64,000 nucleotides of DNA from a virus (taxonomy: Duplodnaviria > Heunggongvirae > Uroviricota > Caudoviricetes). Shown piece by piece: positions 1 through 64,000 of the stretch (positions are counted from its first letter, which is position 1; the number at the start of each line of letters is the position of its first letter). The position numbers and the translations under genes are program-made. The notes below the pieces were generated by a model. That model was not told the origin of the DNA and ran no database searches. It saw only the letters and a list, made by a program, of their open reading frames with translations. The DNA lies in the IMG/VR virus record IMGVR_UViG_2617270980_000003. One strand, given 5' to 3'.

Positions 1-304
1 GCACGTTTTCGGTGAACGCACTCTGGCCACACTGGAGCGTCTTCTGAGCCTGCTGTCGGCCTTTGAGGTCGTGGTATGGATGACGGATGGCTGGCCGCTG
101 TATGAATCACGCCTGAAGGGAAAGCTGCACGTTATCAGCAAGCGTTACACTCAGCGCATTGAGCGACATAATCTGAATCTGAGACAACATCTGGCAAGGC
201 TGGGACGGAAGTCGCTGTCGTTCTCAAAATCGGTGGAGCTGCATGACAAGGTCATCGGGCATTATCTGAACATAAAACACTATCAGTAAGTTGGAGTCAC
301 TACC
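1..304 (+). mobile_element. IS1 insertion sequence, partial (right end only; rest lies left of the window)
   Basis: Frame from base 2 reads [95 protein letters not shown], which matches the InsB C-terminus as recalled; IS1-type terminus ...GTTGGAGTCACTACC ends at ~304. Confidence 0.9.
2..289 (+). CDS. insB: IS1 transposase InsB, C-terminal fragment (5' end outside window)
   Basis: Open frame from window edge to TAA at 287-289; sequence identity to InsB C-terminus as recalled. Confidence 0.9.
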
Positions 305-502
305 CAGTAACTCCGGGTATGAACTGCGCAATACACCAGTCCGGTTATATACAGCCCAGACAGTTCTTTTTATTCTGGCAGCAATATCCTTAACCGGGGT
401 GGATGAATAAAGCGCAATCAGCAGCGCATCTTCTTCAGGTGTCCACGGACGGACATGAGCGGGGGCGCGACCTTTTAGTCCCATGGGTTGTAATTTCATC
501 AT
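305..502 (-). pseudogene. Mu-like early gene (HTH-like protein) truncated at its 3' end by IS1
   Basis: ORF 224..502 begins MMKLQPMGLKGRAPAHVRPWTPEEDALLIALYSSTPVKDIAARIKRTVWAVYNRTGVLRSSYPELLG and then runs into reverse-complemented IS1 terminus; native C-terminus lost. Confidence 0.5.
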
Positions 503-505
503 GCA

Positions 506-1021
506 TCACCCCCTGACTCGCTTTTCAGCAGCATAAAACTCATCAGACAGTATTTCGGTCATTTTCTGTTTTGCGGGTTTTACGCCGCACTGAAGGTAAA
601 TCACATCGTCAACGCAGAACCACTTCACAGGGCCAAACAGGATTGCCGAGAAATCAATACCCAACCAGAACAACAGCGCATCGGTTCTGGCATACGTGAC
701 GGGCGAATATTCACGCCACAGACTGTTCAGTTCATCAGAGGCAACACGCAGGGTTTTAGGGATACGTGATGTGCGCGGTGTGCAGCTCCAGCCATTCGAC
801 GCAGTCGGTTTTCGCCATAAGTCGCGATGAAAAGGATATTTGTCCTCCGTAAAACGCAGTCCCTTAAAGTAAAATCCACTGATACCGGATACAAATACCG
901 ACCGGCACGCAACATTCAGCACGGCCTCAAGGCGTTTTGCCTCATCCTTAACTTTCTGGCAGTCCTGCTGGTATTTTTGCCACGCAGCCAGCGCGGAAGG
1001 GTTTGATGTTTTAAAGAACAT
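506..1021 (-). CDS. hypothetical protein, Mu-like early region
   Basis: 171-aa ORF abutting neighbouring ORFs on the same strand; no recognised motif. Confidence 0.45.
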   Translation of the reverse strand: MFFKTSNPSALAAWQKYQQDCQKVKDEAKRLEAVLNVACRSVFVSGISGFYFKGLRFTEDKYPFHRDLWRKPTASNGWSCTPRTSRIPKTLRVASDELNSLWREYSPVTYARTDALLFWLGIDFSAILFGPVKWFCVDDVIYLQCGVKPAKQKMTEILSDEFYAAEKRVRG

Positions 1022-1554
1022 TACGCCACCTCCGCAGATATCCCGGCAGGCGCTGCTGTCCGGTCAACAATCAGGTAGCGCAGAACATGTTCAGTGATAT
1101 TCCAGCCGCTTAAACCGCAGATAATGACGCCCAGGCGTATGTCGATATACGCCATCACAAACTGGGGCACGCCTTCTTTCATGGCCTGCTCATCAACTTC
1201 AGCCACCACATAAACGGTTTCACAGGTCAGAACGCCCTGAGCAAATTCCCACGCCATCGACGGAATATCATGCCCCTCAATCCATGGCAGGGATTTTCTG
1301 AAGCCGCACCACTGAACATCATCAGCCGCAGATTCCTGGCTGCATTTGCGACGAACCGGCTGCACCGGGCGGGGGCGCGGAATATCATAAAAACCGTTAC
1401 ATTCCGTCAGCACGCCTGCATCAACCGCATCACGCAGAAAATAAACCATGGAGGATGGCGGCATATTCATTTTTTCAGCCAGTACACCGCAGGTCAGGCG
1501 GCCATAAATACACAGCCAGTTTTTAACCCCTTCAAGCACTTTTGCATCAATCAT
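1021..1554 (-). CDS. hypothetical protein, Mu-like early region
   Basis: 177-aa ORF immediately downstream of gam, same strand; no recognised motif. Confidence 0.45.
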   Translation of the reverse strand: MIDAKVLEGVKNWLCIYGRLTCGVLAEKMNMPPSSMVYFLRDAVDAGVLTECNGFYDIPRPRPVQPVRRKCSQESAADDVQWCGFRKSLPWIEGHDIPSMAWEFAQGVLTCETVYVVAEVDEQAMKEGVPQFVMAYIDIRLGVIICGLSGWNITEHVLRYLIVDRTAAPAGISAEVA

Positions 1555-1699
1555 GATTTATTTCCCCACCACATTATTAATGACGATATAAACGTATTTC
1601 ATATTTCTTAACCCTTATTTTCTGTTTTCAGGCGCAAGCAGTCCCCTGACGCGAGCGCCATAATTAAAATGAAGTGATATTTAATTGATTAATGTGGTG

Positions 1700-2230
1700 T
1701 TATTTATTCAGTCCGGCGTCCTGTTCAAAAGGCTCGACATAAAAACTTTCAGCGCCTTTATTCACCTTGATACCGGCAATGCCTTTCACAGCATCCGGCT
1801 CCGCCAGGACGGCTTCCTTGTTCACTTCCTCTTTCGTGCGGATGAAACGCTCAAGCCCCATACGGCGCAGCATTTCAATCACACCTTCCACATCACGGCT
1901 GACGCTGCATGATGGCGTTCCCAGCCGCCATGACACCGTTCCGGTGGTCAGATTGGCTGTTTTGGTTTTGCCGCCGTTCGTCAGCTCATCACGGTTGGTT
2001 TTGCACCAGTCCTGAATCCCTTTAAAAAGCACTTTGATTTGCTTTTTAAGATTTTCAATCTGCGGCGTATAACGGGCGGTGATTTCTGCCACTTCGTCAT
2101 TCATCGCCGTTTCCAGGCGCAGCGCCTCTCGCTGAATATCTCCCAGGGTGCGGATATCACGGCTGACTTCTTCCCGGGTCTGCGGTGCCGCCTCGGCTGC
2201 GGCCTTTAATTTTGTAACGCGTTTAGCCAT
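1700..2230 (-). CDS. gam: Gam-like host-nuclease inhibitor (Mu Gam / Ku-like DNA-end binding protein)
   Basis: 176 aa; MAKRVTKLKAAAEAAPQTREEV...LRLETAMNDEVAEI...CKTNRDELTNGGKTKTANLTTGTVSWR...FIRTKEEVNKEA closely parallels Mu Gam as recalled; same length class. Confidence 0.85.
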   Translation of the reverse strand: MAKRVTKLKAAAEAAPQTREEVSRDIRTLGDIQREALRLETAMNDEVAEITARYTPQIENLKKQIKVLFKGIQDWCKTNRDELTNGGKTKTANLTTGTVSWRLGTPSCSVSRDVEGVIEMLRRMGLERFIRTKEEVNKEAVLAEPDAVKGIAGIKVNKGAESFYVEPFEQDAGLNK

Positions 2231-2241
2231 TTTGTTTTTCC

Positions 2242-2562
2242 TTATTGCAGTGTGCCTGATGCTTTATGCACGCGGTGGCGTTTAATGATGGCATCCGCTC
2301 CAAAAGACTGTGCAGATGCCTGAAATTCCGCTGAGAGAAACTGAATAATTGCAGGACTGTGATACTGGAGAATACTTGCATAAACGTCACAGAGTGACGT
2401 CGGCCTGTTATCCGTATCACGTTCTGTTTTCACATCCACTCCAATCTTTTCATGCACTTCAACACAGTCATTGCCTGCCAACTTTTCGTCATGCGAAACA
2501 TGATTAAATTCAAAAATAACGCGTACTTTGCTCATGGAATTACCCCTGTTGATTAAATTCAT
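2242..2562 (-). CDS. hypothetical small protein (paralogue of 2540..2812)
   Basis: Begins MSKVRVIFEF..., similar N-terminus to adjacent ORF MSKVVRIIFEY...; tandem pair in Mu-like semi-essential early region. Confidence 0.45.
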   Translation of the reverse strand: MNLINRGNSMSKVRVIFEFNHVSHDEKLAGNDCVEVHEKIGVDVKTERDTDNRPTSLCDVYASILQYHSPAIIQFLSAEFQASAQSFGADAIIKRHRVHKASGTLQ

Positions 2563-2812
2563 TACCGTTAATAACCCCGGAAGCCATGCCTCTGTCTTTC
2601 ATGAATGCACTGGCTTTCATTGCCACAAACTCTGCGAAGTTTCTGCTTTCTGCCAGCATAACCACCCCAAAAATCATGGCGGGTCCATTATCTTTCTTCT
2701 TTATTCCGGTTGAACGTATATCCAGACTTACCCCTCTGTGCGTGCTGCCATCAGAGTTTTTGCAGATAACATCTTCCTTGTATTCGAAAATAATGCGTAC
2801 GACTTTACTCAT
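2540..2812 (-). CDS. hypothetical small protein (paralogue of 2242..2562)
   Basis: 90-aa ORF, N-terminus MSKVVRIIFEYKEDV; position between B and gam. Confidence 0.45.
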   Translation of the reverse strand: MSKVVRIIFEYKEDVICKNSDGSTHRGVSLDIRSTGIKKKDNGPAMIFGVVMLAESRNFAEFVAMKASAFMKDRGMASGVINGNEFNQQG

Positions 2813-3090
2813 CCTCTGGTCCTCGTTCTGTTTGGATAACTGACCCGGCGTCTAACCTCACGGCAGAACCGAATCATGGCATTAAAGGCTTCTTCCTCCG
2901 TCACCGCTTCCGGTATCCCCGGAACCAGTAACTGCTCCTGTTCATCACGTCCATGACGCGCCATAACCTCAATCACATGCCGTACCGTGGCAGGCTTTCC
3001 GGCAACTATCGGCAATGCACCTTCCGGCAGGACGTAACCAAACTCAATAAGACCACTCGACCACGCCCATGCAATGAGATTTTTTTTCAC
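2809..3090 (-). CDS. hypothetical protein, Mu-like early region
   Basis: 93-aa ORF, stop/start overlap with neighbours. Confidence 0.4.
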   Translation of the reverse strand: MKKNLIAWAWSSGLIEFGYVLPEGALPIVAGKPATVRHVIEVMARHGRDEQEQLLVPGIPEAVTEEEAFNAMIRFCREVRRRVSYPNRTRTRG

Positions 3091-3091
3091 C

Positions 3092-3358
3092 TCACACCTC
3101 CCAGTAAACCGTGCAGCCGCTGATGCGGGTGGCCTTCACACGGCGGCGCAGGCCGTTGGTCTGTATGGTGATTTCAATTTCACCGGTTCCCTGCACGTTG
3201 CCTACCGGCGGCGTGGTTTTCAGTGCAAAACGTTGCGGATAGCGCTTACTGCGTTCCAGTACCGCACCGGCAAGTTCGGTCAGACGGCGCGCGCTGTTCA
3301 GGGAGTCGAATAAATTCATTTTGTTACCGCAGGATTGCATATTCATATAACACCTCAT
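3092..3358 (-). CDS. hypothetical protein, Mu-like early region
   Basis: 88-aa ORF in tight array downstream of B. Confidence 0.4.
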   Translation of the reverse strand: MRCYMNMQSCGNKMNLFDSLNSARRLTELAGAVLERSKRYPQRFALKTTPPVGNVQGTGEIEITIQTNGLRRRVKATRISGCTVYWEV

Positions 3359-3586
3359 TTAGCTGACTTGTTTCGCACCAACAGAACGGCATATTCCGCT
3401 GTAAACTTCTGTCGCACCTTCGCGATCAAGTCCGGCAGATATCACCATTCGTGTGCGGTCATTAAATTCAAAAAGTAAATCGCCACATTCTTTATTTTCG
3501 GCCAGTGAAATCACCTTCACGTTATCGAAATTAACCAGGTAAAAGCGTCCGTAAATATCAGGAATATTAAATACCGCCATAATCAC
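3359..3586 (-). CDS. hypothetical protein, Mu-like early region (kil position)
   Basis: 75-aa ORF overlapping the stop of B by 4 nt; position corresponds to kil in Mu, but no sequence evidence. Confidence 0.4.
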   Translation of the reverse strand: MIMAVFNIPDIYGRFYLVNFDNVKVISLAENKECGDLLFEFNDRTRMVISAGLDREGATEVYSGICRSVGAKQVS

Positions 3587-4524
3587 ACCTGTGAGAGTAA
3601 TTCAGGGTTGGTATAAACCTCTTTAAAGGCCGCATTAATATGTTTTTCTGTCAGCGCCGCGCCTTCACCGCTGGCGGTGAGCCACGCCTGGTTAAGCGTA
3701 TGTGTCAGAACGCGTAACGCTCCCGGCTTTTCAGCGATAGCCTGCATGACGGCCAGCTCGGCCTCACCACTGATCCCCCACGCCATGGCAATGGCCAGCA
3801 CATCCGCCTTTTTGGCCTTGCGAAGTTGTTTTGTACGGGCAAGACGGCTGAACAGGCGCGATAAATCACCAAAGGCGCGGCGTCCACCTTTAAACAATCC
3901 GCGCGGGTTACCAATAAGCACCATCCCGATCCCCGTGGCGTCCTGAATTGCCCGGAGTTGCTCCAGACCGTCAATACCAAGATGATCCGCCTCATCCACA
4001 ATCACCAGTCCACGCGTTCCCATCAGGCGACGGCGGATGGCGCGGGATAATGCCCCTTTGTTCGCGCGGGTGTAATCAATCCCCAGCGCATCGGCCAGCT
4101 CCAGCAGACACTCCGTGACGCTGGAGTGCGCGGGTGACAGGGTGATCATCCAGGTGTTTGGTTGCTCCTGGCAGTAATTACGGGCAGTGGCCGTTTTACC
4201 CACACCCGGTACGCCCACAATAACGTTAATACAGCCCATCAGGCGAACCGCCTGAAACAGTGCGCGCAGCTCCTGGACTGTCTGAGTTTCCACAAACTGC
4301 GGCGGTTCCGGCAGTGCGCTTTGTTTATTCCAGTTCTCATACCAGGAGCGCAGGGAAGCAGCCACAGCAGCGTTATCGCCTTTATATTTTCCCTTACGGA
4401 AAGCCGATAATGTGCCGTCGGAAATTCCCGCCTCTCTGGCGATGGCATACTGCGTCAGTACGCCGCCATCAATAAGTTCATCAATGGTCTTGATTACATC
4501 GTTAATATCGGTCATATTATTCAC
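3583..4524 (-). CDS. Mu B-like transposition target-DNA activator (AAA+ ATPase)
   Basis: 313 aa; Walker A GVPGVGKTATARNY, Walker B LVIVDEADHL; ...LPEPPQFVETQTV... and C-terminal ...KPGALRVLTHTL... parallel Mu B as recalled. Confidence 0.9.
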   Translation of the reverse strand: MNNMTDINDVIKTIDELIDGGVLTQYAIAREAGISDGTLSAFRKGKYKGDNAAVAASLRSWYENWNKQSALPEPPQFVETQTVQELRALFQAVRLMGCINVIVGVPGVGKTATARNYCQEQPNTWMITLSPAHSSVTECLLELADALGIDYTRANKGALSRAIRRRLMGTRGLVIVDEADHLGIDGLEQLRAIQDATGIGMVLIGNPRGLFKGGRRAFGDLSRLFSRLARTKQLRKAKKADVLAIAMAWGISGEAELAVMQAIAEKPGALRVLTHTLNQAWLTASGEGAALTEKHINAAFKEVYTNPELLSQV

Positions 4525-4597
4525 CTCGCTTGAGACAGCATTCTCCGAGACTGAAACCTCAAATAACCTGAGTCACCCCTCGGGTTATTTTTTTATT

Positions 4598-6685
4598 TCA
4601 GGCCAGCGGATCACTTTCTTTTAATTTCGCTTCGAGCAGTTGCAATCCCCGCTGGAAATTACGCTCGTATTCTTCATCAGGTTCATCGTCAGCGACCGGT
4701 TGCTGAACGGTCACCGTATTACCCACAGGGCGGTATATGTTTTCCAGCCAGGGCTCCTGCGGCTTGTGCTCCAGCACGTTGACAACCTCATCCTCGGCAT
4801 CACGGATTTTTTCCTCTGCGCGTTTACGCATGCCTTTAAGGCGCTGCTGCTGTTTGTAGTATTCCGCGCTGACAGGGAAGGCTTCGCGTTTATTGCCGTC
4901 CCATACCGCCTCGCAAATCACGCTGCCATCCGGGCGGCGCACGGTAATTCGTTCGGCATCATGAATGTCATAGCTGATAAGTACCTTACGGCCATGCTCG
5001 TCACGCAGCTCGGGCGCGTAGTAAATATTATTCAGCCAGCGTATTTCACAGCGTCTTACAGGGCGCTCCACCATCGGCCGGAACATATCCCGCAGTTCAA
5101 CATCGGACAGCCATTCAATTTCCGTGTCCTCTTCCGCCAGGCGTTTTTTTCTGAACTCCGCCGGGCTGTAATGTTTACCGTTCGGCTTCATGGGTAATTC
5201 ATCGTGCGGCCGGTTGTTGTACCACTCAACACCGTCACGAATGGCATCAATCAGTTCAGACCAGGACGGTAAATCACGCATCGCTGACTGCTGCCGGGCG
5301 TTCAGCCGTTTGCCCTGTTGCAGGGCACTGAATGCCGAGCGTAAATCGCGGTTGGTTTTACGTAACGTCTCGCGATCTGCTCCTTTCCCGAAATAGGTGC
5401 GGTATTTACGGGCTATGCGCATCGGTAATGTGCGGTTAAGCCGTTCGATAATGCCCCGTCCCTGCGGATTACCGGCAATCCCTGTCGGGTGATTAATCCC
5501 CAGTCGTGGCAGTATCCCCACAATCTCCTTATCCAGGACGTCGGCGGTTTCCCCGGAGCCATTATCCGAGTAATACAGAAACGGTTTGCCATGATGGCGA
5601 ATACCGTGCTGTATGGCACCGGCTACGGCGAAAACATTTTCAGCCAGGTCAAGGCTCCAGCCCACCACAAAGCGCGTGCCACCGTCGATAACAAAGGTCA
5701 CTTCCGGTGCGAATGGCCGCCCGTGAACCGGGTGCGCGCATTTCAGCTTCATGCCGTGACCGTCACCAATCCAGACATAATTCACCGGCATTTTTGACCA
5801 GTCGCGGCGCGTGAATCCCTCAAGCTGGCGGTATTCACTGCCGGTAACCCGTCCTTTTTGTTTCACCACTTCCGGCAGTTTCTTCATTGCGCGGCGAATG
5901 GTGTCATAAGACGGCATGATATCGAGCATATAAGGCTCATCAGCGTGCCGGTGCTGCCATTCGGCAACAAAATCCTCGTAAGCCTCGGTCATTGGTCGGC
6001 CGTTTGACTGGCGATACTGCGCCAGAAATTCGGGCAACCAGTTAATATCTTCGGCTTTTATTTCCTGGCGTTTACCTGGTGCCAGCAAAAGCAGGCGTTC
6101 AGCAGCGTTCTGTGCCTTATTAAAGGCCGCAATCCAGCGTTTCAGCGTGATTTCACTCAACACGCGACTGTTTCCCTTTCTGGCGTTCGCTATCTCAACC
6201 ATTGCCACAATGCGCTCATCCAGTTGCGAGTGTGACAGGCGGTCAACGATGAACCGGATAGCTTTAGCGCAGCTGAAACCGGGTTGTTGCGTGAATTTCA
6301 GCACCTCACTGACGATCGCAATGCGTGCGTCTGCCACCTGGCGCTGGTTTTCAGTCAGGGCATTGAGGCGTTCGACCATCAGTTGTGGTGATCCGCGATA
6401 TGCCTCCACCGCATCAACCACGGCAGACGAGCGTCTGGCCTTTGTCACCACCGGAGCCGGTGATTCATCGGCTTTTTGCGTCATCAGTTGCAGGGCATAA
6501 CGTTCGCGTAATGCCTGCTGTGTCACTTCAGGTAAACAGTCAATGCTGTATTCAAAACCTTTAGCGCCTTTCTTGCGGCGTCTGCTGGTTTCGCTGGTTG
6601 CATACTTCCTGATTGAATAGCGAACGCCTTGCTCCGTTCCCGGCATCCCCGGTAATCCAACCAGTTCTTTGACTGAAGCAAACAT
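4598..6685 (-). CDS. Mu A-like DDE transposase
   Basis: 695 aa; WIGDGH motif in DDE core, ...GSVICEAVWDG... region and acidic C-terminal tail resemble MuA architecture; sits between ner and B. Confidence 0.9.
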   Translation of the reverse strand: MFASVKELVGLPGMPGTEQGVRYSIRKYATSETSRRRKKGAKGFEYSIDCLPEVTQQALRERYALQLMTQKADESPAPVVTKARRSSAVVDAVEAYRGSPQLMVERLNALTENQRQVADARIAIVSEVLKFTQQPGFSCAKAIRFIVDRLSHSQLDERIVAMVEIANARKGNSRVLSEITLKRWIAAFNKAQNAAERLLLLAPGKRQEIKAEDINWLPEFLAQYRQSNGRPMTEAYEDFVAEWQHRHADEPYMLDIMPSYDTIRRAMKKLPEVVKQKGRVTGSEYRQLEGFTRRDWSKMPVNYVWIGDGHGMKLKCAHPVHGRPFAPEVTFVIDGGTRFVVGWSLDLAENVFAVAGAIQHGIRHHGKPFLYYSDNGSGETADVLDKEIVGILPRLGINHPTGIAGNPQGRGIIERLNRTLPMRIARKYRTYFGKGADRETLRKTNRDLRSAFSALQQGKRLNARQQSAMRDLPSWSELIDAIRDGVEWYNNRPHDELPMKPNGKHYSPAEFRKKRLAEEDTEIEWLSDVELRDMFRPMVERPVRRCEIRWLNNIYYAPELRDEHGRKVLISYDIHDAERITVRRPDGSVICEAVWDGNKREAFPVSAEYYKQQQRLKGMRKRAEEKIRDAEDEVVNVLEHKPQEPWLENIYRPVGNTVTVQQPVADDEPDEEYERNFQRGLQLLEAKLKESDPLA

Positions 6686-6687
6686 AA

Positions 6688-6918
6688 TTACGCGACCTTA
6701 CGAATGTAGCGGCTGGGCCAAATCTCCTCGGGCGGCACCCCCAGGCATTCCGCGATAATCCCCTCATACTTGGGAACATGGCGGTATACCGCGTTGTACA
6801 GATTGTTCTGACCCACGCCAGCTTTACGGGCCAGCGCCCTCATGCTTCCTTCTCTGGCTCTGACTTCCCCCAAAATTCTTTGAGGATGCCAATCAGGCTT
6901 AACTTCATTTCTCGCCAT
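6688..6918 (-). CDS. ner: Ner-like DNA-binding regulator (Ner/Nlp family)
   Basis: 76 aa; ...DWHPQRILGEVRAREGSMRALARKAGVGQNNLYNAV...EIWPSRY matches the Ner/Nlp signature as recalled; immediately upstream of transposase. Confidence 0.8.
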   Translation of the reverse strand: MARNEVKPDWHPQRILGEVRAREGSMRALARKAGVGQNNLYNAVYRHVPKYEGIIAECLGVPPEEIWPSRYIRKVA

Positions 6919-6946
6919 GATTCATCTATCCTAAAAAGTTACGAAA

Positions 6947-6972
6947 TTTGATAACTAAACTTAGTTATCAAG
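6947..6972. promoter_or_regulatory. Operator-like palindrome in the divergent c/ner control region
   Basis: TTTGATAACTAAAC/TTAGTTATCAAG inverted repeat (perfect core GATAACTAA-ac-TTAGTTATC) ~30 bp upstream of ner start. Confidence 0.5.
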
Positions 6973-7102
6973 TTTGATATAAGTATTGATCCACCTCTGC
7001 TTCATGTAAAGCAAAAAAACATCTTTCTTTTGTCTATTGTGGATCAATGGTTGCTGACAACACTAAAAGTTAATAATTTCAAATTGATAGGAAGAAAAGA
7101 AA

Positions 7103-7648
7103 ATGAACAAGCAAACAACAACATCTCTTTCTTTTCCTGGTGGTAGAAAAGAAAGCATTGCTGAGCGTCTGAAAAGGCTGATTGGCTCCCGCAGCGTCAG
7201 AGCTGCAGCAAGAGATTGGGGGCTTTCATTTTCAACACTAAACAATTATCTGTCTCGTGGCACTGAGCCATCCTTAAGTGTCGCCCTTCAGATTGCGTCT
7301 ATCGAAGGAGTAAGTGTTGAGTGGCTATGTGGATTCAGTGATGCATCACAAGTGAATCGGTGTGAGATCAAGGAAAATCAAGATGAAAGCAAGAAGATAA
7401 TTATGACGATTATCAGCGCACTTGATGAAAAAGACTTAGAGCAGCTATCGAAAAATTTGGTTCTGAATGGAGCCAAGTACTTAGCTCGGTTGTTAGAGCC
7501 TGAAAATCAAGATCTAATCCGCTTAGAAGGAAGGAAAAGAATAGCTGCATTACAGCTTGAAGGTATGTCTGACGAACGCGTCAGAGAGATTTTGGAAGAA
7601 ACTGAGAGAAGTCGCAAATCTAACGCGGTAGAACCAAAAGCGGGTTAA
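7103..7648 (+). CDS. Phage repressor, HTH XRE family (c-repressor position of Mu-like phage)
   Basis: 181 aa; N-terminal HTH ...SIAERLKRLIGSRSVRAAARDWGLSFSTLNNYLSRGTEPSLSVALQIASIEGVSVEWLCGF; divergent from ner-A-B. Confidence 0.7.
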   Translation: MNKQTTTSLSFPGGRKESIAERLKRLIGSRSVRAAARDWGLSFSTLNNYLSRGTEPSLSVALQIASIEGVSVEWLCGFSDASQVNRCEIKENQDESKKIIMTIISALDEKDLEQLSKNLVLNGAKYLARLLEPENQDLIRLEGRKRIAALQLEGMSDERVREILEETERSRKSNAVEPKAG

Positions 7649-7720
7649 TAGCATTAGCCCGCATTTTGCACTATATCGAGTATTTCGCATTGTTTGGAAC
7701 GCCTTAAAAGACTAAAACCA

Positions 7721-7884
7721 CAGTATCAAATGAGTTGCCGATTTTATAATAAATGACTAATTATTGCACAATCGGTATCAAATAGACCTTATCCGCACAT
7801 CTAGCCATCACCTGTTTTATTTCAGTATCTTACAGGTGATTTCACCTCCTTTCACTAAAACCCTTGTCGGTATCAAATGATTCA
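7721..7884 (-). repeat. Mu-like prophage left terminus with three repeated putative transposase-binding sites
   Basis: Plus-strand motifs CAGTATCAAATGAG (7721), CGGTATCAAATAG (7773), CGGTATCAAATGA (7868); palindrome GGTGAAATCACC at ~7835; minus strand reads ...TGAATCATTTGATACCG starting at 7884. Confidence 0.55.
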
Positions 7885-9621
7885 CCTGGTTATAATACTC
7901 ACGCAGCGGAACAGGCGCTGGCGCAGCGTCGGCAGCTTCAGCCCCCACACGCTGTATCCGGCAACGCCGTCAGGAACACGGCTAACTTTCACCTTCACGC
8001 CGTCGGTGACGGACTGAACCTCCACGCTGACCGGATTGCCACTTCCGTCAACCAGGCTTATCAGCCTGGTGCCGGAGGATGGCAGCGTGATTTCACGGTC
8101 GAGCGTCAGCGTCCGGGTCTGGCTGTTTACCGCCAGCACGCGCCCGCCGATGCTGATACCGGCATAGTCATCATCACAGATTTCAATGACATCACCCGGC
8201 ACATGGCGAAGCCCTTCTGCGCCCACGCTGAAGTCCACGGTCTGCGTTTCCAGCAGTTCTGTTTTAATCAGCCACAGCCCGGCGCGGTGTGCCTGCCCCC
8301 GGCTGGTACAGCCAAAAGCATCCATCTTCGTGACGTTACGACCGTAACGGGCAATGGCCTGCGTATCCTCCACAAGCTCTGTTGCCGTCTCCCAGCCGTT
8401 GTTCGGGTCAATCCAGTTCACCTCAACGGCATTATGGCGGTCTTTCAGGGCGCTAAAGCTGTAGCGGAACGGCGCGCCATCATCCGGCATCACCACATTA
8501 CTGCGGTTATAGGTCCACACCTTATCCGACGGTCGGTCCTGCACGAACGTCAGCGTCTGCCCGTTCCATACCGGCATACAGCGCATCGCCGAGCAGAAAT
8601 CACTGAGCACATCCCACGCCTTGCGCTGTGTGGTCAGGTACGCATTACAGGTGATGCGCGGCTCCGTACCGCCAAAACCGTCCGGCACTGACTGGTCGCA
8701 GTACTGGCCGATGACATACAGCGCCCATTTATCCACATCCGCCACACCAAGACGTTTCCCCATGCCGTAGCGTGGATGGGTCAGCATATCCCACAGACAC
8801 CAGGCCATGTTATTGCTGTATGCTGGCTTAAACGTTCCGTCCCAGATACCGCTGTATTGCCGCGTCTGCGGGTTATAGTTCGACGGCACCTGCAGAATAC
8901 GCCCGCGCAGATGATAATTACGGCTCACCTGCTGGCTGCCGAACTGCTCCGAATCCACCTGCACGCCGACCAGTGCCGTGTTCGGGTAGCACTGTTTCAC
9001 ATCGATGATTTCGGTGTATGACGACCAGAGCGTTTTGTTCTGCAGCTGGTCTGTGGTGCTGTCCGGTGTCATCCTGCGCATCCGGATATTGAACGGGCGC
9101 GGCGGCAGGTTATCCACCACCACCGAGGCCAGATACTGCGACGTGGTTTTGCCCTTAATGGTGATGTCTTTTTCTGTCACCCAGCCACCGTTACGTTGTA
9201 TCTGAACCAGCAGGCGGACTTCCGACGGATTCCGGTCACCCTTTGAGGTGGTTTCCACCAGTGCCTGCACACCGAAGGTAAAGCGCAGACGGTCGATGTT
9301 TGCAGACGTGATGGTCCGGGTGATCGGCGTGTCGTATTTCACTTCCGTACCCAGCACCGTCTCGGAACCGGAGGATTCAAATCCCTCCGGCGGTGTCTGC
9401 TCCTGCTCACCTGCCCGGAACACCACCGTGACACCGGAGATGTTGGTATTCCCCTCACTGTCCAGCACCGGTGTACTGTTCAGCAGCACGCTTTTTAATC
9501 CATCCACCGGACCTTCAACCGGCCCTTCGCTGATGGCATCGATCACACTCAGTAACTGCGTGGATTTCAGGTTATCCTTCGCTTCGCGCGGGGTATGCCC
9601 CTTACTGCTGCCTTTACCCAT
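7882..9621 (-). pseudogene. J: Lambda J-like central tail fibre / host-specificity gene, 3'-truncated by the Mu-like insertion
   Basis: 579-aa ORF starting MGKGSSKGHTPREAKDNLKSTQLLSVIDAISEGP..., near-identical to lambda J N-terminus as recalled (J ~1130 aa); frame ends ...LRQRLFRCVSIITR* at the junction. Confidence 0.85.
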
Positions 9622-9680
9622 TCGTCATGCTCCATAAACGACAAAACCGCCCGGAGGCGGTTTCACATAAACGTTTTTCA

Positions 9681-10328
9681 TCAGCGACCAATCACCACAA
9701 CCTGACCACCATCCCCTTCGTCTGCCGTGCTGATCTCCTGAGAGACCACCCGCGACCCCACGCGCATTTCACCGTACAGAACGGGCAGAACATTGCCCTG
9801 GGCAACCATGTTATCCAGTGAGGAGAAATAGGTGTTCTGTTTGCCGTTATCTGTACTTGCTGCCGTGGGCGTCCTGGCTTTCGGTGCCAGCATCTGCGCC
9901 ACTCCGCCCAGGATCATACTGGCCCCTGCCGCATACATGCCCGATACAGCCGCGGCACCCAGCCAGCCCACAGGGTTCCACCATGCCACCGCAATCAGCG
10001 CCGCCCCCAGCACCACCTGAAACACACCGCCACTTTTAGCTCCCGCCAGACGCGGCACGATGTGGATCACGGCACCATTTGCCAGCGGCTCATTAAGACG
10101 GGCAGACAATTCGGTTTCACCTGCATCACGCCCGGCAATGCGTACCTGGTACCAGCCGTCGCTCAGTTTCTGACGAAACGCCGGGATCTGCATGGCCAGC
10201 GCCCGGATGGCTTCGGACCCCGTTTTCACTCGAAGGTCGATGCGGCGGCCAAATCGTTGTAAATCCCCGTAAAGGCAGATGCGTGCCATGCCCGGTGACG
10301 CCAGAGGGAGTGTGTGCGTCGCTGCCAT
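9681..10328 (-). CDS. I: Lambda I-like tail assembly protein
   Basis: 215 aa, lambda-order position between K and J; hydrophobic Gly/Ala-rich middle region. Confidence 0.8.
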   Translation of the reverse strand: MAATHTLPLASPGMARICLYGDLQRFGRRIDLRVKTGSEAIRALAMQIPAFRQKLSDGWYQVRIAGRDAGETELSARLNEPLANGAVIHIVPRLAGAKSGGVFQVVLGAALIAVAWWNPVGWLGAAAVSGMYAAGASMILGGVAQMLAPKARTPTAASTDNGKQNTYFSSLDNMVAQGNVLPVLYGEMRVGSRVVSQEISTADEGDGGQVVVIGR

Positions 10329-10978
10329 TTGTCGGTGTACCTCTCTCGTTTGCTCAGTTGTTCAGGAATATGGTGCAGCAGCTCGCCGTCACCACAGTAA
10401 ATGGCGGCATGATTCGGCACCGATGAACCAAAACAGCACAGCAGCACATCGCCCGGCTGCGCCGCTGACAACGGCACCTGATACAGCCCTGTGGCCTCCA
10501 GATTATCCAGATAGAGATTCTGACCGTTACGCCACCAGTCATCCTCGCGATGAAAATCCGGCATCTCAATCCCCGCCAGATGGTAAGCATCCCGGAACAG
10601 CGTGTAACAGTCCGTCACCCCGTGCTCAAAGCGCCGCCCGGAAAGATGTGGCACACAGCGGAACTTGTGAATCGCCCCCCGGCAAACCAGCCACCACGGC
10701 AAATCACTCTGCACCTGCAGCCGCCGGTCGGTCTCACTCAGCCAGGGCAGACCACCGGGGTGGCTGTGGACCAGCGCCACAATCTCACCCTGCATCTCTG
10801 CCCGCAGCCAGTCCTCCGGCGACATCCGGAAATACTCCTCCGGCTCACCGGAGATATTCACGCAGGGAAAATATCTTTCCCCCTCCGGTGTTCTCACCAC
10901 GAAGCCGCACGACTCCGCTGGCGCACATCGCCGGGCGTGCGCCAGAATCGCTGATTCTGTCTCTGTCATGGGATTCAC
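10226..10978 (-). CDS. K: Lambda K-like tail assembly protein (MPN/JAB + NlpC/P60-like)
   Basis: Contains ...IVALVHSHPGG... JAB-type motif; position between L and I. Track start probably too far upstream. Confidence 0.8.
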   Translation of the reverse strand: MNPMTETESAILAHARRCAPAESCGFVVRTPEGERYFPCVNISGEPEEYFRMSPEDWLRAEMQGEIVALVHSHPGGLPWLSETDRRLQVQSDLPWWLVCRGAIHKFRCVPHLSGRRFEHGVTDCYTLFRDAYHLAGIEMPDFHREDDWWRNGQNLYLDNLEATGLYQVPLSAAQPGDVLLCCFGSSVPNHAAIYCGDGELLHHIPEQLSKRERYTDKWQRRTHSLWRHRAWHASAFTGIYNDLAAASTFE

Positions 10979-11673
10979 TGCGAAAGTTTGTTAATGGAAA
11001 GGAAGCCGCCAAAGTTGCCGACGTTATTGCGAAACTTACAGCCGCTCAGGCATTTGCTGCATTTATCCTTCGTGATATCGGAGGTCGGCTGGTCATATTC
11101 ATCCGCGACCGCCGGACCGTGATAACCGCACTCATCACCGCGATAGGTCCAGGTGCAGGTATTAGCCAGCATGATGCGCCCCGGAAAAACAGCGCCGTCC
11201 GTTTCCGTCGGCGTGGACAGTACAAAAGAGGCACTCACCGCGCTCAGTTCGCTGCACTGCTCGATGCGCCAGCGGCTGATCACCTCCTGCTCCGGATCGG
11301 CGTCACTGTTTCCGTTGACGAAGTTCACCGCATCCAGAAAACGGGCGTAAACCTTACGCCGGACCACCGTTCCTCCGACCAGACTCTGCAGGTCTTCCGC
11401 CATCCCGGTGACCATGCCGTGCAGGTTAGAAACCGTCAGTGTCGGACGGGCAGCACTGCCTTTGCCGTTCAGTTCAAATCCCGTCCCCTGAATGGGATAC
11501 GCCTGATACTGTCGCCTCTGCCAGGTGACCGGCTCACCTTTATCGTTCTGCTCATTACAGAAAAAATAACGTTCTCCACCGACCACTGTCAGATCGATTT
11601 CCCAGAGCACCACCTGGGCTGACTGAGTGAGGAGTGTCGTCTCATGATGTGTTTCCTGTGGAATATCCTGCAT
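10975..11673 (-). CDS. L: Lambda L-like minor tail protein
   Basis: 232 aa; Cys-rich C-terminus; position between M and K. Confidence 0.8.
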   Translation of the reverse strand: MQDIPQETHHETTLLTQSAQVVLWEIDLTVVGGERYFFCNEQNDKGEPVTWQRRQYQAYPIQGTGFELNGKGSAARPTLTVSNLHGMVTGMAEDLQSLVGGTVVRRKVYARFLDAVNFVNGNSDADPEQEVISRWRIEQCSELSAVSASFVLSTPTETDGAVFPGRIMLANTCTWTYRGDECGYHGPAVADEYDQPTSDITKDKCSKCLSGCKFRNNVGNFGGFLSINKLSQ

Positions 11674-11682
11674 CAGAGACTC

Positions 11683-12012
11683 CTATGCCACGACCTGTTC
11701 AAAATCTGCCGTTATGGTTACCCACAACGCCCCCACGCTTGCCGACCATTTACGACAAACCACCCTGATCGGCTTCCAGTCATAAGGTGGCGTCCACTGA
11801 AATGCGCGGACGCCACCGTGCCGTTCCAGAAAGGCTTTTAAAGATGGGTGTTCACATTTACGAACACGTATCGTCACGCTGTAAATCGACAACTGGTTAT
11901 TCAGTCCCGCCGCACGACGCTGTTCATAACCATCGCCCAGCTTCACTGTCACCACTTTCGGCTCTGATACCACATTCATATCCGGGCGCACTTTCCAGTG
12001 AAACGTCTCCAT
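11683..12012 (-). CDS. M: Lambda M-like minor tail protein
   Basis: 109 aa, follows tape measure gene. Confidence 0.75.
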   Translation of the reverse strand: METFHWKVRPDMNVVSEPKVVTVKLGDGYEQRRAAGLNNQLSIYSVTIRVRKCEHPSLKAFLERHGGVRAFQWTPPYDWKPIRVVCRKWSASVGALWVTITADFEQVVA

Positions 12013-15000
12013 TACCGATATGCTCCACTTAACCGACCACCATCACGGGCCTGCTGTTGCATAAAGTCCGCTGCCGCTTTTTTCCCAAGGTCATAAACCA
12101 CCTTCAGGGCAGCCGGACCTATCTGCCCGTTCGTGCCATCGTTATTGATCTCGATGTTGTACTGCGGGGCAAACATCGCCATACCTGAACCACCAATATC
12201 CGCCACAACCCCCAGCTTACCGTCAGCACCACGACGCAGTGGCAGAATGGCTTCAGGTCCAGCTTCCCCCATCACACCCGCGCCTTTTGCAAAAGCAAAA
12301 AACGTCGGACGGTTAACCACCGTGCCACTGTAACGACTCAAATCAGCAGACTGATAAATCCCCCCATTGGCATTCAGGGAAAGGCTGCTGAGATCAAATC
12401 CCAGTACACTGCCAATCCCTTTTATCGATTTCATCATGGTTGCCTGCGCCAGGATTTTCGCCATATCTGACAGCACCGAAGAGGTGAAGGATTTGAAGTT
12501 GAGTTTGCCGGTAGTGACAAAAGTTGCCAGGCCATTTCCCATGTTGCTGAAGGCTGATGAGAACCCCTGTTCTGCTGTTCCTGCCGTATTGTCTGCATCC
12601 ACGGTAAAATCCTGAAATGCACGCAGGACTCCGTTTTTCCAGTTACCCTGCACAACTTCAAGCTGTTGCCAGTAACGGCGATTCTCATTCAGTTGTCGGT
12701 TCAGGCTCTCCGTCAGCGCCTGCTCGGCCTTTCTGTAGTCATCCGTGTTATATGTCCCTTTCTGCTCACTATCCCGCCTCAACTGCTCCAGCTGTTGCTG
12801 GTATTTCTGGCGAAGACTCAGTTGTACCTGATATCGCTGCCGCTGCTGATCACCCATACCCACCGTGGCGATATCCAGGTCATGTTGCTGACGCTGAGCG
12901 CGCTCTTCTTCAGCCAGTTGACTGGTCAGCTGAATTGTTTTTTTCTTCAGATCGTTGAGTGCCGTTTGTTTCTGAAGCTCCTGCTGTTTTACATCCAGCA
13001 GCGTCAGTGCCTGAATCAGTTCATCTTTACGGGCCAGCACACTCTTTTCATCTGCCGTCAGTTTTTTCCCGTCCAGATCGCTGATGCGCTGCTGCAGAGC
13101 CAGAAGCTGTTTATGCGCTTCTGTCATCTTTTCAGTGGCAATGCCTGCTGACTGTCTTGCAGCAGCAATCTGTCCTTCCACCTGTGCCTGTTGCTGACTG
13201 TACTGCAGCAATAACCGGGTGGCCTCATCATTACGGGTTTCGCGTGTTTTTTTCTTACCGGATGCCAGGGCTTTCTCGTAACGTTCATTTTCACGTTGTA
13301 TCGCCGCATCCCTGACAGCCTGGTCGGCGTACTGCATGGCATTAATACGCGCAATTTCACGCTGATGTCGTGCTGCTTCCGTTTCATTCATCCGGTTCAG
13401 TGCAGCATTTTCAGCATTACGTCGTTTCTGTTGCTCCTGATAATTCCGCTCTGCCTGCTCTTTTGCATCCTGCAAATCCTTCTGGCGTTTTTTCTCCTGA
13501 AGATCGTTAAGACGCTGCTGATCGTATTCAACCTGAGAAGATGATGCCGTCCAGGGGAGTCTTTTCGCCCGCGACACTTTCTCCTGTAAAGCGGTAATCT
13601 GTTCATCCAGCGAGTCTTCACGACCAATATTCATGGCCGCATCCCAGAAACGACTCCACAAATCAGACAGATACTTCAGCGTACTGCCAAGCGCATTGAG
13701 GTTATTATCAATATCCGCAGTACGCCGACCGGTTTCCTCTGCCAGTGCAGACATGGCTATCCGTGCAGCATCACTGGACCGTCCCTGATCCCCAAGGACA
13801 CGTATCTGCTCAAGCTGAGTGGCAGTAAGAAAATGCAGCTCATTGTCCAGAGCCTTCGCGGCATTTACAGGATCATCCTTCAGCCGCTTAAACTGATTTA
13901 TGGTATCGCTGACCGACTGGCCAACCGATCGCTCCATCTGTGCGGCAGCTCTCGCCACCATACCGATATCGTTTCCACGAAATGCACCACTCCCCACCAC
14001 CTGCGCCAACGCACCGGCTGCAGCATGTTGCGTGATACCATTCCCGGAAATAGCACGACTGAGCGTCCACAGCTGCCCGGCAGTGACTCCGGCATAATGC
14101 CCCGTCAGCGACAACTGGCGGTTAAATTCTTCCCCCTCCTTCTGACCGTCATACCAGGCTTTACCCAGACCATAGACGGCCGCGGCAATACCGCCAATAA
14201 CCCCGCCAAGCATCATGCCTTTCGGTGACATCAGTGTGTCTATCCATCCGGCACGGTTAGCCAGCGTTATCCCGGATCCCCTCAGCGCCCCTAAATTGCC
14301 GCGGGCCAGTTCACCTATCAGAACGCCTATCTCCTGGCGGGCTGCTGCACTTTTCAGACCCAGCGAATGCGTGGCTTTTCCTGCCTGCTCCATTTTGCGG
14401 ATATACACTTCTGCAGCACTGCTTACCCCCAGCTGGGCTGCCTTGGCACGAAGCAACTCAGAAGATGAAAGATTCTGGCGGGTTGCCTGCTCTTTAAGCT
14501 GACGGATAAACGCCACTTTCTGTCGGGTAGCCTCTTCCTCAGCCTGTGTAAGAACACGGGTTTTCGCAGTAACCTCAGAAATCAGCGCCAGATAATCCTG
14601 CTGACCAATCCCGCCACTGTTTCTGGCCTGTCGGATCTGCTGCTGAATACGCTGTAATTCCTGCAGCCCCGCACTGGCCTGTTTCACACTGTCAATCTGA
14701 CGATAAAACGCAGCAGCCGCTTTATCCTGAGCCTCCGCCAGAGCCATGGCCTGCGCCTGTTCCTCGCGCATTTTCTGGCTCAGCGCCTCCATGCGCTGGC
14801 GGGTTTTCTCCACCTCGCGGGCCATGCGTTCATGAGCCTGTGCGTTCTTCTCCACCGTCTGCGCATGGACGGATGCGGCTGTTGCAGCCGAAGAAGCCGC
14901 CTGCGTTGTCTGCCGGGCGGCCTGAGTCTGACGCTCCATAAAACGCTGCATACGGGCAGAAGACCGTTCTGCATCGCTGGCTGCACCATTCAGAAGGTTT

Positions 15001-15107
15001 TTGATACGGGGAATTTCATTTTTAAACTCTGCCGCATCAATCCCCAAATCAATGACCAGGTTGGCTATCTGGTCCATAACGCACACCTCCGGAAATACCT
15101 TCCCCAA
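12012..15107 (-). CDS. H: Tail tape measure protein (lambda H-like)
   Basis: 1031 aa, coiled-coil/Gln-Ala-rich repeats; downstream of G/T. Confidence 0.85.
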   Translation of the reverse strand: MGKVFPEVCVMDQIANLVIDLGIDAAEFKNEIPRIKNLLNGAASDAERSSARMQRFMERQTQAARQTTQAASSAATAASVHAQTVEKNAQAHERMAREVEKTRQRMEALSQKMREEQAQAMALAEAQDKAAAAFYRQIDSVKQASAGLQELQRIQQQIRQARNSGGIGQQDYLALISEVTAKTRVLTQAEEEATRQKVAFIRQLKEQATRQNLSSSELLRAKAAQLGVSSAAEVYIRKMEQAGKATHSLGLKSAAARQEIGVLIGELARGNLGALRGSGITLANRAGWIDTLMSPKGMMLGGVIGGIAAAVYGLGKAWYDGQKEGEEFNRQLSLTGHYAGVTAGQLWTLSRAISGNGITQHAAAGALAQVVGSGAFRGNDIGMVARAAAQMERSVGQSVSDTINQFKRLKDDPVNAAKALDNELHFLTATQLEQIRVLGDQGRSSDAARIAMSALAEETGRRTADIDNNLNALGSTLKYLSDLWSRFWDAAMNIGREDSLDEQITALQEKVSRAKRLPWTASSSQVEYDQQRLNDLQEKKRQKDLQDAKEQAERNYQEQQKRRNAENAALNRMNETEAARHQREIARINAMQYADQAVRDAAIQRENERYEKALASGKKKTRETRNDEATRLLLQYSQQQAQVEGQIAAARQSAGIATEKMTEAHKQLLALQQRISDLDGKKLTADEKSVLARKDELIQALTLLDVKQQELQKQTALNDLKKKTIQLTSQLAEEERAQRQQHDLDIATVGMGDQQRQRYQVQLSLRQKYQQQLEQLRRDSEQKGTYNTDDYRKAEQALTESLNRQLNENRRYWQQLEVVQGNWKNGVLRAFQDFTVDADNTAGTAEQGFSSAFSNMGNGLATFVTTGKLNFKSFTSSVLSDMAKILAQATMMKSIKGIGSVLGFDLSSLSLNANGGIYQSADLSRYSGTVVNRPTFFAFAKGAGVMGEAGPEAILPLRRGADGKLGVVADIGGSGMAMFAPQYNIEINNDGTNGQIGPAALKVVYDLGKKAAADFMQQQARDGGRLSGAYR

Positions 15108-15378
15108 GATGCATCAGTTCTTCGTCCGTTCGCTCCGGTATCCCGTTCTCTTCCGGTAAAAGGCTGAAATCAGCCACCGCAGCATCACTGCTGCCGGACA
15201 CCATTCTCACGATCAATGCCTTCAGCGAGGCAAACTGCGCATCCATCCACACATCACTGAAGCTCTGCATCCGGAAATAATCGCCCCACTCACCAAGCTC
15301 AGTGGCCGACATTTCCGACAGCATCCGCCGCCAGTCTGCCCGCCTGAACTCCCGGGCAAGCCGCATGACAAACTGCAT
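15049..15378 (-). CDS. T: T-frame segment of tail assembly chaperone G-T (expressed by -1 frameshift from G)
   Basis: ORF in -1 frame relative to G, beginning just after G stop; conserved lambda G/GT arrangement. Confidence 0.65.
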   Translation of the reverse strand: MQFVMRLAREFRRADWRRMLSEMSATELGEWGDYFRMQSFSDVWMDAQFASLKALIVRMVSGSSDAAVADFSLLPEENGIPERTDEELMHLGEGISGGVRYGPDSQPGH

Positions 15379-15386
15379 TTCCCGCG

Positions 15387-15815
15387 TCAGGACTTTTCCG
15401 GCGTCAGCACCTCATGCTCCAAATCCCCGGCATTCTCAATGGCTCCCATACCGCTCAGCGACAGAACCATCTCCGCCCCCGCTCCCAGGGCATCATACGA
15501 CCATGTTGTAATAACGGATGCGCAAAGCGTCTCAACATCCTGAGACTGTTCCGCATTCCACAGTGAGCGGGAAACCAGCCAGGCATTGATATCCATCCCC
15601 ATCCGTAGAAAAGCAATCTGTCGTTCAGCCTCCGGCAGTTCTCCCTCTTCGGCATCAAACTTTGCCGCTCGCTGCTGAACAAACGCCAGATATTCAATTC
15701 TCTGCAGCCCGGACAGCTCACTGAGCACCACGGACTGCTTTTCATAATTAAACGTGCCCTGTTTCAGAAACATCATGTTCTCCACCTGCAAAAAAGCCCC
15801 GGATAACCGGGGCAA
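15387..15815 (-). CDS. G: Tail assembly chaperone G
   Basis: 142 aa (lambda G 140 aa), between V and T/H. Confidence 0.8.
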   Translation of the reverse strand: MPRLSGAFLQVENMMFLKQGTFNYEKQSVVLSELSGLQRIEYLAFVQQRAAKFDAEEGELPEAERQIAFLRMGMDINAWLVSRSLWNAEQSQDVETLCASVITTWSYDALGAGAEMVLSLSGMGAIENAGDLEHEVLTPEKS

Positions 15816-15833
15816 ATGATGAGTATCGTCCTG

Positions 15834-16523
15834 TTAACCTGCGGCGCTGACAGCCACCGTAGCCACTGCCACAAAATCGCCGTCAGAAGTCATGCCCACA
15901 ATGCTGACACTGCCCTGCTTCACGCCTTTCACCGTGGCCACAAGCCCGTTCAGGGTCACCGTGGCAGTCTGTGGATCTGTCGAATGCACACTGATCGCTT
16001 TGTCACTGGCTCCGTCAGGTTTTACTGTAAAGGTCAGCGTGGTGGTTGCTCCCACTTTTACACTGGCAGATGCCGGTGCCACCGTCAGCCCGGTAACGCC
16101 CACGATTTCAGTGCCTTCCTCTGCCAGATACGGACGCCCCACACCGCTGATTTTCACTGTGCGGGTCATCACGTCTTTTGAGGCAATGGTTTTACCCAGT
16201 GAACTCAGCCAGCCACGGAAAACATCAACAGTACCGTTGGGATATTTGATACGAAAAGCGCAGACTTCACCGGAGTCGAACAACTGAACCAGTTTTTTCT
16301 GCCCGCTGTCCCCCGGACGCCAGGCCAGCGTCGCCGAAGTATCACCGACTGATTTCTGCCCCTGGGTTGTCGTTTTCCAGTCTGCATTTTCATCATCGAG
16401 ATAAGTGTCATCTTCTGCATCAGCGGTCATTTCGCCAGGTTGCAGATCCTTCACCATCGCAAGACGCAGCCAGTCAGTGTCCGATAAAGGGTTCGCAAAC
16501 GCATCGCCCTTGCCGGTATACAT
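15834..16523 (-). CDS. V: Major tail protein V-like
   Basis: 229 aa; ...ANPLSD.DW.RLA.VKDL.PGE... and ...YKIRFPNGTVDVFRGW.SS.GK... match lambda V as recalled. Confidence 0.85.
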   Translation of the reverse strand: MYTGKGDAFANPLSDTDWLRLAMVKDLQPGEMTADAEDDTYLDDENADWKTTTQGQKSVGDTSATLAWRPGDSGQKKLVQLFDSGEVCAFRIKYPNGTVDVFRGWLSSLGKTIASKDVMTRTVKISGVGRPYLAEEGTEIVGVTGLTVAPASASVKVGATTTLTFTVKPDGASDKAISVHSTDPQTATVTLNGLVATVKGVKQGSVSIVGMTSDGDFVAVATVAVSAAG

Positions 16524-16586
16524 CCAGAACGTCGTTCCCGCACCTTTCGTTTTTGCCAGTGGATTTGGTGTGTCATTACCACCTCC

Positions 16587-17000
16587 TTAATTCGTGTACG
16601 TGATCTGGTACGTGATTTCCGCCATCGCCCAGGTGGCCATCTCATTATCACGTTGATAGTTAAAACCGAGTGGGATCAGGGTGTCGATGAGTCCGGAAAG
16701 TGCTGGTACATCATTCAGGGCCGGGAAAATGGTGCTCTCCATCCACATATCCAGCTCTGAATCCGGTGCCTGTGCCCGGATGAAGACAGCAATATGCAGA
16801 ACAGCCTGCCAGTCATCTTCATCCGTCATTTTTCCGGTGTACTGAGCATCACTCAGCCACACCGCCACGGCAGGCAGTTCCTGCGCATCAACAAATGCCG
16901 GAAGCCCGTCAAAAAACGTGGCGCTGTCTCCACACTGTTCCCGAAGGCGTGCCAGTACGACCTGGCGGATTTGTGTATGTCGGTTCATCGGGTCAGCCAT
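16587..17000 (-). CDS. U: Tail terminator U-like
   Basis: 137 aa; ...ATFFDG.PA.FD...PAVAV.L....YTG... resembles lambda U as recalled. Confidence 0.8.
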   Translation of the reverse strand: MADPMNRHTQIRQVVLARLREQCGDSATFFDGLPAFVDAQELPAVAVWLSDAQYTGKMTDEDDWQAVLHIAVFIRAQAPDSELDMWMESTIFPALNDVPALSGLIDTLIPLGFNYQRDNEMATWAMAEITYQITYTN

Positions 17001-17563
17001 AACCTCAGTTGTTGTTTCAGTGCATACCCCAGCTGTTTCGGCATTTCCGCAGCAATGATGCGGTCGCGGGCATCTTCAAATGTCTGTGTCAGCGGTCCGG
17101 ACAGCGGGATTTTCACCACATCAATGGGGTAACGATTTTTGCCATCAATACGCCGCATCACATGCCAGCGACCATTCGCCAGTTGCTGAATAAACGCATC
17201 CCGGAAAAGATATTTACCCACCTTCAGCACACTGCCACGGTACTGCAGTTTTCCACCACGCCGGGCCAGTCTGACCCGGGCTGTCCCCAGCTTAATGGCA
17301 GGCAGATTGCCCCGGTTAACGCGGATCCTGGCCGTCATTTTTCCTGACGGACTGGCTTTAAACACCCGGACACGCTGACGTACCAGTTTCAGGGGGATCC
17401 CTTTCACCTGGTTATCTCCCGCAACGGTATTCCCGGCAACCTGCCGGGTGGCAACCGAGACCGCTTTCTGTGCCACACGGTTTATCGCCCATGCGCTGGC
17501 CTGTGGCACCATACGGGTATCAAGGCTGTTCAGATTGCGGATGGCATTCTCAAGCCCCTTCAT
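16985..17563 (-). CDS. Z: Tail completion protein Z-like
   Basis: 192 aa; ...NGRWHVM.R..GKNRYPIDVVKIP...LGYAL.QQLR... matches lambda Z as recalled. Confidence 0.8.
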   Translation of the reverse strand: MKGLENAIRNLNSLDTRMVPQASAWAINRVAQKAVSVATRQVAGNTVAGDNQVKGIPLKLVRQRVRVFKASPSGKMTARIRVNRGNLPAIKLGTARVRLARRGGKLQYRGSVLKVGKYLFRDAFIQQLANGRWHVMRRIDGKNRYPIDVVKIPLSGPLTQTFEDARDRIIAAEMPKQLGYALKQQLRLWLTR

Positions 17564-17574
17564 CCCACACCTCT

Positions 17575-17850
17575 TTACTCAATAAAGATCATTGGCTTAC
17601 CGTTAAAGCGTTCATGCCGTGTGACCGTCCATTGTTGTCCGTCATAAACAACGCGATCACCGCGCCGTGGGCGGTATCCCGAAGAAAACACCACCAGAGA
17701 GACCGCAGGTCCGGACAGAGCATTCAGCTCTGCCAGTGTTTCTCCCGGGATCACAGTCATATCGACATCATTAATCGAGGCTGTCTTTCCCATCTTTCTG
17801 ACCGTGATAGCATCCATACGCGCTGCCAGCCGGGAAAAGGGATCAGACAT
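17575..17850 (-). CDS. Head-tail joining protein (FII position), hypothetical
   Basis: 91-aa ORF between capsid-associated gene and Z; assignment by position only. Confidence 0.45.
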   Translation of the reverse strand: MSDPFSRLAARMDAITVRKMGKTASINDVDMTVIPGETLAELNALSGPAVSLVVFSSGYRPRRGDRVVYDGQQWTVTRHERFNGKPMIFIE

Positions 17851-18211
17851 TGAGTTTTACCGGCACTTCTTCTGCACTGGTTCCGGCATCTGCCCAGACA
17901 ACCCCGACCAGCGGATCAGAGCCGCTGTTAGTCAGCTGAATTTTTCCGGACTTCAGATAAACCTTCTTACCCGTTTTCATGTCATCCGTTTTCAGCTTAG
18001 GCAGCATAAACACACCTTCGGTCATGCCGTCGCCTGTTTCACCCTGTGGAATATCGGTCAGCGCCACCGCAAAAACATCGCCCACCTGCACCAGATCTCC
18101 GCTGCTGATGGCTGCACTGGCAACAATCGCCACCGTTTTTCCTTCTTCTACAAAATTCTTTGCCATAACTGTCTCCGCACAGCCCCGTTCAGGGGCTGAT
18201 TTCAGGTACAA
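17843..18211 (-). CDS. Hypothetical head protein (likely starts at ATG 18166, 107 aa)
   Basis: ATG at 18166 preceded by GGAGA; downstream of capsid gene; track start appears over-extended. Confidence 0.5.
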   Translation of the reverse strand: MYLKSAPERGCAETVMAKNFVEEGKTVAIVASAAISSGDLVQVGDVFAVALTDIPQGETGDGMTEGVFMLPKLKTDDMKTGKKVYLKSGKIQLTNSGSDPLVGVVWADAGTSAEEVPVKLNV

Positions 18212-18231
18212 AAAAAGCCCTTACGGGCCAT
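18212..18231 (-). terminator. Putative rho-independent terminator after the capsid gene
   Basis: Minus strand reads GGCCCGTAAGGGC followed by TTTTTTT. Confidence 0.45.
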
Positions 18232-18252
18232 CAGAGTTGTTGTCTGCGACGT

Positions 18253-20472
18253 TTACGCCGTACATTTAACCAGACCGCGGTGATCAACTGGCGCGACACC
18301 GGCGTCAATACGCACTTTCGTTGTCACGCCATCCACACTGAAGCCCTCCATCTGATCAATATATGGCGTATCCACACCGTTAAGATAAGCCACTTCAATC
18401 GTATCGGAGCCTTTTGACGCAGCCAGGTAGAAGGTGATCTGGCTGTTATCATCAAGACGAGGCTCTGCAATAACGGTCGCAAAATCTTTCACCGGGTTAA
18501 TAATACCGGCGTTAATGTCAGCCCCCTTGACACTTGAGGAGCGAATGACCTGGTTAGCAACAGACTCCATCGCCGTCGGTACCAGTACGAACGCAGGACG
18601 AATATTCAGATGACGCTCCCCCTCTTTCTGAACGCGCATCAACTGGCGGGCTTTATCCAGCGATGCCACGTCCATTGCAGCGCTCTCCAGTACGTTTGCA
18701 TGTTTCGCTTTATCGAACAGACTTACATTATCTGTGGAGATTTTCGGGTTAGACGTCAGAATGGCATAAACCAGATCGGCAATAGTGGATTTCGCCGCAC
18801 GGCCCAGTTTCATCGGGACATCGGTCAGCATATTCAGATCATCATTGATAATGGCCTGACGGGTGATACTGAACAGCTCGCCATAGGTCGCCAGTGCAAT
18901 AGTGGCCTGTTTATCTCCGGTGGTGACGTATTTATATTCCGCCCCTTCACGCACCTGACGCAGAGCACTGAAGCCCCCCATACCCACACGATGGGCAATT
19001 TTAAAATCAGACAACTGACCTTTCCGCGTCCACTGTTCATAGGTTTCAGGGGCATCTTCCCAGCCCTGCAGAATGGCTTTGTTCGCAACATCCAGCAGAA
19101 TATTACCGAAGTCAGACGTACTGTGTGTGAACGCCGCACCGACCATCTGCATCGGGTTATAACCGGAAACCCCAATACCCCGTTCAGTTAGTGACATACG
19201 GGCATATTCACGCAGGGTCATCCCGTTGTAGACATTATCACGTTCGGTTTTTTCAAATCCGGCACGCGCCATCAGCGCCTGGCGAATCCCGTCCCCCACA
19301 AAATTACCGTTACCGGCATAAATATGAGCCGGGGTATTTTTATTGGATGGCGTGGACTCGCGCCCCATCTCGTTCAACAGCTTTTCACGGGCCTGCTCCA
19401 GCGAACATTCAGGATCGGCAAGACACTGAGCCTGCAGCGTCTGATAACGCCCGCCAAACATGGCAAACAGATCACTAATACCGTTTACACGCGCTTTTTG
19501 CTCTGCCAGTACCTGCGCACGGATGCTGTTTTCATCCACCACGGGTGCTGCTGCCTGCACTGGCGTCCGGGAGGCTTCAGATTCATTATCCTGTACGCGT
19601 GGAGCACTGTTGCGTGGCGGAGTAATCATGTTTCGAATGGATTCCGGCATCTTTTTAAATTCCTCTGTACGTTTTGACTGAATACATGCCATTGCCTTAA
19701 CGGCTGGCGTTACCTGATCAGCAAATCCATGTGCCAGACATTCGGCACCGGACATCCAGGTCTCATCCGCCAGCATGGCAGCAATTTCATCGGTGGTTTT
19801 CCCGGTTTTCTGTGCATAAGCGGGTAACAGAACCGCCTCAACTTTATCGAGTAGGTCGGCATAGGTGCGCATGTCCTCCGCATCACCGCCCGTAAAGCCA
19901 AATGGTTTATGAATCATCATGAAGGTGTTTTCCGGCATAATGACCGGGTTTCCTACCATCGCAATGACCGACGCCATTGACGCCGCCACACCGTCGACAT
20001 AAACGGTAATGGACGCACCATGTGTTTTCAGCGCATTAAAAATGGCGATGCCTTCAAAGACATCGCCACCCGGTGAATTAATATGGAGATTAATGTGGGT
20101 GATATCGCCCAGTGCATTCAGATCACTGATAAACTGCTTCGCTGTAACACCCCAGAAACCAATCTCGTCATAAATATAAATATCCGCGTCACTCTGGTGA
20201 CCAGCCTGCATCCTGAACCAGGAATTATTCTTCGGGCTGGTCGTCGGTGTGCTGCGGCTCCTGTCGTTTCGTTGCGGCACTACTGCCTCCTTTATCACTG
20301 GCCGGATCGGTATCAAATACCAGATCCAGCTTGCGGTTTTCATCAATTTCGGCCTTGCGCCGACGTTTGACATCATCCGGATTACGACCACCAGCACGTA
20401 CCCAGTCTGATTCTGTCGCCGCTCCACCACGAATCTGGATTTTCCAGGCCTCAGCCTCCTTAACAGGGTCAA
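18253..20472 (-). CDS. Prohead protease (ClpP/S49-like) fused to major capsid protein; likely true start ATG 20211 (652 aa)
   Basis: N-terminal half has protease-like ...INSPGGDVFEGIAIFNALKTHGASITVYVDGVAASMASVI...; long C-terminal region in capsid position; the 20211 start overlaps portal stop by ~14 nt. Confidence 0.7.
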   Translation of the reverse strand: MTLLRRLRPGKSRFVVERRQNQTGYVLVVVIRMMSNVGARPKLMKTASWIWYLIPIRPVIKEAVVPQRNDRSRSTPTTSPKNNSWFRMQAGHQSDADIYIYDEIGFWGVTAKQFISDLNALGDITHINLHINSPGGDVFEGIAIFNALKTHGASITVYVDGVAASMASVIAMVGNPVIMPENTFMMIHKPFGFTGGDAEDMRTYADLLDKVEAVLLPAYAQKTGKTTDEIAAMLADETWMSGAECLAHGFADQVTPAVKAMACIQSKRTEEFKKMPESIRNMITPPRNSAPRVQDNESEASRTPVQAAAPVVDENSIRAQVLAEQKARVNGISDLFAMFGGRYQTLQAQCLADPECSLEQAREKLLNEMGRESTPSNKNTPAHIYAGNGNFVGDGIRQALMARAGFEKTERDNVYNGMTLREYARMSLTERGIGVSGYNPMQMVGAAFTHSTSDFGNILLDVANKAILQGWEDAPETYEQWTRKGQLSDFKIAHRVGMGGFSALRQVREGAEYKYVTTGDKQATIALATYGELFSITRQAIINDDLNMLTDVPMKLGRAAKSTIADLVYAILTSNPKISTDNVSLFDKAKHANVLESAAMDVASLDKARQLMRVQKEGERHLNIRPAFVLVPTAMESVANQVIRSSSVKGADINAGIINPVKDFATVIAEPRLDDNSQITFYLAASKGSDTIEVAYLNGVDTPYIDQMEGFSVDGVTTKVRIDAGVAPVDHRGLVKCTA

Positions 20473-21805
20473 TCCACGGCATCACTGGTCCGGAATACAC
20501 CGCGGTATACAGTGAAGAACGGTCAAGATCGCGGGGTAGCCTGATAACACCGGATGCCACAGCCTGTTTCAGCCATGCACGATACATCGGGCGGGTGACG
20601 GCACCAATAAACCAGTCCTGCAGGATCAGGTAGCCATCAGTGGATTCAACCAGCTCCTGACGCTGGGCGCTGTAAGTGCCGTTATAGTTGCGCGCTGTAC
20701 TGGAAAAACTCAGACGACTGCCCGCCGCCACGGCACGCAACTGACCATTACGAAAAGTTTCAAGGTTAGGATTGGGGCGATCCGACTTCACCATTCCGAT
20801 TTCTTCGCCGGGTTTCAGATCGTCGTAAATAATGCCCGGCTGAATGGTAAGCTCACGTTCATTCTCCTTTCTGCCATTACCATCCGGTTCATAGCTCTGC
20901 CCGTCGCCTTTCCGGATGTACATCCCCAGAGCAGCGGCGATCCTTGCTGCAGTCAGCTCAGAATCTTCATATTCTTTCAGGGCACTGAGGCGGATCAGCA
21001 CACCGGACAACAAAGACGTCCCGCGCATCTGGTGCAGACGGCGAACAAATTTAAGATGCAGCATTCGCTCTGCATCCACTTCTTTGGTTTCCATCTGCCG
21101 TCCGGATACGGGACGGCTTTTATACACCAGATATTTTTCGGGACGCCCCCAGTCATCAACAAACACGCCCTGATTCAGCCTGTTGCTCTCATCACTGGTC
21201 ATGGGAATAAAGTCCGGCTCGAGCGCCTCCAGCCAGAAATGAACACCGGCAGAAGGCGCCAGGCTGTTTATGCGCCCGGAAACCATCTGGGCAAACACCT
21301 CACCATCGCGCAGCCAGGTACGAAGCATCAGACGTTCCAGCATCGGACGGGTAAACTGCCCGGTGACTTCCGGGCTGACAGACCATTCACTCCATCGGGT
21401 GCGAATCTCCGCAGCCAGGTCACGGGCAATGGCCCCATTGCGTAATACCGGATGTGGCTCGACAATAATCCCGTTTTTCCCCACCACCCGTTCTTCCAGC
21501 TTATCAAATACACCAATAACCAGATCGTGGTTGTTATCAAGGTAACGGGCCTGCTCACGTAACGACACGGCCCCGTACTGGCTTAACTGGTCGGCAGTTC
21601 GGTTCTCCCGTCGGGCTTTGTGTGTCCGCGTCGTTTTTACGGCCTCATAAGCCTGGATCACCGCACGGGAACGCAGCCTTGCCGCTTTCCATCCTGGTGA
21701 AAAAACGCCAATCACATCATCAAGAATTGCCATCAGAACCTCGCCAGCCGGTACCCGGGATGCCCCCGTCGTCGTGTAATCAGAGCCGCAAGGCGGCGCT
21801 CCCAC
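20225..21805 (-). CDS. Portal protein (lambda B-like)
   Basis: 526 aa, between W-like gene and protease/capsid gene. Confidence 0.8.
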   Translation of the reverse strand: MGAPPCGSDYTTTGASRVPAGEVLMAILDDVIGVFSPGWKAARLRSRAVIQAYEAVKTTRTHKARRENRTADQLSQYGAVSLREQARYLDNNHDLVIGVFDKLEERVVGKNGIIVEPHPVLRNGAIARDLAAEIRTRWSEWSVSPEVTGQFTRPMLERLMLRTWLRDGEVFAQMVSGRINSLAPSAGVHFWLEALEPDFIPMTSDESNRLNQGVFVDDWGRPEKYLVYKSRPVSGRQMETKEVDAERMLHLKFVRRLHQMRGTSLLSGVLIRLSALKEYEDSELTAARIAAALGMYIRKGDGQSYEPDGNGRKENERELTIQPGIIYDDLKPGEEIGMVKSDRPNPNLETFRNGQLRAVAAGSRLSFSSTARNYNGTYSAQRQELVESTDGYLILQDWFIGAVTRPMYRAWLKQAVASGVIRLPRDLDRSSLYTAVYSGPVMPWIDPVKEAEAWKIQIRGGAATESDWVRAGGRNPDDVKRRRKAEIDENRKLDLVFDTDPASDKGGSSAATKRQEPQHTDDQPEE

Positions 21806-21951
21806 TCCTGCCGTCCCTGCCGGATCTCAGATAAGTTTTCCATGGTCATCTGCTGACCATTAAAGGTGACGGATTTTCCGTCCAGCACCGCCATTTCAGC
21901 TTCCGTATAACGCTGAATCATGGCTTCGATATCATTCTGGTTCATAACCAT
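21733..21951 (-). CDS. Head-tail connector protein (gpW-like)
   Basis: 72-aa ORF between terminase large subunit and portal. Confidence 0.65.
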   Translation of the reverse strand: MVMNQNDIEAMIQRYTEAEMAVLDGKSVTFNGQQMTMENLSEIRQGRQEWERRLAALITRRRGHPGYRLARF

Positions 21952-24041
21952 CCTCCGGAAGTCAGCCAGGGGTTAACATCGTCAGTTACTGTTTTCTTCC
22001 GTTTTTGTTTTTTAACAGGCGTGGATACCGGTTCCGGTGAGGATGACGGTTCGGTACTGTCCTGGACACACTCCAGCCAGGTCTCCCGGCTCGCCCACTC
22101 CGGTGCATCCGGCCAGCGGATCTTTTCGTATCCATGCAGAATGACCAGAGCCTCGGCATACACCATCAGGTCAAAAGCTTCGTTGGCACCGCGACCCGGC
22201 TTACTCCATTTCCCGTCACTGCTCCGCTCTTCATACGTCAGTTCGTCGTAAAACCAGCTCCCCAGCCAGTCAGGGAAATGCACATAGCCTGGACCTGGCG
22301 AGTCACGCCATAACGCGTTATTCACCCGGTCTTTCAGGGCATCCGTCTGAAGAAGCCAGAGCGGCACATCACCTGCGGCCTGCGCCCGGCGGCCCGTTCG
22401 TCCGGTGTTATCAGGGAATGTACGGCTGATCAGTTTTGCGCGCCGGATGCTGTCACCCTTAAACAGGTAAATACGTTTACCAAGGCCATCACGACGGCAA
22501 CGACGCCAGAATTTATAGGCATTATCAGTGACCCCGTCTTCACCGCCGGAGTCCACCGCCATTGCCATCAGTCGCATTTGTTGAGAAGGATCGGAGGCCA
22601 GCGGCCAGCTTTTATGAAAAACATCCGTCAGCAGGACATCCCAGTCTTCCGGATAGCTGGCCGGATCAATTCGCTGGCTCTCCCCGTCGCAGTCACTGCG
22701 CAATGACTGCGTGATGTTGTAACGATCAATAATCCAGCGTTCGCCACGACTGCCATAGCCCGTTACCTGAACCACAAAACGGCGATGACGTCCCGCCTGC
22801 ACATCCACTGTCGCCACAAGGAAATTAACGCCATCCGGCACACTGCGGGAAGGAACTAGCTCTGCCCGCTGCTCAAGCAGTTCACTTTTTCGTTGCTCCA
22901 TGCTGGCACGAGGAAGATAAGGCAATCCCCAGTCGGTGTTGATAACCGCCCTGAGTGTTTCTTCGCTTCCTGTCGCTTCATACTCCTGTTCTGCAGTCAG
23001 TAATTTGTAAACCAGTTGCGCCCAGGTCTGATACGCAGCAGCTGGCCCTTCCATCCAGAAACTGGCGATACGGGAGCGGCGCGGTTCACCGGAAACGTTG
23101 CCGTTACGATCAATAACCTGACCTTCACGCAACCAGACTCCTGCACTATTGAGCTCACGCTTTTTCTCCGCAGTGATAATGCCGCTGCAGTGCGGGCAAA
23201 GTAGATACGCCGCCTCACTGGCTTTAAAGGGATCCGGTTCATTACGGTAGCCGGTCATGGCATCCATGGCTGGCTGAAAATATTCACCGCAGTGCGGACA
23301 TGACCAGTACCAGCGGCGGCGGTCACCACGATTGTAAAGGGAAAGAATACCAGTCGTCGGTGGCGCTTCATGAGGCGACTTACGTCGCCATTTGCTGTCG
23401 CAGATGTCACGTCCCGGCGAGCTCTCCACCAGAGTCATCCCGGCGGACATAAATGTGGTGGTACGTTTTGAGGCCAGGGAGAAACCATCACCCTCGCTGT
23501 CGATATTCTCCGGAAAACGGTCGTAATCGGTTAAGGCGACAAACCGGTAATCCGACGACGACATAATGTTGACCGAGGGCCAACCAATTTTAAGGAACGA
23601 GCCATCCCTGAACGTCTTATCATGGACATTATTGTCGTTACGACGTGGACTCATTCTTTTCTTTACCGCCGCACTGCTTCTGAACGTTCTGTCGAGGCGC
23701 TTTTTAGAATGCTCGCGGGCCTTATCTTCGGTCATCTGCACAACGAGCATGTCCGAAGGATCGCAAACGATGGTATAGACAATCCATCCATCGATCAGAC
23801 CAATGGTCTTCCCTGTTCGCGCAGGACCAACAAAAATCACCGCATCGTATTCACGCGATGCCAGGCAGTTCATGGGCTCAATGATGTAGGGTGTCAGTTC
23901 AGGATCCCATGGCACCGAGTTACCAGCCCCCTTGGGAACACGCATGAATTTTTTAACAGCCTCCGAAATCGGCATGCGACGTGGTGGGGAAAATCCTGCC
24001 GATATGTCCCTTCCCAAATTTCGGGCTGATGAAAAACCCAT
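21942..24041 (-). CDS. Terminase large subunit (GpA-type)
   Basis: 699 aa; Walker A-like VGPARTGKT; position after small subunit. Confidence 0.85.
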   Translation of the reverse strand: MGFSSARNLGRDISAGFSPPRRMPISEAVKKFMRVPKGAGNSVPWDPELTPYIIEPMNCLASREYDAVIFVGPARTGKTIGLIDGWIVYTIVCDPSDMLVVQMTEDKAREHSKKRLDRTFRSSAAVKKRMSPRRNDNNVHDKTFRDGSFLKIGWPSVNIMSSSDYRFVALTDYDRFPENIDSEGDGFSLASKRTTTFMSAGMTLVESSPGRDICDSKWRRKSPHEAPPTTGILSLYNRGDRRRWYWSCPHCGEYFQPAMDAMTGYRNEPDPFKASEAAYLLCPHCSGIITAEKKRELNSAGVWLREGQVIDRNGNVSGEPRRSRIASFWMEGPAAAYQTWAQLVYKLLTAEQEYEATGSEETLRAVINTDWGLPYLPRASMEQRKSELLEQRAELVPSRSVPDGVNFLVATVDVQAGRHRRFVVQVTGYGSRGERWIIDRYNITQSLRSDCDGESQRIDPASYPEDWDVLLTDVFHKSWPLASDPSQQMRLMAMAVDSGGEDGVTDNAYKFWRRCRRDGLGKRIYLFKGDSIRRAKLISRTFPDNTGRTGRRAQAAGDVPLWLLQTDALKDRVNNALWRDSPGPGYVHFPDWLGSWFYDELTYEERSSDGKWSKPGRGANEAFDLMVYAEALVILHGYEKIRWPDAPEWASRETWLECVQDSTEPSSSPEPVSTPVKKQKRKKTVTDDVNPWLTSGGWL

Positions 24042-24049
24042 TATTCCTC

Positions 24050-24607
24050 CTAGAGACTCTCTCCTTCCTCATCAGGAATTAATTCAGCAGCACAAGCCTC
24101 GTAGGATTTTTCCTGAAGAGTGTATCGCAGGTCATCAATGGCCTGCTGTACAACGCCGACGGCCTGAGGAGTCAGGGCGCAATCGCGTTCAAGAACATCC
24201 GGAATTGTCTCCAGAACCTGGACGACAGCCTTTCTCATGGACGAATAGACGATGACTACTTCATCAACGGGGATGAGTTTTCGCTGCTCCTTTTCCAGCT
24301 TGATCCTTTCATTTTCAGATTGGTACCAGTCCTTTCTCTCTTTCGGCTCCATACGGGATGGATCATGAACAGAGTCTGCTGCCTCATGCTTCACACTAAA
24401 CAGGGCTGGCCCGACATGCTGCAGGGCGTAAACGGGGTTCCCCCTGATAGTCGCAGCCACAGGAGTGTTGGCCGCGAGGAGCCGTTTTTTTACTGTGTCC
24501 CGGTGAAGCCCAAAGGCCTCAGCGATTTTAAAAACACTCCAGTAATAAGCATCACCGATCCCGCTCACATTTGACATAAGCAACTCCATCTGGCAGGTGA
24601 AAATCAT
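24050..24607 (-). CDS. Terminase small subunit (Nu1-like); probable start ~24577
   Basis: N-terminal HTH-like ...YYWSVFKIAEAFGLHRDTVKKRL...; immediately upstream of large subunit. Confidence 0.6.
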   Translation of the reverse strand: MIFTCQMELLMSNVSGIGDAYYWSVFKIAEAFGLHRDTVKKRLLAANTPVAATIRGNPVYALQHVGPALFSVKHEAADSVHDPSRMEPKERKDWYQSENERIKLEKEQRKLIPVDEVVIVYSSMRKAVVQVLETIPDVLERDCALTPQAVGVVQQAIDDLRYTLQEKSYEACAAELIPDEEGESL

Positions 24608-25139
24608 GTTTATTTATATATTTCAATTAATTGCAAACTGGTCTAATGACAGGGAGAAAAAAATATTGTACAGGTGAAAAGAGAAATAACTTTTAATTAT
24701 CAATAAATTACCAAACATGCTGCCGCCGCCATGGAAATGCAAAAACTAGCCTTTTTCCGCGACGCTCCCGCCCCGTGGCAGGGACCCCCACTGGGAGGAC
24801 CCGACAGCCTGACAACCGTGACGAGCATCTGAAACAGAGCTTTACATAATGGCATGGGGATAATTCAGAAGGACATCACAGCATGCCCACACAAATTAGT
24901 GTGAGTGTCCTGTTTCTTACTACGCGCAGGACTGACGAGCATGAGGGGAAAATACGAGAACCGAAATGCCTTATCTTCAGAAATGCAGCCGGCATCCGAA
25001 CTGGACGATATTGTAAATTCACCTAAATACGAGGCATTGCTGTAGTTGAATTGCATTGCTGTATTAGCCTGACAGTGACAGAATACGATATTGACTCTGT
25101 CACTTGTGAAATGGTCAGAATGGTTAGCAGTTATGGTGA

Positions 25140-25346
25140 TCAGTCAACCACCAGGGAATAATCCTTCGTATTCTTATCGTGCTTTACTAACGCGGCCTCA
25201 ATTGCCCTGAATGCTTCCAGAGACACTTGATGTTCTATACATGCAATTACAACATCCGGGTAACCCATCGAAATGGTGCTATTAAGCATAGTTTTTACAC
25301 GAACCTGCTCCTGGGAGGGGGCATCAGTGTATTGTTCTTTATGCAT
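25140..25346 (-). CDS. hypothetical small protein (lambdoid moron region)
   Basis: 68-aa ORF between terminase and gns-like gene; no motif. Confidence 0.3.
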
Positions 25347-25639
25347 TTTGTCGCTCCATGCGTTTGCTCTTCACTTACGGCTAAAAATATAACGTCAAAT
25401 CACTCAGCATGAAAGAGTTAAAGATTCAGCGCGTTTCCCTTACATAATCTGTCGTTTGTATTCTCTTCAGGCATACCGGAAAGACTAGGTATTGTCACAC
25501 AACCAATACCATCGACAATCGAGATTTATACCTATTCGGTAATGTTTAAATATAACAAAACCCCGTAAAAACGAGGTTTATGGGTAATTTGTATTGTTGA
25601 ATAGCATCTGATGAGAAATTGATGCTAATACTAAACAGA

Positions 25640-25813
25640 CTAGATTAAATCAATCTTGATATCATAGCTTTCAAGACCAGTCATTTTTTCCCGTGCAGTA
25701 AACTGGATACTGGTAACTTCTTTCCCGGTCTTTTTCTTAAGCTCAATGATTTTTTTTGTTATATATTCAGAAATATCTGCTTCTGTTTTTGTTTTTAACT
25801 CTTCAATGTTCAT
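25640..25813 (-). CDS. GnsA/GnsB-family small protein
   Basis: From ATG 25813: MNIEELKTKTEADISEYITKKIIELKKKTGKEVTSIQFTAREKMTGLESYDIKIDLI, strongly resembles E. coli GnsA/GnsB (57 aa) as recalled. Confidence 0.7.
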   Translation of the reverse strand: MNIEELKTKTEADISEYITKKIIELKKKTGKEVTSIQFTAREKMTGLESYDIKIDLI

Positions 25814-25985
25814 CATTTCCTCTTTTAGTCTGTTATGACTTTCCTGGTACACAGTAGTGTCAATTATATGGAGCAAACGTATAAAAGATAAGATGAAACA
25901 TCGCAATAATCAACATACGACGGTCTAAATTTCACACAAACAGATAAAGATGATTATCATTTATTATCAATGCATTAGAATCAAA

Positions 25986-26216
25986 TCAATTCAAGAGTCT
26001 CATTGCTGCTTCCAGAATTTCTTCTGAAGTTACATGTCGATCCGCTGCTACATAAATGACTTTATGATCTCCGGTCAGAGATGGAAACCCTGCAGCCATT
26101 ACAGTGAGGTGTGTTGTTTCGCCATTTGGATATTCACGCATGATGGTGTTAACTCCGGTCATCACTGGCACTACCATTGCTGGTTCAGAGTTAAAAAAAA
26201 CTATTATTTTTTTCAT
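25986..26216 (-). CDS. YmcE/YnfN-like small protein (76 aa from ATG 26216)
   Basis: Neighbour of the gns-like gene, as ymcE-gnsA / ynfN-gnsB pairs in E. coli; sequence identity not confirmed. Confidence 0.4.
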   Translation of the reverse strand: MKKIIVFFNSEPAMVVPVMTGVNTIMREYPNGETTHLTVMAAGFPSLTGDHKVIYVAADRHVTSEEILEAAMRLLN

Positions 26217-26266
26217 AATGTTACCGTAATATGTGAGTATCCATCGACTAGACACTAAGCAAAAAA

Positions 26267-26290
26267 GCTCCCGAAGGGGCTTTTTTTTAA
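26267..26290. terminator. Bidirectional terminator-like hairpin near the P2-like prophage right junction
   Basis: AAAAAA-GCTCC-cgaa-GGGGC-TTTTTTTT. Confidence 0.5.
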
Positions 26291-26356
26291 GATTTAACCA
26301 AATGAAATAAAAGGATTTATTTCAGGTCATGTCCACTTACCGACCACATCTATTCA

Positions 26357-26381
26357 AAAGCCCCGCAATGCGGGGCTTTTA
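26357..26381 (-). terminator. Rho-independent terminator immediately downstream of ogr
   Basis: GCCCCGC-aat-GCGGGGC 7-bp stem flanked by A-run and T-run. Confidence 0.6.
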
Positions 26382-26630
26382 TCATATAGTCAAACTTAAC
26401 TGATCGCGTCCATAGTGCGAAGCGGGAAAGACACCTGCGGGAATAAAGTCAGGCGCTAATTTATCGCGCCGCTCACGCTTGGTGACAATTTTTTCAACAC
26501 TGTTAAGCGTTGTGAATGACAAGCCGCATTCCATATTCTGGCACTGATGGTATTGGCGAATCGTTACTTCACTAAGAGGCTTACTGGTGCGAGTGCGGGC
26601 CGTAGCGCCGCAGTGTGGGCATTTGAACAT
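26382..26630 (-). CDS. ogr: Ogr/Delta-family zinc-finger late-gene transcription activator
   Basis: MFKCPHCGA...RYHQCQNMECGLSF with four-Cys pattern, as in P2 Ogr (recalled); located at prophage end next to D. Confidence 0.85.
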   Translation of the reverse strand: MFKCPHCGATARTRTSKPLSEVTIRQYHQCQNMECGLSFTTLNSVEKIVTKRERRDKLAPDFIPAGVFPASHYGRDQLSLTI

Positions 26631-26668
26631 AATGGTGACTCCCCTGGGGAGTTGAACTCATCACCATT

Positions 26669-27916
26669 CTATTCAGTTTCTGCGATCCAGTCAGATATTT
26701 TTGCTTCAAAGTTAAGCTGTGTTGTGAATCCATTACTATCAACATCATGCTGTACCTTGCTGATTATCCAGTCCTGGGCGTCAATATCAGCTTTAAAACC
26801 GGTTACCGTTGCGTGCATTTCCGGGTACAACTCCGCGCGCCCGCGCGCCAGGGTGATCGAAAACTCCGCCGCGCCGCGCTGTAACTGCTGCCACTTTGCC
26901 GCCGCTGCGCGCCTGGCGGCTTCTTCGTTCTGGAAGGTTTTACGCATAATAAAAACGTTACCTTCAGCGCCTTCAATATAGTCACCTTCCCTGCTGCTGC
27001 TCTTATCCGCTTTTTTAGTTGTGGCACGACGACGGACACTGACCTTTTTCTTTTTCCCGTAATTCAGATCAAGCCAGTACGCGCGGACGCCGGTATAAGC
27101 GTCACGATCAGCAACGCGGAAGCGGTGCCGGTCGCCACTGCTGCGCGTGATGGCAATCGACGGAATAGCCTTCCCTGATGCTGTGAAACCACCACCCGGC
27201 ACGATAAATAACAGACTGCCATTTTTTACCGTGGCGATGGCCCCTAACATTTCCGCCATTCTGGTCAGAAATGACATATCGCTTTCCTGAGTCTGATCGG
27301 CGTGGTCAATTTCCACATCCATCAACAGATCGCTGATTTGCGGCGTCAGGTCATACCGTTTTGCGATAGCGGACACAACCCGCTCCACAGTCACATCATG
27401 CCAGGAGACTTCACGCTTCACGTTAAACTCTTCTCTGAAATCTGCACTCCTGGCGGTCACCGTGATACGGTCTGGCGGCCCGTCATGCGCGACTTCATCA
27501 ACCGTGTACACGCCCTTATAAACCAGCGCTTCACCCATCCACCCCAGCCAGAAAGACAACTCAGCACCGCGCAGCGGAAGGGCAACGCCTCCATCAGTAT
27601 CATCCAGCTCTAATGTCAGCTGATCGGCGTCAAATCCCCTGTTGTCCGTCAGGCTGATGGATATCACGCGATCTGATAATTCTGTTAACACCTTTCCGCC
27701 CTGCCGGACGCTGAATGCCGGTATTTTTAACGCCTCCGTCAGGATGTCATCGACACCGCCAGCCGCGCCCGAAATCATACTGCTGATCACTGAAACACTC
27801 ATACACCCTCCCGTTTTGCTGAATAATTCCACGCGGGCGCGCGTGGGAGAATTCGTTTTAGTTGTCAGAGAGATAGCACAACCAGAAAGGCGTGAAGCTG
27901 TTACGTCAATCAGCAA
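26669..27916 (-). CDS. D: P2 gpD-like tail protein; likely true start ATG 27802 (377 aa)
   Basis: ...ISLTDNRG.DADQLTLELDDTDGG...DRDAYTG...FSITLARGRAELYPE... parallels P2 D as recalled; track start 27916 is TTG. Confidence 0.85.
   Translation of the reverse strand: MLIDVTASRLSGCAISLTTKTNSPTRARVELFSKTGGCMSVSVISSMISGAAGGVDDILTEALKIPAFSVRQGGKVLTELSDRVISISLTDNRGFDADQLTLELDDTDGGVALPLRGAELSFWLGWMGEALVYKGVYTVDEVAHDGPPDRITVTARSADFREEFNVKREVSWHDVTVERVVSAIAKRYDLTPQISDLLMDVEIDHADQTQESDMSFLTRMAEMLGAIATVKNGSLLFIVPGGGFTASGKAIPSIAITRSSGDRHRFRVADRDAYTGVRAYWLDLNYGKKKKVSVRRRATTKKADKSSSREGDYIEGAEGNVFIMRKTFQNEEAARRAAAAKWQQLQRGAAEFSITLARGRAELYPEMHATVTGFKADIDAQDWIISKVQHDVDSNGFTTQLNFEAKISDWIAETE
27863..27880. promoter_or_regulatory. 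Ogr-type late-promoter activator site (TGT-N12-ACA) between divergent D and FI
   Basis: TGTcagagagatagcACA; ~70-85 bp from both D ATG (27802) and FI ATG (27944/27956); embedded in a ~30-bp element repeated at 45024-45056. Confidence 0.6.
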
Positions 27917-27943
27917 TCATGGTGGCGAACTCAACAAAACGTA

Positions 27944-29146
27944 ATGGTGACAAACATGTCTGAGACACGTTTTCACGGTGCTCGCACCAAAGAAGAAACC
28001 GACATCACGAAGGTAATTAACGACATTGACTCCAGCGTCATTGGCGTAATTGTCATCGCTGATGACGCGGACGAAGACGCATTTCCACTCAACACCCCAA
28101 CGCTTATCACGCGGCCTCAGTCGATGCTGGGCAAGGCGGGGAAAACAGGGACGCTGTACAAAACGCTGAAAGCCATTTCAGACCAGGCAAGCGCGAAAGT
28201 CATTGTTGTTCGTGTCGCCGCAGCCAAGCCGCTGGAAGGCGACGCAGAAGCGGAAACGCAAGTGCAACTGATTATCGGTGGCTCTGATGCTGAAGGTAAC
28301 TACACCGGCATGTATGCGCTTCTGACTGCCGAACAGAAGACACAGTATCGACCGCGCATCCTGGCGGTTCCTGAATACGACACCGAAGAAGTGACGGCAC
28401 AGCTTTGTGTGATCGCCAAACAGCTTCGCGCCTATGTTTATGCAAGCTGTAACGGCTGCAAGACGCTGGCGGAAGCCCTCGCGTATCGTAAAACCTTCGC
28501 ATCACGCGAACTCACGCTGATCTGGCCTGACTACATCGCATATAACCAGGTGTCCGGGGAAAATGAAGTATTCCCGGCCCCGGCCTATGCGGTAGGGCTG
28601 CGCGCGTTTATTGATAACCAGTACGGCTGGCACCGCTCGCTATCTAACATTGCCGTCAGCAATGCGCTTGGCATTTCGAAGGATGTTTTCTGGGCGCTTC
28701 AGGCTGAAGACAGTGACGCACAGACGCTGAACAACGCCGAAATCACCACCATCATCAAGCGTAATGGCTTCCGTTTCTGGGGTAACCGCACCACAGACAC
28801 CAATGAATTTGTGTTTGAGGTGTACACCCGCACGGCGCAAATCCTGGCGGACACCATCGCAGAGGCGCAATTTGAAACCATTGACGGGCCACTCACCCCG
28901 ACCAACGTGAAAGACGTGGTGAGCGCGATTAACAAGAAACTCAGTGCACTGGTCACAGCTGGCAAGTTGCTTGGCGCGGAAGCCTGGTTTGACATCGTGG
29001 ACAACGGAACCGCAAACCTGATTCAGGGCAAAGTGGCGATCCGCTACAAGTACACGCCGGTGCCACCGATGGAAGATTTGACGCTGATCCAGACGTTCAC
29101 CGATGAATATTTTGAAGGCGCGTTTTCGTCTCTGGGGAGTAACTAA
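27944..29146 (+). CDS. FI: Tail sheath protein (P2 FI-like)
   Basis: 400 aa; ...GFRFWGNRT...YTRTAQ..ADT..EA... and C-terminal ...YTPVPP.E.LTL... match P2 FI as recalled. Confidence 0.9.
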   Translation: MVTNMSETRFHGARTKEETDITKVINDIDSSVIGVIVIADDADEDAFPLNTPTLITRPQSMLGKAGKTGTLYKTLKAISDQASAKVIVVRVAAAKPLEGDAEAETQVQLIIGGSDAEGNYTGMYALLTAEQKTQYRPRILAVPEYDTEEVTAQLCVIAKQLRAYVYASCNGCKTLAEALAYRKTFASRELTLIWPDYIAYNQVSGENEVFPAPAYAVGLRAFIDNQYGWHRSLSNIAVSNALGISKDVFWALQAEDSDAQTLNNAEITTIIKRNGFRFWGNRTTDTNEFVFEVYTRTAQILADTIAEAQFETIDGPLTPTNVKDVVSAINKKLSALVTAGKLLGAEAWFDIVDNGTANLIQGKVAIRYKYTPVPPMEDLTLIQTFTDEYFEGAFSSLGSN

Positions 29147-29659
29147 ATGGCGATTCCACCAAAACTACGGCTGTTCACCTGCTTTGTGAACAGCGTGAAC
29201 AATATCGGCAAAGTGACATCTGTCACGCTGCCAAAACTGACCCGCAAAACTGACGACTATCAGGGCGGCGGGATGATTGGCTCTGTTGCTGTCGATCTCG
29301 GACTGGATAGCGGCGCGCTTGATGCCACGATGGTTGTAGGCGGCCTGGTTCAGGCTCTGCTACTGGAATACGGCGGCGATCTGGACGGAACGCTTATCCG
29401 ATTCACCGGGGAATATTACACATCCGGCGAGAGTCAGATCGTTGACGTGGAAATGCGCGGCAAATTCACCGAAATCGACGGCGGCGAAAGCAAGCAGGGC
29501 GAAGATACGTCCGTAACCTACGCCATTAAAAACACGTACTACAAGCTGTCAATTGACGATAAGCCCATCTGGGAAATTGACCTGCTGAACTTCGTGTACA
29601 AACGCAACGACGAAAATATTTACCCTTCCCGCGTAATGTCTGCGCTGGGCATGGGATAA
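29147..29659 (+). CDS. FII: Tail tube protein (P2 FII-like)
   Basis: 170 aa, directly after sheath gene. Confidence 0.85.
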   Translation: MAIPPKLRLFTCFVNSVNNIGKVTSVTLPKLTRKTDDYQGGGMIGSVAVDLGLDSGALDATMVVGGLVQALLLEYGGDLDGTLIRFTGEYYTSGESQIVDVEMRGKFTEIDGGESKQGEDTSVTYAIKNTYYKLSIDDKPIWEIDLLNFVYKRNDENIYPSRVMSALGMG

Positions 29660-29712
29660 CTAACAACCACTACAGGCGCGGCATCGGGTGATGCCGCCCG
29701 GAGATTAAAACG

Positions 29713-30024
29713 ATGACCGAAGAAAACACCGTAACACTGACACGCCCGATTAAACGCGACGGCAACGAAATCAAAACCATCACGATCACTGACGAAGTGA
29801 AACAGGCTGGTACCCTGCGCGGCCTTCGCCTGGTGAACGTGATGAATATGGACGTGGACAGCATCAGCACCCTGCTAACCCGCTGCACTTCCCCGCGCCT
29901 GAAGCTCAAAGAAATCAGCGAAATGGCAACATCTGACTTTGTTGAACTTTGCGAGGCGCTCACGCCTTTTTTAGCGCCGAAGGAGCCTGGCACGAAGAAC
30001 GAGACGGAGACGGAGAGCGAGTAA
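29713..30024 (+). CDS. E: Tail assembly chaperone E
   Basis: 103 aa, between tube and tape measure genes. Confidence 0.8.
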   Translation: MTEENTVTLTRPIKRDGNEIKTITITDEVKQAGTLRGLRLVNVMNMDVDSISTLLTRCTSPRLKLKEISEMATSDFVELCEALTPFLAPKEPGTKNETETESE

Positions 30025-30185
30025 ACGCGCCCCACTTTGACCTGATCGATGATCTGGTTGCTGATATAGCAGTTATTTTCAACTGGCCGCCCTCAGAGGT
30101 TTTCACTATGTCCCTGAGTGAGGTGATAGCCTGGCGTGAACGGGCGGCTATCCGAAGCGGAAACAGTGAAGATGAAAGACCTTAA
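29713..30185 (+). CDS. E+E' fusion product via -1 programmed frameshift at T_TTT_TTA (29967-29973)
   Basis: Slippery heptamer TTTTTTA in E frame; the -1 frame stays open to 30185 (...FFSAEGAWHEERDG...), overlapping the T start. Confidence 0.6.
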
Positions 30186-33144
30186 TATCCGTGTCGCCTT
30201 CAGTGCGATTGATAAGTTAACCCGCCCGGTAAATGCCGCCCGCAACTCAGTGGGCGGCTTATCTGAATCCCTCAAAAAAACACAATCGTCTATCAAAGAT
30301 CTGGAAACGCAATCCCAGGCATTCAACCGCCTGAATGAGCGCGTTAAAAAGACATCCCAGCAACTCACCACAACACAGCGAGCCTTTGACGGCCTGAATA
30401 AAGCACAGAAAAACGGCACGGTACTAACCGACGCACAGCGCGAGCGCATGACGGCACTGGCAGCGAAACTTGATCGCCTGAATGCCAGCCGGTCACAGGA
30501 GACAGCAAAACTCCAGCAAGCGTCCCAGGCGCTGCGCGCGCACGGCGTTTCACTGGCGGGCGGCGATCGCACAATTCAAAGCGCTATCAGACGCACTGAG
30601 CAATACAACCAGACGCTTGAGAGAGAACGGCGACAACTTGCCGCAGTCACCAACGCGCGCGCCCGTTATGACCGTCTGAGCGCCACAGCGGGCAAATTGC
30701 GCACCGGCGGCGCGGTGGCGATTGGCGCAAGCGCGGGAGCGGGCTACGCTGCCGGACGCTTCCTGGCCCCTGCCGTGGGTTTTGATGAGGAAATGTCGCG
30801 CGTAGGCGCACTGACCCGCCTGGATAAAGGCGATGAACAGTTTGCCGCCCTGCGCGCCCAGGCCAAAAAACTTGGCGCTGAAACCGCATTTACCACGCGA
30901 GACGCCGCCAGCGGGCAAGCCTTCCTGGCAATGGCTGGCTTTACACCACAGTCAATTCAGGCTGCGCTGCCTGGCGTTCTGAATATGGCGCTAGCCGGTG
31001 GCATGGATCTGGGTGAGTCCGCTGATATCGGTTCAAACATCCTGACGCAATTCAAGCTGTCATCAGATCAGATGGACAGGGTTGGCGATACGCTAACAGC
31101 CGCATTTACCCGTACCAATACCGACCTGCGCGCCCTGGGCGACACAATGAAATACGCGGGGCCAGTGGCGGCTAATCTGGGTATTAGCCTGGAAGAGGCA
31201 TCCGCTATGGCGGGGATGCTTGCCAATAACGGTCTGCGCGGCAGTGACGCGGGTACAGCATTACGTTCCAGTCTATCCCGCCTTGCTTCACCACCAAAAG
31301 CCGCGGCTGATGCTCTGAAAGAGCTAGGCGTGTCGGTTGCCGACGCCAACGGGAAAATGCGCCCGATGGAAACGGTACTGTTAGACCTTTTCAAAGCCAC
31401 ACAGAAATACGGGCAGGTTGATCAGGTATCTTTCTTCAAAAATATCGCCGGTGAAGAGGCCTTTGTGGGCCTCCAGACGCTGGTACAGGCGGCAGGCTCG
31501 GGAGAACTACAAAAGCTCACAAAAGAACTTCAGGGCGCTGCCGGTGAATCCGCTACCGTCGCAAAAAAAATGGCGGACAACCTGGGCGGGGATCTAAAAG
31601 AACTCGATAGCGCCTGGGAAGCATTCCGTATCCAGATTGAAGAACTGGCGGACGGCGCACTGCGAAAACTCACCCAGGCACTGACCGGCACGATCGGCGT
31701 GATGACTGAATGGGCGAATAAGAATCCGCAGCTATCAAAAACCCTTCTGGCTGTTGGCGGCAGTGTGCTGGCCCTCACCGCCGGGATTGGCGCAACGTCC
31801 CTGGCTATTGGCTTACTTCTGGGGCCACTGGCAAAACTTCAACTCGGCTTTGCCCTGCTAACCAGCGGGAGCGGGCTGGGTGGCGCGGTGACACTGTTCA
31901 GCCGCCTGGCTGGCGTTATTTCCGGGCCGCTTGGCGGCATCCGTGGCTGGGGTGTCGTCTTCAGTAGAATGACCGGCAACGCCGGGAAACTGGCTGGCGC
32001 GCTTGCCCCATTGAGAGGACTGCTTGCCGCCGCGTTTATCTCACCAGGTGCCGCCCTGGGCGGAATTGTAAAAGGGCTTGGTAGTCTCCTGCTTCGCCTG
32101 ACCGGCATACCTGCAATCATGGGGATCGCTAGCTCGGCCCTCTCGATGCTCGGCGGCGCGCTGTCATTGCTGTTAAGCCCGATCGGGCTGATTGGCGCGG
32201 CCTTCATTGCCACAGGGTTGCTTATCTGGCGATTCTGGGAGCCGATCAAAGCCTTCTTTGCGGGCTTCTTTGCCGGTGTAATGCAGGCGCTTACGCCGTT
32301 CCGTGATGCCTTCGCCGGACTGGCCCCCGTCTTTGATGTGATCTCAAATGCCGTTTCTCAGTTGTGGCAGTGGTTCAGCAACCTGCTTTCACCAATGACG
32401 ACCAGCAAAGAGACATTGGATAAATGCGCAAGCGCTGGGGAGACGTTCGGCAAAGTGTTTGGCCTGGCAATTCAGGGGCTAATGTTACCTCTGACTGGAT
32501 TGGCCAAAATGGTTGGCTGGATACTTGAAAAGCTGGGGCTGATTCCGTCCGGGATTGAAGCGGCGAAAGCAAAAGCGGAGAAAGTGCAGAAGGAACTCAC
32601 ACCGGCAGGATTGGCTATGCTGCAGGACAAGGTTGGCACGCTCACTGTCGATATGAAAGCAGTAACCGCGCCACCTATCGCCCCACCATCACCAGTGATT
32701 GCTGTTGATACGGGAACTCAACGGCGGTTACAGAAAATTGCGGACAATACCGGCGGGATGCTGGATGCAACCAAAAAGCGGATCGGCCCTGGCGATATCG
32801 TGTTTAAGAATCTGCCCCGCGCATTAGCCGTCCACGGCGCATGGCAGGAAGCACAATCACCCCCAGGCGCAAACCTGGCCCAACTTAGCGCGCGCCCGGT
32901 TATCGCGGCGGCATCAGCACCGATTAAACCGGCAGTTGAAGTACAGGCTATTAGCGGGCAATCCAGTAAACAAGCCAGCAAACCGGCGCAAAACACCGCT
33001 CCTGATGAAATACATATTCACATTCATATGCACGGCGATCTCAGCAACGACGCCCGCGACATTGCACGGATGGTGACTGATGCAGTTGGGGCAGAACTTA
33101 ACAAGCGTTCCCGCTCTGGTAGCAGTTTCAGAGACAAAGATTAG
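30136..33144 (+). CDS. T: Tail tape measure protein (P2 gpT-like); track start is GTG, first ATG at 30172
   Basis: 1002 aa, coiled-coil N-terminus, Gly/Ala/Leu-rich hydrophobic middle region. Confidence 0.85.
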   Translation: MNGRLSEAETVKMKDLNIRVAFSAIDKLTRPVNAARNSVGGLSESLKKTQSSIKDLETQSQAFNRLNERVKKTSQQLTTTQRAFDGLNKAQKNGTVLTDAQRERMTALAAKLDRLNASRSQETAKLQQASQALRAHGVSLAGGDRTIQSAIRRTEQYNQTLERERRQLAAVTNARARYDRLSATAGKLRTGGAVAIGASAGAGYAAGRFLAPAVGFDEEMSRVGALTRLDKGDEQFAALRAQAKKLGAETAFTTRDAASGQAFLAMAGFTPQSIQAALPGVLNMALAGGMDLGESADIGSNILTQFKLSSDQMDRVGDTLTAAFTRTNTDLRALGDTMKYAGPVAANLGISLEEASAMAGMLANNGLRGSDAGTALRSSLSRLASPPKAAADALKELGVSVADANGKMRPMETVLLDLFKATQKYGQVDQVSFFKNIAGEEAFVGLQTLVQAAGSGELQKLTKELQGAAGESATVAKKMADNLGGDLKELDSAWEAFRIQIEELADGALRKLTQALTGTIGVMTEWANKNPQLSKTLLAVGGSVLALTAGIGATSLAIGLLLGPLAKLQLGFALLTSGSGLGGAVTLFSRLAGVISGPLGGIRGWGVVFSRMTGNAGKLAGALAPLRGLLAAAFISPGAALGGIVKGLGSLLLRLTGIPAIMGIASSALSMLGGALSLLLSPIGLIGAAFIATGLLIWRFWEPIKAFFAGFFAGVMQALTPFRDAFAGLAPVFDVISNAVSQLWQWFSNLLSPMTTSKETLDKCASAGETFGKVFGLAIQGLMLPLTGLAKMVGWILEKLGLIPSGIEAAKAKAEKVQKELTPAGLAMLQDKVGTLTVDMKAVTAPPIAPPSPVIAVDTGTQRRLQKIADNTGGMLDATKKRIGPGDIVFKNLPRALAVHGAWQEAQSPPGANLAQLSARPVIAAASAPIKPAVEVQAISGQSSKQASKPAQNTAPDEIHIHIHMHGDLSNDARDIARMVTDAVGAELNKRSRSGSSFRDKD

Positions 33145-33156
33145 GAGAGCAAAACA

Positions 33157-33645
33157 ATGATGATGGTTTACGGAATGTTCGTCTTTGAGTTAAAAACCAT
33201 TCCCCACCAACAATTACAGCAGTCAAAGACATGGCGGCATGTAAAGAACGAGCGCATAAACCGATCGGCAAAGTGGCAATACATTGGTGCAGGTGACGAT
33301 CAGATTACCTTATCCGGTGTTTTGTACCCATCAGTGACCGGCGGTAAGGTGAGTCTAACTGTGCTCGATACACAGGCCTACACCGGACGCCCCTGGCCTC
33401 TTATCAGCGGCACCGGGCGGATCTATGGCATGTATTCGATAACGCAGCTTCAGACCACCGATACTGAATTTGACCAGTATGGGGAGCCGAAGAAAATAGA
33501 ATTTACGATCACGTTTCAAAGGCAGGATGAAGACCTGCGCGAAAGCCTCCAGTCTTCATCAGTGAGTGATTTACTCGGCAACCTGCAAAACACAGCCAAC
33601 TCAGCGCTGAATAATATCAGCGCCGCCGCATCCAGTCTGTTTTAA
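33157..33645 (+). CDS. U: Tail protein U (P2 gpU-like)
   Basis: 162 aa, MMMVYGMFVFE..., follows tape measure gene. Confidence 0.75.
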   Translation: MMMVYGMFVFELKTIPHQQLQQSKTWRHVKNERINRSAKWQYIGAGDDQITLSGVLYPSVTGGKVSLTVLDTQAYTGRPWPLISGTGRIYGMYSITQLQTTDTEFDQYGEPKKIEFTITFQRQDEDLRESLQSSSVSDLLGNLQNTANSALNNISAAASSLF

Positions 33646-33660
33646 ACAAGTAAAAATATA

Positions 33661-33688
33661 CCCCTCGGATTGGTTTTCACCGAGGGGA
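33661..33688. terminator. Hairpin between U and the acyltransferase moron
   Basis: CCCCTCGG-12 nt-CCGAGGGG; T-rich run only on the minus-strand side. Confidence 0.35.
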
Positions 33689-33744
33689 GCAACAAGAGAC
33701 CTAGCTCTAATTTTGTTCAATCATGTGTAAATTGTGCAGACTAA

Positions 33745-34782
33745 ATGATTGTCCTTAGAATTTTTGTAAGTAAAATAACCACAATTTTTCCTAATTGCGC
33801 GACTAGACTCTATATGAAAAACCTTTCCTCAATTGATTACGCAAAACTTTTCTTTGCGTTTTGTATCATTTTTATACACACAGACATTTTAGGCGGCAAC
33901 AGTAATTATATAGGATATGTTACTTGCCAGGGACTGCTAAGGATTGCAGTGCCATTCTTTTTCATTACTAGTGGATATTTTTATTTTTCTGTAATGCAAA
34001 AAAATAAAATTAAAAAATGGTTTTCTCACAATATAAAAACCTATGCTCTATGGACGCTTCTTTACTTACCAATAATACTAGGATTAGTTGGTTTTATTAG
34101 GGCGGGTAAGCCTTTAGCGACAGACCTTACATATTTATCTCTAAATGCAGTATTTGGATTTTGGCACTTATGGTTTTTCCCTGCCCTGATAGTATCGGCA
34201 TTATTAACATTACTTTTAGCTAAGCTAAAAGATCGCACATTAATAATCATATGCTGCATACTTTATACGTGCGGCACGTTACTTCAATATCGCGCAAATT
34301 ATTCCATTGACATAAATCGTGACATATGGTCTCTCGCTACAGTTTTCTTTTCCAGAAACGGTCTTTTCATGGGTTTTCCATTGTTTATGCTTGGATACCT
34401 TATAAATAAAAATAACATAAGAAATAACAATACATATTTACTCATTGGTTCCATTATTTTGGTCATCATTGAGGCATCCGTAAATTATTCATATGGCACA
34501 TATACCTTTGATATGCTTTTTTCACTTCCATTCGCTGGTGTTTTTGTTTTTTTAAAAGTTCTAGATATCACCCTGAAAACAAAAAACACCTTCACAATTC
34601 GCGAGCACTCAAAAAACATATATCTTATACAAATCTATGCCATTCAGTTTGCAAAACAATTTGCATCTGATTGGTTAGTCATAACAACAATCGCATGCAC
34701 TATTTGCATTAGCTATTCAATAGCTAATATCATTAAAGATAATTTAATTGCAAACTTTAGACTAAAAAGCCTATCAAATTAA
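33745..34782 (+). CDS. Acyltransferase family 3 (OafA/Oac-like) integral membrane protein; probable start ATG 33814
   Basis: Strongly hydrophobic multi-span protein; ...IDYAKLFFAFCIIFIHTD... N-terminal signature; region looks AT-rich by eye; sits between U and G. Confidence 0.7.
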   Translation: MIVLRIFVSKITTIFPNCATRLYMKNLSSIDYAKLFFAFCIIFIHTDILGGNSNYIGYVTCQGLLRIAVPFFFITSGYFYFSVMQKNKIKKWFSHNIKTYALWTLLYLPIILGLVGFIRAGKPLATDLTYLSLNAVFGFWHLWFFPALIVSALLTLLLAKLKDRTLIIICCILYTCGTLLQYRANYSIDINRDIWSLATVFFSRNGLFMGFPLFMLGYLINKNNIRNNNTYLLIGSIILVIIEASVNYSYGTYTFDMLFSLPFAGVFVFLKVLDITLKTKNTFTIREHSKNIYLIQIYAIQFAKQFASDWLVITTIACTICISYSIANIIKDNLIANFRLKSLSN

Positions 34783-35234
34783 TCCTCAGGGATATCAGGC
34801 CAGATAATGTCGGGGGCTTTTGATGTGTCAATACGCATTAATAGCACCCGATATTTCTTCCACTTCGCAAGCTGAATAACTTCATCATCGGTTGAAATAC
34901 CAGCTTCAATCGCATCCTGCCGCCACGCAATTTCTGTACCTGCATTTTCAGCCAAGTCTTTTTTTTGCTGTATAGCTAACGCAATTAACTGATCGGCTGT
35001 AGGCTCTGATACATCAACCCATACAGGCTGACCGGAAGCGTCGCCTCCTCTACCTTTTCCTTCTGGCGGCCTTCCTGTGTATTTCTGATAAATATCAGAT
35101 TCAACTTCAACAATGTCATCAGGCCATGTATTCGTTTTTTCATAGTCTGATTTCATTGACTCAAAAAAGAATGAGTTATTCTTAGCACTGAAATATATAT
35201 TACTAAACATAATTAACACCCCACACCAAAGCAA
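34779..35234 (-). CDS. Tail fibre assembly protein (P2 gpG / Tfa-like)
   Basis: ORF immediately downstream of tail fibre gene; stop shares the TTAA with the convergent acyltransferase stop. Confidence 0.7.
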   Translation of the reverse strand: MLWCGVLIMFSNIYFSAKNNSFFFESMKSDYEKTNTWPDDIVEVESDIYQKYTGRPPEGKGRGGDASGQPVWVDVSEPTADQLIALAIQQKKDLAENAGTEIAWRQDAIEAGISTDDEVIQLAKWKKYRVLLMRIDTSKAPDIIWPDIPED

Positions 35235-36499
35235 AAGAATGGTTTTGACGCAGCGACGCCTGTTCTTTCTAATAAAGAAACCTGCATATCTCGATCGCTT
35301 AATCTTTTAACTCCAGCAATCGCCGACGCTGCTGCATCACCAGCCACATTGCATGGCAAAATACCAAAACAGCGAACAGGCCAACCAATAGGAAAAGGGG
35401 CTGAAGCCCAGCCGCCACCATCAGTATTCCCCCAACACCACTGTAAAATTATTCCATTTGGAAAACGCACCCAACCGGCATCAGCCATTACCTGAGTAAA
35501 GTCTGTATTTTTCACATACCCCTGAATGCCCCAATCATTCTGAAAAATCAATTTTTTCACATCAGCATTCATTGTGAATGCATTAACTCGACGATCGGAG
35601 ATCTCCCCTGATGGAGATAAAGCAAAATCAATATAGTTCGCGCCGTTTCCCATTATGCCGCAAATAATCGACGACATAATTGCTCCACCAAATGAAAAAT
35701 CCAAACCACATGCACTTCCATTTTCACTGCTTTTATTTTTGATATGAATACCTGAAAAACCACTCTCTTTTTCCACGATCATTTCGTGTCCGACTGCTGA
35801 GATAATACCTTCAACAATCACATCACCAGTAACCCTCCCACCAGAAGCAGGTAACGCATCGGCTGCTAATTGAACTGTTTTATCCAAACCAAGGTTTTTG
35901 ATAGCCTCTCCAACCAACCCGGCCTTAATCAATTCTTTAAGAGCATTTTCAATCAACAGGTACTGGCTATGCGGATTAGCGGTGTCAACGTGCTTTTTTA
36001 TCGCGTTGTCTGTATAGGTTTTCACCTCAATTACAGCACTATCAACATACTGCCGGGTTGCCAGCACAACGGACGGATCAACTTTCAGGGTAACGGCATC
36101 AGTGCTCGATACCGTGAGCATCATCCTTATAACCTGCGTACGGCCTGATCCTTCCTCTGTTGTGGCCTTGTACGTCTCCGGGCAGTTAGCCACAGCAATC
36201 AAGATACCATCAGCATCAAAGAGTCCTATTTCACGAATCCACCACCCGCCAACGGATTCAGGAATAATCTGTTCCGCAATAATCTGGCTGTCGTTTTTAT
36301 CGTCCACTGACAGCGAGTTAAGCTGGGCGCGGCGCACCTCGTTAACCAGCGCTGTCTGTGCCTGGCTTGGTGTTGGTGATTTGCCGCCGCCGTCGCCAAC
36401 TGCGAGCGAGGTGATTTCTAACTTCTCACCCAGCGCAGCCATATTTGATAATTTTGCCGCCCCCTGAGCAGTCAGCAGGGCAAAGAATTTAGCCGCCAT
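35213..36499 (-). CDS. H: Tail fibre protein (P2 gpH-like)
   Basis: N-terminus ...AVGDGGG...GGWWIREIGLFDADGILIAVAN... matches conserved P2 H N-terminal domain as recalled. Confidence 0.85.
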   Translation of the reverse strand: MAAKFFALLTAQGAAKLSNMAALGEKLEITSLAVGDGGGKSPTPSQAQTALVNEVRRAQLNSLSVDDKNDSQIIAEQIIPESVGGWWIREIGLFDADGILIAVANCPETYKATTEEGSGRTQVIRMMLTVSSTDAVTLKVDPSVVLATRQYVDSAVIEVKTYTDNAIKKHVDTANPHSQYLLIENALKELIKAGLVGEAIKNLGLDKTVQLAADALPASGGRVTGDVIVEGIISAVGHEMIVEKESGFSGIHIKNKSSENGSACGLDFSFGGAIMSSIICGIMGNGANYIDFALSPSGEISDRRVNAFTMNADVKKLIFQNDWGIQGYVKNTDFTQVMADAGWVRFPNGIILQWCWGNTDGGGWASAPFPIGWPVRCFGILPCNVAGDAAASAIAGVKRLSDRDMQVSLLERTGVAASKPFFCFGVGC

Positions 36500-37103
36500 T
36501 TGTTACCTCTAACGTATCAATAATATGAATTGCGCCCCCGGGAAAATACCCGCCACTGACTTCTACGGCTTCAGGCATATAGGGGTAAATAGTCATCACG
36601 TCACCGCCATAACACCCGGCGTGGGCGTATACCTCTCCCTTCGCCTGCATACTGATTGCAAGGCCGGTCAGGTGGCGTGAGCATGGTTTTGCATCAGCGA
36701 TCAGGCGCTCAAGCTCGAGATAGGTTTCTTCTGTAATCCCTGAGTCAGAAACACCAATTTCAAGTTGAAATGTTCCCCGCTCGCCTCCGTTCTGCCACCA
36801 TTCAACGACCTTTATCAGGAAGCCGAACGGCTCAACGACACGGCGCAGCGCCGCAATAGTTCCCTTTTGCCGGTGTACCAGCCAGGCGGATTTAATCACC
36901 TGTCGCTTTGTCTGTTCTGACCAGCCTTTATCCCAGCGATCAACCGATAACGCCCAGGCCAGATAAGGCAGTAAAGCAACCGGGCATTCATCAGGGTTCC
37001 ACAGCGTTTTCAGGTCTACGGGCAAATCACTCACGCGCCAGGTTGCGGCCTCGGCACTGCGCATAAAATCACTGGCTGAAGGTGGCAACAGACTGTTATT
37101 CAT
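36489..37103 (-). CDS. I: Baseplate/tail protein I (P2 gpI-like)
   Basis: 204 aa between J and H. Confidence 0.8.
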   Translation of the reverse strand: MNNSLLPPSASDFMRSAEAATWRVSDLPVDLKTLWNPDECPVALLPYLAWALSVDRWDKGWSEQTKRQVIKSAWLVHRQKGTIAALRRVVEPFGFLIKVVEWWQNGGERGTFQLEIGVSDSGITEETYLELERLIADAKPCSRHLTGLAISMQAKGEVYAHAGCYGGDVMTIYPYMPEAVEVSGGYFPGGAIHIIDTLEVTNGG

Positions 37104-37989
37104 CGGTTCCGCCTCTCGTGATGGTGACCGAAGCGCACCGCGCCGCCTGTGTATCGCTGATAATCAGCCGTTCAGGTAAATCCAGTTCCACACGCTGCAC
37201 GCCCTGCACGTGTAACGCCGCCAAAATTGCAGACCTGGCAACATCAAGCCCGATCCGCCACTGGCTTTTGAGCCACTTCTGCAACGACGCCTCGGCAGCG
37301 TTCACAATGGGTTCTGACTCTGGGCCTGGGTAGAGATACAGCGTGGCATTGATGTCATAACTGATAATCTCAGCGCTCTGGACTGTCAGCCTGTCACCCA
37401 CAGGGCGGACACTTTCATCTGATAATTTTGCGTTGACCGTTGCGATCAGCTCGTCTGAAGCCGTTCCGTCACCTTCAGCAGAGAGCACCGAAACAACAAC
37501 TTCAGCCGGCGCCGGACTTGATGCCTTAACATCAGCAACTTTCCCTGATGCGCTTTTAGCGAAGTATTCGTAAGCGCCGGTAGGCCCGGCAACACTCAAT
37601 CCTTCGAATGCAGATTGCGCACGTAAGCGCAGCGCGGCGTCACTTTCCATTACCGCATCTGTTGTATCTGTCTCCTCAACAATCGTCAGTCGCTCTGTAT
37701 TGTTATTTGCCGCCAGGTTATCCAGATCTCCGCCGGTGGAATGGCTTAACATGCAAGCTGCAGCACCGTCATTTATGACCTGTCGCAACATCAATTCGCG
37801 ATAAGCAATCACCTGAGCGAGCACCGTCAAAGGCTCCGACTCAAGCTCCAATGCTGCTGCTATGGCCTGTTGTTGTCCCTCCGGATAAGCGGCAATAATC
37901 ATCTCTTTCACATCACTCAGGATGATTTCGAAATCCAGCGTCGCGATGATTTCCGGTGGTGGAAGCTCTGATAAATCAACTGTCGCCAT
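37096..37989 (-). CDS. J: Baseplate assembly protein J (P2 gpJ-like)
   Basis: 297 aa, between W and I. Confidence 0.85.
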   Translation of the reverse strand: MATVDLSELPPPEIIATLDFEIILSDVKEMIIAAYPEGQQQAIAAALELESEPLTVLAQVIAYRELMLRQVINDGAAACMLSHSTGGDLDNLAANNNTERLTIVEETDTTDAVMESDAALRLRAQSAFEGLSVAGPTGAYEYFAKSASGKVADVKASSPAPAEVVVSVLSAEGDGTASDELIATVNAKLSDESVRPVGDRLTVQSAEIISYDINATLYLYPGPESEPIVNAAEASLQKWLKSQWRIGLDVARSAILAALHVQGVQRVELDLPERLIISDTQAARCASVTITRGGTDE

Positions 37990-38344
37990 TGCCTGACTCC
38001 TTCACCTTTACTGCACCGCTTACCGGCTGCATTGTTGTGGTAACCAATCCGCCTAACTCAACCGTCACCGCCCCGGCGTCTGAATACGTAATATCAACCT
38101 GGTTAAGTGCTATCCGCGGTTCCCATTGCGTCAGCGCAATCACCGTGGCGCTCATTAGCTGAAGGCGTGTTGTTTCGTTTTTCGGGGCGTCCAGCAAATC
38201 AGGTAACAAGCTGCCGTACGACCGGCGCATTACGCGTGACCCCAACGGCGTCAGCAGGACATCTTTCACGGACTGCCAAAGGTGATCGCTATCTGAAACC
38301 GTCCCTGTGCCGCCCTGGTTCATTCCCGTATATTTCGCCGTCAT
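37976..38344 (-). CDS. W: Baseplate protein W (GPW/gp25 family)
   Basis: 122 aa; position after V. Confidence 0.8.
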   Translation of the reverse strand: MTAKYTGMNQGGTGTVSDSDHLWQSVKDVLLTPLGSRVMRRSYGSLLPDLLDAPKNETTRLQLMSATVIALTQWEPRIALNQVDITYSDAGAVTVELGGLVTTTMQPVSGAVKVKESGNGDS

Positions 38345-38922
38345 GCCGTCCCCTTAGTCCTGCTATTGCCACTCTCAACACCACCATGATCATGATCGTC
38401 AGCCTGGACGCCGTTTGACTTCAGTGCGCCGCCGCTGTGAGTTACATCGCCGGTCATCTTTCCGCCCTCAGTGAAATCAAAGGTTTTCGCTTTCAGATGT
38501 TTTGTGCACTCCACCTCTGGCGCATCGAGCGTGATTTTTGTTGCTGCCTGGATGGTGGCGGTTTTCATTCCGCCGGCACTCAGTGCGCCCGCCTTCGCGT
38601 CATAGCTAAATTCAGCCCCATCAGGCGCGGTGATCATCATCTGCATCAGGCTACTGGCGGGGGCGTCGTTTTCGTTGCTGTAGAGGCTGCCCAGCACAAC
38701 GGCTGTTTCAGGATTGCCGCCCAGACATCCCAGCAAAACCTGTTCGCCCAGCGACGGCGCACACCAGAATTTGAAAGCACCGGCGCGCGTTGTCGTCCAG
38801 CGAAGCCATGTTGTCTGCAAATCATCGCTCTGCACCCGTACACTTTTACCGTCTTTCGATATGTCAAAAACCACGCCCACACGGAGCACGTTAGACAGGA
38901 GGCGCAACAGTTCGGCACTCAT
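38341..38922 (-). CDS. V: Baseplate spike/assembly protein V
   Basis: 193 aa with Gly-rich C-terminus; P2-order position. Confidence 0.8.
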   Translation of the reverse strand: MSAELLRLLSNVLRVGVVFDISKDGKSVRVQSDDLQTTWLRWTTTRAGAFKFWCAPSLGEQVLLGCLGGNPETAVVLGSLYSNENDAPASSLMQMMITAPDGAEFSYDAKAGALSAGGMKTATIQAATKITLDAPEVECTKHLKAKTFDFTEGGKMTGDVTHSGGALKSNGVQADDHDHGGVESGNSRTKGTA

Positions 38923-39557
38923 GCCCCGGCACCCCCCAGGCTGTTAATCACCGCGCTACGGATCAGCGCTTCATCAGCCTTAGAAATTCCCAACAGGACA
39001 CGCGGCGCATACTTCGCAAATGACCCCGGCCCTACCTGCTCACGCAATCCGTACTGATGAATGCGGGCGATACGGGCCGCCATACCGCTGTAACCCACTT
39101 CAGCCCCCTCACTGGATGCCTTCACCTTCATAAAGCGGGCGGTTCTCAGCTTCACGAACATCGGAGCCTTGACCACTTTTGGGCGCTGGCCCGCGCGGGT
39201 ATTAATTTCCGTATAGCGCTCAATATCGGCACGGTAGAACGTGCGGATCTCATTGCGGTCTTCATCAAATCCGGTAATCGTCCGCCCATATTTACCGCGC
39301 CCGCTGTGCCAGTTTTTCAACCGGCGCAACTGCCCTTCCCAGATAAAGGCGATCCCCTGCTGGGTGCGCAGCGTTTTACGGCGGCGTGACGGGTACTGGC
39401 TTCCGTCCGGGTTACGCTGTGCGCGTATGCGCTGTTGCTGGCTAATTCGTAAAACCTTACCCACGGCGCGCGCCGTTCTGGCCCGCCCACTGGATGACGC
39501 CCCCGCCAGGATGTCTGCGAAATACTGATCCAGCGCGTGAACATCACCGGCATTCAT
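38919..39557 (-). CDS. Tail completion / virion morphogenesis protein (P2 gpS position)
   Basis: 212 aa between R-like and V genes. Confidence 0.65.
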   Translation of the reverse strand: MNAGDVHALDQYFADILAGASSSGRARTARAVGKVLRISQQQRIRAQRNPDGSQYPSRRRKTLRTQQGIAFIWEGQLRRLKNWHSGRGKYGRTITGFDEDRNEIRTFYRADIERYTEINTRAGQRPKVVKAPMFVKLRTARFMKVKASSEGAEVGYSGMAARIARIHQYGLREQVGPGSFAKYAPRVLLGISKADEALIRSAVINSLGGAGA

Positions 39558-40006
39558 GGGTTGTCACTCCCAGGTTCGCTCAACATCGCGCCCCACTCTG
39601 GCATCATGCGCGGGCGGGGTTCCGGCTTATGCTTTCCGGTCAGCTTCCCGGCTTCATCACGCGATACAATCACGCGTTCACTAATAGGCAGTTCAAAAAA
39701 CAGATCGGCGGTATCGTCATTATTGATTGCCGTTGTGAACTTAATTTCTTTGTTCTTCTCCGGGTTCAGCAACAGTTGCGGCTGTTCCTGCCACAGCCAG
39801 GCCATCAGCGGCAACGTGAAATCATCCAGATCACCGGCAAAATTCATCACAAAGAGACACAGCGTATAGGCGTAAACAAAGTCAGCCGTTTCGCCGGTCG
39901 TCTCAACATGCCCGGATTCAATAAAAACGCTGAAGGCTTCAGGGTTGGCACGACACCACGGATTAGCCCTGGTGAGCGCGCTACGTAATGAGTTAATTTT
40001 CAGCAT
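39554..40006 (-). CDS. Tail completion protein (P2 gpR-like)
   Basis: 150 aa, after the lysis cassette as in P2. Confidence 0.7.
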   Translation of the reverse strand: MLKINSLRSALTRANPWCRANPEAFSVFIESGHVETTGETADFVYAYTLCLFVMNFAGDLDDFTLPLMAWLWQEQPQLLLNPEKNKEIKFTTAINNDDTADLFFELPISERVIVSRDEAGKLTGKHKPEPRPRMMPEWGAMLSEPGSDNP

Positions 40007-40283
40007 GTGGTTCCCCTCCCCTCTGGCGTGCCAGGCGCAACAGATTTAGCGCCCGGATATCACTCTTATCCGCATTGCAGGTATCAAGCGCGTCATGCAA
40101 CTGATCCGCCCAAATCGCAATACCGCCCCACGTCACCGGCGTTTTCAGTTCCGGCGTGGGCGTTTCATCGGTCAGGCTTTCCGGTATCGGCTCGTGAATC
40201 AGCCGCGTTTGAACTCTTATTTTTTCTGAGCAACCCATCACTGACAGCAACAGGAGCAAGAGCACTGGCACACGAATCATCAC
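39993..40283 (-). CDS. o-spanin (LysC/Rz1-like outer-membrane lipoprotein), overlapping lysB in another frame
   Basis: Signal peptide with lipobox ...LLLLSVMGC; Pro-rich mature part; starts inside lysB frame and extends past it. Confidence 0.6.
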   Translation of the reverse strand: MMIRVPVLLLLLLSVMGCSEKIRVQTRLIHEPIPESLTDETPTPELKTPVTWGGIAIWADQLHDALDTCNADKSDIRALNLLRLARQRGGEPHAEN

Positions 40284-40539
40284 GCATCCCCTCAGTTATG
40301 TTTTTACGGCGTTCTTCACCCGCTAGGTTGCGTGTTTGCTCCGCTTTTTTGGCCTCAGCCAGCACCGCCCGCGCATCAGCAGACAGACCACGCATTTCAC
40401 CTATCACAGCTTCACTTTCATCAAACATGCGCTGTAACTTCTGTTCGTTGTCATCCGCCACGCCGCTTGTATATCCCCGGTAATACCCGGCCCCGTAAGT
40501 AAGAGCGGTTAGCACCAAACCCCATAAAATTGTTTTCAT
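40165..40539 (-). CDS. i-spanin (LysB/Rz-like)
   Basis: N-terminal TM segment, charged coiled-coil rest; follows endolysin. Confidence 0.6.
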   Translation of the reverse strand: MKTILWGLVLTALTYGAGYYRGYTSGVADDNEQKLQRMFDESEAVIGEMRGLSADARAVLAEAKKAEQTRNLAGEERRKNITEGMRDDSCASALAPVAVSDGLLRKNKSSNAADSRADTGKPDR

Positions 40540-41084
40540 TGCGCCCCCGCATCCTTACGGCACCACGCCTGAAAATCAGTGCGCCGATTGACCAGCCCTT
40601 GCGAGCGCTTACCGGCACTGTTTACAAAGTCGGTTAGACGATCACAGACGCCGCCCCAGTTGTGAGCCTGGGCATTTTTCCAGATGGTTGTGCGCTGTTT
40701 GCGGCCCTGTTTATCGGTAAACCACATCAGGCCCGTACAACCCACATTCAGCCCGCCATCAACCATGCTTTCGAACACCTTTTGCGGCATCGCTTCGCCG
40801 TTGAAGTTCTGGTTTACGCAGCGTTCAGAATGCTGCATATCACTAACCCACCGGCGCGCTACTTCAGCGTTGCTGTACTCGCGTTTTTCCACACCACCGG
40901 TGGAGCCGATCCCCACGGTCAACACTCCGGCGGTACAGTAATAAGGCGTGTTTCGGCAGTCTTCCCAGGAGGCTATTTTTTGCTGTGCTTCCGGCGACGT
41001 TCTCAGCGCATCGGGCGACATTGATAAGCCCAGGGCGACAATTACGGCGATAGAGCAACGCTTAATAACCGTCTTCATCGTCAC
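40536..41084 (-). CDS. Putative endolysin with N-terminal signal/anchor (assignment mainly by position between holin and spanins)
   Basis: 182 aa with hydrophobic N-terminus; P2 gene-K position; catalytic family not identified. Confidence 0.55.
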   Translation of the reverse strand: MTMKTVIKRCSIAVIVALGLSMSPDALRTSPEAQQKIASWEDCRNTPYYCTAGVLTVGIGSTGGVEKREYSNAEVARRWVSDMQHSERCVNQNFNGEAMPQKVFESMVDGGLNVGCTGLMWFTDKQGRKQRTTIWKNAQAHNWGGVCDRLTDFVNSAGKRSQGLVNRRTDFQAWCRKDAGAQ

Positions 41085-41358
41085 CCGCCTGGAATTGCGC
41101 CAGCTTCACCCGCTCAAAATCGGTAAGCCCCCGGCGCTCGGCCTGATCAAGAATTTGCTCAATCAGTGAGTTTCGGCGGGCCTGTGCTTTCTCCACCCGC
41201 GCACGATGTACCCAGGCGCGCCAGCCTGACAGGGCACCCAAAACAACACCGGCAACCCCCAACTTTTCATTCCACGTCATCACACCAACACCAACGCTGA
41301 TGGATGAAGAAATCCAGGTAACCCAGTCCCATAGCCGGTGAAACGAATTTAGCTCCAT
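41062..41358 (-). CDS. Putative holin (P2 gpY position)
   Basis: 98 aa with hydrophobic N-terminal half and charged C-terminus; between X and endolysin. Confidence 0.55.
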   Translation of the reverse strand: MELNSFHRLWDWVTWISSSISVGVGVMTWNEKLGVAGVVLGALSGWRAWVHRARVEKAQARRNSLIEQILDQAERRGLTDFERVKLAQFQAGDDEDGY

Positions 41359-41555
41359 AACTGCACCATCTCTTGTGCGGGCTGGGTATCAATGTCCGGC
41401 ATTTCAACCACCTGCCCTGCGTTTAAAAAAACCTGCCCACTCAGACCCGGATTGGCGGTCAATACTTCTTCAGTAACGCCTTTGGTCTTTCCGTAGTGCC
41501 GGTGGCATAGCTGATCCAGCGTATCGCCCTGTAACGCGGTGACCTTCATCAGCAC
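41349..41555 (-). CDS. X: Tail protein X (P2 gpX-like, LysM-like)
   Basis: 68 aa (P2 X 67 aa) between L and holin. Confidence 0.75.
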   Translation of the reverse strand: MLMKVTALQGDTLDQLCHRHYGKTKGVTEEVLTANPGLSGQVFLNAGQVVEMPDIDTQPAQEMVQLWS

Positions 41556-42046
41556 AACTCCGCATAAACGCGCGGCTTGCGCTGGATGTCTGCAATACCC
41601 CAGCGCGCATCACGCCAGAGATCTTCGCGTTGCAAATCCAGCGCGGCGGCGTCTTTGTCGCCTTTTGGCGTGGTATCAACGTCCCGATAACCTTCAATCA
41701 CCAGGGCACGGGCAATGGAATAAACCGCGCGACGGTAGCGGTACACCTTCACGCTCTCGCCGTTTATCTCCACGGCGGGCACATTCTTCAGCGCCTCATA
41801 GCCCAGCCCCTGCTGATTGATCTGCCACTCTTCAAGCTGCTCAATGACATGTGCCACGGCCTCAGTAGTGACGTGCATCAGTCGCGAAGTGGTGACACCG
41901 CCGGTAATACGCGCGGCAAGGCGCAAATCCTTCAGGTTAATGACAGGCCAGAAACTTCCCGCCGTTACCGTGGAATCACCGTCATCAACATCAGTTACAT
42001 CACTGCCAGGCGGAAACGGCGTTTTTGTGGCAACCAGGCTACTCAT
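41549..42046 (-). CDS. L: Head completion/stabilisation protein (P2 gpL-like)
   Basis: 165 aa following M. Confidence 0.75.
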   Translation of the reverse strand: MSSLVATKTPFPPGSDVTDVDDGDSTVTAGSFWPVINLKDLRLAARITGGVTTSRLMHVTTEAVAHVIEQLEEWQINQQGLGYEALKNVPAVEINGESVKVYRYRRAVYSIARALVIEGYRDVDTTPKGDKDAAALDLQREDLWRDARWGIADIQRKPRVYAELC

Positions 42047-42143
42047 GAGCGCTCCTTAAAAAGTCAGGAGGTGGACACGCGGTGAAAAGACCAGTTACGG
42101 GCAGATCTCCGCGCGTGCCTCCTGTCGGTCGGGGCCGAAGTCG

Positions 42144-42968
42144 TTAAGATTCTTTTTTATCTTTCGCCGTTTTACGCGGTGCGCGTTTTTTTGCTGCCGG
42201 TTTCTCAGCTTTATCCGCGCTCGGCTTACGTTTGGTTTTCTTCTCTGCGACAACCGGCACAGGCACCGGTTGTGCTGTCGCTTCCGGTTGCGGGGCCGCC
42301 AGCTTCTTCAGCTCGCGTGAAATAGACTGCATTTCACGTTTCACGCCCGCTGCGGGGTTCAGTTCCGTCGCACGGCGAAACAGTTTTAGCGCTTCGCCTT
42401 TTGTCTCATTGTCAGCCGTTCCACGGCGCGAGAAGGCGCGGGCCTTGCAGAGCTTGGATTGCACTTCATCCGGCATATCAGCACCGGCGACAATCTCCGC
42501 CAGTTCATCCAGCACGGTGATATAAGCCGACATATCCGCCTCAACGTCAGTCATCGCCACGTTCAGCGCCTGGTTACTGATTTCTTCAGTCAGCATCACC
42601 GGCGCAGTACGTTTGAAGTCGTCACGCATAGACAGGCCATGCTTCACCACATAGCGCCCAATCTTGAGCGCTTGCGGGTAGTCCTGGCAGTCAATCGCCC
42701 ACAGCATCATCGTGGTGATCACTTCATCCTGTCGCCCGCTGTCGCCCTCCAGAGTCCCATCAATCCAGCCCTGGTAACCCGGCAACATGTCACGCTTCAT
42801 CACTGCTTTTGTTTCAGTAGACTGCACCGCTTTAAGAGAGGCCTGATCGAGGCGTAGACGATGCAAAATTTGCTCATGCGCGGTACGCACAACGCTATGT
42901 TGCGCGGCACTGTCTCCGCGTCGATCAGCCATCACTTTCTGAAAGTGTTTTTGCGCTGGGGTTAACAT
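42144..42968 (-). CDS. M: Terminase endonuclease (small) subunit (P2 gpM-like)
   Basis: 274 aa with Lys-rich C-terminal tail; follows capsid gene. Confidence 0.8.
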   Translation of the reverse strand: MLTPAQKHFQKVMADRRGDSAAQHSVVRTAHEQILHRLRLDQASLKAVQSTETKAVMKRDMLPGYQGWIDGTLEGDSGRQDEVITTMMLWAIDCQDYPQALKIGRYVVKHGLSMRDDFKRTAPVMLTEEISNQALNVAMTDVEADMSAYITVLDELAEIVAGADMPDEVQSKLCKARAFSRRGTADNETKGEALKLFRRATELNPAAGVKREMQSISRELKKLAAPQPEATAQPVPVPVVAEKKTKRKPSADKAEKPAAKKRAPRKTAKDKKES

Positions 42969-43011
42969 TTTTGTCTCCAGGTGGCGGGCGCATATGCGCC
43001 CGCAATTGCAG

Positions 43012-44097
43012 TTACGCGCCCGCGTTCTCGTCAGGCTCTACGGATAACGATGCCGGGGCGGCCTCCGCGAAGGTGATCCCGTCAATGAATGCGCATTTGC
43101 CGTAGTCTTCTACAACGAAGTCATCGTTTGAGGACTGGTAGTTAGCCACGCGGTTATATTGCGGTTCCTCTTTGATGGTTCGACGCAGTGCGCCCAACTG
43201 GTAATACACAGAGAGGTTTTTCAGCGACGTGATCAGCACACAGTCATCAGGCATGTACGGTGCGAAGACCACCGGCAGACCGCCAACTTTTTCACTGGAC
43301 ACAATCAACTGTGCCGCGATCAATTCGCTGTTCGGGTTGGTCTGGCTCAGGGCGTTCAGTTTCGGGAAATAGCTACTGGTCAACAGATCAGAAGACAGGA
43401 TCACAACCAGATCAGGCGCTTTGCGGTGCCACGAATCCAACAGCGTGTTTTTGGCGTCAAAAACAGCCGCGTCCAGGTTGCCGTAAGTACCTTTGGCGAC
43501 GATTTTGTTGTCTTCATCGCGCGCAGTCAGCGTGACTTTGCTGATGATGCGGTGCGGGGCGTCATTGCGGATTTTCTGAAGCCAGCCAACGCCACAATCC
43601 TGCAACAGCGGATTCGTGGCACGGTCAGACACTTCAGCGTATGACGTACCATTAAAACCAATCATGATACGGTCCAGTGCAATCTGGCGGGCGTTTGCCG
43701 CGCTGATCAGTGACTGGAAATTAGGTTGCATAGACCAGGCATCCAGCTGTGAATAGCTGGAGCTAGAGTCGTAGTTGGTTTTACGGCAGCGGTACGTGCT
43801 CGGCTCTTTAGAGTGATTGTCTACCGGGTTGCGGCGGGGGGGGCCGTCGCTGCTGTTGTTGGTACTGGCGATCGGGCCTTTGCTACCAATCAGGATTTTT
43901 TGGCCTTCCTGGGCTTTTACCGGGAATACGTTAATTTTCTTCAGAAAATCATCGCTTTCCATTGAAGCGGCTTCCATACGCTGCTGCACAGCCGGTTCAA
44001 CGCTGAAGGACTTGGCGACATCATCAGAGCGCACGCCATTTAAGTTGGCTTGGCGATCGATATAGCCGTTAAAAAGTACGCGGGTACTGTTTTCCAT
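43012..44097 (-). CDS. N: Major capsid protein (P2 gpN-like)
   Basis: 361 aa (P2 N 357 aa) between O and M. Confidence 0.85.
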   Translation of the reverse strand: MENSTRVLFNGYIDRQANLNGVRSDDVAKSFSVEPAVQQRMEAASMESDDFLKKINVFPVKAQEGQKILIGSKGPIASTNNSSDGPPRRNPVDNHSKEPSTYRCRKTNYDSSSSYSQLDAWSMQPNFQSLISAANARQIALDRIMIGFNGTSYAEVSDRATNPLLQDCGVGWLQKIRNDAPHRIISKVTLTARDEDNKIVAKGTYGNLDAAVFDAKNTLLDSWHRKAPDLVVILSSDLLTSSYFPKLNALSQTNPNSELIAAQLIVSSEKVGGLPVVFAPYMPDDCVLITSLKNLSVYYQLGALRRTIKEEPQYNRVANYQSSNDDFVVEDYGKCAFIDGITFAEAAPASLSVEPDENAGA

Positions 44098-44120
44098 GTG
44101 TTTTATTCTCGCTTGCGTGG

Positions 44121-44960
44121 TTAGTAATCGGCTTGTTCGACGCCGGTGTTACCGCCCTGTGCGGGCTGGCGGCTGAAAGTGCTGGCGTCCTGCTTTGCCA
44201 GTGTGTTTTTCAGGTCGGTCAGTTCGCTGGTCAACTTCTGAATTTCCTTTGCGTCGTCAGCGCGCTGGCTTCTCAGTTCCACCACCTGATCGATAAGGCC
44301 CGCCTGAGACGTGGCGACACCTTCAACCACTTCGCGCACCTGGCTGAATTGCTCACTGTCGGTTTTATGGTTTTTGGTCAGAATTTCCTTCATGCGGCTA
44401 AACCACTTGCTGCCTTCATCACTTCGCTGCTCAGCCAGTTCGATCACTTCCGCTTCAATGGCGTCAGAGAACATCGCGCTTTCGCCCTGCTGTTTATTGA
44501 ATGCCTGCACCTGCTGGCGCTGCTGGGCCGCAAACTTCAGGCGATCAGTACCCAGACTTGCCGGGGTATCAGTCATCGCCATGCCGACAATGTAGGCCTT
44601 ACCGTTCAGTGCAAATTGCGGGTGCAATTCAATACTGGAATAGACTTTCTTACCGGCATCTGTCAGCGCTTTCATTTGCGCTGACGGTTCAATTTCCGCA
44701 TATAACGCAGTGCGCCCTGCTAGCGGACCTTCAGTAATGTCCTCAGCGCTAAGCGCCGTAACATCCCCCATCGCACCAAAATCACTGCCTGGATAAGGCG
44801 AGAGATAATGTTCAACATTCACGCGAGCGCCGTAAACGTCCTGGCTATAGCTCGCGGCAGCATCACGGAGGTGATCTGGTCGAATTTCGCGACCGTCAAC
44901 GGTGGCACCGGAGACGGCAACGCGGAATTTCTTCCGGGTAGGTTTGCTGGTTTCACTCAT
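44121..44960 (-). CDS. O: Capsid scaffolding protein (P2 gpO-like)
   Basis: 279 aa; ...VYSSIELHPQFALNGKAYIVGMAMTDTPASLGTDRL... parallels P2 O as recalled. Confidence 0.85.
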   Translation of the reverse strand: MSETSKPTRKKFRVAVSGATVDGREIRPDHLRDAAASYSQDVYGARVNVEHYLSPYPGSDFGAMGDVTALSAEDITEGPLAGRTALYAEIEPSAQMKALTDAGKKVYSSIELHPQFALNGKAYIVGMAMTDTPASLGTDRLKFAAQQRQQVQAFNKQQGESAMFSDAIEAEVIELAEQRSDEGSKWFSRMKEILTKNHKTDSEQFSQVREVVEGVATSQAGLIDQVVELRSQRADDAKEIQKLTSELTDLKNTLAKQDASTFSRQPAQGGNTGVEQADY

Positions 44961-45033
44961 GTTCTTTCCTGCCGGTTGGTTTCTGTTTTTCCATGATGTC
45001 AGTTGCTAAGTCATTGTCTCAACGCGTTTTAGT

Positions 45034-45051
45034 TGTCAGAGACGGCCCACA
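45034..45051. promoter_or_regulatory. Ogr-type late-promoter activator site (TGT-N12-ACA) between divergent O and P
   Basis: TGTcagagacggcccACA, roughly equidistant (~75-82 bp) from O ATG 44960 and P ATG 45117. Confidence 0.6.
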
Positions 45052-45116
45052 ACCCAAACAGCGGGAACGGCCCACGCGCGCGGGTTAATCTCTCCATCGA
45101 AACGAGAGGACACCGC

Positions 45117-46841
45117 ATGATCCAGGACGCATTTGTAAGACAGAGAGCAAAGCAGCTTTACTGGCAGGGCTACCCGCCAGCAGAGATCGCACGCCTGATG
45201 GGTATCAGTCAGAACACGGTTTATTCGTGGAAAAAGCGCGACGAATGGGACGAAACGCCCGCGATTCAGCGCGTCACACAATCTATTGATGCCCGGTTAT
45301 GCCAAATCGCGATGAAACCAACAAAGACCGGCGGCGATCTGAAGGAAATCGACGCGCTCACGCGCCAGGTGAAGAAGCTGGCAGAAGGCCAACCGGCGCA
45401 ACCCTTCAAGAAAGCGCGCGCGGGCAAGAAGAAAAACCACTTCACCGAAGCGCAGATCGCCGCGCTGCGGGAAAAAATTCAGGACTCTCTGGCCTGGCAT
45501 CAGCAGGGATGGTTTGAACAGCGCCAGCAACGAAACCGCATGATCCTGAAAAGTCGCCAGATTGGCGCAACCTGGTATTTTGCCCGCGAAGCGCTATTAC
45601 AGGCGCTGCGGGATGACGTTAAGCACGGATACCAACGCAACCAGATTTTTCTGTCAGCGTCACGCCGCCAGGCGCACCAGTTCCGGGGATTCATTCAGAA
45701 GATTGCCGAAGAGGTAGACGTAGAACTAAAGGGCGGTGACAAAATTTTGCTGTCTAACGGGGCTGAATTGCATTTTCTCGGCACGTCTGCCGCTACTGCG
45801 CAGAGCTACACCGGCAACCTGTTTTTTGATGAATTTTTCTGGGTAGGCAACTTTGCCAACCTTCGCAAAGTGGCTGGCGCTATGGCAACCCTGAAAGGGC
45901 TTACGCGCACTTACTTTTCAACGCCATCGAGCGAAAGCCACGAAGCCTACCCCTTCTGGACGGGCAAGCGCTGGAATGAGAAGCGGGCCAAGTCCAGCAG
46001 GGTAGACTTCGACACAAGCTGGAAAACGCTAAACAGCGGCCTATTGTGCCCGGACAAAACCTGGCGGCAGATTGTCACCCTAAAGGACGTGATCGACCAC
46101 GGCTGGGAGTTCACCGACCTGGAAGAAATCCAGGACGAAAACACCCCGGACGAATACACCAACCTGTACATGTGTGAGTTCGTCAGAGAAGGCGAGGCTG
46201 TTTTCTCACTCAATCAGCTACTGACGTGTGGCGCGGACGGCTACGACGACTGGCAGGACTGGAAACCCTACGCACCCCGCCCGCTGGGTGATCGTGAAGT
46301 CTGGATAGGCTACGACGCCAACGGCGGCAGCGGCAACGGTGACAGCGGCGCTGTTTCCGTGGTTGCCCCTCCCCTTGTCAGTGGCGGCAAGTTCCGCACG
46401 ATAGAGACGCGCCAGCTACGCGGGATGGAGTTTGAAGAACAGGCCAAAGTGATCGAAGACCTGACGATGAAATATAACGTTCGACACATCGCAATTGACG
46501 GCACCGGCATCGGTGAAGCGGTCTGGCAACTGGTCAAAAAGTTCTTCCCGGCTTCGGTCTGTTTCATAATGTCGCTGTCATCAAAGCGCACCCTGGTACT
46601 GAAAATGCAACAGGTGATCCGCGCGGGGCGCTGGGAGTATGACCGCAGTGAACAGGCGCTAGTGTCAGCATTCAACGCTGTCAGAAAGATCACCACCCCC
46701 GGCGGACAAGTCACTTATGACACCGACCGCGCGCGCGGAGTCAGTCACGGCGACTTAGCCTGGGCCAATATGCTGGCAGTCATCAACGAGCCGCTTGGAC
46801 GCGAGAACGGCGGCGGCGGTAGTTTCGTTATGGAGTTTTAA
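45117..46841 (+). CDS. P: Terminase ATPase (large) subunit (P2 gpP-like); track start 45033 is TTG upstream of the promoter element
   Basis: ATG 45117 preceded by GAGAGGA; 574 aa; divergent from O as in P2. Confidence 0.9.
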   Translation: MIQDAFVRQRAKQLYWQGYPPAEIARLMGISQNTVYSWKKRDEWDETPAIQRVTQSIDARLCQIAMKPTKTGGDLKEIDALTRQVKKLAEGQPAQPFKKARAGKKKNHFTEAQIAALREKIQDSLAWHQQGWFEQRQQRNRMILKSRQIGATWYFAREALLQALRDDVKHGYQRNQIFLSASRRQAHQFRGFIQKIAEEVDVELKGGDKILLSNGAELHFLGTSAATAQSYTGNLFFDEFFWVGNFANLRKVAGAMATLKGLTRTYFSTPSSESHEAYPFWTGKRWNEKRAKSSRVDFDTSWKTLNSGLLCPDKTWRQIVTLKDVIDHGWEFTDLEEIQDENTPDEYTNLYMCEFVREGEAVFSLNQLLTCGADGYDDWQDWKPYAPRPLGDREVWIGYDANGGSGNGDSGAVSVVAPPLVSGGKFRTIETRQLRGMEFEEQAKVIEDLTMKYNVRHIAIDGTGIGEAVWQLVKKFFPASVCFIMSLSSKRTLVLKMQQVIRAGRWEYDRSEQALVSAFNAVRKITTPGGQVTYDTDRARGVSHGDLAWANMLAVINEPLGRENGGGGSFVMEF

Positions 46842-47902
46842 TGAACACAACAACACATGAAAGCGGTATGACCATGCTTACTGACGGCGCGCAACAGGCT
46901 GATATTGGCGAAGCACTAAAGCGCGATCCCGCTCTGAGCGCCTTCACCTTTGATGGGCCATACCAGGTCGCGGACGCTTACGACCTACTCGACAATATGT
47001 ATTGCGCCGACAACGGCAGATATTACGAAACGCCGGTGGACTGGTACGGGCTTGCGCGTTCATTCGGCAAAGCATCCTGGCACCAGTCAGCGCTGTACTT
47101 CAAGCGCAACGCGCTGGCGGGATGCTTTATTCCACACCCGCTACTGTCTCGCCAGACGTTCTCCGCCCTGGCGCTTGACTGGTTTGTGTTTGGCAACTTC
47201 TATCTTGAAGAACGAAAGAACCGGCTAGGCGGGCGGCTACCGCTTCGCCATTCCCCTGCGAAGTACACCCGGCGCGGCACCGACCTGGACACGTACTGGT
47301 TTATCAGGCAGTGGAAAGACGAATGCGCCTTTGAAACCGGCACAGTTTGCCACGTGCTGAACCCCGATATTCACCAGGAAATCTACGGGATGCCGGAATA
47401 TATGGGCACCCTGCTGTCAGCCAGCCTGTCACACTCGGCGGACATGTTTCGCAAAATGTACTATGAGAACGGATCTCATGCTGGCTGCATTCTTTACATC
47501 GGCACATCACAGGTAGATGACGCTGGTGTAAAACAGATACAGCAAACACTGGCAGGAGCCAGGAACAAAGGCGCATTTAAGAACGTAGTGATCCACGCAC
47601 CAGGCGGCGGCAAAGATGGGGTACAACTGATGCCCTTCAGCCAGATATCTGCAAAGGATGAGTTTTTAAATATTAAATCAGCTACGCGTGATGACATCCT
47701 TGCCGCTCACCGCGTACCACCGCAACTGATGGGGGCCATGCCGGACGGCAACGGCTCATTCGGTGATATGGAGAAAGCCGCGCGCGTGTTTGCCATCAAC
47801 GAACTGATGCCAGCAATGGAAGCACTGAAGCACGTCAACGACTGGCTTGGCGAAGAAGTGATCCGCTTTAAACCTTACGCCCTGCTTGAATCCACCAAAT
47901 AA
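46841..47902 (+). CDS. Q: Portal protein (P2 gpQ-like)
   Basis: 353 aa, start overlaps P stop. Confidence 0.9.
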   Translation: MNTTTHESGMTMLTDGAQQADIGEALKRDPALSAFTFDGPYQVADAYDLLDNMYCADNGRYYETPVDWYGLARSFGKASWHQSALYFKRNALAGCFIPHPLLSRQTFSALALDWFVFGNFYLEERKNRLGGRLPLRHSPAKYTRRGTDLDTYWFIRQWKDECAFETGTVCHVLNPDIHQEIYGMPEYMGTLLSASLSHSADMFRKMYYENGSHAGCILYIGTSQVDDAGVKQIQQTLAGARNKGAFKNVVIHAPGGGKDGVQLMPFSQISAKDEFLNIKSATRDDILAAHRVPPQLMGAMPDGNGSFGDMEKAARVFAINELMPAMEALKHVNDWLGEEVIRFKPYALLESTK

Positions 47903-47908
47903 CCACAC

Positions 47909-47927
47909 CGCCGCCAGTCCGGCGGCG
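47909..47927 (+). terminator. Hairpin after Q (weak terminator)
   Basis: CGCCGCC-agtcc-GGCGGCG, followed by only a short CTCTT run. Confidence 0.35.
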
Positions 47928-48059
47928 CTCTTAGCATCACATCAACACACGGCGCGCCAGCGCCATTCTAAGCGCCCCATCATCTAAACACGCCATTACC
48001 CGCACACAACACACAGAACGCAGCAGCGCGCCAGAATTGCGCCAATTTCCCTATATTTG

Positions 48060-48130
48060 AGGCATCCCCCTACCCACCCGCCGCGCGGGCTTTCCCCCCG
48101 TCACCTGCGCGCAACGAACACTCGTGTTTT
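48060..48130. other. Probable P2-type cos region (approximate)
   Basis: GC-rich ...GCGCGGGCTTTCCCCCCGTCACC... between portal gene and cargo, where cos lies in P2; resemblance to P2 cos from memory only. Confidence 0.3.
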
Positions 48131-48241
48131 CGTGCACTTGCAGATCCACCGCCAGCCCCCGCAGATCCTGCCTCGATAATCCCAAAAAGGGGCTGATTTT
48201 ATTGTGCATTTTTGCGCACAATCGTGCATCACTTTACTCTA

Positions 48242-48271
48242 TTGAAAAGTAACCTCATGCCTAGTTATGAT
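48242..48271 (+). promoter_or_regulatory. Putative sigma70 promoter for the KAP NTPase gene
   Basis: TTGAAA-18 nt-TATGAT ~40 bp upstream of ATG 48308; preceded by inverted repeat TTGTGC...GCACAA at 48203-48222. Confidence 0.4.
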
Positions 48272-48307
48272 GCCGTTAAATCATTAAATAAATGAGGAAA
48301 AGAAATT

Positions 48308-49657
48308 ATGCGATTGACCGCTCCTGTTAAAGCGTTCTCAGATGGTTTTAGTACAGCAGATGACATATTTGGACGTAAAAAACTTCATGACATCATCATG
48401 CGGGTAGCAACAAATGCCCCAGATAAAAGTCTTGTACTTGCGCTCAATGATGAATGGGGTAACGGAAAAACCTCATTTGTAAAAATGATGTCATCAGAAA
48501 TAAATAAAAACCATGCTGACAACTTTGACGTTATTTACTTTGACGCTTTTGAAAATGACTATCAATCAGACCCATTTGTAGCCTTAACATCAAAAATTTA
48601 TTCACTCATAAAAAAAGAAGATGGAAAGCTTAAAAACCTCGGGAAAGAGTTATTATCCATTGGTAAAAAACTAGGCGCGTCATTCGCACTTAATGGTGCA
48701 AAATTTGCCGTAAGCACTTTCACAAGTGGATTAGTCTCAGGTAACGCACTGGAGAAAGCAAGTGATGCCATCAGTGACTCTCTCACATCACCTATTGAAG
48801 AGTACATTGAAGAAAAAATAAAAACGAGCGAGAGTGAGTTAGCAACAATTGAGCAATTTAGAGCATTGCTGACCAAGATTCACACTGAGTGTGGGAAAAA
48901 AATAATATTTATAATTGATGAGCTAGACAGGTCGCGACCTGATTTTTCCCTTGACTTGCTAGAGAAAATAAAACATATATTTTCAGTGGAAGGTTTTGTT
49001 TTCTTACTAGTAGTTAACCGTGAGCAGTTTGAAAAAAGTATAGAGTGTAGATATGGGAGCATAAATACAAGATTATATTTAAATAAATTTATTCATTATT
49101 GGTTTACTCTTCCTAAAAAAAGTATGCTCTCAGTAGGCTGCCGAGCAGGCTATGAACGTTCAACGTTAACACAATATCTCCTGTCGTTAGATCAAGGGAA
49201 TGACATACTGATTCGGAATGGTTCTCTCGTAAAAACCCTCGCGTATCTTCTAGAAATGAATAACTGTTCACTGCGAGAGGCTGAGCGTTGCTATTCAACA
49301 TTCGCAATAATGAACGACCCCAGCGAAGTAAATTCCTACCGACATGAAATATTTCATGTTGCCATCGCACTAGTTGCTTTCTTGAAAATATTCAACCAAT
49401 CCTTACTCATGGAAATATTAAACAAAAAACTGACAGAAGATGAGATATTTAAACGATTATCAATTCCTGTAAACCTTGTCGATGTTTCTGAGATTTATTA
49501 TATTGCAATATTGTTAAAATACCACTTAGCCACCGATGAAGAACTACGTTCCTCTGATATGCTCACTGAGTACGCATTCATGGCTGTAATACCTGGACAA
49601 CGAGTCAAATGGTTTGAAATGATGTATGAGAAGATCGAAGGCTTTGATATTAACTGA
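48308..49657 (+). CDS. KAP-family P-loop NTPase (cargo gene in P2 old/tin hotspot)
   Basis: 449 aa; Walker A NDEWGNGKTSF, Walker B IIFIIDELDRSRPD, hydrophobic stretch between them; AT-rich by eye. Confidence 0.75.
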   Translation: MRLTAPVKAFSDGFSTADDIFGRKKLHDIIMRVATNAPDKSLVLALNDEWGNGKTSFVKMMSSEINKNHADNFDVIYFDAFENDYQSDPFVALTSKIYSLIKKEDGKLKNLGKELLSIGKKLGASFALNGAKFAVSTFTSGLVSGNALEKASDAISDSLTSPIEEYIEEKIKTSESELATIEQFRALLTKIHTECGKKIIFIIDELDRSRPDFSLDLLEKIKHIFSVEGFVFLLVVNREQFEKSIECRYGSINTRLYLNKFIHYWFTLPKKSMLSVGCRAGYERSTLTQYLLSLDQGNDILIRNGSLVKTLAYLLEMNNCSLREAERCYSTFAIMNDPSEVNSYRHEIFHVAIALVAFLKIFNQSLLMEILNKKLTEDEIFKRLSIPVNLVDVSEIYYIAILLKYHLATDEELRSSDMLTEYAFMAVIPGQRVKWFEMMYEKIEGFDIN

Positions 49658-49718
49658 TAAGCCATATTATCTTTTATCTCTATTTTGAAGCAATAAAACT
49701 AGAAGTAAACTCTAAAAA

Positions 49719-49740
49719 GCCGCCAATCCCGGCGGTCTTT
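49719..49740 (+). terminator. Rho-independent terminator after the KAP NTPase gene
   Basis: CCGCC-aatccc-GGCGG hairpin followed by TCTTT. Confidence 0.45.
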
Positions 49741-49936
49741 GAAGGGCATTACAATTTCGTGGCGCTCAGTTATACATGGATTCTTAGCAAGGACCAAGCC
49801 GCGACACACTACATTGTAGCTCCCCGCTATGTGATTTGAAGTTGCTGGCAATCAAAAAATGCTCCCTTTAGTACCACTAATTTTGTAGAGTATGGTTAAC
49901 TTTGAAAAGTTGTAATACGTCAACTAAGGAACAGCG

Positions 49937-51088
49937 ATGTCATCAGAAAAAACAATAGAACGTTTCGTTGCAGCAGATGTTAGCGGTGCAATCTGGTTAC
50001 GATTAAAACGATTAATGAGTGCGCAGCTCTGTAAGAAAATAATAGAAAATAATCATCCGTCATTGCAAGAGGATGTATTGATTAAAAAATCCATTGGAAT
50101 GTCCTCCGCAATACGAAGTGCAATCGGATATTGGGAGACTGAAAATGGCGGACTCAATTCAAAAATTTTATCCAGATATTATGCATTATTACAGATAAGC
50201 TTAGCTGAACAAATATCATCAGGGGATCCTAACGACGATTTAAAAAATGTTCAAAAGCATACGGTTTCAGGTCATGGGCTATTCACACAATCTGTTGAAA
50301 ATGAAACATTCCCAGACAATATAAAAATAGGCTGTCTTAAAAGTGGACATTTTTATTCATATGCAAAGCATATAGGAATTGATATCAAACAGTATGCAAC
50401 AGAAAGACGTCCAAAAAAAGATGAAGATTTAGACCCATCACGCACCTATTCTTTAACTGATTTATTAAAACGAATTCCAGAATTAAGACCGCTTTTACAA
50501 GAAACTTTCGGTGAAGATCCACTTTCATTCCAAATTGGACAAGCAAGTAGAAACATGCTCTTAAGATCAAGGAATCAGTCACTCGGTGGCCTATCGCGTC
50601 CTAAACCAGAGTTCTCAGGTTTTACATATGCCGCAATTTATCCCAAAGGTAGCGATGTAACAGCAGAAGAGCTTAATTCTTACAACATTGGAATAAAAAA
50701 CATTGAAATTGAGTCAGAAGAAAACCTCACAAAATATGACCAACCATATTTTGTAGGAGAAGTCCATCACCCTGAAGATGAGCTATGGTGGGATTATGTC
50801 ACGACACACAAATCTGGTTATTGTGGAACGAGTGTAATTGTCCCATTTTGGGGAACTCAAGATCCCTTTGTATTACACTTAGTCGTATTATATACATTAA
50901 GCATTATAGTCAGGTATCTCCCTGACACTTGGTATGAGATTGAGCATGGCAAACTTGATTATATTAATTCCCTTTTGGAAAATTATTTAGCTATTTTTGA
51001 TAGTGTACTGCCTAAACTTGCGGTTGAAAGATTAACGAAAGTTCATTTGGTAGTAACAGCACCCGATAGCATGAATTCCCCTATCTAA
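49937..51088 (+). CDS. Hypothetical protein (second cargo gene in hotspot), no recognisable domain
   Basis: 383-aa ORF, AT-rich, own upstream region; C-terminal hydrophobic segment PFVLHLVVLYTLSIIVRYL. Confidence 0.6.
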   Translation: MSSEKTIERFVAADVSGAIWLRLKRLMSAQLCKKIIENNHPSLQEDVLIKKSIGMSSAIRSAIGYWETENGGLNSKILSRYYALLQISLAEQISSGDPNDDLKNVQKHTVSGHGLFTQSVENETFPDNIKIGCLKSGHFYSYAKHIGIDIKQYATERRPKKDEDLDPSRTYSLTDLLKRIPELRPLLQETFGEDPLSFQIGQASRNMLLRSRNQSLGGLSRPKPEFSGFTYAAIYPKGSDVTAEELNSYNIGIKNIEIESEENLTKYDQPYFVGEVHHPEDELWWDYVTTHKSGYCGTSVIVPFWGTQDPFVLHLVVLYTLSIIVRYLPDTWYEIEHGKLDYINSLLENYLAIFDSVLPKLAVERLTKVHLVVTAPDSMNSPI

Positions 51089-51092
51089 CCAC

Positions 51093-51136
51093 TTTCAGAA
51101 TAACAAGATTTTTTACAACACCTTGTTATTCTGAAA
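51093..51136. repeat. Perfect 15-bp inverted repeat (hairpin) between convergent cargo gene and A-operon end
   Basis: TTTCAGAATAACAAG-14 nt-CTTGTTATTCTGAAA. Confidence 0.5.
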
Positions 51137-51157
51137 CTTATACCTTACAACACATTA

Positions 51158-51469
51158 TCAATCATCATCTTGGTCATCCCCAGTGTCGCGAACGCATGAT
51201 TTTGACTCAAAGTATTTTTTTTCCGCAGCGGTAATCAGGGCTTGGTGTTCAGGGAAATCACGAAACACGTCTACTGCGGGCCATTCAATTTTCGTCACAA
51301 CCAACTTAGGCCTACTTTCCACCTCAGCTTCATCCTGGCTGATATAATGACTTTTTGACTCACGTTCCTCATGCGAAGATTCTCGATAATAGAGCCAATT
51401 TTGATAGTCAGCTTCCCGTTCATAATCATCAAAGTACTTGCCCACGCTTCCCCCCATTAATGAGCGCAA
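51158..51469 (-). CDS. Hypothetical acidic small protein downstream of A (overlaps A 3' end)
   Basis: 103-aa ORF with C-terminal ...DTGDDQDDD; may be spurious. Confidence 0.3.
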   Translation of the reverse strand: MRSLMGGSVGKYFDDYEREADYQNWLYYRESSHEERESKSHYISQDEAEVESRPKLVVTKIEWPAVDVFRDFPEHQALITAAEKKYFESKSCVRDTGDDQDDD

Positions 51470-54008
51470 CCCTTAATCTTTCAAGGAGTACATCATTCTC
51501 CCGCTTCCTTTCCGCTTTAACTCTCTGCTTAACTTCATCGCGGCGCTGTTCGACTACTTCTACCCCCTTCAGCTTCATAGTACAAGCCAAGCAGAGCTTT
51601 TCATCGCCATAGGTTATATCATCCTGATTTAACTCCGCATTACAATCTCTAGCCCTACAGTAAATTGCTTTGGTCTTTTCTACCAGATAGCCATCCTTCA
51701 GATAAACATGTCGATCATCAAAAGAAAGCAAAGCCCCGCGACGAAGGGCATCAATATCAGGCTTGGACTTAATTCCCCAAGAGGAAAGCTGATAGCGAAG
51801 GTGAGCAGTCATTGGTGTGGCCTCCACAACACTGCTCCGCCGGGTTGCTGATTCATCGCGGATAGCCGCCGCCACTTTCATGTAATTTTCAGCGCGCTCC
51901 TGATCTGCGCTATCGCAATCTGAAGCGGCAATAGCATTGGCAAGCGACTCAAACACATCAGCAGGTGATTTTTGCTGTTTTGGTTTGTAATTTCTGATGC
52001 TCTCATTAAGCCGTTTTTTCTGCTCTCGGCTCATTTGACCAATTTCATATTGTTCTGGATCTTCAGGCGGTGGATTTACCGCCCCTTGATTTGTATGTTT
52101 TTTGTACTCAGTACAGTTATTGACACGAGTCCAAGAGGGCGCGGGCGCGCCCTTAAGGTCAAAACCTCGATCGGCGGCGTCGTCTGCTTTTGGCTTCTTT
52201 TTGACAATGCGATAAGAATGGAGGCGGGTTTCAACCGGAGGAACGGTCGATGCTGGCATGACCACCCCTTTAATAACCCTCTGAAACTCGCCGTAACTGC
52301 TCGGCTCATCCCGATATTGATACCAGGCGCGCAACACAAGCCTATTCCGTGTCACGAACGGACCACCCTGCAAGGTGATGTAGTCCTGCCAGTTCCCGGC
52401 ATGGGCGGCGCGGTGTAACTCACCGAAAACCGGACTGATTCGATCTGCCATTTCCTGATTCTTCAGGCGGCGTAACTCACGCCAGACGGACACCGGCGCG
52501 CCACCCAGAAACTGAAACTGACGAATGCCCCAGCATGAAGCCCAGGCAGTAGCGTGTTTTGCTGTCTCCTTCAGTGGGCGTCCGCTTTCGTCGTCGCTTT
52601 CACCATCCAGTGCATAACCGTCGATGTTTTTAGATATGTACTTAACGACATATCCAGTAGCGCTCCCCAAAGCCGGATCTATCGGCTTAAGTTCAAAGCG
52701 GGGCTGTTTGCCATTCTTGCCGGTGAGTTCATCAGCATCTTCACGCGTGGCGTAGTCTTCCATCACTTCCAGCAATTCGCCGGTATGCTCTGGGGCTGTG
52801 AACAGAAGGCCATGCCAATGCGGAGTACCATCATGGTGAGACTCTGCAACACGAAGGCCAAAAACAGAAATCTCACGGCGCGCAAGCTCCGCGCGGATCA
52901 GTTGCCAGACGCGATTAAGGTAGTTTTGTGTCTTGCGGGGGCTGGCTCCGTTCCATTTGCGGTTACGATGCCCGAACGCTGTAAAGGCATGATATTTAGA
53001 CGGCGCGGTCAGGGTGAAGAAACTGCCGGCAAACCCGCTTTCCGTTGCCACCTTCTCAAATCCACCAATGCGCGTCATCAACTCAACACGGCGCTTTTCA
53101 GGATTAGAAATGCTCTTATCAATCTGCTCTATCAGCGAAATGCGCTCACCAGTTACCTGATCTTCAAGTTCAAGGCGGCTCATAATTGCGCGGCTACGCT
53201 TACGGCGTGAATCCCACTGCGTAACGTGGTGTTTGCTGCAATACGGTGAAACATCGCGGCGCACGTCACCATAGGCAATGTGCAAATGCTCGCGCCAGCG
53301 GCGGGCGTACTTGCGCAGGAGGCGTGACCAAAAGCGATCATGAAGGGTTTTTTGTATTGCTGCTGTCGCTTCATCAAGCGCCATCCGGCGCTTCTTCGCC
53401 CAGGGCGGCACTAACCTGAAATACGCAATCAGCCTGGAGCCTTCACGCAGCATGCGTTTGGTGTATTCAGTATCGTTGAACACACTTGCACCCTCGCTCA
53501 CTTCAGCCAAAACAGCATTGGCATAAATGGCTATGTCCTGAGCCAGCAAATCAATATCTTCATCCGTGCAATCCGCCAGATTATTAAAGCGGCGGACAAG
53601 TTCACGCAGATTTTCAAACGAGTGAAACAGTGGGTTTAGTTCAGAGAAAATGATCCACTCATTGTCTTCTGGCACAGCGTATTGTTTCGTGACGTTTCTG
53701 ACGTGTGGAAGCTCGCGCTTAACGATGTCGCGCAACTTCAGTTTTGCGATATGGCGCCCTTTATCCTCGTGAACGGTATTTATGTAAGAGGCAATGCGGC
53801 GGCGAATGAAGATAGGCAACGGCTTGAGGGGATTTTCAACCCAGGCGAAAAACTCCTGCTCTTGACCCAATTCATATAGATCAACAGCGGGAGCCTTATC
53901 AACGAAGATGGCGGCTTTTGGCTCATTCCAGGCGTAAGCATACCGGGCTGGCTCGATAGAGCCTCCCGGCATGTTGGTCATGCTATGAGAGCGGCGAAAT
54001 GAAGACAT
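51429..54008 (-). CDS. A: Rolling-circle replication initiator (P2 gpA-like HUH endonuclease)
   Basis: 859 aa; HUH motif ...HHDGTPHWHGLLF... and Tyr motif ...GYVVKYISKN...; early-operon position. Confidence 0.85.
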   Translation of the reverse strand: MSSFRRSHSMTNMPGGSIEPARYAYAWNEPKAAIFVDKAPAVDLYELGQEQEFFAWVENPLKPLPIFIRRRIASYINTVHEDKGRHIAKLKLRDIVKRELPHVRNVTKQYAVPEDNEWIIFSELNPLFHSFENLRELVRRFNNLADCTDEDIDLLAQDIAIYANAVLAEVSEGASVFNDTEYTKRMLREGSRLIAYFRLVPPWAKKRRMALDEATAAIQKTLHDRFWSRLLRKYARRWREHLHIAYGDVRRDVSPYCSKHHVTQWDSRRKRSRAIMSRLELEDQVTGERISLIEQIDKSISNPEKRRVELMTRIGGFEKVATESGFAGSFFTLTAPSKYHAFTAFGHRNRKWNGASPRKTQNYLNRVWQLIRAELARREISVFGLRVAESHHDGTPHWHGLLFTAPEHTGELLEVMEDYATREDADELTGKNGKQPRFELKPIDPALGSATGYVVKYISKNIDGYALDGESDDESGRPLKETAKHATAWASCWGIRQFQFLGGAPVSVWRELRRLKNQEMADRISPVFGELHRAAHAGNWQDYITLQGGPFVTRNRLVLRAWYQYRDEPSSYGEFQRVIKGVVMPASTVPPVETRLHSYRIVKKKPKADDAADRGFDLKGAPAPSWTRVNNCTEYKKHTNQGAVNPPPEDPEQYEIGQMSREQKKRLNESIRNYKPKQQKSPADVFESLANAIAASDCDSADQERAENYMKVAAAIRDESATRRSSVVEATPMTAHLRYQLSSWGIKSKPDIDALRRGALLSFDDRHVYLKDGYLVEKTKAIYCRARDCNAELNQDDITYGDEKLCLACTMKLKGVEVVEQRRDEVKQRVKAERKRENDVLLERLRVALINGGKRGQVL

Positions 54009-54190
54009 TAAGCCGCCTCAGATGAAAACCGTGTCGCCTGGCTGTATCGCTCTTGCGTCACGTTCAGAGTAGGTGATCAGGTCTGTATTGCTGTAACCAC
54101 CCTCGCCCAGAACTTCAACGCGAGTGATCCAATAATTACGGCGCGGGAGAACATCCAGCACCTTTGTCACTACAACCTCAACGGTATTCA

Positions 54191-54655
54191 TCAGAATGGC
54201 GCTCCATCATCAAAATCGAACGGGGGAGGCGTCGTCTTCCATGTCACCGGTTTACCTGGTTTACATTTCCGCGCGGCCTTGACTGTTGGATAGTTGAGGG
54301 AATGCCGGACAACTTCATCAGTCCACAAATCGTGCGCCTCGAAATCAACGCGCCAGCAACCTTTGCTAATGCAGCGGCGTGAAAAAACGCGCGTAACAAC
54401 GGCGCAAACCGTATGACTTTCAGGCTCGGCTTCAGCGGCAGGATCAAAGCCAAGAAAAACAAGCTCACTACTGTGAGACTTAATCAGGGGATCAAGAACC
54501 GCCCCGAAAGACTTACGAAGCGTCTTTTCAACATCAGGGCCAGCCAAAAGACCTGCATAACCAGCGTGAATTAATGCAGCCTCTTTTGCCTTTTCTAACG
54601 CCGCTATCGCGCCTTGCAGATAGCTCACGTGATCGTTAATGGACGGAGTAATCAT
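54191..54655 (-). CDS. Hypothetical protein (154 aa from ATG 54655) with SSB C-terminus-like tail
   Basis: Start ATG overlaps dam stop (TGATG); C-terminus ...PPPFDFDDGAPF resembles the SSB tip D-F-D-D-D-I-P-F. Confidence 0.5.
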   Translation of the reverse strand: MITPSINDHVSYLQGAIAALEKAKEAALIHAGYAGLLAGPDVEKTLRKSFGAVLDPLIKSHSSELVFLGFDPAAEAEPESHTVCAVVTRVFSRRCISKGCWRVDFEAHDLWTDEVVRHSLNYPTVKAARKCKPGKPVTWKTTPPPFDFDDGAPF

Positions 54656-55647
54656 CAGAAGTCCTCTGCTGCTGTGTATGAATCGCAGATCTCGCAGTTG
54701 CGACAGCAAAAGGTATCGCTTCCAGATTCATAGCCATCGCCAGCAACGGCAGGGCAACAGGTAGCGCAATAACCACGCCCTACTTGCCCGCACTCGTCAC
54801 AGACGAGCAGCGAACCAATCACCTCACCCGCGAGATTGCGTGTTTTTGCTCCCACAGAACGCCGGACTTCGAATGAGTTAAGGGTGAACGGGTAGTAAAT
54901 TTGGCGCGTTTCCGGGGTGTCACTGCCGGAAATAACAGAGGGTATTTTTGCCTGGTTGTAGAGGCGTGAAAGCATCGCAACCAGGGCGCGATGGTCTTCA
55001 TCAGTAAAGGGCTTACCGTATGCAGTAAAATTTGCAGTCTCGCTGGCTGGCAGGTATGGAGGATCGCAATAAACCACGCAGCCTGAATGCCCGATAGATA
55101 GAGGAATTGTTTCTCTGAAATCACCATGCAGGAACATTGCCCCTTTGTCCCAAGCCCTTTTTGCAAAATGCTGAATCTCAGCCACAGGGAAAATTGGCTT
55201 CTTACGAAAACCAAAAGGAACGTTGAATTCATTCTTTAAATTAACACGGTAAACACCGTTGTAGCAGTGACGATTCAAATAAAGAAATAGCGCTGCATAT
55301 TTAACTAATTCATCATTTGTATATTGCTCTCTATGCCCTGCGTACTCGCGATTAAAAATATTGAAGTCATCACGATTTATGTAATATGCATCTTCATTAT
55401 TACCAGTCAAAAACAAGGCGGATGCATAAGTTAAAAGCGCTTCTGTGTTGCGCTTAACCATAGAGAAGAAATTAATTAGGGCTGCATTGCTATCACACAG
55501 AATATAGGTTTTATAGTCTGTATTCAGAAAGACGCTACCACTACCCACAAAAGGCTCAACGAGGCATTCACCCTGCGGCAGAGCATCCAGTACATGAGGC
55601 ATCGCGCGAGACTTGCCGCCAGCCCAGATCAGAGGGGAGTTAATCAC
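54655..55647 (-). CDS. dam: Dam-like DNA N6-adenine methyltransferase with Cys-rich C-terminal extension; start revised to GTG 55647
   Basis: ...LIWAGGKSRAM... and DPPY motif (VVYCDPPYLP); C-terminal ...CDECGQVGRGYCATCC...CCRNCEICD; GTG 55647 preceded by AAGGAG, track ATG 55719 has no SD. Confidence 0.75.
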   Translation of the reverse strand: MINSPLIWAGGKSRAMPHVLDALPQGECLVEPFVGSGSVFLNTDYKTYILCDSNAALINFFSMVKRNTEALLTYASALFLTGNNEDAYYINRDDFNIFNREYAGHREQYTNDELVKYAALFLYLNRHCYNGVYRVNLKNEFNVPFGFRKKPIFPVAEIQHFAKRAWDKGAMFLHGDFRETIPLSIGHSGCVVYCDPPYLPASETANFTAYGKPFTDEDHRALVAMLSRLYNQAKIPSVISGSDTPETRQIYYPFTLNSFEVRRSVGAKTRNLAGEVIGSLLVCDECGQVGRGYCATCCPAVAGDGYESGSDTFCCRNCEICDSYTAAEDF

Positions 55648-55807
55648 TTTTTTGCTCCTTGATTTCTGCGGCCTGTTCTCTGTTGTCGATCCAGTTTTCC
55701 AGGCTGCGATAAATTTCATTGGTGGACAGTTTTTCTTTTTTCAGCAAGGTTAATTTGATACGTAACAATCCAAGCAGGTGCGCGCGTTCATTTGTTTGAA
55801 TTGTCAT
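55640..55807 (-). CDS. Small ORF (55 aa), not in ORF track, translationally coupled to dam
   Basis: ATG 55807 preceded by AGGGGG; MTIQTNERAHLLGLLRIKLTLLKKEKLSTNEIYRSLENWIDNREQAAEIKEQKSD; stop overlaps dam GTG. Confidence 0.45.
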   Translation of the reverse strand: MTIQTNERAHLLGLLRIKLTLLKKEKLSTNEIYRSLENWIDNREQAAEIKEQKSD

Positions 55808-55887
55808 AATCAACCCCCTGAAAAAAGATAAAGCGAAGCCCCGGTAAAAACGCCGTAAATAAAATGATTTAGATTGCAGTTAATTAA

Positions 55888-56169
55888 TTAGCGAGCGCCG
55901 CTATTCCAGTATTTTTCTAATTCAATACTGAAGGTGTCACATATAGAGCCACCCGGAAGAATAGAAAATTGAATGCCCGTTTCCTTACATCGCACCTCAA
56001 AACCATTTTTCGCTATATCAGACAGTGCCATTCCCTGAACAACATTACGCGACTTGCTGTGTTGGTGATTTGGACCATAGCCACTACGGGACGGCGTGCG
56101 GGTTCCGTCCTGCCTGGAAGCATTGACGCTCTGGCGAGCGTTCAGAATAGCTGCGGTTGAAGTAGTCAT
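55888..56169 (-). CDS. hypothetical protein, P2-like early operon
   Basis: 93-aa ORF in tight array. Confidence 0.4.
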   Translation of the reverse strand: MTTSTAAILNARQSVNASRQDGTRTPSRSGYGPNHQHSKSRNVVQGMALSDIAKNGFEVRCKETGIQFSILPGGSICDTFSIELEKYWNSGAR

Positions 56170-56363
56170 TATTTCCCCCGATGAAGCTGATCAATCGTCT
56201 GACGGGCCTGAGACAGACCGAAGTCCAGCCCCAGATAATTTCCGCCTTTGGTGATTTGGTAGCGCTGCCGTGAATACGGCTTTTTGCGCGGCAACTTCAC
56301 GATCGTGAAGCCGCGATAAATTGCTGTTTTGCTGTTGATTTGGATAAGCATCGCAAACTCCAT
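56169..56363 (-). CDS. hypothetical protein, P2-like early operon
   Basis: 64-aa ORF immediately after cox. Confidence 0.4.
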   Translation of the reverse strand: MEFAMLIQINSKTAIYRGFTIVKLPRKKPYSRQRYQITKGGNYLGLDFGLSQARQTIDQLHRGK

Positions 56364-56367
56364 GTAG

Positions 56368-56643
56368 TTATGAACGATCGCCCAATCCTAACCACATCAA
56401 CCACCCCTCTCTGATTTCCTTCGGACGGCTTTCATATGCTAGTTTCATGCCGTTGTTCCATGCCGGAAGATATACCCAGTATTCTCCCGCACGCCCAGAC
56501 GTGGATTGCGGATCGGTCATTTCAATAACGGGCAACTTCCCTTTTTCGATCATTCCCTTCACGGCTGCCGGTGTTTTACCGATGAGTTTTGCAAACTCCT
56601 GGTAAGGAACCGCGTCAGTTGCACTTACAAGCTGTCTGTTCAT
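56368..56643 (-). CDS. cox: Cox-like regulator/excisionase (P2 Cox position)
   Basis: 91 aa, divergent from C repressor gene, first gene of early operon. Confidence 0.65.
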   Translation of the reverse strand: MNRQLVSATDAVPYQEFAKLIGKTPAAVKGMIEKGKLPVIEMTDPQSTSGRAGEYWVYLPAWNNGMKLAYESRPKEIREGWLMWLGLGDRS

Positions 56644-56668
56644 CTGTTACATTCTCCTATCGTGCAAC

Positions 56669-56698
56669 TAATTGCTCTTAATGGGCTTTAATTGCTCT
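56669..56698. promoter_or_regulatory. C/cox switch operators: two direct repeats TAATTGCTCT spaced 20 bp
   Basis: Repeats at 56669-56678 and 56689-56698; P2 C repressor is known to bind directly repeated half-sites. Confidence 0.5.
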
Positions 56699-56763
56699 GA
56701 ATGAATAACCAGAAAGGGGTTAAACACACCCTTTCGAGTCAATATTCTTAGATAGGAGTAACT

Positions 56764-57063
56764 ATGTCAACCCCGATATTTGAAAAGATAAAACTCATCC
56801 GTGAATCAGAAAGGTTAAACAAGAGGCAATTCAGCGAGTTAACGGGCATTGCCTATAGCACGTTGGGGGGCTACGAATCTGGAGTTAAAAGTCCCGGCGT
56901 AGAAGCCATAATGAAAATGCTACAGCACCCCAGATTTAGTAAATACACCCTGTGGTTTATGACCGATCAAATTGCTCCTGAAGCCGGTCAGATTGCACCG
57001 GCACTCGCACACTTTGGGCAAGATGTAACAACATCGCAGCACTCAGACCAAAAGACTGGTTAA
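56764..57063 (+). CDS. C: Immunity repressor C (P2 C-like)
   Basis: 99 aa; ...FSKYTLWFMTDQIAPEAGQIAPALAHFGQ... matches P2 C as recalled. Confidence 0.85.
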   Translation: MSTPIFEKIKLIRESERLNKRQFSELTGIAYSTLGGYESGVKSPGVEAIMKMLQHPRFSKYTLWFMTDQIAPEAGQIAPALAHFGQDVTTSQHSDQKTG

Positions 57064-57208
57064 CTATTCACCGTGCGTATATTTATTACAAAATTTGTTT
57101 ACTTGTTGCTAAGTATGACAAATACAACAAATTTGCTGGAGATACGCGCAAAGCCAAAGTAACAGCAGCAAAGAAAAAGCAACTTATCGCCATTCGTCCG
57201 GGGGTCTT

Positions 57209-58222
57209 ATGACAATTAAGAAACTCGATGATGGTCGTTATGAAGTGGACATTAGACCTAGCGGACGCAACGGAAAACGCATCCGCAGGAAGTTTGACAA
57301 GAAAAGTGAGGCAGTGGCCTTTGAGAAGCACACGCAATACAACCACCACAACAAGGATTGGTTAGCGAAGCCGACCGATAAAAGGCAACTTTCCGAATTG
57401 ATTCAAATCTGGTGGGAACTCAAGGCAAAGCACGAGGAATGGGGAAAGTACAATCGGGGAAAGGTCGAGAAATTCGCGGCGATAACCGGTGATCCGTGCG
57501 CGTTTCAGATTACAAAGACGGTAATTAGCCAGTATGTTGCAGCTCGGCGAGGTGAAGGCGTTAAGCCATCTACCATCAATCGGGATCTGACATGCATCAG
57601 CGGAATGTTTACCGCTCTGATTGAGGCCGAGCTATACCATGGCGAACACCCGATAAGAGGACGTAAACGACTCAAAGAGGAGAAGCCCGAAACGGGCTAT
57701 TTAACCAACGAGGAAATTACCGCCCTTTTCTCGCGGCTCGATGGTGACAATAAAAAAATAGCGGTTCTTTGCCTAAGCACGGGCGCTAGGTGGGGTGAAG
57801 CGGCAAAACTGAAAGCCGAGCACATCATCCATAATCGGGTGACGTTTGTTAAAACCAAAACGAACAAACCCCGAACGGTGCCAGTATCGGCAGAAGTATG
57901 TGAAATACTCACCAGCGTGAAGCGCGGCTTCCTGTTCCCGAATGCCGATTACACGTTGTTCCGGCAGGTACTGAAAGAGGTAAAGCCCGACCTGCCAGCA
58001 GGACAGGCAACCCATGCTCTACGGCACAGTTTTGCTACGCATTTCATGATTAACGGAGGAAGCATTATCACGCTACAAAGGATACTCGGTCACGCGCGCA
58101 TAGAGCAGACAATGGTCTACGCGCACTTCGCGCCAGAGTATTTACAAGATGCCGTAACACTCAATCCGTTAAAGGGCGGCATTGAACCCGAAAACGTCCA
58201 CACAGTGTCCACACTCGGGTGA
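57209..58222 (+). CDS. int: Tyrosine integrase (P2 Int-like)
   Basis: 337 aa; C-terminal catalytic region ...HALRHSFATHFMINGGSIITLQRILGHARIEQTMVYAHF... Confidence 0.9.
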   Translation: MTIKKLDDGRYEVDIRPSGRNGKRIRRKFDKKSEAVAFEKHTQYNHHNKDWLAKPTDKRQLSELIQIWWELKAKHEEWGKYNRGKVEKFAAITGDPCAFQITKTVISQYVAARRGEGVKPSTINRDLTCISGMFTALIEAELYHGEHPIRGRKRLKEEKPETGYLTNEEITALFSRLDGDNKKIAVLCLSTGARWGEAAKLKAEHIIHNRVTFVKTKTNKPRTVPVSAEVCEILTSVKRGFLFPNADYTLFRQVLKEVKPDLPAGQATHALRHSFATHFMINGGSIITLQRILGHARIEQTMVYAHFAPEYLQDAVTLNPLKGGIEPENVHTVSTLG

Positions 58223-58526
58223 TTTATAGCGGCTTTCAGTGGCTTTATGTGGTGCTCAAACCCGCATTACACCGCTGAAAGCCCGTATATCAAAGGGCTA
58301 CCAACGCCCCCGATGGAGCCTTCATTTTCACTTTCTTAAATCTAACGATAGACGGCTAACATTTAAGTATTGTGAAATATTATCAAATGTAATCATCATT
58401 GATTTACAAAAGATACATTTTGCCCCGAAAGGATTCCTGTCAGAAACATCAAAAGATGATGTTCTATACTGAGAACCATGGCAACACGGGCATCTAAAGT
58501 GAATATGGTTTGTAATATTTTCTACC

Positions 58527-58742
58527 TCAAAGTGCCACAACATGAACAGCCGCGGGGCCTTTAGGTCCGTTCTCAATACCAAATTCGACTTCCTGATTCT
58601 CAGTTAACGTTTTGAAATCGTTGCTCTGAATAGCTGAGAAATGGACAAACACATCTTTGCTACCATCTTTCGGCGTGATGAAACCAAAACCTTTTTCAGG
58701 GTTAAACCATTTCACTAAACCAGTCATTTTGTTAGACATCAT
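58527..58742 (-). CDS. cspI: Cold-shock protein, CspA family (CspI-like prophage moron)
   Basis: [38 protein letters not shown]... with RNP1/RNP2 motifs; sits downstream of Rz as cspI does in Qin. Confidence 0.75.
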
Positions 58743-59102
58743 TATTACCTTTTGAAGAAGTTAGCCCTTGGGCAGAATGGTCCGAAAAAAAATATCAGAG
58801 AGAAAAACCAACAAGGAAATCTCAAGAGGTACAAATAATAAAATTATAACAATGACTGCTTCAGATAATTTTGTAACAAACCAGAACACCATTAACGCAT
58901 GATTAACCAACCATAGCAAGGATTACTTTTGTAAAGAAAAACACACGAATGAAACAATAGCTTTATTTATTAATAAAACGTGTCATTCTGTCTAATGACC
59001 TTTTATCTTACCCTTAAGATTTCAAGGATTTTGACTCATGGAAGAGTCCTTTTTATTTAAATTTCACATTCAGCGCTAAAAATAATCCGATTTAATATTA
59101 AT

Positions 59103-60130
<1,028 letters not shown>

Positions 60131-60451
60131 GGATATTTATCAGGATTTATCGGCTTCAAATCCCCGGATATGTTAAATCTTACCTCACCAGTGATGGGCA
60201 CTGGCGGGAGGGGGGTGTCAATCTGATAAACACAAAGGCGACTATGGATTACACAAAACTACCTAAACAAACTTTTGCTGATTTAATCGCACTCAGGCAA
60301 GCAGTCGTAGCTCTAATCAACTTGTTGCCGGAGAAGGAAAAGGAATTAGTTAAAGCGCTTCTTAACAGAACTGCCGCCGATTTTTCATCATATCCACTGA
60401 CAGATGACCTTGCGGACCTTCCTGAATTAATTGCAGCGTCCGCCAATAAGC

Positions 60452-61003
60452 TTACTGAAGAGATTTACCCTCCTCAAAAATCTTCACAAAATTCCTGCGA
60501 GTAACTTCAATGCAATAATCGTAAAACGCCGCAAACTGCTCATCGCGGCGTTTTTTTTCATCTTCAGAAGGAATCAGCACCGACAATTTTTTATTCAGAT
60601 CAGCGACGCTGCCCTCCAGTTTTTCAATGGGCGATTCAATATCATCTTTTTCTGACCGCAATGCCGTCGGTGGCGTCTTCAGAGAACCAGTAATTCTTCC
60701 CGGTAGCTTTCCTTTGTAGGTTATCCACACATTCTGCGCCTCTAAAATTATGGGGCGCTTTTCCGGCGACTGCTCATCCCCTTCACATAACCCGGCAGCA
60801 ACATCCAGGAAGACCTGTCTGATGCTCCTTCTGGCTGCTGCCTCATAAAACTCCAGCGCGGCACCTTCAACACGGTCCAGCGAGATGTCCAGGTCAAAAA
60901 TTTCACCGTCAAAGTGTTTTTTGTCCCGTAAGGCTACAGTTACCGCCACTTTATTCTCAAAATTGCGAACTCCTTTCACAACCAGTTCATAGTCTTGAGT
61001 CAT
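60452..61003 (-). CDS. Hypothetical protein inserted between holin and endolysin
   Basis: ATG 61003 lies 5 nt after the holin stop; occupies the ydfR position of Qin but is longer; track start 61024 is TTG. Confidence 0.45.
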   Translation of the reverse strand: MTQDYELVVKGVRNFENKVAVTVALRDKKHFDGEIFDLDISLDRVEGAALEFYEAAARRSIRQVFLDVAAGLCEGDEQSPEKRPIILEAQNVWITYKGKLPGRITGSLKTPPTALRSEKDDIESPIEKLEGSVADLNKKLSVLIPSEDEKKRRDEQFAAFYDYCIEVTRRNFVKIFEEGKSLQ

Positions 61004-61007
61004 TGGA

Positions 61008-61223
61008 TTACTCTCTTCTCGCAACCTTACGCCTGTCTTCTTTAATCTTGAAATAAAGGTTTGTCAGATACGTCAGCATGCCAAATACCAGACTACCCAA
61101 TACACCTATTGCCGCCCACTGTGAGGGCGTGACTTTATCGAGCAACTGTAAAAACCAGTAGCCAGCACTGCCTGCAGAGGTGCTGTAGGCGATGCCCGTT
61201 GTTAACTTATCCATGGATTTCAT
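61008..61223 (-). CDS. Class II holin / pinholin (S21/EssD-like)
   Basis: From ATG 61223: [71 protein letters not shown] (71 aa), near-identical to phage-21-type holin as recalled. Confidence 0.8.
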
Positions 61224-61413
61224 AGCCTCACCTCCGCAGATAACGGATGGTGTACACGGTTTGGTTCGAAGAAGGAAAGAAGTTACATTAGCGTAAGGCC
61301 CGAACATCTATTCAAAAAGAAAAACGCCAGCAATTATTCTGGCGTAGCTAAAAATATCGTATAATCTTACACTTCAAAAAATAACTTTATAAAATGCCAT
61401 CACATCATATCTT

Positions 61414-62136
61414 CTAAGAAAATCTTGATAAATATTGGTGCGGAGGCACACCAAAATATCCTCTAAAAACACTTACAAAATATGATGCATTGTCATACCC
61501 GCATATTCCCGCCACCTTGCCGACAGTATGGTTACTGTAGATCAATAATCTTTGCGCCATCATCATTCGTTCTTCAAGAATTAATTTACTAAACGATAAT
61601 CCTTCGTCTTTTAATTTTCTTTTTAACAAACTCTCGCTCATATATAATCTTGAAGATATATCACAAAGTCTCCATGACGCTGAGATATCCGAGTGAATAA
61701 TAGCCTTAACTTTACAACCTAAGCTATTAAGACTTCCGAACAAAAAACTTTGCACTATTTTCTCTGAAGATAAGACAGCAAGACATGCAAGTGATATTTG
61801 ATTTCTAACTACATCCACGGTTTTGCTATCACAATTCAAGCATGCAACCAAGTTCCTTAACAATGAAAAATCTTCACATTCTACTATCAAGTATGACGGA
61901 TAAAACCTTCTTACAGAAAAAGGTGAGAGTGTGTAGTTTTTAAAGAAATCATTAACTGTTTTCTCCTCAATATCTACGATCATTAGATGATCTGTATTTG
62001 ACGAAAAAAGATCTTTTAAATTGTATTCAATGAGGACAGCATTTCCTTTTTTAAACAAAATATCTTCTTTACCAATTCGGACACCAAACGAGTTCAACAC
62101 CAAAATGATAGAACATATGTATGGCATATTATCCAC
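61414..62136 (-). CDS. AraC-family transcriptional regulator
   Basis: C-terminal AraC HTH ...GKVAGICGYDNASYFVSVFRGYFGVPPHQY; AT-rich gene with long AT-rich upstream region. Confidence 0.7.
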   Translation of the reverse strand: MDNMPYICSIILVLNSFGVRIGKEDILFKKGNAVLIEYNLKDLFSSNTDHLMIVDIEEKTVNDFFKNYTLSPFSVRRFYPSYLIVECEDFSLLRNLVACLNCDSKTVDVVRNQISLACLAVLSSEKIVQSFLFGSLNSLGCKVKAIIHSDISASWRLCDISSRLYMSESLLKRKLKDEGLSFSKLILEERMMMAQRLLIYSNHTVGKVAGICGYDNASYFVSVFRGYFGVPPHQYLSRFS

Positions 62137-62533
62137 CTGATATCATTGGGGTTACACCAGGTAAGTATAGGTGGAAAATCAATATTCGCCAGTTCAACAA
62201 TAAGGAAAATCTCATTGCATCACAACTATAAAACCATGTGTTTAACTCACAAAAAACAAATCATTAAACTAATCTGTTATATTATAATAGCTGCGTGCAA
62301 TAATAATATTATATGCTCTTTATATTCACTTGAAATATCTTCATATAAAAACAGATTGAATAAAATCTTTTGGGGCTGGTATGTTTACCAACATTAAATT
62401 GCATCTCAATGTTTTCTTTAGCGTGAACAGGATTTTTATAAAAACTGACACTATGAGCATCATAGCGTAGTTTTTACGATTGTAAATATCCTGCATACAG
62501 GAACTCATCACTTTCAGATGATATCGCATACAG

Positions 62534-63493
62534 TTAATTCACCATCAGTCTTAGAGCCAGTTCTTCCGGATAGGGATCGAAGTAATTCTGTGTAAGCAAG
62601 TAATCATTAGGATACTCACCCAGATAATGCTTCAGCAGAGTCAACGGCGCAAGAAGAGGCAATGTGCCAAAGCGATAGTTAAGTATAACCTCGCTCAACT
62701 CTTTACGCTGGCGTGTACTTAAGTAATTACTAAAATACCCCTGTATATGCATCAGCACATTCGTGTGATTTTTACGTGATGCTGGTTTTCTGAGAATCGC
62801 CATCAGATTATCACGATACACCTCAAAGTATGATTCAAGGTCCGCCCACTCGTGTATTGCAGCCACAAATGGTCCCATATCTTTATAGCCTGCCTGGCTA
62901 TGCGCCAACAACTGAAGCTTATAACGACTATGAAAAGCTAATAACTCTCTTCTTGATAATTTCTCCTTGTAAAGGTGATTGAGCTCATGCAAAGCAAAAA
63001 CTCTTTCAATAAAATTCTCACGAAGCACTGGATCATGTAATCGCCCATCCTCTTCAACCGGTAGCCAGGAAAACTTTTCCATCAAAGTGCTCGTAAATAG
63101 TCCCACTCCATCTTTACGACCTCGATTACCATTTTCATCATAGACACGCACGCGCTCCATGCCACAGCTGGGAGATTTAGCACAAACCACAAACCCCGAT
63201 ACATCCTTTAATTTGTCCATATAAGAACGACTAAACTCTGTCATTCTCTCTGTCACATCCTCATTCTGGTCGTGGCTGAAACACATCCGTATATTTCCTT
63301 GCTTCGAGCGCACAAGTCGTAGAGCAGGACGCGGAACTGGCAGCCCTATAGCCATTTCCGGACATACTGGTCTGAATGTTACCCATTCCACTAATTTGTC
63401 CATTAAAAAGTCATCTCTTTTGTGACCACCATCAAAACGAACAGCAGAACCGCCCAAACAACCGCTGATCCCAATCACAGGTTTTTTTATCAT
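62534..63493 (-). CDS. DUF523/DUF1722-family protein (YbgA-like)
   Basis: 319 aa; N-terminal Cys-containing ...GISGCLGGSAVRFDGGHK...CPEM...; family assignment from memory. Confidence 0.5.
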   Translation of the reverse strand: MIKKPVIGISGCLGGSAVRFDGGHKRDDFLMDKLVEWVTFRPVCPEMAIGLPVPRPALRLVRSKQGNIRMCFSHDQNEDVTERMTEFSRSYMDKLKDVSGFVVCAKSPSCGMERVRVYDENGNRGRKDGVGLFTSTLMEKFSWLPVEEDGRLHDPVLRENFIERVFALHELNHLYKEKLSRRELLAFHSRYKLQLLAHSQAGYKDMGPFVAAIHEWADLESYFEVYRDNLMAILRKPASRKNHTNVLMHIQGYFSNYLSTRQRKELSEVILNYRFGTLPLLAPLTLLKHYLGEYPNDYLLTQNYFDPYPEELALRLMVN

Positions 63494-63685
63494 TTCCTCC
63501 CCCTTGACTAATTCATTAACACATAAACTTTGTAGTGCACGGACTAAATTGCCTTTCTGGCTTCATCACTGACAATTTTTCTGTTATTGACTATTCCTAA
63601 TATAGTAGGAAAGTTCTTTAAGTGATCGGTCGTACTCATCTATCTTTCATACTTACTCTCAACTATCAAAAGTACAGGATTTATT

Positions 63686-64000
63686 ATGAAGTTATGGCCT
63701 GTGTTGACTGGCATTGCACTCTCTTTCACTCTTATAGCATGTAAGGCCCCGACACCACCTAAAGGTGTGCAGCCGATTACAAATTTTGACGCCAACCGCT
63801 ACCTCGGAAAATGGTATGAAATAGCTCGCCTCGAGAACTGGTTCGAACGTGGTCTGGAACAGGTCAGCGCTACTTATGAAAAACGGAACGACGGAGGGAT
63901 TCGCGTACTTAACCGTGGATACGATCCAACGAAAAACAAATGGAGCGAGAGCGAAGGTAAAGCATACTTTACTGGAGATACTAAAACTGCAGCGTTGAAA
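63686..64000 (+). CDS. blc: Outer-membrane lipocalin Blc-like, 5' part (continues beyond window); not in ORF track
   Basis: ATG 63686: MKLWPVLTGIALSFTLIACKAPTPPKGV...FDANRYLGKWYEIARLENWFERGLEQVSATY..., lipobox plus lipocalin motif, similar to E. coli Blc as recalled. Confidence 0.7.
   Translation, partial: MKLWPVLTGIALSFTLIACKAPTPPKGVQPITNFDANRYLGKWYEIARLENWFERGLEQVSATYEKRNDGGIRVLNRGYDPTKNKWSESEGKAYFTGDTKTAALK

Follow-up and report, generated by a model that had tools for sequence, protein, structure and literature searches.

Two separable single-gene cargo modules, encoding a KAP-family NTPase and a YaaC-family protein, in the cos-proximal hotspot of a P2-like Escherichia coli prophage

A P2-like E. 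coli prophage carries, between its portal gene gpQ/cos and its gpA operon, an AT-rich island of about 2.9 kb whose two unrelated genes, one for a KAP-family NTPase and one for a YaaC-family protein, are each found without the other in related elements. We favour, with a probability of about 0.55, the explanation that recombination has stacked two autonomous cargo modules in this island, each of a single gene, the KAP protein being a putative phage-sensing switch and the YaaC-like protein a putative stand-alone effector. The identities of the genes, their independence, their mobility and the kinds of neighbourhood in which they occur are established by the comparisons reported below.

Results

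An AT-rich island in the P2 cos-proximal hotspot

In the window (the whole stretch of 64,000 nucleotides that was analysed), the island is bordered by the terminase and portal genes (45033-47902) and by gpA (51429-54008). The preliminary description of this DNA had called it AT-rich and had placed it at the P2 old/tin position, and both points were confirmed: the GC content is about 0.36 against about 0.55 in the flanks (0.34-0.39 over 48250-51000; flanks 0.53-0.57), and the slot between terminase/portal and gpA is the documented cos-proximal hotspot that in P2 is occupied by old and tin (Rousset et al. 2022, PMC9122126). Position, atypical composition and a content that varies among related prophages all identify the island as cargo of this hotspot. 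It shares its slot, its AT-richness and its variability with the P2-hotspot cargo of Rousset et al. (PMC9122126), but has no sequence relation to Old (ATPase-TOPRIM) or Tin. The cargo DNA was not found in 5,426 complete E. coli genomes.

On its left side the cargo begins at about 48229, where the GC content drops from 0.55 to 0.36; the backbone preceding it matches another E. coli chromosome that lacks the remainder of the query (Table 1). On the other side, an inverted repeat between the convergent YaaC gene and backbone ORF marks the right edge. It folds with a dG of -17.1 kcal/mol (z -8.9) on the plus strand and of -21.5 kcal/mol (z -8.1) on the minus strand, and is possibly a bidirectional terminator. 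The backbone ORF beyond it is identical in L001-5 and shows 71-74% identity to its positional counterpart in L069; family searches with this ORF gave no match. An acyltransferase, which is a non-defence moron, is carried in the same prophage.

Table 1. Features of the island and of its borders (positions in the window).
Feature	Position	Strand	Basis or remark
GC-rich non-coding cos-proximal backbone of P2-like prophage	47903..48228	.	92.7% identity to another E. coli chromosome (query nt 1-326)
Sigma-70-like promoter match, TTGAAA-18-TATGAT	48242..48271	+	Consensus match only, 37 nt upstream of KAP start codon
KAP-family P-loop NTPase, 449 aa, PADLOC PDC-S20 type, cargo module 1	48308..49657	+	ORF and profile matches
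Walker A, WGNGKTS, aa 50-56	48455..48475	+	Motif intact
Helical-hairpin insert between Walker A and Walker B, aa 107-195	48626..48892	+	Predicted secondary structure, pLDDT
Walker B, IIDELDR, aa 202-208	48911..48931	+	Motif intact
Hypervariable C-terminal helical region, aa 331-449	49298..49654	+	Column entropy
GC-rich hairpin CCGCC-6 nt-GGCGG, flanked by A-run and T-rich tail	49714..49740	.	Part of KAP module
58 nt upstream of YaaC-like gene, including RBS AAGGA	49879..49936	+	Common to other P2-borne copy
YaaC-family (PF14175) protein, 383 aa, cargo module 2	49937..51088	+	Pfam match
15-bp perfect inverted repeat, 14-nt loop	51093..51136	.	Between convergent YaaC gene and backbone ORF
Acidic backbone ORF, 103 aa, end of gpA operon, not cargo	51158..51469	-	Positional counterparts in L069 and L001-5

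The first module encodes a KAP-family NTPase

Both open reading frames described for the island were borne out, and profile searches with Pfam, which had been proposed as a check, named both products. The first is a KAP NTPase, as had been recognised from its Walker motifs (Pfam PF07693, E 6.7e-38, 131 bits against a cut-off of 20, aa 24-277). W50, G51, G53 and K54 of Walker A and D204, E205, D207 and R208 of Walker B are invariant across 46 KAP homologs. The insert between the two motifs, which had been termed hydrophobic, is not a transmembrane segment, because its maximum 19-residue hydropathy is only 0.94 and it is predicted to form a soluble helical hairpin, with low model confidence (pLDDT) at the tip (aa 131-163). 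The protein thus lacks the NTPase-associated transmembrane helices typical of the KAP family; this does not exclude it from the family, since PifA, the KAP-family abortive-infection protein of the F plasmid against T7, is also devoid of them. Column entropy reaches 2.2-2.65 over the C-terminal aa 331-449, compared with 0.5-1.2 in the NTPase core, and this region is a candidate specificity or sensor domain. The nucleotide homology to KAP-only prophages fades over 49119-49399. No recognisable effector domain was found in the protein by Pfam search or in its structure model, and no solved structure among its sequence relatives; the closest solved fold to the model is that of RdrA, the RADAR ATPase.

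The locus had been presented as uncharacterised. For the KAP gene this is only half right, because an ortholog is already listed as system #92 and the family as the candidate PDC-S20. Indeed, the protein is 69% identical over 398 aa to the single-gene system #92 'KAP_NTPase', a catalogued candidate with 36 occurrences in a single-gene P2-hotspot arrangement; the main text of Rousset et al., where the cloned systems are described, does not name KAP (PMC9122126). It also matches the PADLOC profile PDLC04959 of PDC-S20 (E 1.2e-74, aa 18-403 on profile positions 18-390 of 464), likewise a single-gene KAP NTPase. PDC-S20 belongs to a set of 145 candidates with putative anti-phage activity, which were derived from genes lying inside BREX, DISARM or Type I RM systems (Payne et al., bioRxiv 10.1101/2024.01.29.577857), whereas the window gene is prophage hotspot cargo. 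'PDC-S20' is not mentioned in the papers searched. What did stand for both genes is that neither matches a named, validated defence system (PADLOC, NCBIfam).

Other KAP-type systems are more distant. The PADLOC match to PifA (E 1.8e-19) covers only profile positions 16-256 of 720 and reflects similarity of the N-terminal NTPase; given this partial match, a length of 449 aa and an unrelated C-terminus, the window protein is not a PifA ortholog. The NCBIfam QatA equivalog scored 53 bits against a cut-off of 600, and none of the partner genes QatB, QatC or QatD is present in the locus. RdrA chains are about 790 aa long and have the RdrB deaminase as partner. The window protein shares 15% sequence identity with RdrA (PDB 8fnt, 8fnu), had no match in the PADLOC RADAR search and has no RdrB-like gene beside it. 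The Enterococcus protein EF_KAP, which was compared by architecture, is also a single protein with a KAP NTPase and a C-terminal region of uncharacterised function, and is validated in defence in a Walker B-dependent manner (RADS preprint, PMC12632615); it has two N-terminal transmembrane helices and a 322-aa C-terminal region, whereas the window KAP has no such helices and its variable tail measures about 120-170 aa.

The second module encodes a YaaC-family protein

The 383-aa protein had been considered domain-less, which is wrong because it belongs to the YaaC family: Pfam PF14175 matches with 73 bits against a cut-off of 27 (E 3.7e-20), aa 48-366 covering nearly the whole profile (positions 29-307 of 307), and the identical protein is labelled 'YaaC family protein' at NCBI. 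The name-giving YaaC of B. subtilis is a chromosomal gene, and the Pfam family as a whole is therefore not necessarily defensive. Structure prediction, which had also been suggested for this protein, gave a confident model, in which an alpha/beta insertion of about 215 residues is predicted to break up a HEPN-like helical bundle. This insertion distinguishes the predicted bundle from those of HEPN proteins (AF0298 2hsb, toxins 5yep and 7ae2, AbiA HEPN domain 8oz7), and the catalytic Rx4-6H motif of the latter was not found either. The invariant polar residues are instead K51, Y81-Y82, H113 (in a GHG motif), E182, S293 and R326-Y327. Although H113 is invariant, position 107 is variable (R at most 47% in close homologs, K 19% in distant ones), and no conserved H lies 4-6 residues away from R326. 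A canonical motif [RK]107-x5-H113 was thus dropped once the distant YaaC subfamily was added.

No link between YaaC and HEPN was found at the sequence level, Foldseek of the model against the PDB gave no match, and there was no solved structure among the sequence relatives. Likewise, no PADLOC model matched the protein, and no Pfam domain was found in the N-terminal extensions of the YaaC subfamily of about 500 aa or in longer fusions. The papers searched do not mention the protein, the YaaC family or PF14175 in a defence context. Neither YaaC nor KAP appears in a HEPN census (PMC3710099), YaaC is not named in the main texts of DefensePredictor and RADS (PMC12632615), and the gene is absent from those supplementary tables of Rousset et al. 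(PMC9122126) that are searchable as text, one of them in truncated form.

The two genes occur independently of each other

The preliminary description had treated the KAP gene and the 383-aa gene as a pair, and had proposed a comparison of the hotspot across P2-like prophages. In this comparison each gene was found without the other. In the same portal-to-gpA slot, KAP homologs (84, 72, 65 and 48% identity) were found with no YaaC gene. As for YaaC homologs without KAP, one with 88% identity lies in another P2 slot, preceded by a DUF2806 gene and a gpA remnant, two (84 and 78%) directly follow the P4 alpha-primase in satellites, and another (80%) stands behind Abi_alpha/PDC-S47 at three sites. 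A scan of 43 species-level YaaC loci with the KAP HMM revealed no adjoining KAP gene (0/43), and the adjacency was observed only in L001-5 and L022, which both match the window sequence, that is in the window's own prophage lineage. The conserved co-occurrence and adjacency across lineages that would characterise a two-gene KAP+YaaC system were thus not observed, and the pair hypothesis was rejected by this double dissociation. The DNA homology of each module is restricted to the RBS and the coding sequence, plus the hairpin in the case of KAP. A gpA 3' remnant such as that of L069 was not found in the KAP-YaaC spacer of the window, where matches to other loci are limited to the hairpin and the 58-nt upstream stretch. 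Taken together, these sequence comparisons support the conclusion that the KAP and YaaC genes are evolutionarily fully separable and form separate units.

Promoters and terminators of their own, which had been attributed to both genes, were not established. Promoter-like sites in the region, one of which precedes the KAP gene (Table 1), are not above chance (9 found versus 10.7 expected from shuffled sequences). The 200 nt that precede the YaaC gene contain none, and no conserved promoter was found to travel with either gene. The hairpin that follows the KAP gene is real (dG -19.1 kcal/mol, z -3.9), and the KAP-only prophage L070 has a 22-nt match to it (86%) at the same place after KAP. It had been taken to indicate separate transcription units; the two genes are indeed separable, but the hairpin is terminator-like on the minus strand only. 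On the YaaC side, the window is 78% identical to L069 over 49879-49960, and in P4 and other contexts the homology begins only at 49923.

The YaaC gene travels with mobile elements and lies in defence islands

The YaaC family is rare and patchy in its distribution. Homologs with 57-25% identity were found among Type III RM, DRT reverse transcriptases, AbiEii, CHAT, HEPN_Apea, AIPR, SLATT and resolvases. The neighbours of YaaC homologs also include dCTP deaminase and PDC-S47, and the homologs lie in defence islands across many phyla, from Proteobacteria to Bacteroidota and Melainabacteria. Homologs also stand behind Tn3 resolvases, on conjugative plasmids and beside resistance genes, and a long form of YaaC is a Tn3 passenger on IncF plasmids. 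The neighbourhood comparison is qualitative and based on per-family counts, no family of flanking ORFs reaching more than 3 of 136.

Discussion

From the context of the two genes we infer an anti-phage activity, the P2 and P4 hotspots being proven reservoirs of defence systems, and we propose a mechanism for each gene. The KAP protein, with its predicted soluble RdrA-like ATPase core, helical-hairpin insert and hypervariable C-terminal helical domain, may work by itself as an NTP-driven switch that senses phages, like PifA and other defence proteins of the KAP family: the variable C-terminus would recognise a phage product, and ATP binding or hydrolysis would lead to oligomerisation and in turn to a growth-arresting output. 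The YaaC-like protein would be an enzyme-type effector of defence or abortive infection that works on its own, possibly as a non-canonical RNase, and would protect the lysogen against other phages. It is a good candidate for a new single-gene anti-phage protein because P4 satellites, transposons and defence islands also carry it on its own. More tentatively, and at somewhat less than even odds, the YaaC subfamily may constitute a previously unrecognised and phylogenetically widespread single-gene anti-phage family, with a degenerate-HEPN scaffold and a new catalytic constellation formed by the invariant residues K51, Y81-Y82, the GHG motif at H113, E182, S293 and R326-Y327; its vehicles would be P2 phages, P4 satellites, Tn3 transposons and integrative islands.

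As the KAP gene is already catalogued, the locus adds little on that side. The useful result is the YaaC gene, whose Pfam family has a name but no assigned function and which shows the behaviour of a mobile, autonomous defence gene. If its role in defence is true, the family would receive a first function, and the single-gene systems would be joined by a compact one whose active site is non-canonical. Since the two genes are not a pair, they should be cloned separately.

One cooperative two-gene system, with KAP as the sensor/NTPase switch and the YaaC-like protein as the effector by analogy with RdrA-RdrB or QatA-QatBCD, is very improbable. It would account for two genes adjacent on the same strand, 279 nt apart, with no clear promoter found before the second, and for a KAP protein devoid of a recognisable effector domain; moreover, RdrA and QatA are KAP-type ATPases that act with partners. 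However, the co-occurrence is limited to one prophage lineage, the nearest KAP relative (84%) lacks YaaC and the nearest YaaC relative (88%) lacks KAP, no KAP gene adjoins any of the 43 species-level YaaC loci, the hairpin after KAP belongs to the KAP module, and KAP has been catalogued 36 times as a single-gene arrangement (PMC9122126). That the YaaC-like protein is an abortive-infection toxin with canonical HEPN ribonuclease activity (Abi2, RnlA or ApeA classes) is, in our view, improbable; it lacks the Rx4-6H motif.

Somewhat less unlikely, though still well short of the two-module reading, is that one or both genes are non-defence accessory cargo, serving for example in addiction to or stabilisation of the element, in P2-P4 inter-element competition or as a host-fitness moron. 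Of the hotspot systems that Rousset et al. cloned, only about one third gave defence (PMC9122126), YaaC homologs reside on Tn3 transposons and conjugative plasmids adjoining resistance genes, the YaaC gene is common to P2 helpers and P4 satellites, and the acyltransferase shows that the prophage does carry a non-defence moron. Against this stand the validated defence members of the KAP family and the repeated bona fide defence neighbours of YaaC (dCTP deaminase, DRT, Type III RM, AbiEii and PDC-S47), together with a rare, patchy and fast-diverging distribution that is typical of defence genes.

The cargo of the cos-proximal hotspot

The window includes a P2-like E. coli prophage; E. coli chromosomes match the flank (58600-63900) at 99.9% identity. 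As indicated in the table, the KAP and YaaC-like genes are placed after the portal gene gpQ and before a 103-aa backbone ORF and gpA. This cos-proximal gpA-gpQ interval, where P2 carries old and tin, is the hotspot for which 1,650 gene arrangements were reported across 18,150 E. coli loci (Rousset et al., PMC9122126); variable defence cargo at this position is already well known. The preliminary description had located both ORFs correctly and had called them AT-rich, which agrees with a GC content of 0.34-0.39 from roughly 48230 to 51000, down from about 0.55. The 326 nt that follow the portal gene belong to the conserved backbone (92.7% identity to another E. coli chromosome), and the cargo DNA beyond them had no match in 5,426 complete E. 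coli genomes or 50,697 phage records. Using distant-mode blastn, KAP-related DNA was detected in just two genomes and YaaC-like DNA in none.

Features of the prophage and of the comparison loci (positions in the window unless a locus is named)
Feature	Position	Strand	Remark
gpD	26669-27916	-	
gpT/gpU	30136-33645	+	
Acyltransferase gene	33745-34782	+	345 aa, Acyl_transf_3
Tail-fibre genes	34779-36499	-	
Capsid and scaffold genes	43012-44960	-	
Terminase	45033-46841	+	
Portal gpQ	46841-47902	+	
Sigma-70-like site	48242-48271		ahead of KAP
KAP gene	48308-49657	+	449 aa
Hairpin	49714-49740		after KAP
YaaC-like gene	49937-51088	+	383 aa
Inverted repeat	51093-51136		15 bp, perfect; loop 14 nt
103-aa backbone ORF	51158-51469	-	
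gpA	51429-54008	-	
MethyltransfD12	54655-55719	-	early operon
YaaC gene, viral contig	1686-2830 in L024		split by frameshift
gpA 3' remnant	1340-1870 in L069		degenerate, frameshifted
Abi_alpha + YaaC cassette	5034-7152 in L072		integrase island adjoining smpB
Long YaaC form	within 4962-7077 in L075		506 aa
Long YaaC form	within 1790-7077 in L076		506 aa

KAP and YaaC-like genes are separate modules

The preliminary description had treated the two genes as a pair. Every occurrence of the identical YaaC protein is indeed in one and the same prophage setting, with KAP alongside, but outside this lineage the genes part company at every step, and we rejected the single-system reading. KAP homologs of 84%, 72% (Klebsiella), 65% (Salmonella) and 48% identity (Serratia, beside HicAB) occupy the same slot, portal-KAP-gpA for the closest one, without YaaC. 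Conversely, the YaaC homologs of 88 to 25% identity lack KAP: a KAP HMM search of every ORF in the complete set of YaaC loci found an adjacent KAP in the window lineage alone, the sole other match being weak and 8 kb away. No more than 3 of the 136 ORFs flanking YaaC belong to any single family. The DNA that each gene has in common with its other contexts runs from the RBS to the stop codon only, apart from two cases: the post-KAP hairpin is also present behind KAP in a KAP-only prophage, and the other P2-borne copy shares 58 nt 5' of YaaC. We thus regard KAP and YaaC-like as two independent modules, with a probability of about 0.85. The fuller statement, that they are independent and that each is defensive, is held at slightly better than even odds.

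One sigma-70-like site was found ahead of KAP, such matches being at chance level in this region, and none in the 200 nt ahead of YaaC. The hairpin noticed earlier after KAP is stable (dG -19.1 kcal/mol, z -3.9), with a terminator T-tract on the minus strand only. The YaaC-like gene and its convergent neighbour are separated by a perfect inverted repeat (z about -8.9) that directly follows the YaaC stop codon; it might terminate transcription in both directions or mark a recombination boundary of the cargo.

The KAP gene is a catalogued candidate

The KAP protein matches Pfam KAP_NTPase (E 6.7e-38), PHROG 8614 and, over aa 18-403, the PADLOC candidate PDC-S20 (1.2e-74), one of 145 predicted by "guilt-by-embedding" (Payne et al., 10.1101/2024.01.29.577857). 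Matches to PifA and QatA are weak and partial, QatA far under its equivalog cut-off. Both Walker motifs, A (WGNGKTS, aa 50-56) and B (IIDELDR, aa 202-208), already recognised in the preliminary description, are intact and invariant in 46 homologs. Since the protein is 69% identical across 398 residues to single-gene system #92 "KAP_NTPase" (36 occurrences, Table S5B of Rousset et al., PMC9122126), the gene is a listed candidate and not new to the field's catalogues; KAP_NTPase has 69 entries in the hotspot table of that study, with changing partners. Enterococcus KAP NTPases with uncharacterised C-terminal regions provide Walker-B-dependent defence (PMC12632615). PifA, which causes abortive infection of T7, is described as a KAP protein devoid of TM segments. 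The KAP gene is somewhat more likely than not to be defensive. On the model of PifA and the Enterococcus proteins, it may act as a stand-alone sensor-switch: the variable C-terminal domain would recognise a phage component, and the RdrA/ORC-like core would oligomerise in an ATP-dependent manner, leading to growth arrest.

YaaC behaves as autonomous mobile cargo

The 383-aa protein, previously taken to be devoid of domains, matches nearly the entire profile of Pfam PF14175 (YaaC; 3.7e-20), and an identical protein is labelled "YaaC family protein" at NCBI. It had no PADLOC, NCBIfam or PHROG match, and no paper discussing the family was found among the searchable texts. The residues that stay invariant in 225 homologs, a distant subfamily of about 500 aa among them, are K51, Y81-Y82, T109, G112-H113-G114, G137, P181-E182, S293, Y319, S322, R326-Y327, P329 and W332. 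Position 107, which with H113 would be needed for Rx5H, is variable in this set. Because the HEPN catalytic motif is absent, we did not file the protein as a HEPN nuclease; we describe it as a putative HEPN-like scaffold with a conserved cluster that is non-canonical and probably enzymatic. The protein may act as a stand-alone enzyme whose most plausible target would be RNA and which would be activated, or tolerated, until infection. A defensive role for YaaC is close to an even call, if anything a shade under.

The 88%-identity homolog (L069) lies in the P2 slot behind a DUF2806 gene. Between the two is a remnant of a gpA C-terminus corresponding to aa 677-854 of another P2-like gpA (E 2.5e-31), a recombination scar that reveals how hotspot cargo gets stacked. 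Homologs of 84% (Serratia) and 78% (Klebsiella) are found directly past the alpha-primase of P4-like satellites, that is, in the P4 hotspot, and at three different sites an 80% homolog (Citrobacter) follows an Abi_alpha gene (PADLOC PDC-S47). This Abi_alpha (8e-36) and YaaC form a two-gene cassette with identical spacing in the Citrobacter-type contigs L072, L073 and L074; the L072 integrase island also encodes a dCTP-deaminase defence gene. More distant homologs (57-25%), in Halomonas, Bradyrhizobium, Priestia, Bacteroidota, Melainabacteria, Acidobacteria and others, neighbour CHAT, AbiEii, RT-trypsin, HEPN_Apea, Type III RM, DRT, AIPR and SLATT genes. On the viral contig L024, the YaaC gene adjoins a RES-domain toxin gene. 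A further homolog comes from a 3.9-kb contig assigned to a Lokiarchaeota bin, possibly through contamination of that bin.

In its long form, the gene travels directly 3' of the resolvase as a passenger of Tn3-family transposons on conjugative IncF plasmids. In L075 and L076, IncF plasmids of E. coli, Citrobacter, Klebsiella and Enterobacter, it starts 38 nt downstream of the resolvase and is extended N-terminally by about 135 aa, in which no Pfam domain was found. The L076 copy is inside a Tn3-family transposon, and in L075 blaNDM-1 is about 2.3 kb from the gene. Of about 43 genome loci, 8 have serine recombinases within 10 kb of YaaC. What is new is that a blank Pfam family behaves as mobile, autonomous cargo in P2, P4, Tn3 and defence islands. 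This is a solid and cheap-to-test lead, not a surprise.

Other features of the prophage

The prophage has a second cargo gene that is AT-rich. It is flanked by gpU on one side and by the genes for tail-fibre assembly and the tail fibre on the other, and it encodes an acyltransferase (Pfam 7.1e-19) that had no PADLOC match and is probably an LPS- or O-antigen-modifying "moron". The gene order of P2 is colinear, and the strand layout of 26669-36499, with gpT/gpU opposite to gpD and the tail-fibre genes, departs from it; an inversion of the tail block is possible. The early operon encodes a Dam-like MethyltransfD12 (PADLOC orphan methyltransferase model, 4.7e-77) with a Cys-rich C-terminal tail, and the 5' part of its gene is locally low in GC.

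Follow-up and report, generated by a model that had tools for sequence, protein, structure and literature searches.

The AT-rich hairpin that separates a cargo gene from the replication operon of a P2-like prophage is probably the transcript-end element of a mobile gene cassette carrying a YaaC-like gene, remodelled from an intrinsic terminator and insulating two converging transcription units from each other. Judged from comparison of its sequence with that of related loci, its most likely function is that of a transcription barrier combined with a protector of the mRNA 3' end. The prophage lies in a stretch of 64,000 nucleotides, which was analysed as a whole and is called the window below.

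A perfect hairpin between convergent genes

An earlier note on this DNA had described a perfect 15-bp stem with a 14-nt loop at 51093-51136, placed between a plus-strand cargo gene and the end of a minus-strand replication operon, and the letters read as claimed. The relevant features of the region are as follows:

45033-46841, plus strand: terminase
46841-47902, plus strand: portal gpQ
48308-49657, plus strand: KAP-family P-loop NTPase, the second hotspot cargo gene (PADLOC candidate PDC-S20, E 1e-74; phrog_8614)
49719-49737, no strand assigned: canonical GC-rich terminator AAAAAGCCGCC..GGCGGTCTTT, past the end of the KAP NTPase gene and ahead of the YaaC gene
49923-51141, plus strand: extent of the mobile YaaC cassette, from the ribosome-binding site through the ORF to the 3' hairpin
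49937-51088, plus strand: YaaC-like cargo gene, 383 aa (PF14175)
51093-51107, no strand assigned: left arm of the hairpin, TTTCAGAATAACAAG; its outer 9-10 nt are lineage-specific and its inner ACAAG is part of a conserved core
51108-51121, no strand assigned: loop, ATTTTTTACAACAC, apparently what is left of the inner stem after decay of the ancestral core hairpin
51122-51136, no strand assigned: right arm of the hairpin, CTTGTTATTCTGAAA
51137-51236, plus strand: C-rich, G-poor tract 3' of the hairpin (C/G 1.86, 95th percentile of the window)
51158-51457/51469, minus strand: conserved 95-103-aa ORF ending the gpA operon
51429-54008, minus strand: gpA replication endonuclease, 859 aa (PF05840)

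The two units converge on a spacer of 69 nt from stop codon to stop codon, of which the hairpin takes up 44 nt. The stop codon of the YaaC-like gene is at 51086-51088 and the stem begins 4 nt later; on the other side, the stop codon of the minus-strand small ORF (51158-51160) is 21 nt off the stem. That the plus-strand gene is cargo agrees with its YaaC-like product (PF14175), its GC content of 40% and its position inside the variable gpA-gpQ hotspot, an interval that in P2 is a defence hotspot (PMC9122126); GC content is about 40% across the cargo region as a whole and 52-56% in the phage backbone. The minus-strand unit is likewise the replication operon that it had been taken for, with gpA (PF05840) followed by a conserved ORF of about 99 aa and preceded by a D12 methylase and Cox-region genes. 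Homologues of the small ORF (25 in Enterobacterales, with 51-99% identity and always about 95 aa) show it to be a genuine gene; no homology to P2 Orf91 was found, though its position in the operon matches. The KAP NTPase gene has a canonical terminator of its own, and the KAP NTPase and YaaC genes therefore seem to be separate units rather than a two-gene operon. The same terminator (49719-49737) could catch minus-strand read-through beyond the hairpin.

The stem consists of 15 perfect pairs, 4 of them G/C (27%). Within the loop, ATTTT and AACAC pair at three of five positions, and a TTAC tetraloop could form at the cost of two mismatches. Among perfect inverted repeats with loops of 3-30 nt, this is the longest in the 64-kb window; the runner-up (11 bp) is a canonical terminator at 26356-26380. 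In 200 composition-preserving shuffles of the window, made in 500-nt blocks, the longest stems were of 9-13 bp, and a stem of 15 bp was reached in none (0/200). RNA folding gave -16.5/-17.1 kcal/mol on the plus strand (z -8 to -9; loop of 14 nt) and -19.8/-21.5 kcal/mol on the minus strand (z -5.7 to -8.9; loop of 10 nt), and on neither strand was any shuffle equally stable; DNA folding gave -12 and -13.2 kcal/mol.

The hairpin is unique in sequence as well. No second copy of the arm sequence with up to two mismatches was found in the window, no match to the hairpin sequence was found in 5,426 complete E. coli genomes, and in IMG/VR the full palindrome occurs only on the window's own contig, at 100% identity; a REP- or MITE-type repeated element is ruled out by the single arm in the window and the restriction of the palindrome to its own contig. 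A known RNA family was also rejected, as Rfam returned only generic hairpin models (eukaryotic miRNA, snoRNA) at 9-19 bits, all below gathering thresholds of 42-94. Elsewhere in the window, at 58481-58897 on the minus strand, the Rfam model of the cspA thermoregulator is matched over its full length (109.8 bits). This site is a short way past the prophage integrase (57209-58222); in E. coli, the related ES1 prophage abuts cpxP instead.

The hairpin travels with a mobile YaaC cassette

In the E. coli ES1 prophage homology to the window breaks at 48228 and restarts at 51940, and in Salmonella prophages it breaks at 48152 and restarts at 51213. The Salmonella P2-like prophages have both gpA (859 aa) and the small ORF beside a different cargo gene (274 aa), and the hairpin is absent from the neighbourhood of their small ORF. 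Since it is missing from these prophages and lies inside the variable DNA, the hairpin belongs to the cargo side of the junction, and by this comparison we regard it as the 3' element of a mobile YaaC cassette, neither a neutral separator nor a feature of the phage backbone. A gpA site or an origin in the replication module was considered and ruled out: the Salmonella prophages have gpA and the small ORF without the hairpin, and the hairpin accompanies YaaC into contexts unrelated to P2.

The 3' end of the replication gene varies too. The interval 51213-51939, holding the final ~170 gpA codons and the small ORF, has no counterpart in the ES1 prophage of E. coli, a close relative, and is found with 88% identity in P2-like prophages of Salmonella, which suggests that the replication-gene 3' end is itself modular; gpA is 859 aa long in the window and 761 aa in P2. 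The Salmonella hotspot (L150, 5400-5445) has a 274-aa cargo protein without Pfam match whose stop codon is adjoined by another perfect AT-rich hairpin of 12 bp (GAATGGTAATAG/CTATTACCATTC), without U-tract. This second case suggests that hotspot cargo genes are commonly followed by AT-rich hairpins lacking a U-tract.

Homologues of the YaaC-like protein (73-88% identity) were located in at least seven unrelated mobile-element contexts; the relatives drawn from genome, metagenome and viral contigs numbered one, two and three loci, one of them a 29-residue fragment and one the window itself. The contexts are:

L014: another P2 gpA-gpQ hotspot, with a DUF2806 partner
L007, L020/21: P4-like satellites, downstream of the primase
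L008/9, L029: P2 region near gpV, with RES and reverse-transcriptase genes
L015/16: lambdoid prophage, between the Q antiterminator and a methylase
L017-19: integrase island with Abi_alpha
L024-27: downstream of umuDC
L028: another P2-like element

The limits of shared DNA coincide with those of the gene and its hairpin. In nine of the 11 other-context loci homology to the window starts at 49923-49925, 12-14 nt before the ATG, and in the other-context loci it ends at the stop codon or within the hairpin (51087-51126); L014 alone, whose downstream genes are those of the window, stays colinear past this point. The interval 49923-51141 is the only DNA common to the window and the YaaC loci in other genomic contexts. 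Outside the window lineage, a conserved non-coding stretch, TTTTTAGCATTCCTTTAAGACNCATGTCCGCT, lies about 60-100 nt past the hairpin in YaaC loci (L007, 6200-6250; L008, 6215-6250; L015, 5200-5240; L017, 5205-5240) and is absent from the window.

The YaaC-like gene has the appearance of a promoter-less single-gene cassette residing in known or likely defence hotspots, at times with varying partners (KAP NTPase, DUF2806, Abi_alpha). Searches of PADLOC and PHROG with the gene gave no match, and a literature search on YaaC in defence returned nothing relevant, with no mention found of "YaaC-like" or PF14175. We consider the gene a candidate for an undescribed anti-phage gene. No close copy of the cargo gene, the small ORF or the hairpin was found in complete E. 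coli genomes, phage records or plasmids.

A core hairpin shared among YaaC loci

At eight of the 11 distinct YaaC loci a stable hairpin starts 1-21 nt past the stop codon, with folding energies of -14.6 to -18.4 kcal/mol. A core, CACAAGGTATT/AATACCTTGTG, is common to eight loci including the window, with a few compensatory and wobble changes, and has the consensus GCACAAGGTATT-TTAA-AATACCTTGTGC over these eight. In the alignment of the 12-pair core helix 91.4% of cells are paired, as against 32-56% when the partners are slid. Changes on both sides are seen at three core pairs, for example UA/AU to CG/GC in L014, where GGTATT/AATACC has become GGCGTT/AACGCC. The observed covariation score was matched in 14 of 500 shuffle controls and the observed number of pairs changed on both sides in 87 of 500, so that the covariation, drawn from a sample of eight distinct sequences, lends modest support to a conserved structure.

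The strand on which the structure is favoured is that of the cargo transcript. Through G-U wobble, eight cells of the alignment can pair in the YaaC-sense RNA but not in the antisense, and two show the reverse; the core hairpin is more stable in the sense strand at six of the eight loci; both biases point to selection at the RNA level on the cargo transcript.

Around the core the loci diverge. The outer stem is ATAG/CTAT in L017, AAGCCAAA/TTTGGTTT in L026 and TTTCAGAAT/ATTCTGAAA in the window; each lineage's outer stem, though different in sequence, extends the helix. The tails also differ: L017 and L026 have U-rich tails (TTGATTGTTTTT; 5 U among the first 8 nt and 9 among the first 12) and by these tails resemble canonical intrinsic terminators, L007 and L015 have tails of the form TT(T)GCTTAATTA, and those of L008 and L029 are weaker. 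In L020/L021 there is a weak outer stem of the window type only (-2.6 kcal/mol), with the shared junction ATTCTAAACTTAT kept in L020, and in L024/L025 the hairpin is essentially lost, indicating that the hairpin is dispensable for the gene in two lineages.

Two further observations on the core were set aside. What looked like an inversion of the loop with respect to L007 proved to be an artefact of near-palindromic symmetry, a colinear alignment being better. The loose core pattern CACAAGGT..ACCTTGTG occurs in at least 120 IMG/VR contigs; among the matches listed none is beside a YaaC gene, and these matches were discarded as chance palindromes.

Proposed roles in termination, insulation and protection of the transcript end

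Canonical intrinsic terminators were defined by a G+C-rich stem of about 5-14 bp, a loop of 3-8 nt and a U-rich tract directly after the stem. The window hairpin departs from this definition in its stem (27% G/C), its loop (14 nt) and its tail, which reads CUUAUACC on the plus strand and GUGGUUAG on the minus strand, with 3 U among the first 8 nt on each; the absence of a clear U-tract on either side, as the earlier note had remarked, is thus confirmed, and a scan with a consensus terminator model did not call the site. Position is another matter: the hairpin lies where a transcription unit ends, just past its stop codon, and this position is kept in eight of the 11 loci. As in bidirectional terminators of convergent genes, a single stem is stable on both transcripts (-16.5 kcal/mol on the plus strand and -19.8 on the minus strand), but the A-tract and U-tract flanks of such terminators are lacking, the flanks being CUAACCAC and CUUAUACC. 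With neither a U-tract nor a GC-rich stem, autonomous intrinsic termination at the window hairpin is probably inefficient.

Published work offers two precedents for assistance. In convergent genes, stem-loops have been found to set the place of the polymerase collisions by which transcription is terminated (Wang et al., bioRxiv 10.1101/2022.10.23.513370), and REP hairpins without a U-tract can act partly as Rho-dependent terminators and as mRNA stabilisers (Harris et al., bioRxiv 10.64898/2026.03.23.713779). Over the 100 nt 3' of the hairpin the C/G ratio is 1.86 on the plus strand (95th percentile) and 0.86 on the minus strand (33rd percentile), a measure of composition only; the tract at 51137-51236 is a possible Rho loading region for plus-strand RNA, and help from Rho is less plausible in the minus-strand direction, where the downstream sequence is not C-rich.

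We therefore envisage the following course of events, in conditional terms. The stem-loop would fold in the nascent YaaC mRNA 4 nt past the stop codon, and also in the RNA of the converging gpA operon, where it follows the stop codon by 21 nt, and would pause or destabilise RNA polymerase arriving from either direction. Release of the RNA would probably be assisted, either by Rho acting on the C-rich untranslated plus-strand RNA downstream or by head-on and trailing polymerase collisions at the hairpin-induced pause; we further suppose that the outer stem may invade the AU-rich RNA:DNA hybrid. The stable stem would then shield the resulting 3' end against 3'-to-5' exonucleases, and the net effect would be that a constitutively expressed cargo gene and the early (replication) operon of the phage are spared mutual antisense read-through. 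As a counterpoint, the stem starts 4 nt past the YaaC stop codon, a distance covered by the footprint of a terminating ribosome, which could hinder its folding on translated mRNA.

Part of this scheme may suffice to account for the hairpin. If Rho or the next terminator-like site stops transcription and exonucleases trim the RNA back to the stem, the hairpin would be a 3' stabiliser only and would merely set the mature 3' end and the half-life of the YaaC mRNA. The missing U-tract and AT-rich stem speak for such a role, as do the C-rich, G-poor tract directly after the hairpin on the plus strand, the similar stability across lineages (near -15 to -18 kcal/mol) with or without a tail, and the behaviour of REP hairpins. 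We nonetheless consider it unlikely that the role is restricted to stabilisation, as the closest relatives with U-rich tails resemble true intrinsic terminators, suggesting that termination was the ancestral role, and as a barrier to polymerase would be useful in a convergent arrangement. The two roles are compatible, and stabilisation is a sub-variant of the main explanation, that of an insulating transcript end.

Probable remodelling in the window lineage

The closest comparison is with L014, across a region of about 80% identity to the window. Here the right arm and the 3' half of the loop are identical at 30 of 31 positions, and the left arm has been rebuilt. The L014 hairpin combines a strong 10-bp inner stem with a bulged outer stem; in the window the inner stem departs from the core by two mismatches and has become the 14-nt loop, so that the 15-bp helix is made of the last five core pairs and ten outer pairs. 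Stability is unchanged (-16.5 kcal/mol in the window versus -18.4 in L014).

These differences are consistent with an ancestor that was a conventional intrinsic terminator, consisting of the core CACAAGGTATT-loop-AATACCTTGTG and a U-rich tail. In the window lineage the inner stem would have been weakened by two mismatches and the U-tail lost, and an outer extension of 9-10 bp (TTTCAGAAT/ATTCTGAAA) would have been gained, with stability held near -17 kcal/mol throughout.

The same mismatches and the same missing tail could also be read as decay, the hairpin being a functionless relic of a terminator that has drifted since the cassette landed against the gpA operon, and its perfect stem a recent accident such as a template-switch copy of one arm. 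The loss of the hairpin in some lineages (L024, L020) fits this account, and the copies of the exact window allele are all identical, so that selection within the allele cannot be judged from them. Yet decay does not yield fifteen contiguous perfect pairs, nor a total stability equal to that of the relatives, and the right arm is conserved at 30/31 positions against L014 between flanks of about 80% identity, while L014 pairs with it through a differently built left arm; we think a relic distinctly improbable and favour a remodelled transcript end.

Relation to known systems

Among described elements, the nearest are the intrinsic (Rho-independent) terminators of enterobacteria, with which the window hairpin shares a stable stem-loop a few nucleotides past a stop codon, homologous to the U-tailed hairpins of L017 and L026; it differs in its AT-rich 15-bp stem, its 14-nt loop and its lack of a U-tract. 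Like the bidirectional terminators mapped by SEnd-seq (Wang et al.), it is a single palindromic hairpin in a short convergent spacer that folds on both transcripts. In the collision model of those authors the hairpin serves as pause and barrier and release requires collisions. Typical bidirectional terminators have a GC-rich stem between an A-tract and a U-tract, and the window hairpin is flanked by neither. The window holds a textbook example for contrast with its AT-rich hairpin, AAAAGCCCCGC-AAT-GCGGGGCTTTT at 26356-26380.

The REP elements (Harris et al.) are comparable in being extragenic palindromes without a U-tract at gene 3' ends, with the same proposed dual role, whereas the window hairpin is a single-copy element, unrelated to them in sequence and without a match in the 5,426 complete E. 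coli genomes. At the same hotspot position of P2 itself, the A-orf91 operon and the cargo genes old-tin run towards each other, and the 38-nt spacer of the orf91/tin junction contains an AT-rich 8-bp hairpin, ATTTGCTT/AAGCAAAT (L156, 3625-3660, equal to P2 30624-30659); this hairpin is much weaker than that of the window and spans the orf91 stop codon, and both its sequence and the cargo differ.

A palindrome directly 3' of a promoter-less mobile single gene is superficially like an integron cassette with its attC site, and the window has ATCTAAC at 51083-51089, which fits the attC R'' consensus RYYYAAC. An attC-like site was ruled out, since this R''-like match overlaps the stop codon, there is no GTTRRRY and the stem is perfect; an integron setting was ruled out as well, the neighbours being the P2 portal, the KAP NTPase and gpA. 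More broadly, homology among other-context YaaC loci stops in or just past the hairpin (51088-51141), as would suit an element acting as DNA, be it a palindromic protein site or a hairpin or cruciform cassette boundary promoting attC-like or palindrome-mediated recombination, but we hold this very unlikely: there is no R' box, extrahelical base, integron integrase or cassette array, the R''-like match is lost in relatives, compensatory and wobble changes with a sense bias favour an RNA structure over a sequence-specific double-stranded DNA site, the palindrome is not repeated in the window, the fetched loci or IMG/VR, and no matching repeat exists at the 5' boundary of the cassette. It is just as improbable that the 3' palindrome is a structural boundary letting YaaC move between P2-like, P4-like and lambdoid hotspots and islands; nor do we expect, with any greater likelihood, that a hairpin or cruciform is a favoured breakpoint for illegitimate or template-switch recombination, an analogue of attC without an integron integrase.

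Implications

As a transcript-end element, the hairpin is of an ordinary kind. Alone it matters little, being probably one more case in which a gene gained by horizontal transfer, and placed head-to-head with a phage operon, is terminated and insulated by a stem-loop. The YaaC-like cassette is the more interesting by-product, with its many hotspot contexts and its absence from the defence-system libraries searched. The hairpin offers a modest illustration of a terminator that appears to travel with a defence-hotspot cassette and to be rebuilt while its stability stays constant, and it may be relevant to the annotation of terminators missed by consensus scanners and to the autonomy of cargo genes that are shuffled between phages and their satellites.

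Follow-up and report, generated by a model that had tools for sequence, protein, structure and literature searches.

A P2-like prophage Dam-type adenine methyltransferase with a conserved, acidic, cysteine-rich C-terminal tail

Temperate phages commonly carry orphan DNA methyltransferases of the Dam type, and these enzymes are well understood in outline. Host Dam is limiting for multicopy DNA, and phage-encoded Dam can serve an anti-restriction function; phage Dam is also sensed by a bacterial defense system, the retron Sen2 (bioRxiv 10.1101/2020.06.22.160242). The roles of individual E. coli Dam (EcoDam) residues in base contact have been described (PMC4417163). A second arrangement with features in common is the com-mom module of phage Mu, in which a small ORF overlaps the start of the DNA-modification gene and its product, Com, activates mom translation in a manner that requires Cys6, 9, 26, and 29 of Com (PMC3299994).

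In this study, we examine a methyltransferase gene in a 64,000-nucleotide stretch of viral DNA (IMG/VR record IMGVR_UViG_2617270980_000003; hereafter the window). The gene encodes an ordinary Dam-type DNA adenine methyltransferase whose sole oddity is a cysteine-rich C-terminal tail. Taken as a whole, the locus probably specifies an orphan GATC methyltransferase of the Dam type, expressed from an early P2-like operon, with a tail that holds two Cys4 metal sites. The gene itself adds little to what is known, and the tailed protein amounts to a small variation on a familiar enzyme architecture; a conserved cysteine tail of this kind is undescribed in the profile libraries, the PDB, and the papers that we searched. 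The features of the locus are collected in Table 1.

Table 1. Features of the dam region, with positions given on the window
Feature	Position	Strand	Remarks
57-aa gene between dam module and gene A	54018..54191	(-)	conserved
154-aa ORFan	54191..54655	(-)	coupled to Dam by TGATG overlap; insertion relative to close relatives
Dam-family N6-adenine DNA methyltransferase CDS, 330 aa	54655..55647	(-)	GTG start, TGA stop 54655-54657; profile matches, EcoDam match
Acidic Cys-rich C-terminal tail, residues 279-330	54658..54813	(-)	net charge -7
Second cysteine cluster, C314-C315-x2-C318-x2-C321	54685..54708	(-)	
First cysteine knuckle, C283-x2-C286-x7-C294-x2-C297, plus C298	54754..54801	(-)	
Catalytic and target-recognition core, residues 8-263	54859..55626	(-)	Pfam envelope, alignment to E. 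coli Dam
55-aa gene, no cysteines	55640..55807	(-)	ATG at 55807, stop TAA 55640-55642
Shine-Dalgarno AAGGAG of Dam gene	55655..55660	(-)	within 3' end of 55-aa ORF; 7 nt before GTG 55647
U-rich leader of 55-aa gene, including GGGGG	55808..55856	(-)	conserved across five relatives

The prophage is P2-like (Peduoviridae) and resides in E. coli, with host flanks 99.8% identical to that species. Profile searches recognized Cox (PF10743 Phage_Cox, E 1e-42) and the gene A product (PF05840 Phage_GPA, E 6.7e-95); an integrase and an HTH (C-type) repressor are present and divergent, and Cox, repressor, integrase, and gene A stand in the P2 order. On the minus strand the genes run cox, a DUF4761 gene, a 93-aa gene, the 55-aa gene, dam, the 154-aa gene, the 57-aa gene, and replication gene A. 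An equal order is found in PGAP-annotated relatives and in the phages SEN5 and SW3, the closest phages being Peduoviridae. A Pe-like promoter lies at 56770-56741, and after infection or derepression transcription of the operon would begin at the early promoter that precedes cox. Across the region, searches for an internal promoter, a terminator, RNA structure, or an Rfam element gave nothing above background.

A sequence-only reading of this DNA had proposed a prophage Dam-like methyltransferase with a DPPY motif, and the profile matches, the motif, and the P2-like context all bear this out. The 330-aa protein matched PF02086 over residues 8-263 (E 2.5e-55; 188.4 bits against a cut-off of 22) and TIGR00571 'dam' (223.9 bits; cut-off 114.85). 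The AdoMet-binding motif I (FxGxG) is EPFVGSGSV at residues 31-39 (55531-55557, minus strand) and the catalytic motif IV, DPPY, occupies residues 195-198 (55054-55065, minus strand), so that the order I ... IV is kept. By sequence, the closest solved relative was E. coli Dam (2G1P, E 1e-56). An AlphaFold model of the core, with pLDDT mostly 75-96, aligned by Foldseek to EcoDam chains with E ~1e-23 and target TM 0.89-0.91, and all matches of the model in the PDB fold search were to the core only. The protein scored 238.3 bits against NF008152, the chromosomal Dam equivalog, under the cut-off of 441, and it is a phage paralogue distinct from the housekeeping chromosomal enzyme. NCBI annotates the exact protein as an E. 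coli Dam family methyltransferase.

The same reading had placed the start at GTG 55647 behind AAGGAG, a choice that the relatives uphold. In L001, L004, L005, and L010 the homologous start codon is ATG, preceded by AAGGAG or AAGGAA. The longer in-frame version, which would begin at ATG 55719, is broken by stop codons in L005, and L001 lacks an ATG for it. Judged from these alignments, GTG 55647 is the correct Dam start.

The upstream 55-aa ORF, which had been described as possessing its own Shine-Dalgarno sequence, overlapping the Dam start, and being absent from the first ORF track, proved to be a real gene but not a hidden or novel one. Its product matched phrog_12723 (E 3.9e-16), a family that comprises 16 clusters from prophages of Enterobacterales; gene callers, PGAP among them, predict it in every related prophage examined, and NCBI records already hold it as a hypothetical protein. 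Its omission from the first track is thus most likely a length-threshold effect. The Shine-Dalgarno sequence GGGGG (55814-55818) stands 6 nt upstream of the ATG, and the 55-aa gene would be translated from it. The U-rich leader is visibly better conserved than the remaining alignment (five relatives; whole-alignment mean column identity 90%), and a search of it for a promoter or terminator consensus or a stable fold found none. A fusion of the small ORF to Dam, hinted at by a mixed 90% cluster, was rejected, as the 327-aa members are ordinary Dam proteins and the mixture a clustering artefact.

The 55-aa gene ends within dam, the two sharing 8 nt at the Dam start (GTGATTAA), an overlap kept in E. 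coli, Citrobacter, and Hafnia relatives, and Dam translation from the GTG would probably be coupled to termination of the small gene 8 nt downstream. As in com-mom (PMC3299994), a small ORF here runs into the start of the modification gene, and this, together with the persistent pairing of the two genes in those same three groups of relatives, could be read as the mark of a dedicated Com-like translational regulator of the methyltransferase. We regard that role as very improbable, since the 55-aa product lacks cysteine altogether whereas Com needs four (PMC3299994), the ORFs that precede Dam in SEN5 and in Klebsiella phages belong to other families, and inhibitory RNA structure near the Dam start was not above shuffled controls.

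What sets the protein apart is the stretch of 52 residues beyond the Dam core. The sequence-only reading had described a tail of about 45 residues with about ten cysteines; the cysteine-rich tail stands, while the count is corrected to nine (positions 283, 286, 294, 297, 298, 314, 315, 318, and 321), lying within 39 of the 52 residues. The core has 5 cysteines in 278 residues, and the binomial probability of at least 9 in 52 at that frequency is 3.6e-7. Cysteine tails are carried by many of the Dam proteins that P2-like prophages of Enterobacteriaceae encode, and a single-knuckle cluster by itself numbers 1716 sequences. Of 118 related prophage Dam clusters, 115 contain a CxxC-x6/7-CxxC knuckle, in which C283, C286, C294, and C297 are each at least 90% conserved; as the other 3 clusters are each without one knuckle cysteine, the first knuckle is not absolutely required. 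The second cluster is confined to 9 of the 118 clusters plus the phages SEN4 and SEN5. Within this double-cluster subclade C314, C318, and C321 are invariant, as are eight cysteines overall, and C298 goes with the second cluster (9/9 versus 1/106). The eight-cysteine form of the tail is rare, and is absent from characterized Dam enzymes.

A frameshift artefact had been named as one outcome that would overturn the sequence-only reading, and the pattern of substitution speaks against it. Compared with four relatives, codon changes in the tail comprise 15 synonymous and 3-5 non-synonymous, the cysteine columns are invariant while their codons alternate between TGT and TGC, and the tail is kept in homologues only 47-55% identical, all of which indicates that it is under purifying selection. 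In addition, exact copies of the window protein, drawn from different samples, were found across 86 index blocks of the assembly collection. A related suggestion is that the tail is non-functional read-through, kept only because the next gene's ribosome-binding site lies in its 3' end. In nearly every relative the codons for E-x-F and the TGATG that follows overlap the GGAG Shine-Dalgarno sequence and the next start, and the ending [GA]FDxxExF also occurs on unrelated upstream genes. This accounts for the last few codons only, and SEN5 keeps its tail without any stop-start overlap; for the cysteine region an artefact is effectively refuted, and we give the artefact or read-through reading almost no weight.

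The translation-initiation region concerned belongs to the 57-aa gene and sits in the final codons of any upstream gene. Relatives from E. coli, Hafnia, and Klebsiella have the 57-aa gene after Dam, with the junction GGAG..TTCTGATG in common, and the same ending is seen on proteins unrelated to one another, namely Dam, the 154-aa ORFan, and a Hafnia 72-aa ORF, whenever these precede the 57-aa gene. We had considered that the ending (AFDDLEAF, FDFDDGAPF) might mimic the SSB C-terminus, DDDIPF (PMC5872125); this was downgraded, both because E-x-F overlaps the GGAG and TGATG of the next gene and because unrelated proteins share the ending. In the window the 154-aa ORFan is interposed, and the 154-aa and then the 57-aa gene would be translated through TGATG stop-start overlaps. 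The ORFan is seen only in this prophage lineage, is missing in ES1, AMSCJX04, and 6409, and carries the repeat TTCTGATGA on its flanks; searches of Pfam, PHROGs, NCBIfam, and PADLOC matched it to no family, and its N-terminal 58 residues are 41% identical to the ORF standing ahead of Dam in a Klebsiella prophage. Modular exchange of genes and tails is documented at a repeated TTCTGATGA junction. For the tails in particular, E. coli 6409 pairs a short tail with a core ~80% identical at the DNA level, which indicates that tails move between cores as modules.

Searches with the tail alone returned little. Pfam, NCBIfam, PHROGs, and the PDB gave no match, and the zinc-finger motif search by which a zinc-binding module was to be recognized found nothing for the window tail in Pfam even at E up to 10; at the same threshold a Klebsiella tail gave a single match, to the TFIIB zinc ribbon at 0.1. 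Against 1.8 billion representative proteins the only match was spurious and of low complexity, species-representative genomes yielded none, and tblastn against phages recovered SEN4 and SEN5 only. In IMG/VR the tail found 4 double-cluster and 10 short-tail loci, all of them Dam. A ten-tail profile retrieved nothing but a partial Dam; since it evidently missed known members, it is uninformative. AlphaFold assigned the tail pLDDT 37-54 in the full-length model and a mean of 49 when modeled alone, and with values below 55 in both models a fold search of the tail is not meaningful. A literature search for a zinc or cysteine tail of phage Dam found nothing relevant.

From the spacing and invariance of the eight cysteines, two Cys4 metal (zinc) sites are most likely, C283/C286/C294/C297 and C298/C314/C318/C321. 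An iron-sulfur cluster bound by the nine cysteines would instead make the enzyme redox- or iron-sensitive. The CxxCxxC spacing occurs in 4Fe-4S motifs, and it is present in C314-C315-x2-C318-x2-C321, where CCxxCxxC resembles part of a ferredoxin-type motif. This reading is nevertheless improbable: most family members have only the CxxCG...CPxCG knuckle typical of zinc ribbons and rubredoxin knuckles, the eight invariant cysteines fit two Cys4 sites, and no Fe-S family matched the tail. In 186-like phages a TraR/DksA zinc-finger gene adjoins dam, but an origin of the tail from that gene was also rejected, its CxxC-x17-CCxxC pattern being unrelated and the gene lying on the opposite side of dam.

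DNA enzymes that end in Cys4 knuckles often bind DNA through them, and a zinc finger here might add non-specific affinity or processivity, as the Fpg/Nei zinc finger or the C-terminal domain of CcrM may suggest. The conservation of the knuckle in nearly the whole family agrees with such a role, as does the non-specific DNA binding of the CcrM domain (PMC6787082). We nonetheless find a DNA-binding finger unlikely, because the charge is the opposite of that of a DNA-binding surface (tail -7 with two basic residues among 52, and a family tail mean of -3.3, set against +4.7 for the cores) and because no fold could be assigned to the tail. The strong acidity makes a metal-stabilized module for protein docking or self-regulation the likelier reading, and we infer that the tail may be a small module of this type. 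One specific form of docking is that the tail tethers the methyltransferase to a replication protein, be it gpA, the 57-aa protein, or some host protein with affinity for acidic tails that end in Phe, of which the SSB C-terminus is one, by analogy with Dnmt1, which is tethered to PCNA in replication-coupled methylation. We hold this form to be improbable; were it true, phage DNA would be methylated while it is replicated, and swapping tail variants from core to core would redirect the enzyme or control it.

Conservation of contact residues makes GATC specificity most likely. The EcoDam contacts Y119, N120, R124, and P134 are conserved as Y129, N130, R134, and P144, and the recognition hairpin, which includes all four, is identical to that of EcoDam at 21 of 29 residues. 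[quoted passage not shown] On this alternative, an enzyme without the K9-equivalent contact would read the first base pair less strictly, tending towards NATC, giving methylation beyond that of host Dam and hence real anti-restriction breadth. Ile7 is characteristic of this subclade, the wider family consensus being Lys; the first base-pair contact is unconserved in the Dam family and an ATC-recognizing ancestor has been proposed (PMC4417163), and non-specific phage Dam-like enzymes exist (PMC3299994). Against these stand the 21 hairpin residues shared with EcoDam and the fact that wild-type EcoDam is itself less strict at the first base pair (PMC4417163), and a departure from strict GATC specificity seems unlikely. 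The prophage shows no excess or deficit of GATC, which is uninformative either way.

The enzyme is predicted to be an orphan that belongs to no type II restriction-modification system. Its best PADLOC match was the orphan methyltransferase model (E 5e-77), the neighboring proteins gave no nuclease or restriction-modification match in Pfam, PHROGs, NCBIfam, or PADLOC, and relatives retain dam while the flanking small genes differ. An anti-restriction role, which the sequence-only reading had raised, is not obviously needed, because the E. coli host has its own Dam that already methylates GATC and the contact residues suggest the same target. Because host Dam would mask GATC methylation, and because the gene lies in a repressor-controlled early operon, the methylome of a lysogen would probably be blank with respect to this enzyme. 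We envisage that the phage enzyme methylates replicating phage DNA while host Dam is limiting, so that progeny DNA would stay fully methylated and be protected from GATC restriction enzymes that methylation blocks.

If the tail governs the place, the timing, or the partners of the enzyme's action, it would bear on the methylation of fast-replicating phage DNA, on the evasion of methylation-sensitive restriction, and on the triggering of defenses that sense phage Dam, such as retron Sen2. The practical value is otherwise modest and lies in the confirmed start codon and small-gene annotation and in the record of modular exchange.

The window enzyme shares with E. coli Dam (2G1P, 4RTJ) the D12-class fold (TM 0.9; 38-40% identity over residues 6-268), the FxGxG and DPPY motifs, and the residues Y119/N120/R124/P134; E. 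coli Dam has a short C-terminus, in contrast to the 52-residue acidic, cysteine-rich tail of the phage-borne enzyme. The tail-less Dam proteins of temperate phages (P1/P7; 186-like Peduoviridae such as Klebsiella phage ST258-KPC3phi16.1) are likewise orphan members of the family, and in the 186-like phages dam also stands directly upstream of gene A; their alignments end near residue 280, without the cysteine tail, and in a 186-like phage it is a separate TraR/DksA C4 zinc-finger gene that overlaps the dam start. Like the window Dam, CcrM is an adenine methyltransferase with a C-terminal accessory domain, one that binds DNA non-specifically (PMC6787082), whereas the tail here is acidic and cysteine-rich. 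CcrM belongs to a different methyltransferase class, and its C-terminal domain is not known to have a cysteine-metal motif. Phage Mu com-mom resembles the locus in having a small ORF that overlaps the start of a DNA-modification gene and a Cys4 zinc motif within the module (PMC3299994). In Mu the zinc finger is in Com, whereas here the cysteine motifs are in the enzyme and the small ORF has none, and Mom lies outside the Dam family of methyltransferases.

Also comparable are the short-tail Dam proteins in P2-like prophages of Klebsiella, Citrobacter, Enterobacter, and Salmonella (for example in phages 3LV2017 and SW3), which fall in the same clade and operon position and have the first knuckle, VCxxCG-x5/6-CPxCG, and the acidic E-x-F end, but lack C298 and the second cluster and have 4-6 cysteines as compared to 9. 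The Dam of the Salmonella phages SEN4 and SEN5 (ALF02331.1; Peduoviridae, Senquatrovirus) is 47% identical to the window enzyme, has both cysteine clusters, and is likewise encoded in an early operon upstream of gene A. It differs in being preceded by another small ORF (phrog_21140), in being followed by a Dcm-type cytosine methyltransferase, and in ending ...PETW, without the stop-start overlap.

The 330-aa product of the methyltransferase gene (dam) belongs to the Dam family; both this identity and the structure of the gene are settled. As the sequence-only reading had proposed, it is a Dam-like methyltransferase with a DPPY motif (motif IV, residues 195-198, window 55054-55065; motif I is EPFVGSGSV). 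Residues 8-263 match PF02086 (E 2.5e-55), and the protein scores above the cut-off of the TIGR00571 'dam' subfamily and under that of the chromosomal Dam equivalog model. Its closest solved relatives are the structures of E. coli Dam (EcoDam; E 1e-56 over residues 6-268), on which the AlphaFold core superposes with a target TM of ~0.9. Of the EcoDam base contacts (PMC4417163), R124, Y119, N120 and P134 are conserved in the alignment as R134, Y129, N130 and P144, whereas L122 and K9 are changed to V132 and I7. [quoted passage not shown] GATC sites are about as frequent in the prophage as expected, no nuclease-like neighbour of dam was found, and the best PADLOC model is an orphan methyltransferase (E 5e-77).

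Past the end of the core (...AGEVIG), residues 279-330 form a tail with cysteines at 283, 286, 294, 297, 298, 314, 315, 318 and 321, as compared to five in the 278 core residues (enrichment p = 3.6e-7). The cysteine-rich segment noticed earlier is therefore present, with nine cysteines rather than about ten. A frameshift artefact is argued against by the 53 tail codons, which carry 15 synonymous and 3-5 non-synonymous changes in comparison with four relatives that are 12-18% divergent in DNA; the cysteine codons alternate between TGT and TGC with Cys retained, and given this pattern the tail is real coding sequence. Consistently, 86 index blocks of public assemblies contain the identical protein, and the 47%-identical Dam of Salmonella phages SEN4 and SEN5 has the same cysteine pattern.

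A first knuckle, CxxC-x6/7-CxxC (here C283/C286/C294/C297), occurs in 115 of the 118 full-length family clusters, usually as VCxxCG...CPxCG, a signature of zinc-ribbon or rubredoxin-type knuckles. The second cluster (C314-C315-x2-C318-x2-C321) is found in only nine, in which eight cysteines (283, 286, 294, 297, 298, 314, 318 and 321) are invariant; Cys298 accompanies it in 9/9 cases, versus 1/106 otherwise, although these cases are phylogenetically non-independent. The simplest reading of the eight invariant positions is two putative Cys4 sites.

The double-cluster tail sits on two core lineages, 86-94% and ~53% identical to the window Dam, and cores of intermediate identity have a short tail with the first knuckle only. 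In E. coli 6409, where the core is ~80% identical in DNA, the change to the short tail falls exactly at the tail boundary. The same tail on two separate lineages, together with this switch, indicates that tails are exchanged between Dam cores as modules. Outside the P2-type Peduoviridae of enterobacteria, alignments end at residue ~280, and a few at 284-301, in a spread sample of 60 listed from 640 matching records. PGAP flags the 6409 dam (NZ_CP010371.1; L005 3354-4310) as a pseudogene 'missing C-terminus'; its frame is intact into a single-knuckle tail ending ...GAFEDQEVF, and the flag seems to be a false call brought about by the tail swap.

No entry in Pfam, NCBIfam, PHROG or PDB covers the tail, searches with the tail alone, exhaustive as well as profile-based, found nothing but Dam proteins or noise, and AlphaFold gave no usable model of it. 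Its net charge is -7 (family tail mean -3.3; core average +4.7), and this acidity argues for a protein-docking or self-regulating module rather than a classical DNA-binding finger. The family-wide ending E-x-F-COOH resembles an SSB-type tip, but it falls at the GGAG Shine-Dalgarno and the TGATG stop-start overlap of the gene that follows; [GA]FDxxExF also ends unrelated proteins whenever they lie upstream of the conserved 57-aa gene. Conservation of E-x-F may thus act largely on nucleotides. The SEN5 Dam ends in ...PETW without a stop-start overlap, so a protein-level role of the tail end is possible.

The prophage is P2-like, and dam lies in its early region (window 51.4-58.3 kb), where the early operon, from cox to gene A, is divergent from the integrase and repressor. 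A sigma-70-like promoter upstream of cox (56770-56741) has the position expected of a P2-type early promoter.

Genes of the prophage early region (window coordinates)
Feature	Coordinates	Strand	Profile match
Integrase	57209-58222	+	
99-aa HTH repressor	56764-57063	+	
cox	56368-56643	-	PF10743, E 1e-42
DUF4761-like gene	56169-56363	-	
93-aa gene	55888-56169	-	
55-aa ORF	55640-55807	-	
Methyltransferase (dam)	54655-55647	-	
154-aa ORF	54191-54655	-	
57-aa ORF	54018-54191	-	
Replication gene A	51429-54008	-	PF05840, E 6.7e-95

The host is E. coli, since the flanks, a Mu-like prophage on the left (transposase, Gam; 1-6000) and Qin-remnant lysis genes rrrQ, rzpQ and ydfR on the right (58300-64000), match E. 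coli chromosomes at 99.8% identity. E. coli has its own chromosomal Dam. A lysogen methylome would be uninformative, with the operon under repressor control and GATC methylated by the host. In other assemblies the same prophage occupies a second chromosomal site, adjoining GGDEF genes.

The proposed dam start, GTG 55647 behind AAGGAG (7-nt spacer), is upheld by its relatives: four related prophages have ATG at the homologous codon behind the same motif, and PGAP places the start identically in relatives. The alternative, longer frame (ATG 55719) contains stop codons in E. coli 6409 and lacks the ATG in strain ES1. RNA structure around the start did not exceed shuffled controls. The small upstream ORF is likewise a real gene, with a GGGGG Shine-Dalgarno 6 nt upstream of ATG 55807, an end 8 nt inside dam and a match to phrog_12723 (E 3.9e-16), but it is not hidden, being already present in public records as a hypothetical protein. 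Gene calls in the related loci examined include it with the same overlap (4 nt in ES1), and its family is small, with 16 clusters from Escherichia, Citrobacter, Enterobacter, Hafnia and Kluyvera. Its product has no cysteine and is therefore not Com-like, and it is not a universal partner of Dam, because the ORFs preceding dam in SEN5 and Klebsiella phages belong to other families. Its 90% identity cluster also holds 327-aa Dam proteins lacking the 55-aa sequence, and this mixture appears to be an artefact of clustering rather than a gene fusion. A U-rich leader 5' of the ORF (55808-55856, -; ACGGCGTTTTTACCGGGGCTTCGCTTTATCTTTTTTCAGGGGGTTGATT) is more conserved than adjacent sequence in the same alignment of E. 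coli and Hafnia-type relatives; searches of it gave neither a promoter or terminator consensus nor a stable fold or Rfam match.

Downstream of dam, the 154-aa ORFan is an insertion that E. coli ES1, AMSCJX04 and 6409 lack. The insert, 465 nt long, lies between 9-nt direct repeats (TTCTGATGA), by which both junctions retain the TGATG overlap. It has no family match and is present in this prophage lineage only; its N-terminal 58 aa are 41% identical to a small ORF preceding dam in a Klebsiella prophage, and its C-terminus, FDFDDGAPF, resembles the SSB tip DDDIPF. The gene directly 5' of the 57-aa gene always ends in [GA]FDxxExF, then TGATG (54640-54670; 54176-54206; L010, a related locus, 6316-6349). 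Dam short tails, the ORFan and a Hafnia 72-aa ORF all follow this pattern, which suggests a portable junction or translation-initiation module for gene-cassette swaps.

The gene A product (859 aa) has a private C-terminal domain (residues ~770-859; 51429-51700, -) with C784-x4-C789-x17-C807-x2-C810, a motif missing from the gpA C-termini of four relatives (813-864 aa); the domain has no Pfam match at E up to 10. The variable stretch that separates gene A from the portal gene encodes a KAP-family P-loop NTPase (48308-49657, +), which matches PADLOC candidate system PDC-S20 (E 1.2e-74), and a YaaC-like protein (49937-51088, +), likely anti-phage defence cargo. Their position is occupied in E. 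coli ES1 by a second gene annotated DNA adenine methylase, downstream of gene A (L001 7183-7354).

In all likelihood, the enzyme acts as the orphan Dam enzymes of other phages do. Host Dam becomes limiting when DNA is multicopy; the Dam of phages has an anti-restriction function, and it can also set off retron defence (bioRxiv 10.1101/2020.06.22.160242). The profile libraries contain no Dam core combined with a one- or two-site Cys tail, and no paper describing this combination was found in the literature searched. Nor does it occur in the characterised EcoDam, T4 Dam, DpnM and P1/P7 Dam. The 186-like relatives have no such tail; next to their dam there is instead a separate TraR/DksA zinc-finger gene, unrelated to the tail. 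The novel element is the Cys tail, carried on a Dam enzyme that is itself of the familiar phage orphan type.

Follow-up and report, generated by a model that had tools for sequence, protein, structure and literature searches.

A small protein with an SSB-tip-like C-terminus encoded between dam and gpA in P2-like prophages

The stretch of DNA analysed here, called the window below, consists of 64,000 nucleotides of a Caudoviricetes virus record (IMGVR_UViG_2617270980_000003). On its minus strand lies an open reading frame that runs from the ATG at 54655 to the stop codon at 54193..54191 (54191..54655, stop included) and encodes a protein of 154 residues with the C-terminal end ...PPPFDFDDGAPF, which the translation of the frame gives also as ...KTTPPPFDFDDGAPF. 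The protein is predicted to be composed of a helical hairpin, an OB-like barrel and an SSB-tip-like tail. It had been described, in an earlier note on this DNA, as a 154-residue protein that is translationally coupled to dam through a TGATG overlap, and both the translation and the sequence of the junction bear this out: the stop codon TGA of dam (54657..54655) and the ATG of the frame have their A in common, and a Shine-Dalgarno sequence, GAGGA, is found at 54666..54662 before the start. The start was placed at the ATG at 54655 and not at an upstream TTG on the basis of the aligned N-termini of the homologues. At its other end, the stop codon of the frame overlaps, in a second TGATG, the ATG of the next frame, which encodes 57 residues (54018..54191, minus strand) and is located 9 nt upstream of gpA.

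The surroundings are those of a P2-like prophage. The gene upstream, dam (54655..55647, minus strand), encodes a D12-class N6-adenine methyltransferase with a Cys-rich C-terminal extension (PF02086, E 3e-55); gene callers start it at the GTG at 55647, which gives 330 residues, and the longest open reading frame reaches 55719. Downstream is gpA (51429..54008, minus strand), which encodes the replication initiator, a nicking endonuclease (PF05840, E 7e-95; phrog_91). Further genes typical of these surroundings encode Cox (56368..56643, minus strand), the C-type repressor (56764..57063, plus strand) and the integrase (57209..58222, plus strand).

The gene for the 154-residue protein is bounded by two copies of a 9-nt direct repeat, TTCTGATGA. 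The left copy (54652..54660, minus strand) comprises the last Phe codon of dam, its stop codon and the overlapping ATG, and the right copy (54188..54196, minus strand) comprises the last Phe codon of the 154-residue gene, its stop codon and the ATG of the 57-residue frame. Alignment of the junctions showed that the prophage of strain ES1 has the empty site, in which the left flank, one copy of the repeat and the right flank follow one another. In the closest relatives, the prophages of ES1 and AMSCJX04, dam is coupled directly to the 57-residue frame. When 5,426 complete E. coli genomes were searched by blastn, only the flanks were found, and the 154-residue gene was present in none of them. 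The 9-nt repeats and the empty site in ES1 therefore show that the 154-residue frame is a real accessory gene of the P2-like prophage, which recombination at the translational-coupling junction has added or removed. Junctions of translational coupling appear to serve as the joints at which gene cassettes recombine. The label of early-operon protein, which the earlier note had used, needs to be amended accordingly: the gene is not fixed in that operon, as the closest related E. coli prophages are without it.

The 57-residue neighbour is coupled in translation to the genes on either side of it, matches phrog_8110, a family of unknown function, and is a paralogue of the OB-like domain of the 154-residue protein that has neither the tail nor the hairpin. 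BLASTP of the two proteins against each other found no similarity, but the comparison of profiles was positive: the profile of the OB domain aligns with that of the 57-residue family at a probability of 96.8% (hhalign, E 2e-10). The HMM of the OB domain also matches the 57-residue orthologues in two of the loci that we examined (L013 and L002).

The 154-residue protein was matched by no model in Pfam (E <= 0.01), PHROGs, NCBIfam or PADLOC, and only two close clusters of it were found among 5.8 billion proteins. An exhaustive phmmer search returned homologues at 46-50% identity, and the two profile searches that followed gave together 40 cluster representatives with the C-terminal domain, of which 38 are intact and two are frameshift-like. 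Every representative is annotated as hypothetical; the genera in which they occur are Escherichia, Salmonella, Citrobacter, Kluyvera, Pantoea, Erwinia, Edwardsiella, Obesumbacterium and Yokenella. The two frameshift-like sequences (P0063 and P0065, 113 residues, of the stand-alone type described below) depart from the family sequence within the barrel and have thereby lost the tip; they are probably pseudogenes or sequencing errors. Among 50,697 phage records, tblastn found no match for the window protein or for one stand-alone member, and only one Klebsiella record was matched by other members of the family. Among species-representative genomes, a single locus with the family was found. A profile search of PDB sequences gave no significant match to the family, and a structure search of BFVD returned only uncharacterised small phage proteins.

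We examined the genetic context of the family in ~25 loci on ~14 distinct backbones of P2-like prophages in Enterobacterales. The family gene lies between dam and gpA in all of them, usually with overlapping stop and start codons. Dam is encoded upstream and gpA downstream in every locus; the two proteins are themselves quite divergent from one locus to another. That the family gene is placed between dam and gpA with overlapping codons fits co-expression with replication functions. The helicase loader of P2, gpB, was detected neither in any family-bearing prophage nor in the closest E. coli relatives that lack the gene. Our literature search found nothing relevant on the 154-residue family or on P2-like lagging-strand factors.

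To describe the architecture of the protein, we used an AlphaFold model built from a 25-sequence alignment (mean pLDDT 82). In this model, residues 4-67 (54455..54646, minus strand) form an N-terminal hairpin of two helices, 4-38 and 40-67, with pLDDT of about 86-92, and residues 81-141 (54233..54415, minus strand) form a small OB-like beta-barrel with pLDDT of about 89-95. The two modules are joined by a linker of low confidence. The C-terminal residues 144-154 are predicted to be disordered, with pLDDT below 50; in a model of the domain only, the tail has pLDDT of 53-54. The linker between the barrel and the tip consists of ~5 residues (142-146), compared with ~55 in E. coli SSB, so that the reach of the tail would be limited. 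In the window protein, residues 81-143 have a net charge of +7 and a pI of 9.8. The charge of the barrel differs within the family: it is +6 to +7 in the fused forms, which have both hairpin and barrel, versus -1 to -5 in the stand-alone forms, whose barrels are neutral to acidic. Because the stand-alone barrels are acidic, binding of ssDNA should not be assumed for the whole family, and as a family-wide property it was not supported.

The last eight residues of the window protein, DFDDGAPF (residues 147-154; 54194..54217, minus strand), form its extreme C-terminus and lie within the tail that is predicted to be disordered. The earlier note had drawn attention to the resemblance of this end to the C-terminal tip of SSB, and we agree: E. 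coli K-12 SSB ends in ...EPPMDFDDDIPF, and when DFDDGAPF is compared with the DFDDDIPF of SSB, six of the eight residues are identical, in the same register and at a free C-terminus. Among the 752 stop-to-stop open reading frames of at least 40 residues in all six frames of the whole window, the 154-residue frame is the only one that ends in Pro-Phe. By our own estimate, made from typical residue frequencies and not the output of a tool, a C-terminal [DE]FD[DE]x[ILVA]PF is expected by chance at ~1e-8 per protein.

Contacts of the SSB C-terminal peptide (SSB-Ct) with the chi subunit involve P176, F177, the free carboxylate and D172-D174; the Pro-Phe sits in a hydrophobic pocket and the upstream aspartates lie on its basic rim, and the addition of one Gly after F177 abolished the binding of chi (PMC3045619). 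More than 14 partners of SSB-Ct (DDDIPF) have been reported (PMC5872125).

The case made in the earlier note depended on the motif being conserved among homologues, and this comparison leaves the case standing. All 38 intact cluster representatives, which share 21-99% identity with the barrel-plus-tail segment of the window protein, terminate in [L/V/A]-Pro-Phe, and the last nine residues of each contain two to five acidic residues and no basic one. In an alignment of 39 sequences, only five columns are invariant, namely V103, A107 and G134 in the core of the barrel, and P153 and F154 at the C-terminus. Among the 30 distinct tails, position -3 is occupied by Leu (21), Val (8) or Ala (1); position -4 is Glu, Asp or Gly in all but one tail, which has Trp; position -5 is Asp or Glu in 27 and position -6 is Asp in 25. 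The features of the SSB-Ct motif, that is Pro-Phe at a free C-terminus, a hydrophobic residue at -3, acidic residues from -4 to -6 and a disordered setting, are found here, and the consensus of the family, [D/E]-F-D-[D/E]-[E/G/D]-[L/V]-P-F, can be set against D-F-D-D-D-I-P-F of SSB. The tips range from DFDDDLPF, which occurs in some members and is identical to E. coli SSB in seven of eight residues, to GGELPF, and in the most distant members the tail is reduced to acidic residues followed by ELPF. The tip of the window protein is the least canonical of the family: its residues at -4 and -3 are Gly and Ala, compared with Asp and Ile in SSB.

The residues just before the tip, from -12 to -9, are hypervariable, and among members the codons vary synonymously with the amino acids unchanged. 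The invariant Pro-Phe, the hypervariable residues that precede it and the synonymous codon changes mark the tail as a selected short linear motif. Outside the core of the fold, no feature of the family is conserved more strongly than the tip, and its conserved positions coincide with those that were shown experimentally to contact SSB partners. A recent transfer of the tail as DNA from the host ssb gene was considered and rejected, because the synonymous sites differ and the likeness is constrained at the level of amino acids only.

Could the resemblance nevertheless be incidental, with the tail being kept for folding, for stability or as a proteolytic signal, or with the frame having a function unrelated to SSB? 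In favour of this, the protein has no match in Pfam, PHROGs, NCBIfam, PADLOC or PDB sequences, and a cautionary precedent exists in DdrB of Deinococcus, whose purported SSB-like tail is dispensable for radioresistance (PMC3834827). DdrB, a cellular stress protein, differs in fold; since its motif is dispensable, caution is needed in drawing conclusions from a tail here as well. We regard an incidental resemblance as highly improbable. Although the tail is outside the predicted fold, its last two residues show the same invariance as the core of the barrel over the whole range of identity given above. The sole intact relatives without a tip belong to the distinct 57-residue lineage, and the two truncated variants are frameshift-like. 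Moreover, to our knowledge the tail of the family resembles neither an ssrA-type degron nor the beta-clamp-binding motif QLxLF, and both identities were rejected on the grounds of the motif.

Host-like tips on SSBs of phages and plasmids are well known, and the question is how the present family differs from these. Bacterial SSB (PF00436) and, by prediction, the window protein have the same layout, in which an OB-type barrel is followed by a disordered segment; both have an acidic tip and an end of hydrophobic residue-Pro-Phe. In sequence, however, the likeness is confined to the last eight residues (hhalign against E. coli SSB, probability 10.7%) and PF00436 does not match. The barrel has ~60 residues in the family versus ~110 in SSB, the linker is shorter as described above, and the N-terminal helical hairpin of the window protein is additional to the layout of SSB. 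PriB, a dimeric OB-fold primosome protein, is without an SSB-like tail (PMC8509808), and the profile search of PDB sequences found no similarity between it and the family.

A closer parallel is Bas52_0087, an atypical phage SSB-like protein that triggers DRT10, has a disordered C-terminus with an FDDDIPF tip and has been proposed to form an interface with SSB partners such as SbcB/ExoI (bioRxiv 10.64898/2026.04.29.721553). It shares with the family that it is phage-encoded and non-canonical and that a disordered C-terminus carries a host-like tip; an OB-type barrel is, in the family, a prediction. We compared the two by description only: Bas52_0087, from a coliphage of the BASEL collection, is a much larger protein with two OB domains (escape substitutions are at residues 252 and 351), whereas members of the family have about 90-154 residues, one minimal barrel with or without the hairpin, and are confined to the interval between dam and gpA. 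In our search of the literature, no non-SSB mimic of SSB-Ct was found to be described in phages. What sets the present family apart is an SSB tip on a protein without sequence relation to SSB, on a minimal barrel with a near-absent linker and a separable hairpin, and restricted to the dam-gpA interval; conceptually, it is not unprecedented.

A comparison with P2 gpB and P2 Orf83 had also been suggested by the earlier note. These are, like the family, small proteins of the P2-type early operon, and Orf83 overlaps the start of gpA as do the stand-alone members of the family. No relation was found: homology was rejected at an hhalign probability of 0.1% for each, with no match to DUF5405, the family of Orf83. 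Neither gpB nor Orf83 has an SSB-like tail (Orf83 and Orf81 were checked), and no homologue of either is present in the family-bearing loci.

The hairpin and the barrel with its tip are separable modules. Stand-alone hairpin genes of 66-73 residues (P0009, P0020, P0032) are found elsewhere directly after dam. In some Salmonella prophages the order is split into dam, a 67-residue hairpin gene, a 91-residue barrel-plus-tip gene that ends in HDFDDDLPF, and gpA. Other prophages have the barrel-plus-tip gene alone, with 87-95 residues and often overlapping the start of gpA, and still others have the hairpin gene alone. In one Klebsiella locus (L013; CP052639.1, 4986..5180 and 6039..6404), the hairpin gene is directly upstream of dam. 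Downstream of dam, the same locus contains an unannotated open reading frame that looks barrel-like by eye and whose end, ...RSRHSDEHH, lacks an SSB-like tip; should it belong to the family, it would be a natural tip-less variant. Four Salmonella loci show a further arrangement: L006 (8456..8946), and likewise L007, L008 and L016, encode a fused protein of 151 residues and a second, 88-residue barrel-plus-tip frame (DCTDDELPF) immediately before gpA, giving two tip-bearing proteins per operon, together with a ParE-like gene of 75 residues.

One may ask whether the partner of the tail is encoded by the phage itself. The tail could bind gpA or Dam, or it could bind the basic barrel of its own protein as an auto-inhibitory switch, and its likeness to SSB-Ct would then be convergent, as in gp2.5 of phage T7. 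T7 gp2.5 is an OB-fold protein with an acidic tail and a terminal Phe that mediates contacts among the proteins of the replication fork; its tail binds the phage-encoded polymerase and helicase, and is without Pro-Phe and the DFDDD register. In line with a phage-encoded partner, the family is always between dam and gpA, its stand-alone forms overlap the start of gpA, the hairpin always adjoins dam, and the Dam next to it, wherever intact, has the Cys-rich C-terminal extension. The more distant members retain only acidic residues and ELPF. An interaction of the SSB tail with its own OB domain is known, and the basic barrel and acidic tail of the fused forms resemble it. Nevertheless, we consider a phage-encoded or intramolecular partner quite improbable. 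While the tail of gp2.5 serves phage partners, the tail of the family copies the motif of the host, and the match goes beyond an acidic tail with a Phe: Pro-Phe, the hydrophobic residue at -3 and the D-F-D-D register, up to a complete DFDDDLPF, are the features that the host pockets read (PMC3045619). Furthermore, auto-inhibition based on charge could not be general, because the stand-alone barrels are acidic.

A side observation concerns the C-terminal extension of the phage Dam (54655..54800 of the window, minus strand), which is Cys-rich and zinc-ribbon-like (C..C..GGG.CP.CG). The extension is also found in L003, L007, L009, L011, L013 and L015-L019, and it often ends in an acidic residue followed by a terminal Phe (...AAEDF, ...ADEVLF, ...NGVEAF, ...DGAEGF). 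It accompanies the hairpin domain in all cases but the Erwinia locus L014, in which the C-terminus of Dam is degenerate, and it is absent where only a stand-alone barrel-plus-tip gene follows dam. This co-occurrence may hint that the hairpin binds Dam.

Taken as a whole, we find that the best reading is that the protein is an adaptor that brings SSB-partner proteins of the host to the replication intermediates of the phage, a reading that we hold tentatively and at somewhat less than even confidence. We argue that the body of the protein would be anchored at the ssDNA displaced after nicking by gpA, or at gpA itself, and that the hairpin would probably serve for self-association or for binding of a partner. 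The tail could dock into the SSB-Ct pockets of genome-maintenance proteins of the host, which offer a hydrophobic pocket for the Pro-Phe and the carboxylate and a basic rim. The anchored protein could thereby recruit one or more SSB partners, for which PriA, PriC, DnaG and the chi subunit of Pol III are candidates. All three elements of this reading are inferred: binding of SSB partners by the tip, binding of ssDNA or gpA by the body, and an outcome of recruitment and not of competition.

An adaptor is favoured by the tight coupling to gpA and dam, by the folded body and by the absence of a gpB-type helicase loader from these prophages. It is further supported by a tip that keeps the published binding determinants of SSB-Ct, by a disordered tail with a variable flank, as is usual for a short linear docking motif, and with synonymous codon changes, and by a body that is OB-like and, in the fused forms, basic. 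Bas52_0087, with its FDDDIPF tip and its link to SbcB/ExoI, provides a precedent. We count against it that the tip of the window protein is the least canonical of the family, that a linker of ~5 residues replaces the ~55 of SSB, and that fused and stand-alone barrels differ in charge. The gene is also dispensable for this type of phage, as the closest E. coli relatives lack the gene and lack gpB too, and the tail of DdrB is, as noted, not needed for radioresistance.

The same tail could act by competition, as the earlier note had suggested when it spoke of competing with SSB, and this is the main rival of an adaptor. The protein would then be a decoy or competitive inhibitor, whose tail fills the SSB-Ct pockets of enzymes of the host, so that these are withheld from SSB-coated DNA, with ExoI/SbcB, RecJ, RecQ, RecG and UDG as candidate targets. 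As a result, ssDNA intermediates of the phage would be protected, or a host defence that depends on these enzymes would be altered. Conservation of the tip is expected equally for a decoy and for an adaptor. The sporadic, cassette-like and rare occurrence of the gene is what one would expect of an accessory or counter-defence gene, the acidic barrels of the stand-alone forms are unlikely to bind DNA, and a very short linker suits a soluble plug. In addition, phage SSB-like proteins and ExoI have already been tied to the triggering of defence (bioRxiv 10.64898/2026.04.29.721553; bioRxiv 10.1101/2022.08.27.505566). On the other hand, a stoichiometric role in replication accounts better for the coupling to gpA and dam, and for a simple plug the conserved, folded OB domain and the hairpin would be superfluous. 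A decoy would have to outcompete thousands of SSB tails per cell, clustered as four per tetramer, and we saw no sign of very high expression here. No PADLOC model matched the protein, although PADLOC covers defence systems and not counter-defence proteins. We judge a decoy to be possible, if on the unlikely side.

We may put forward a wider proposal, which we think unlikely as it stands: mini OB-fold/SSB-tip proteins would be either a dedicated device that links the rolling-circle initiator gpA to the SSB interactome of the host, for instance to PriA or PriC with DnaG for helicase loading and priming of the displaced strand in P2-like phages without gpB, or a counter-defence plug by which nucleases that depend on SSB-Ct, ExoI for example, are blinded. 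If they were such a plug, the triggering of ssDNA-sensing defence systems would be altered. If either were true, the family would be the first case of SSB-Ct mimicry by a non-SSB scaffold to which a role in temperate-phage biology can be assigned.

SSB-Ct is the central docking peptide of genome maintenance in bacteria and has been proposed as a target for antibiotics. Natural copies of it on another scaffold show how mobile elements exploit the SSB-Ct hub, and the family would provide compact ligands of SSB-Ct pockets that have been tested by evolution. An adaptor or decoy role, if true, would be notable. The family is also relevant to recent work in which phage SSB-like proteins and ExoI were found to govern the triggering of anti-phage systems. 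It adds to the P2-like early operon an unannotated module of dam, hairpin, OB-tip and gpA. The set of natural variants, with its range of tips, fused and split forms, tailed and tail-less forms and an isogenic empty site, makes the question directly testable.

Some observations on the relatives and on the rest of the prophage may be added. In two loci (L009, 5424..6137; L013, 4196..4753), a 3'-5' exonuclease of the DnaQ/RNase T type is encoded just upstream of dam; ExoI, a classic client of SSB-Ct, belongs to the same DnaQ/RNase T-type exonuclease superfamily. In the window, a KAP-family NTPase (48308..49657, plus strand; PADLOC candidate defence family PDC-S20, E 1e-74) and a YaaC-like protein (49937..51088, plus strand; PF14175) are encoded between gpA and the portal gene, an interval known as a variable hotspot of P2. 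Together the two are probably defence cargo carried by the prophage. At the other side, from about 58300 to 64000, remnants of the Qin cryptic prophage (rrrQ lysozyme, rzpQ, ydfR and cold-shock-like genes) abut the P2-like prophage and are 99.8% identical to many E. coli chromosomes. Since these remnants adjoin it, the P2-like element appears to have been inserted next to or within an older prophage.
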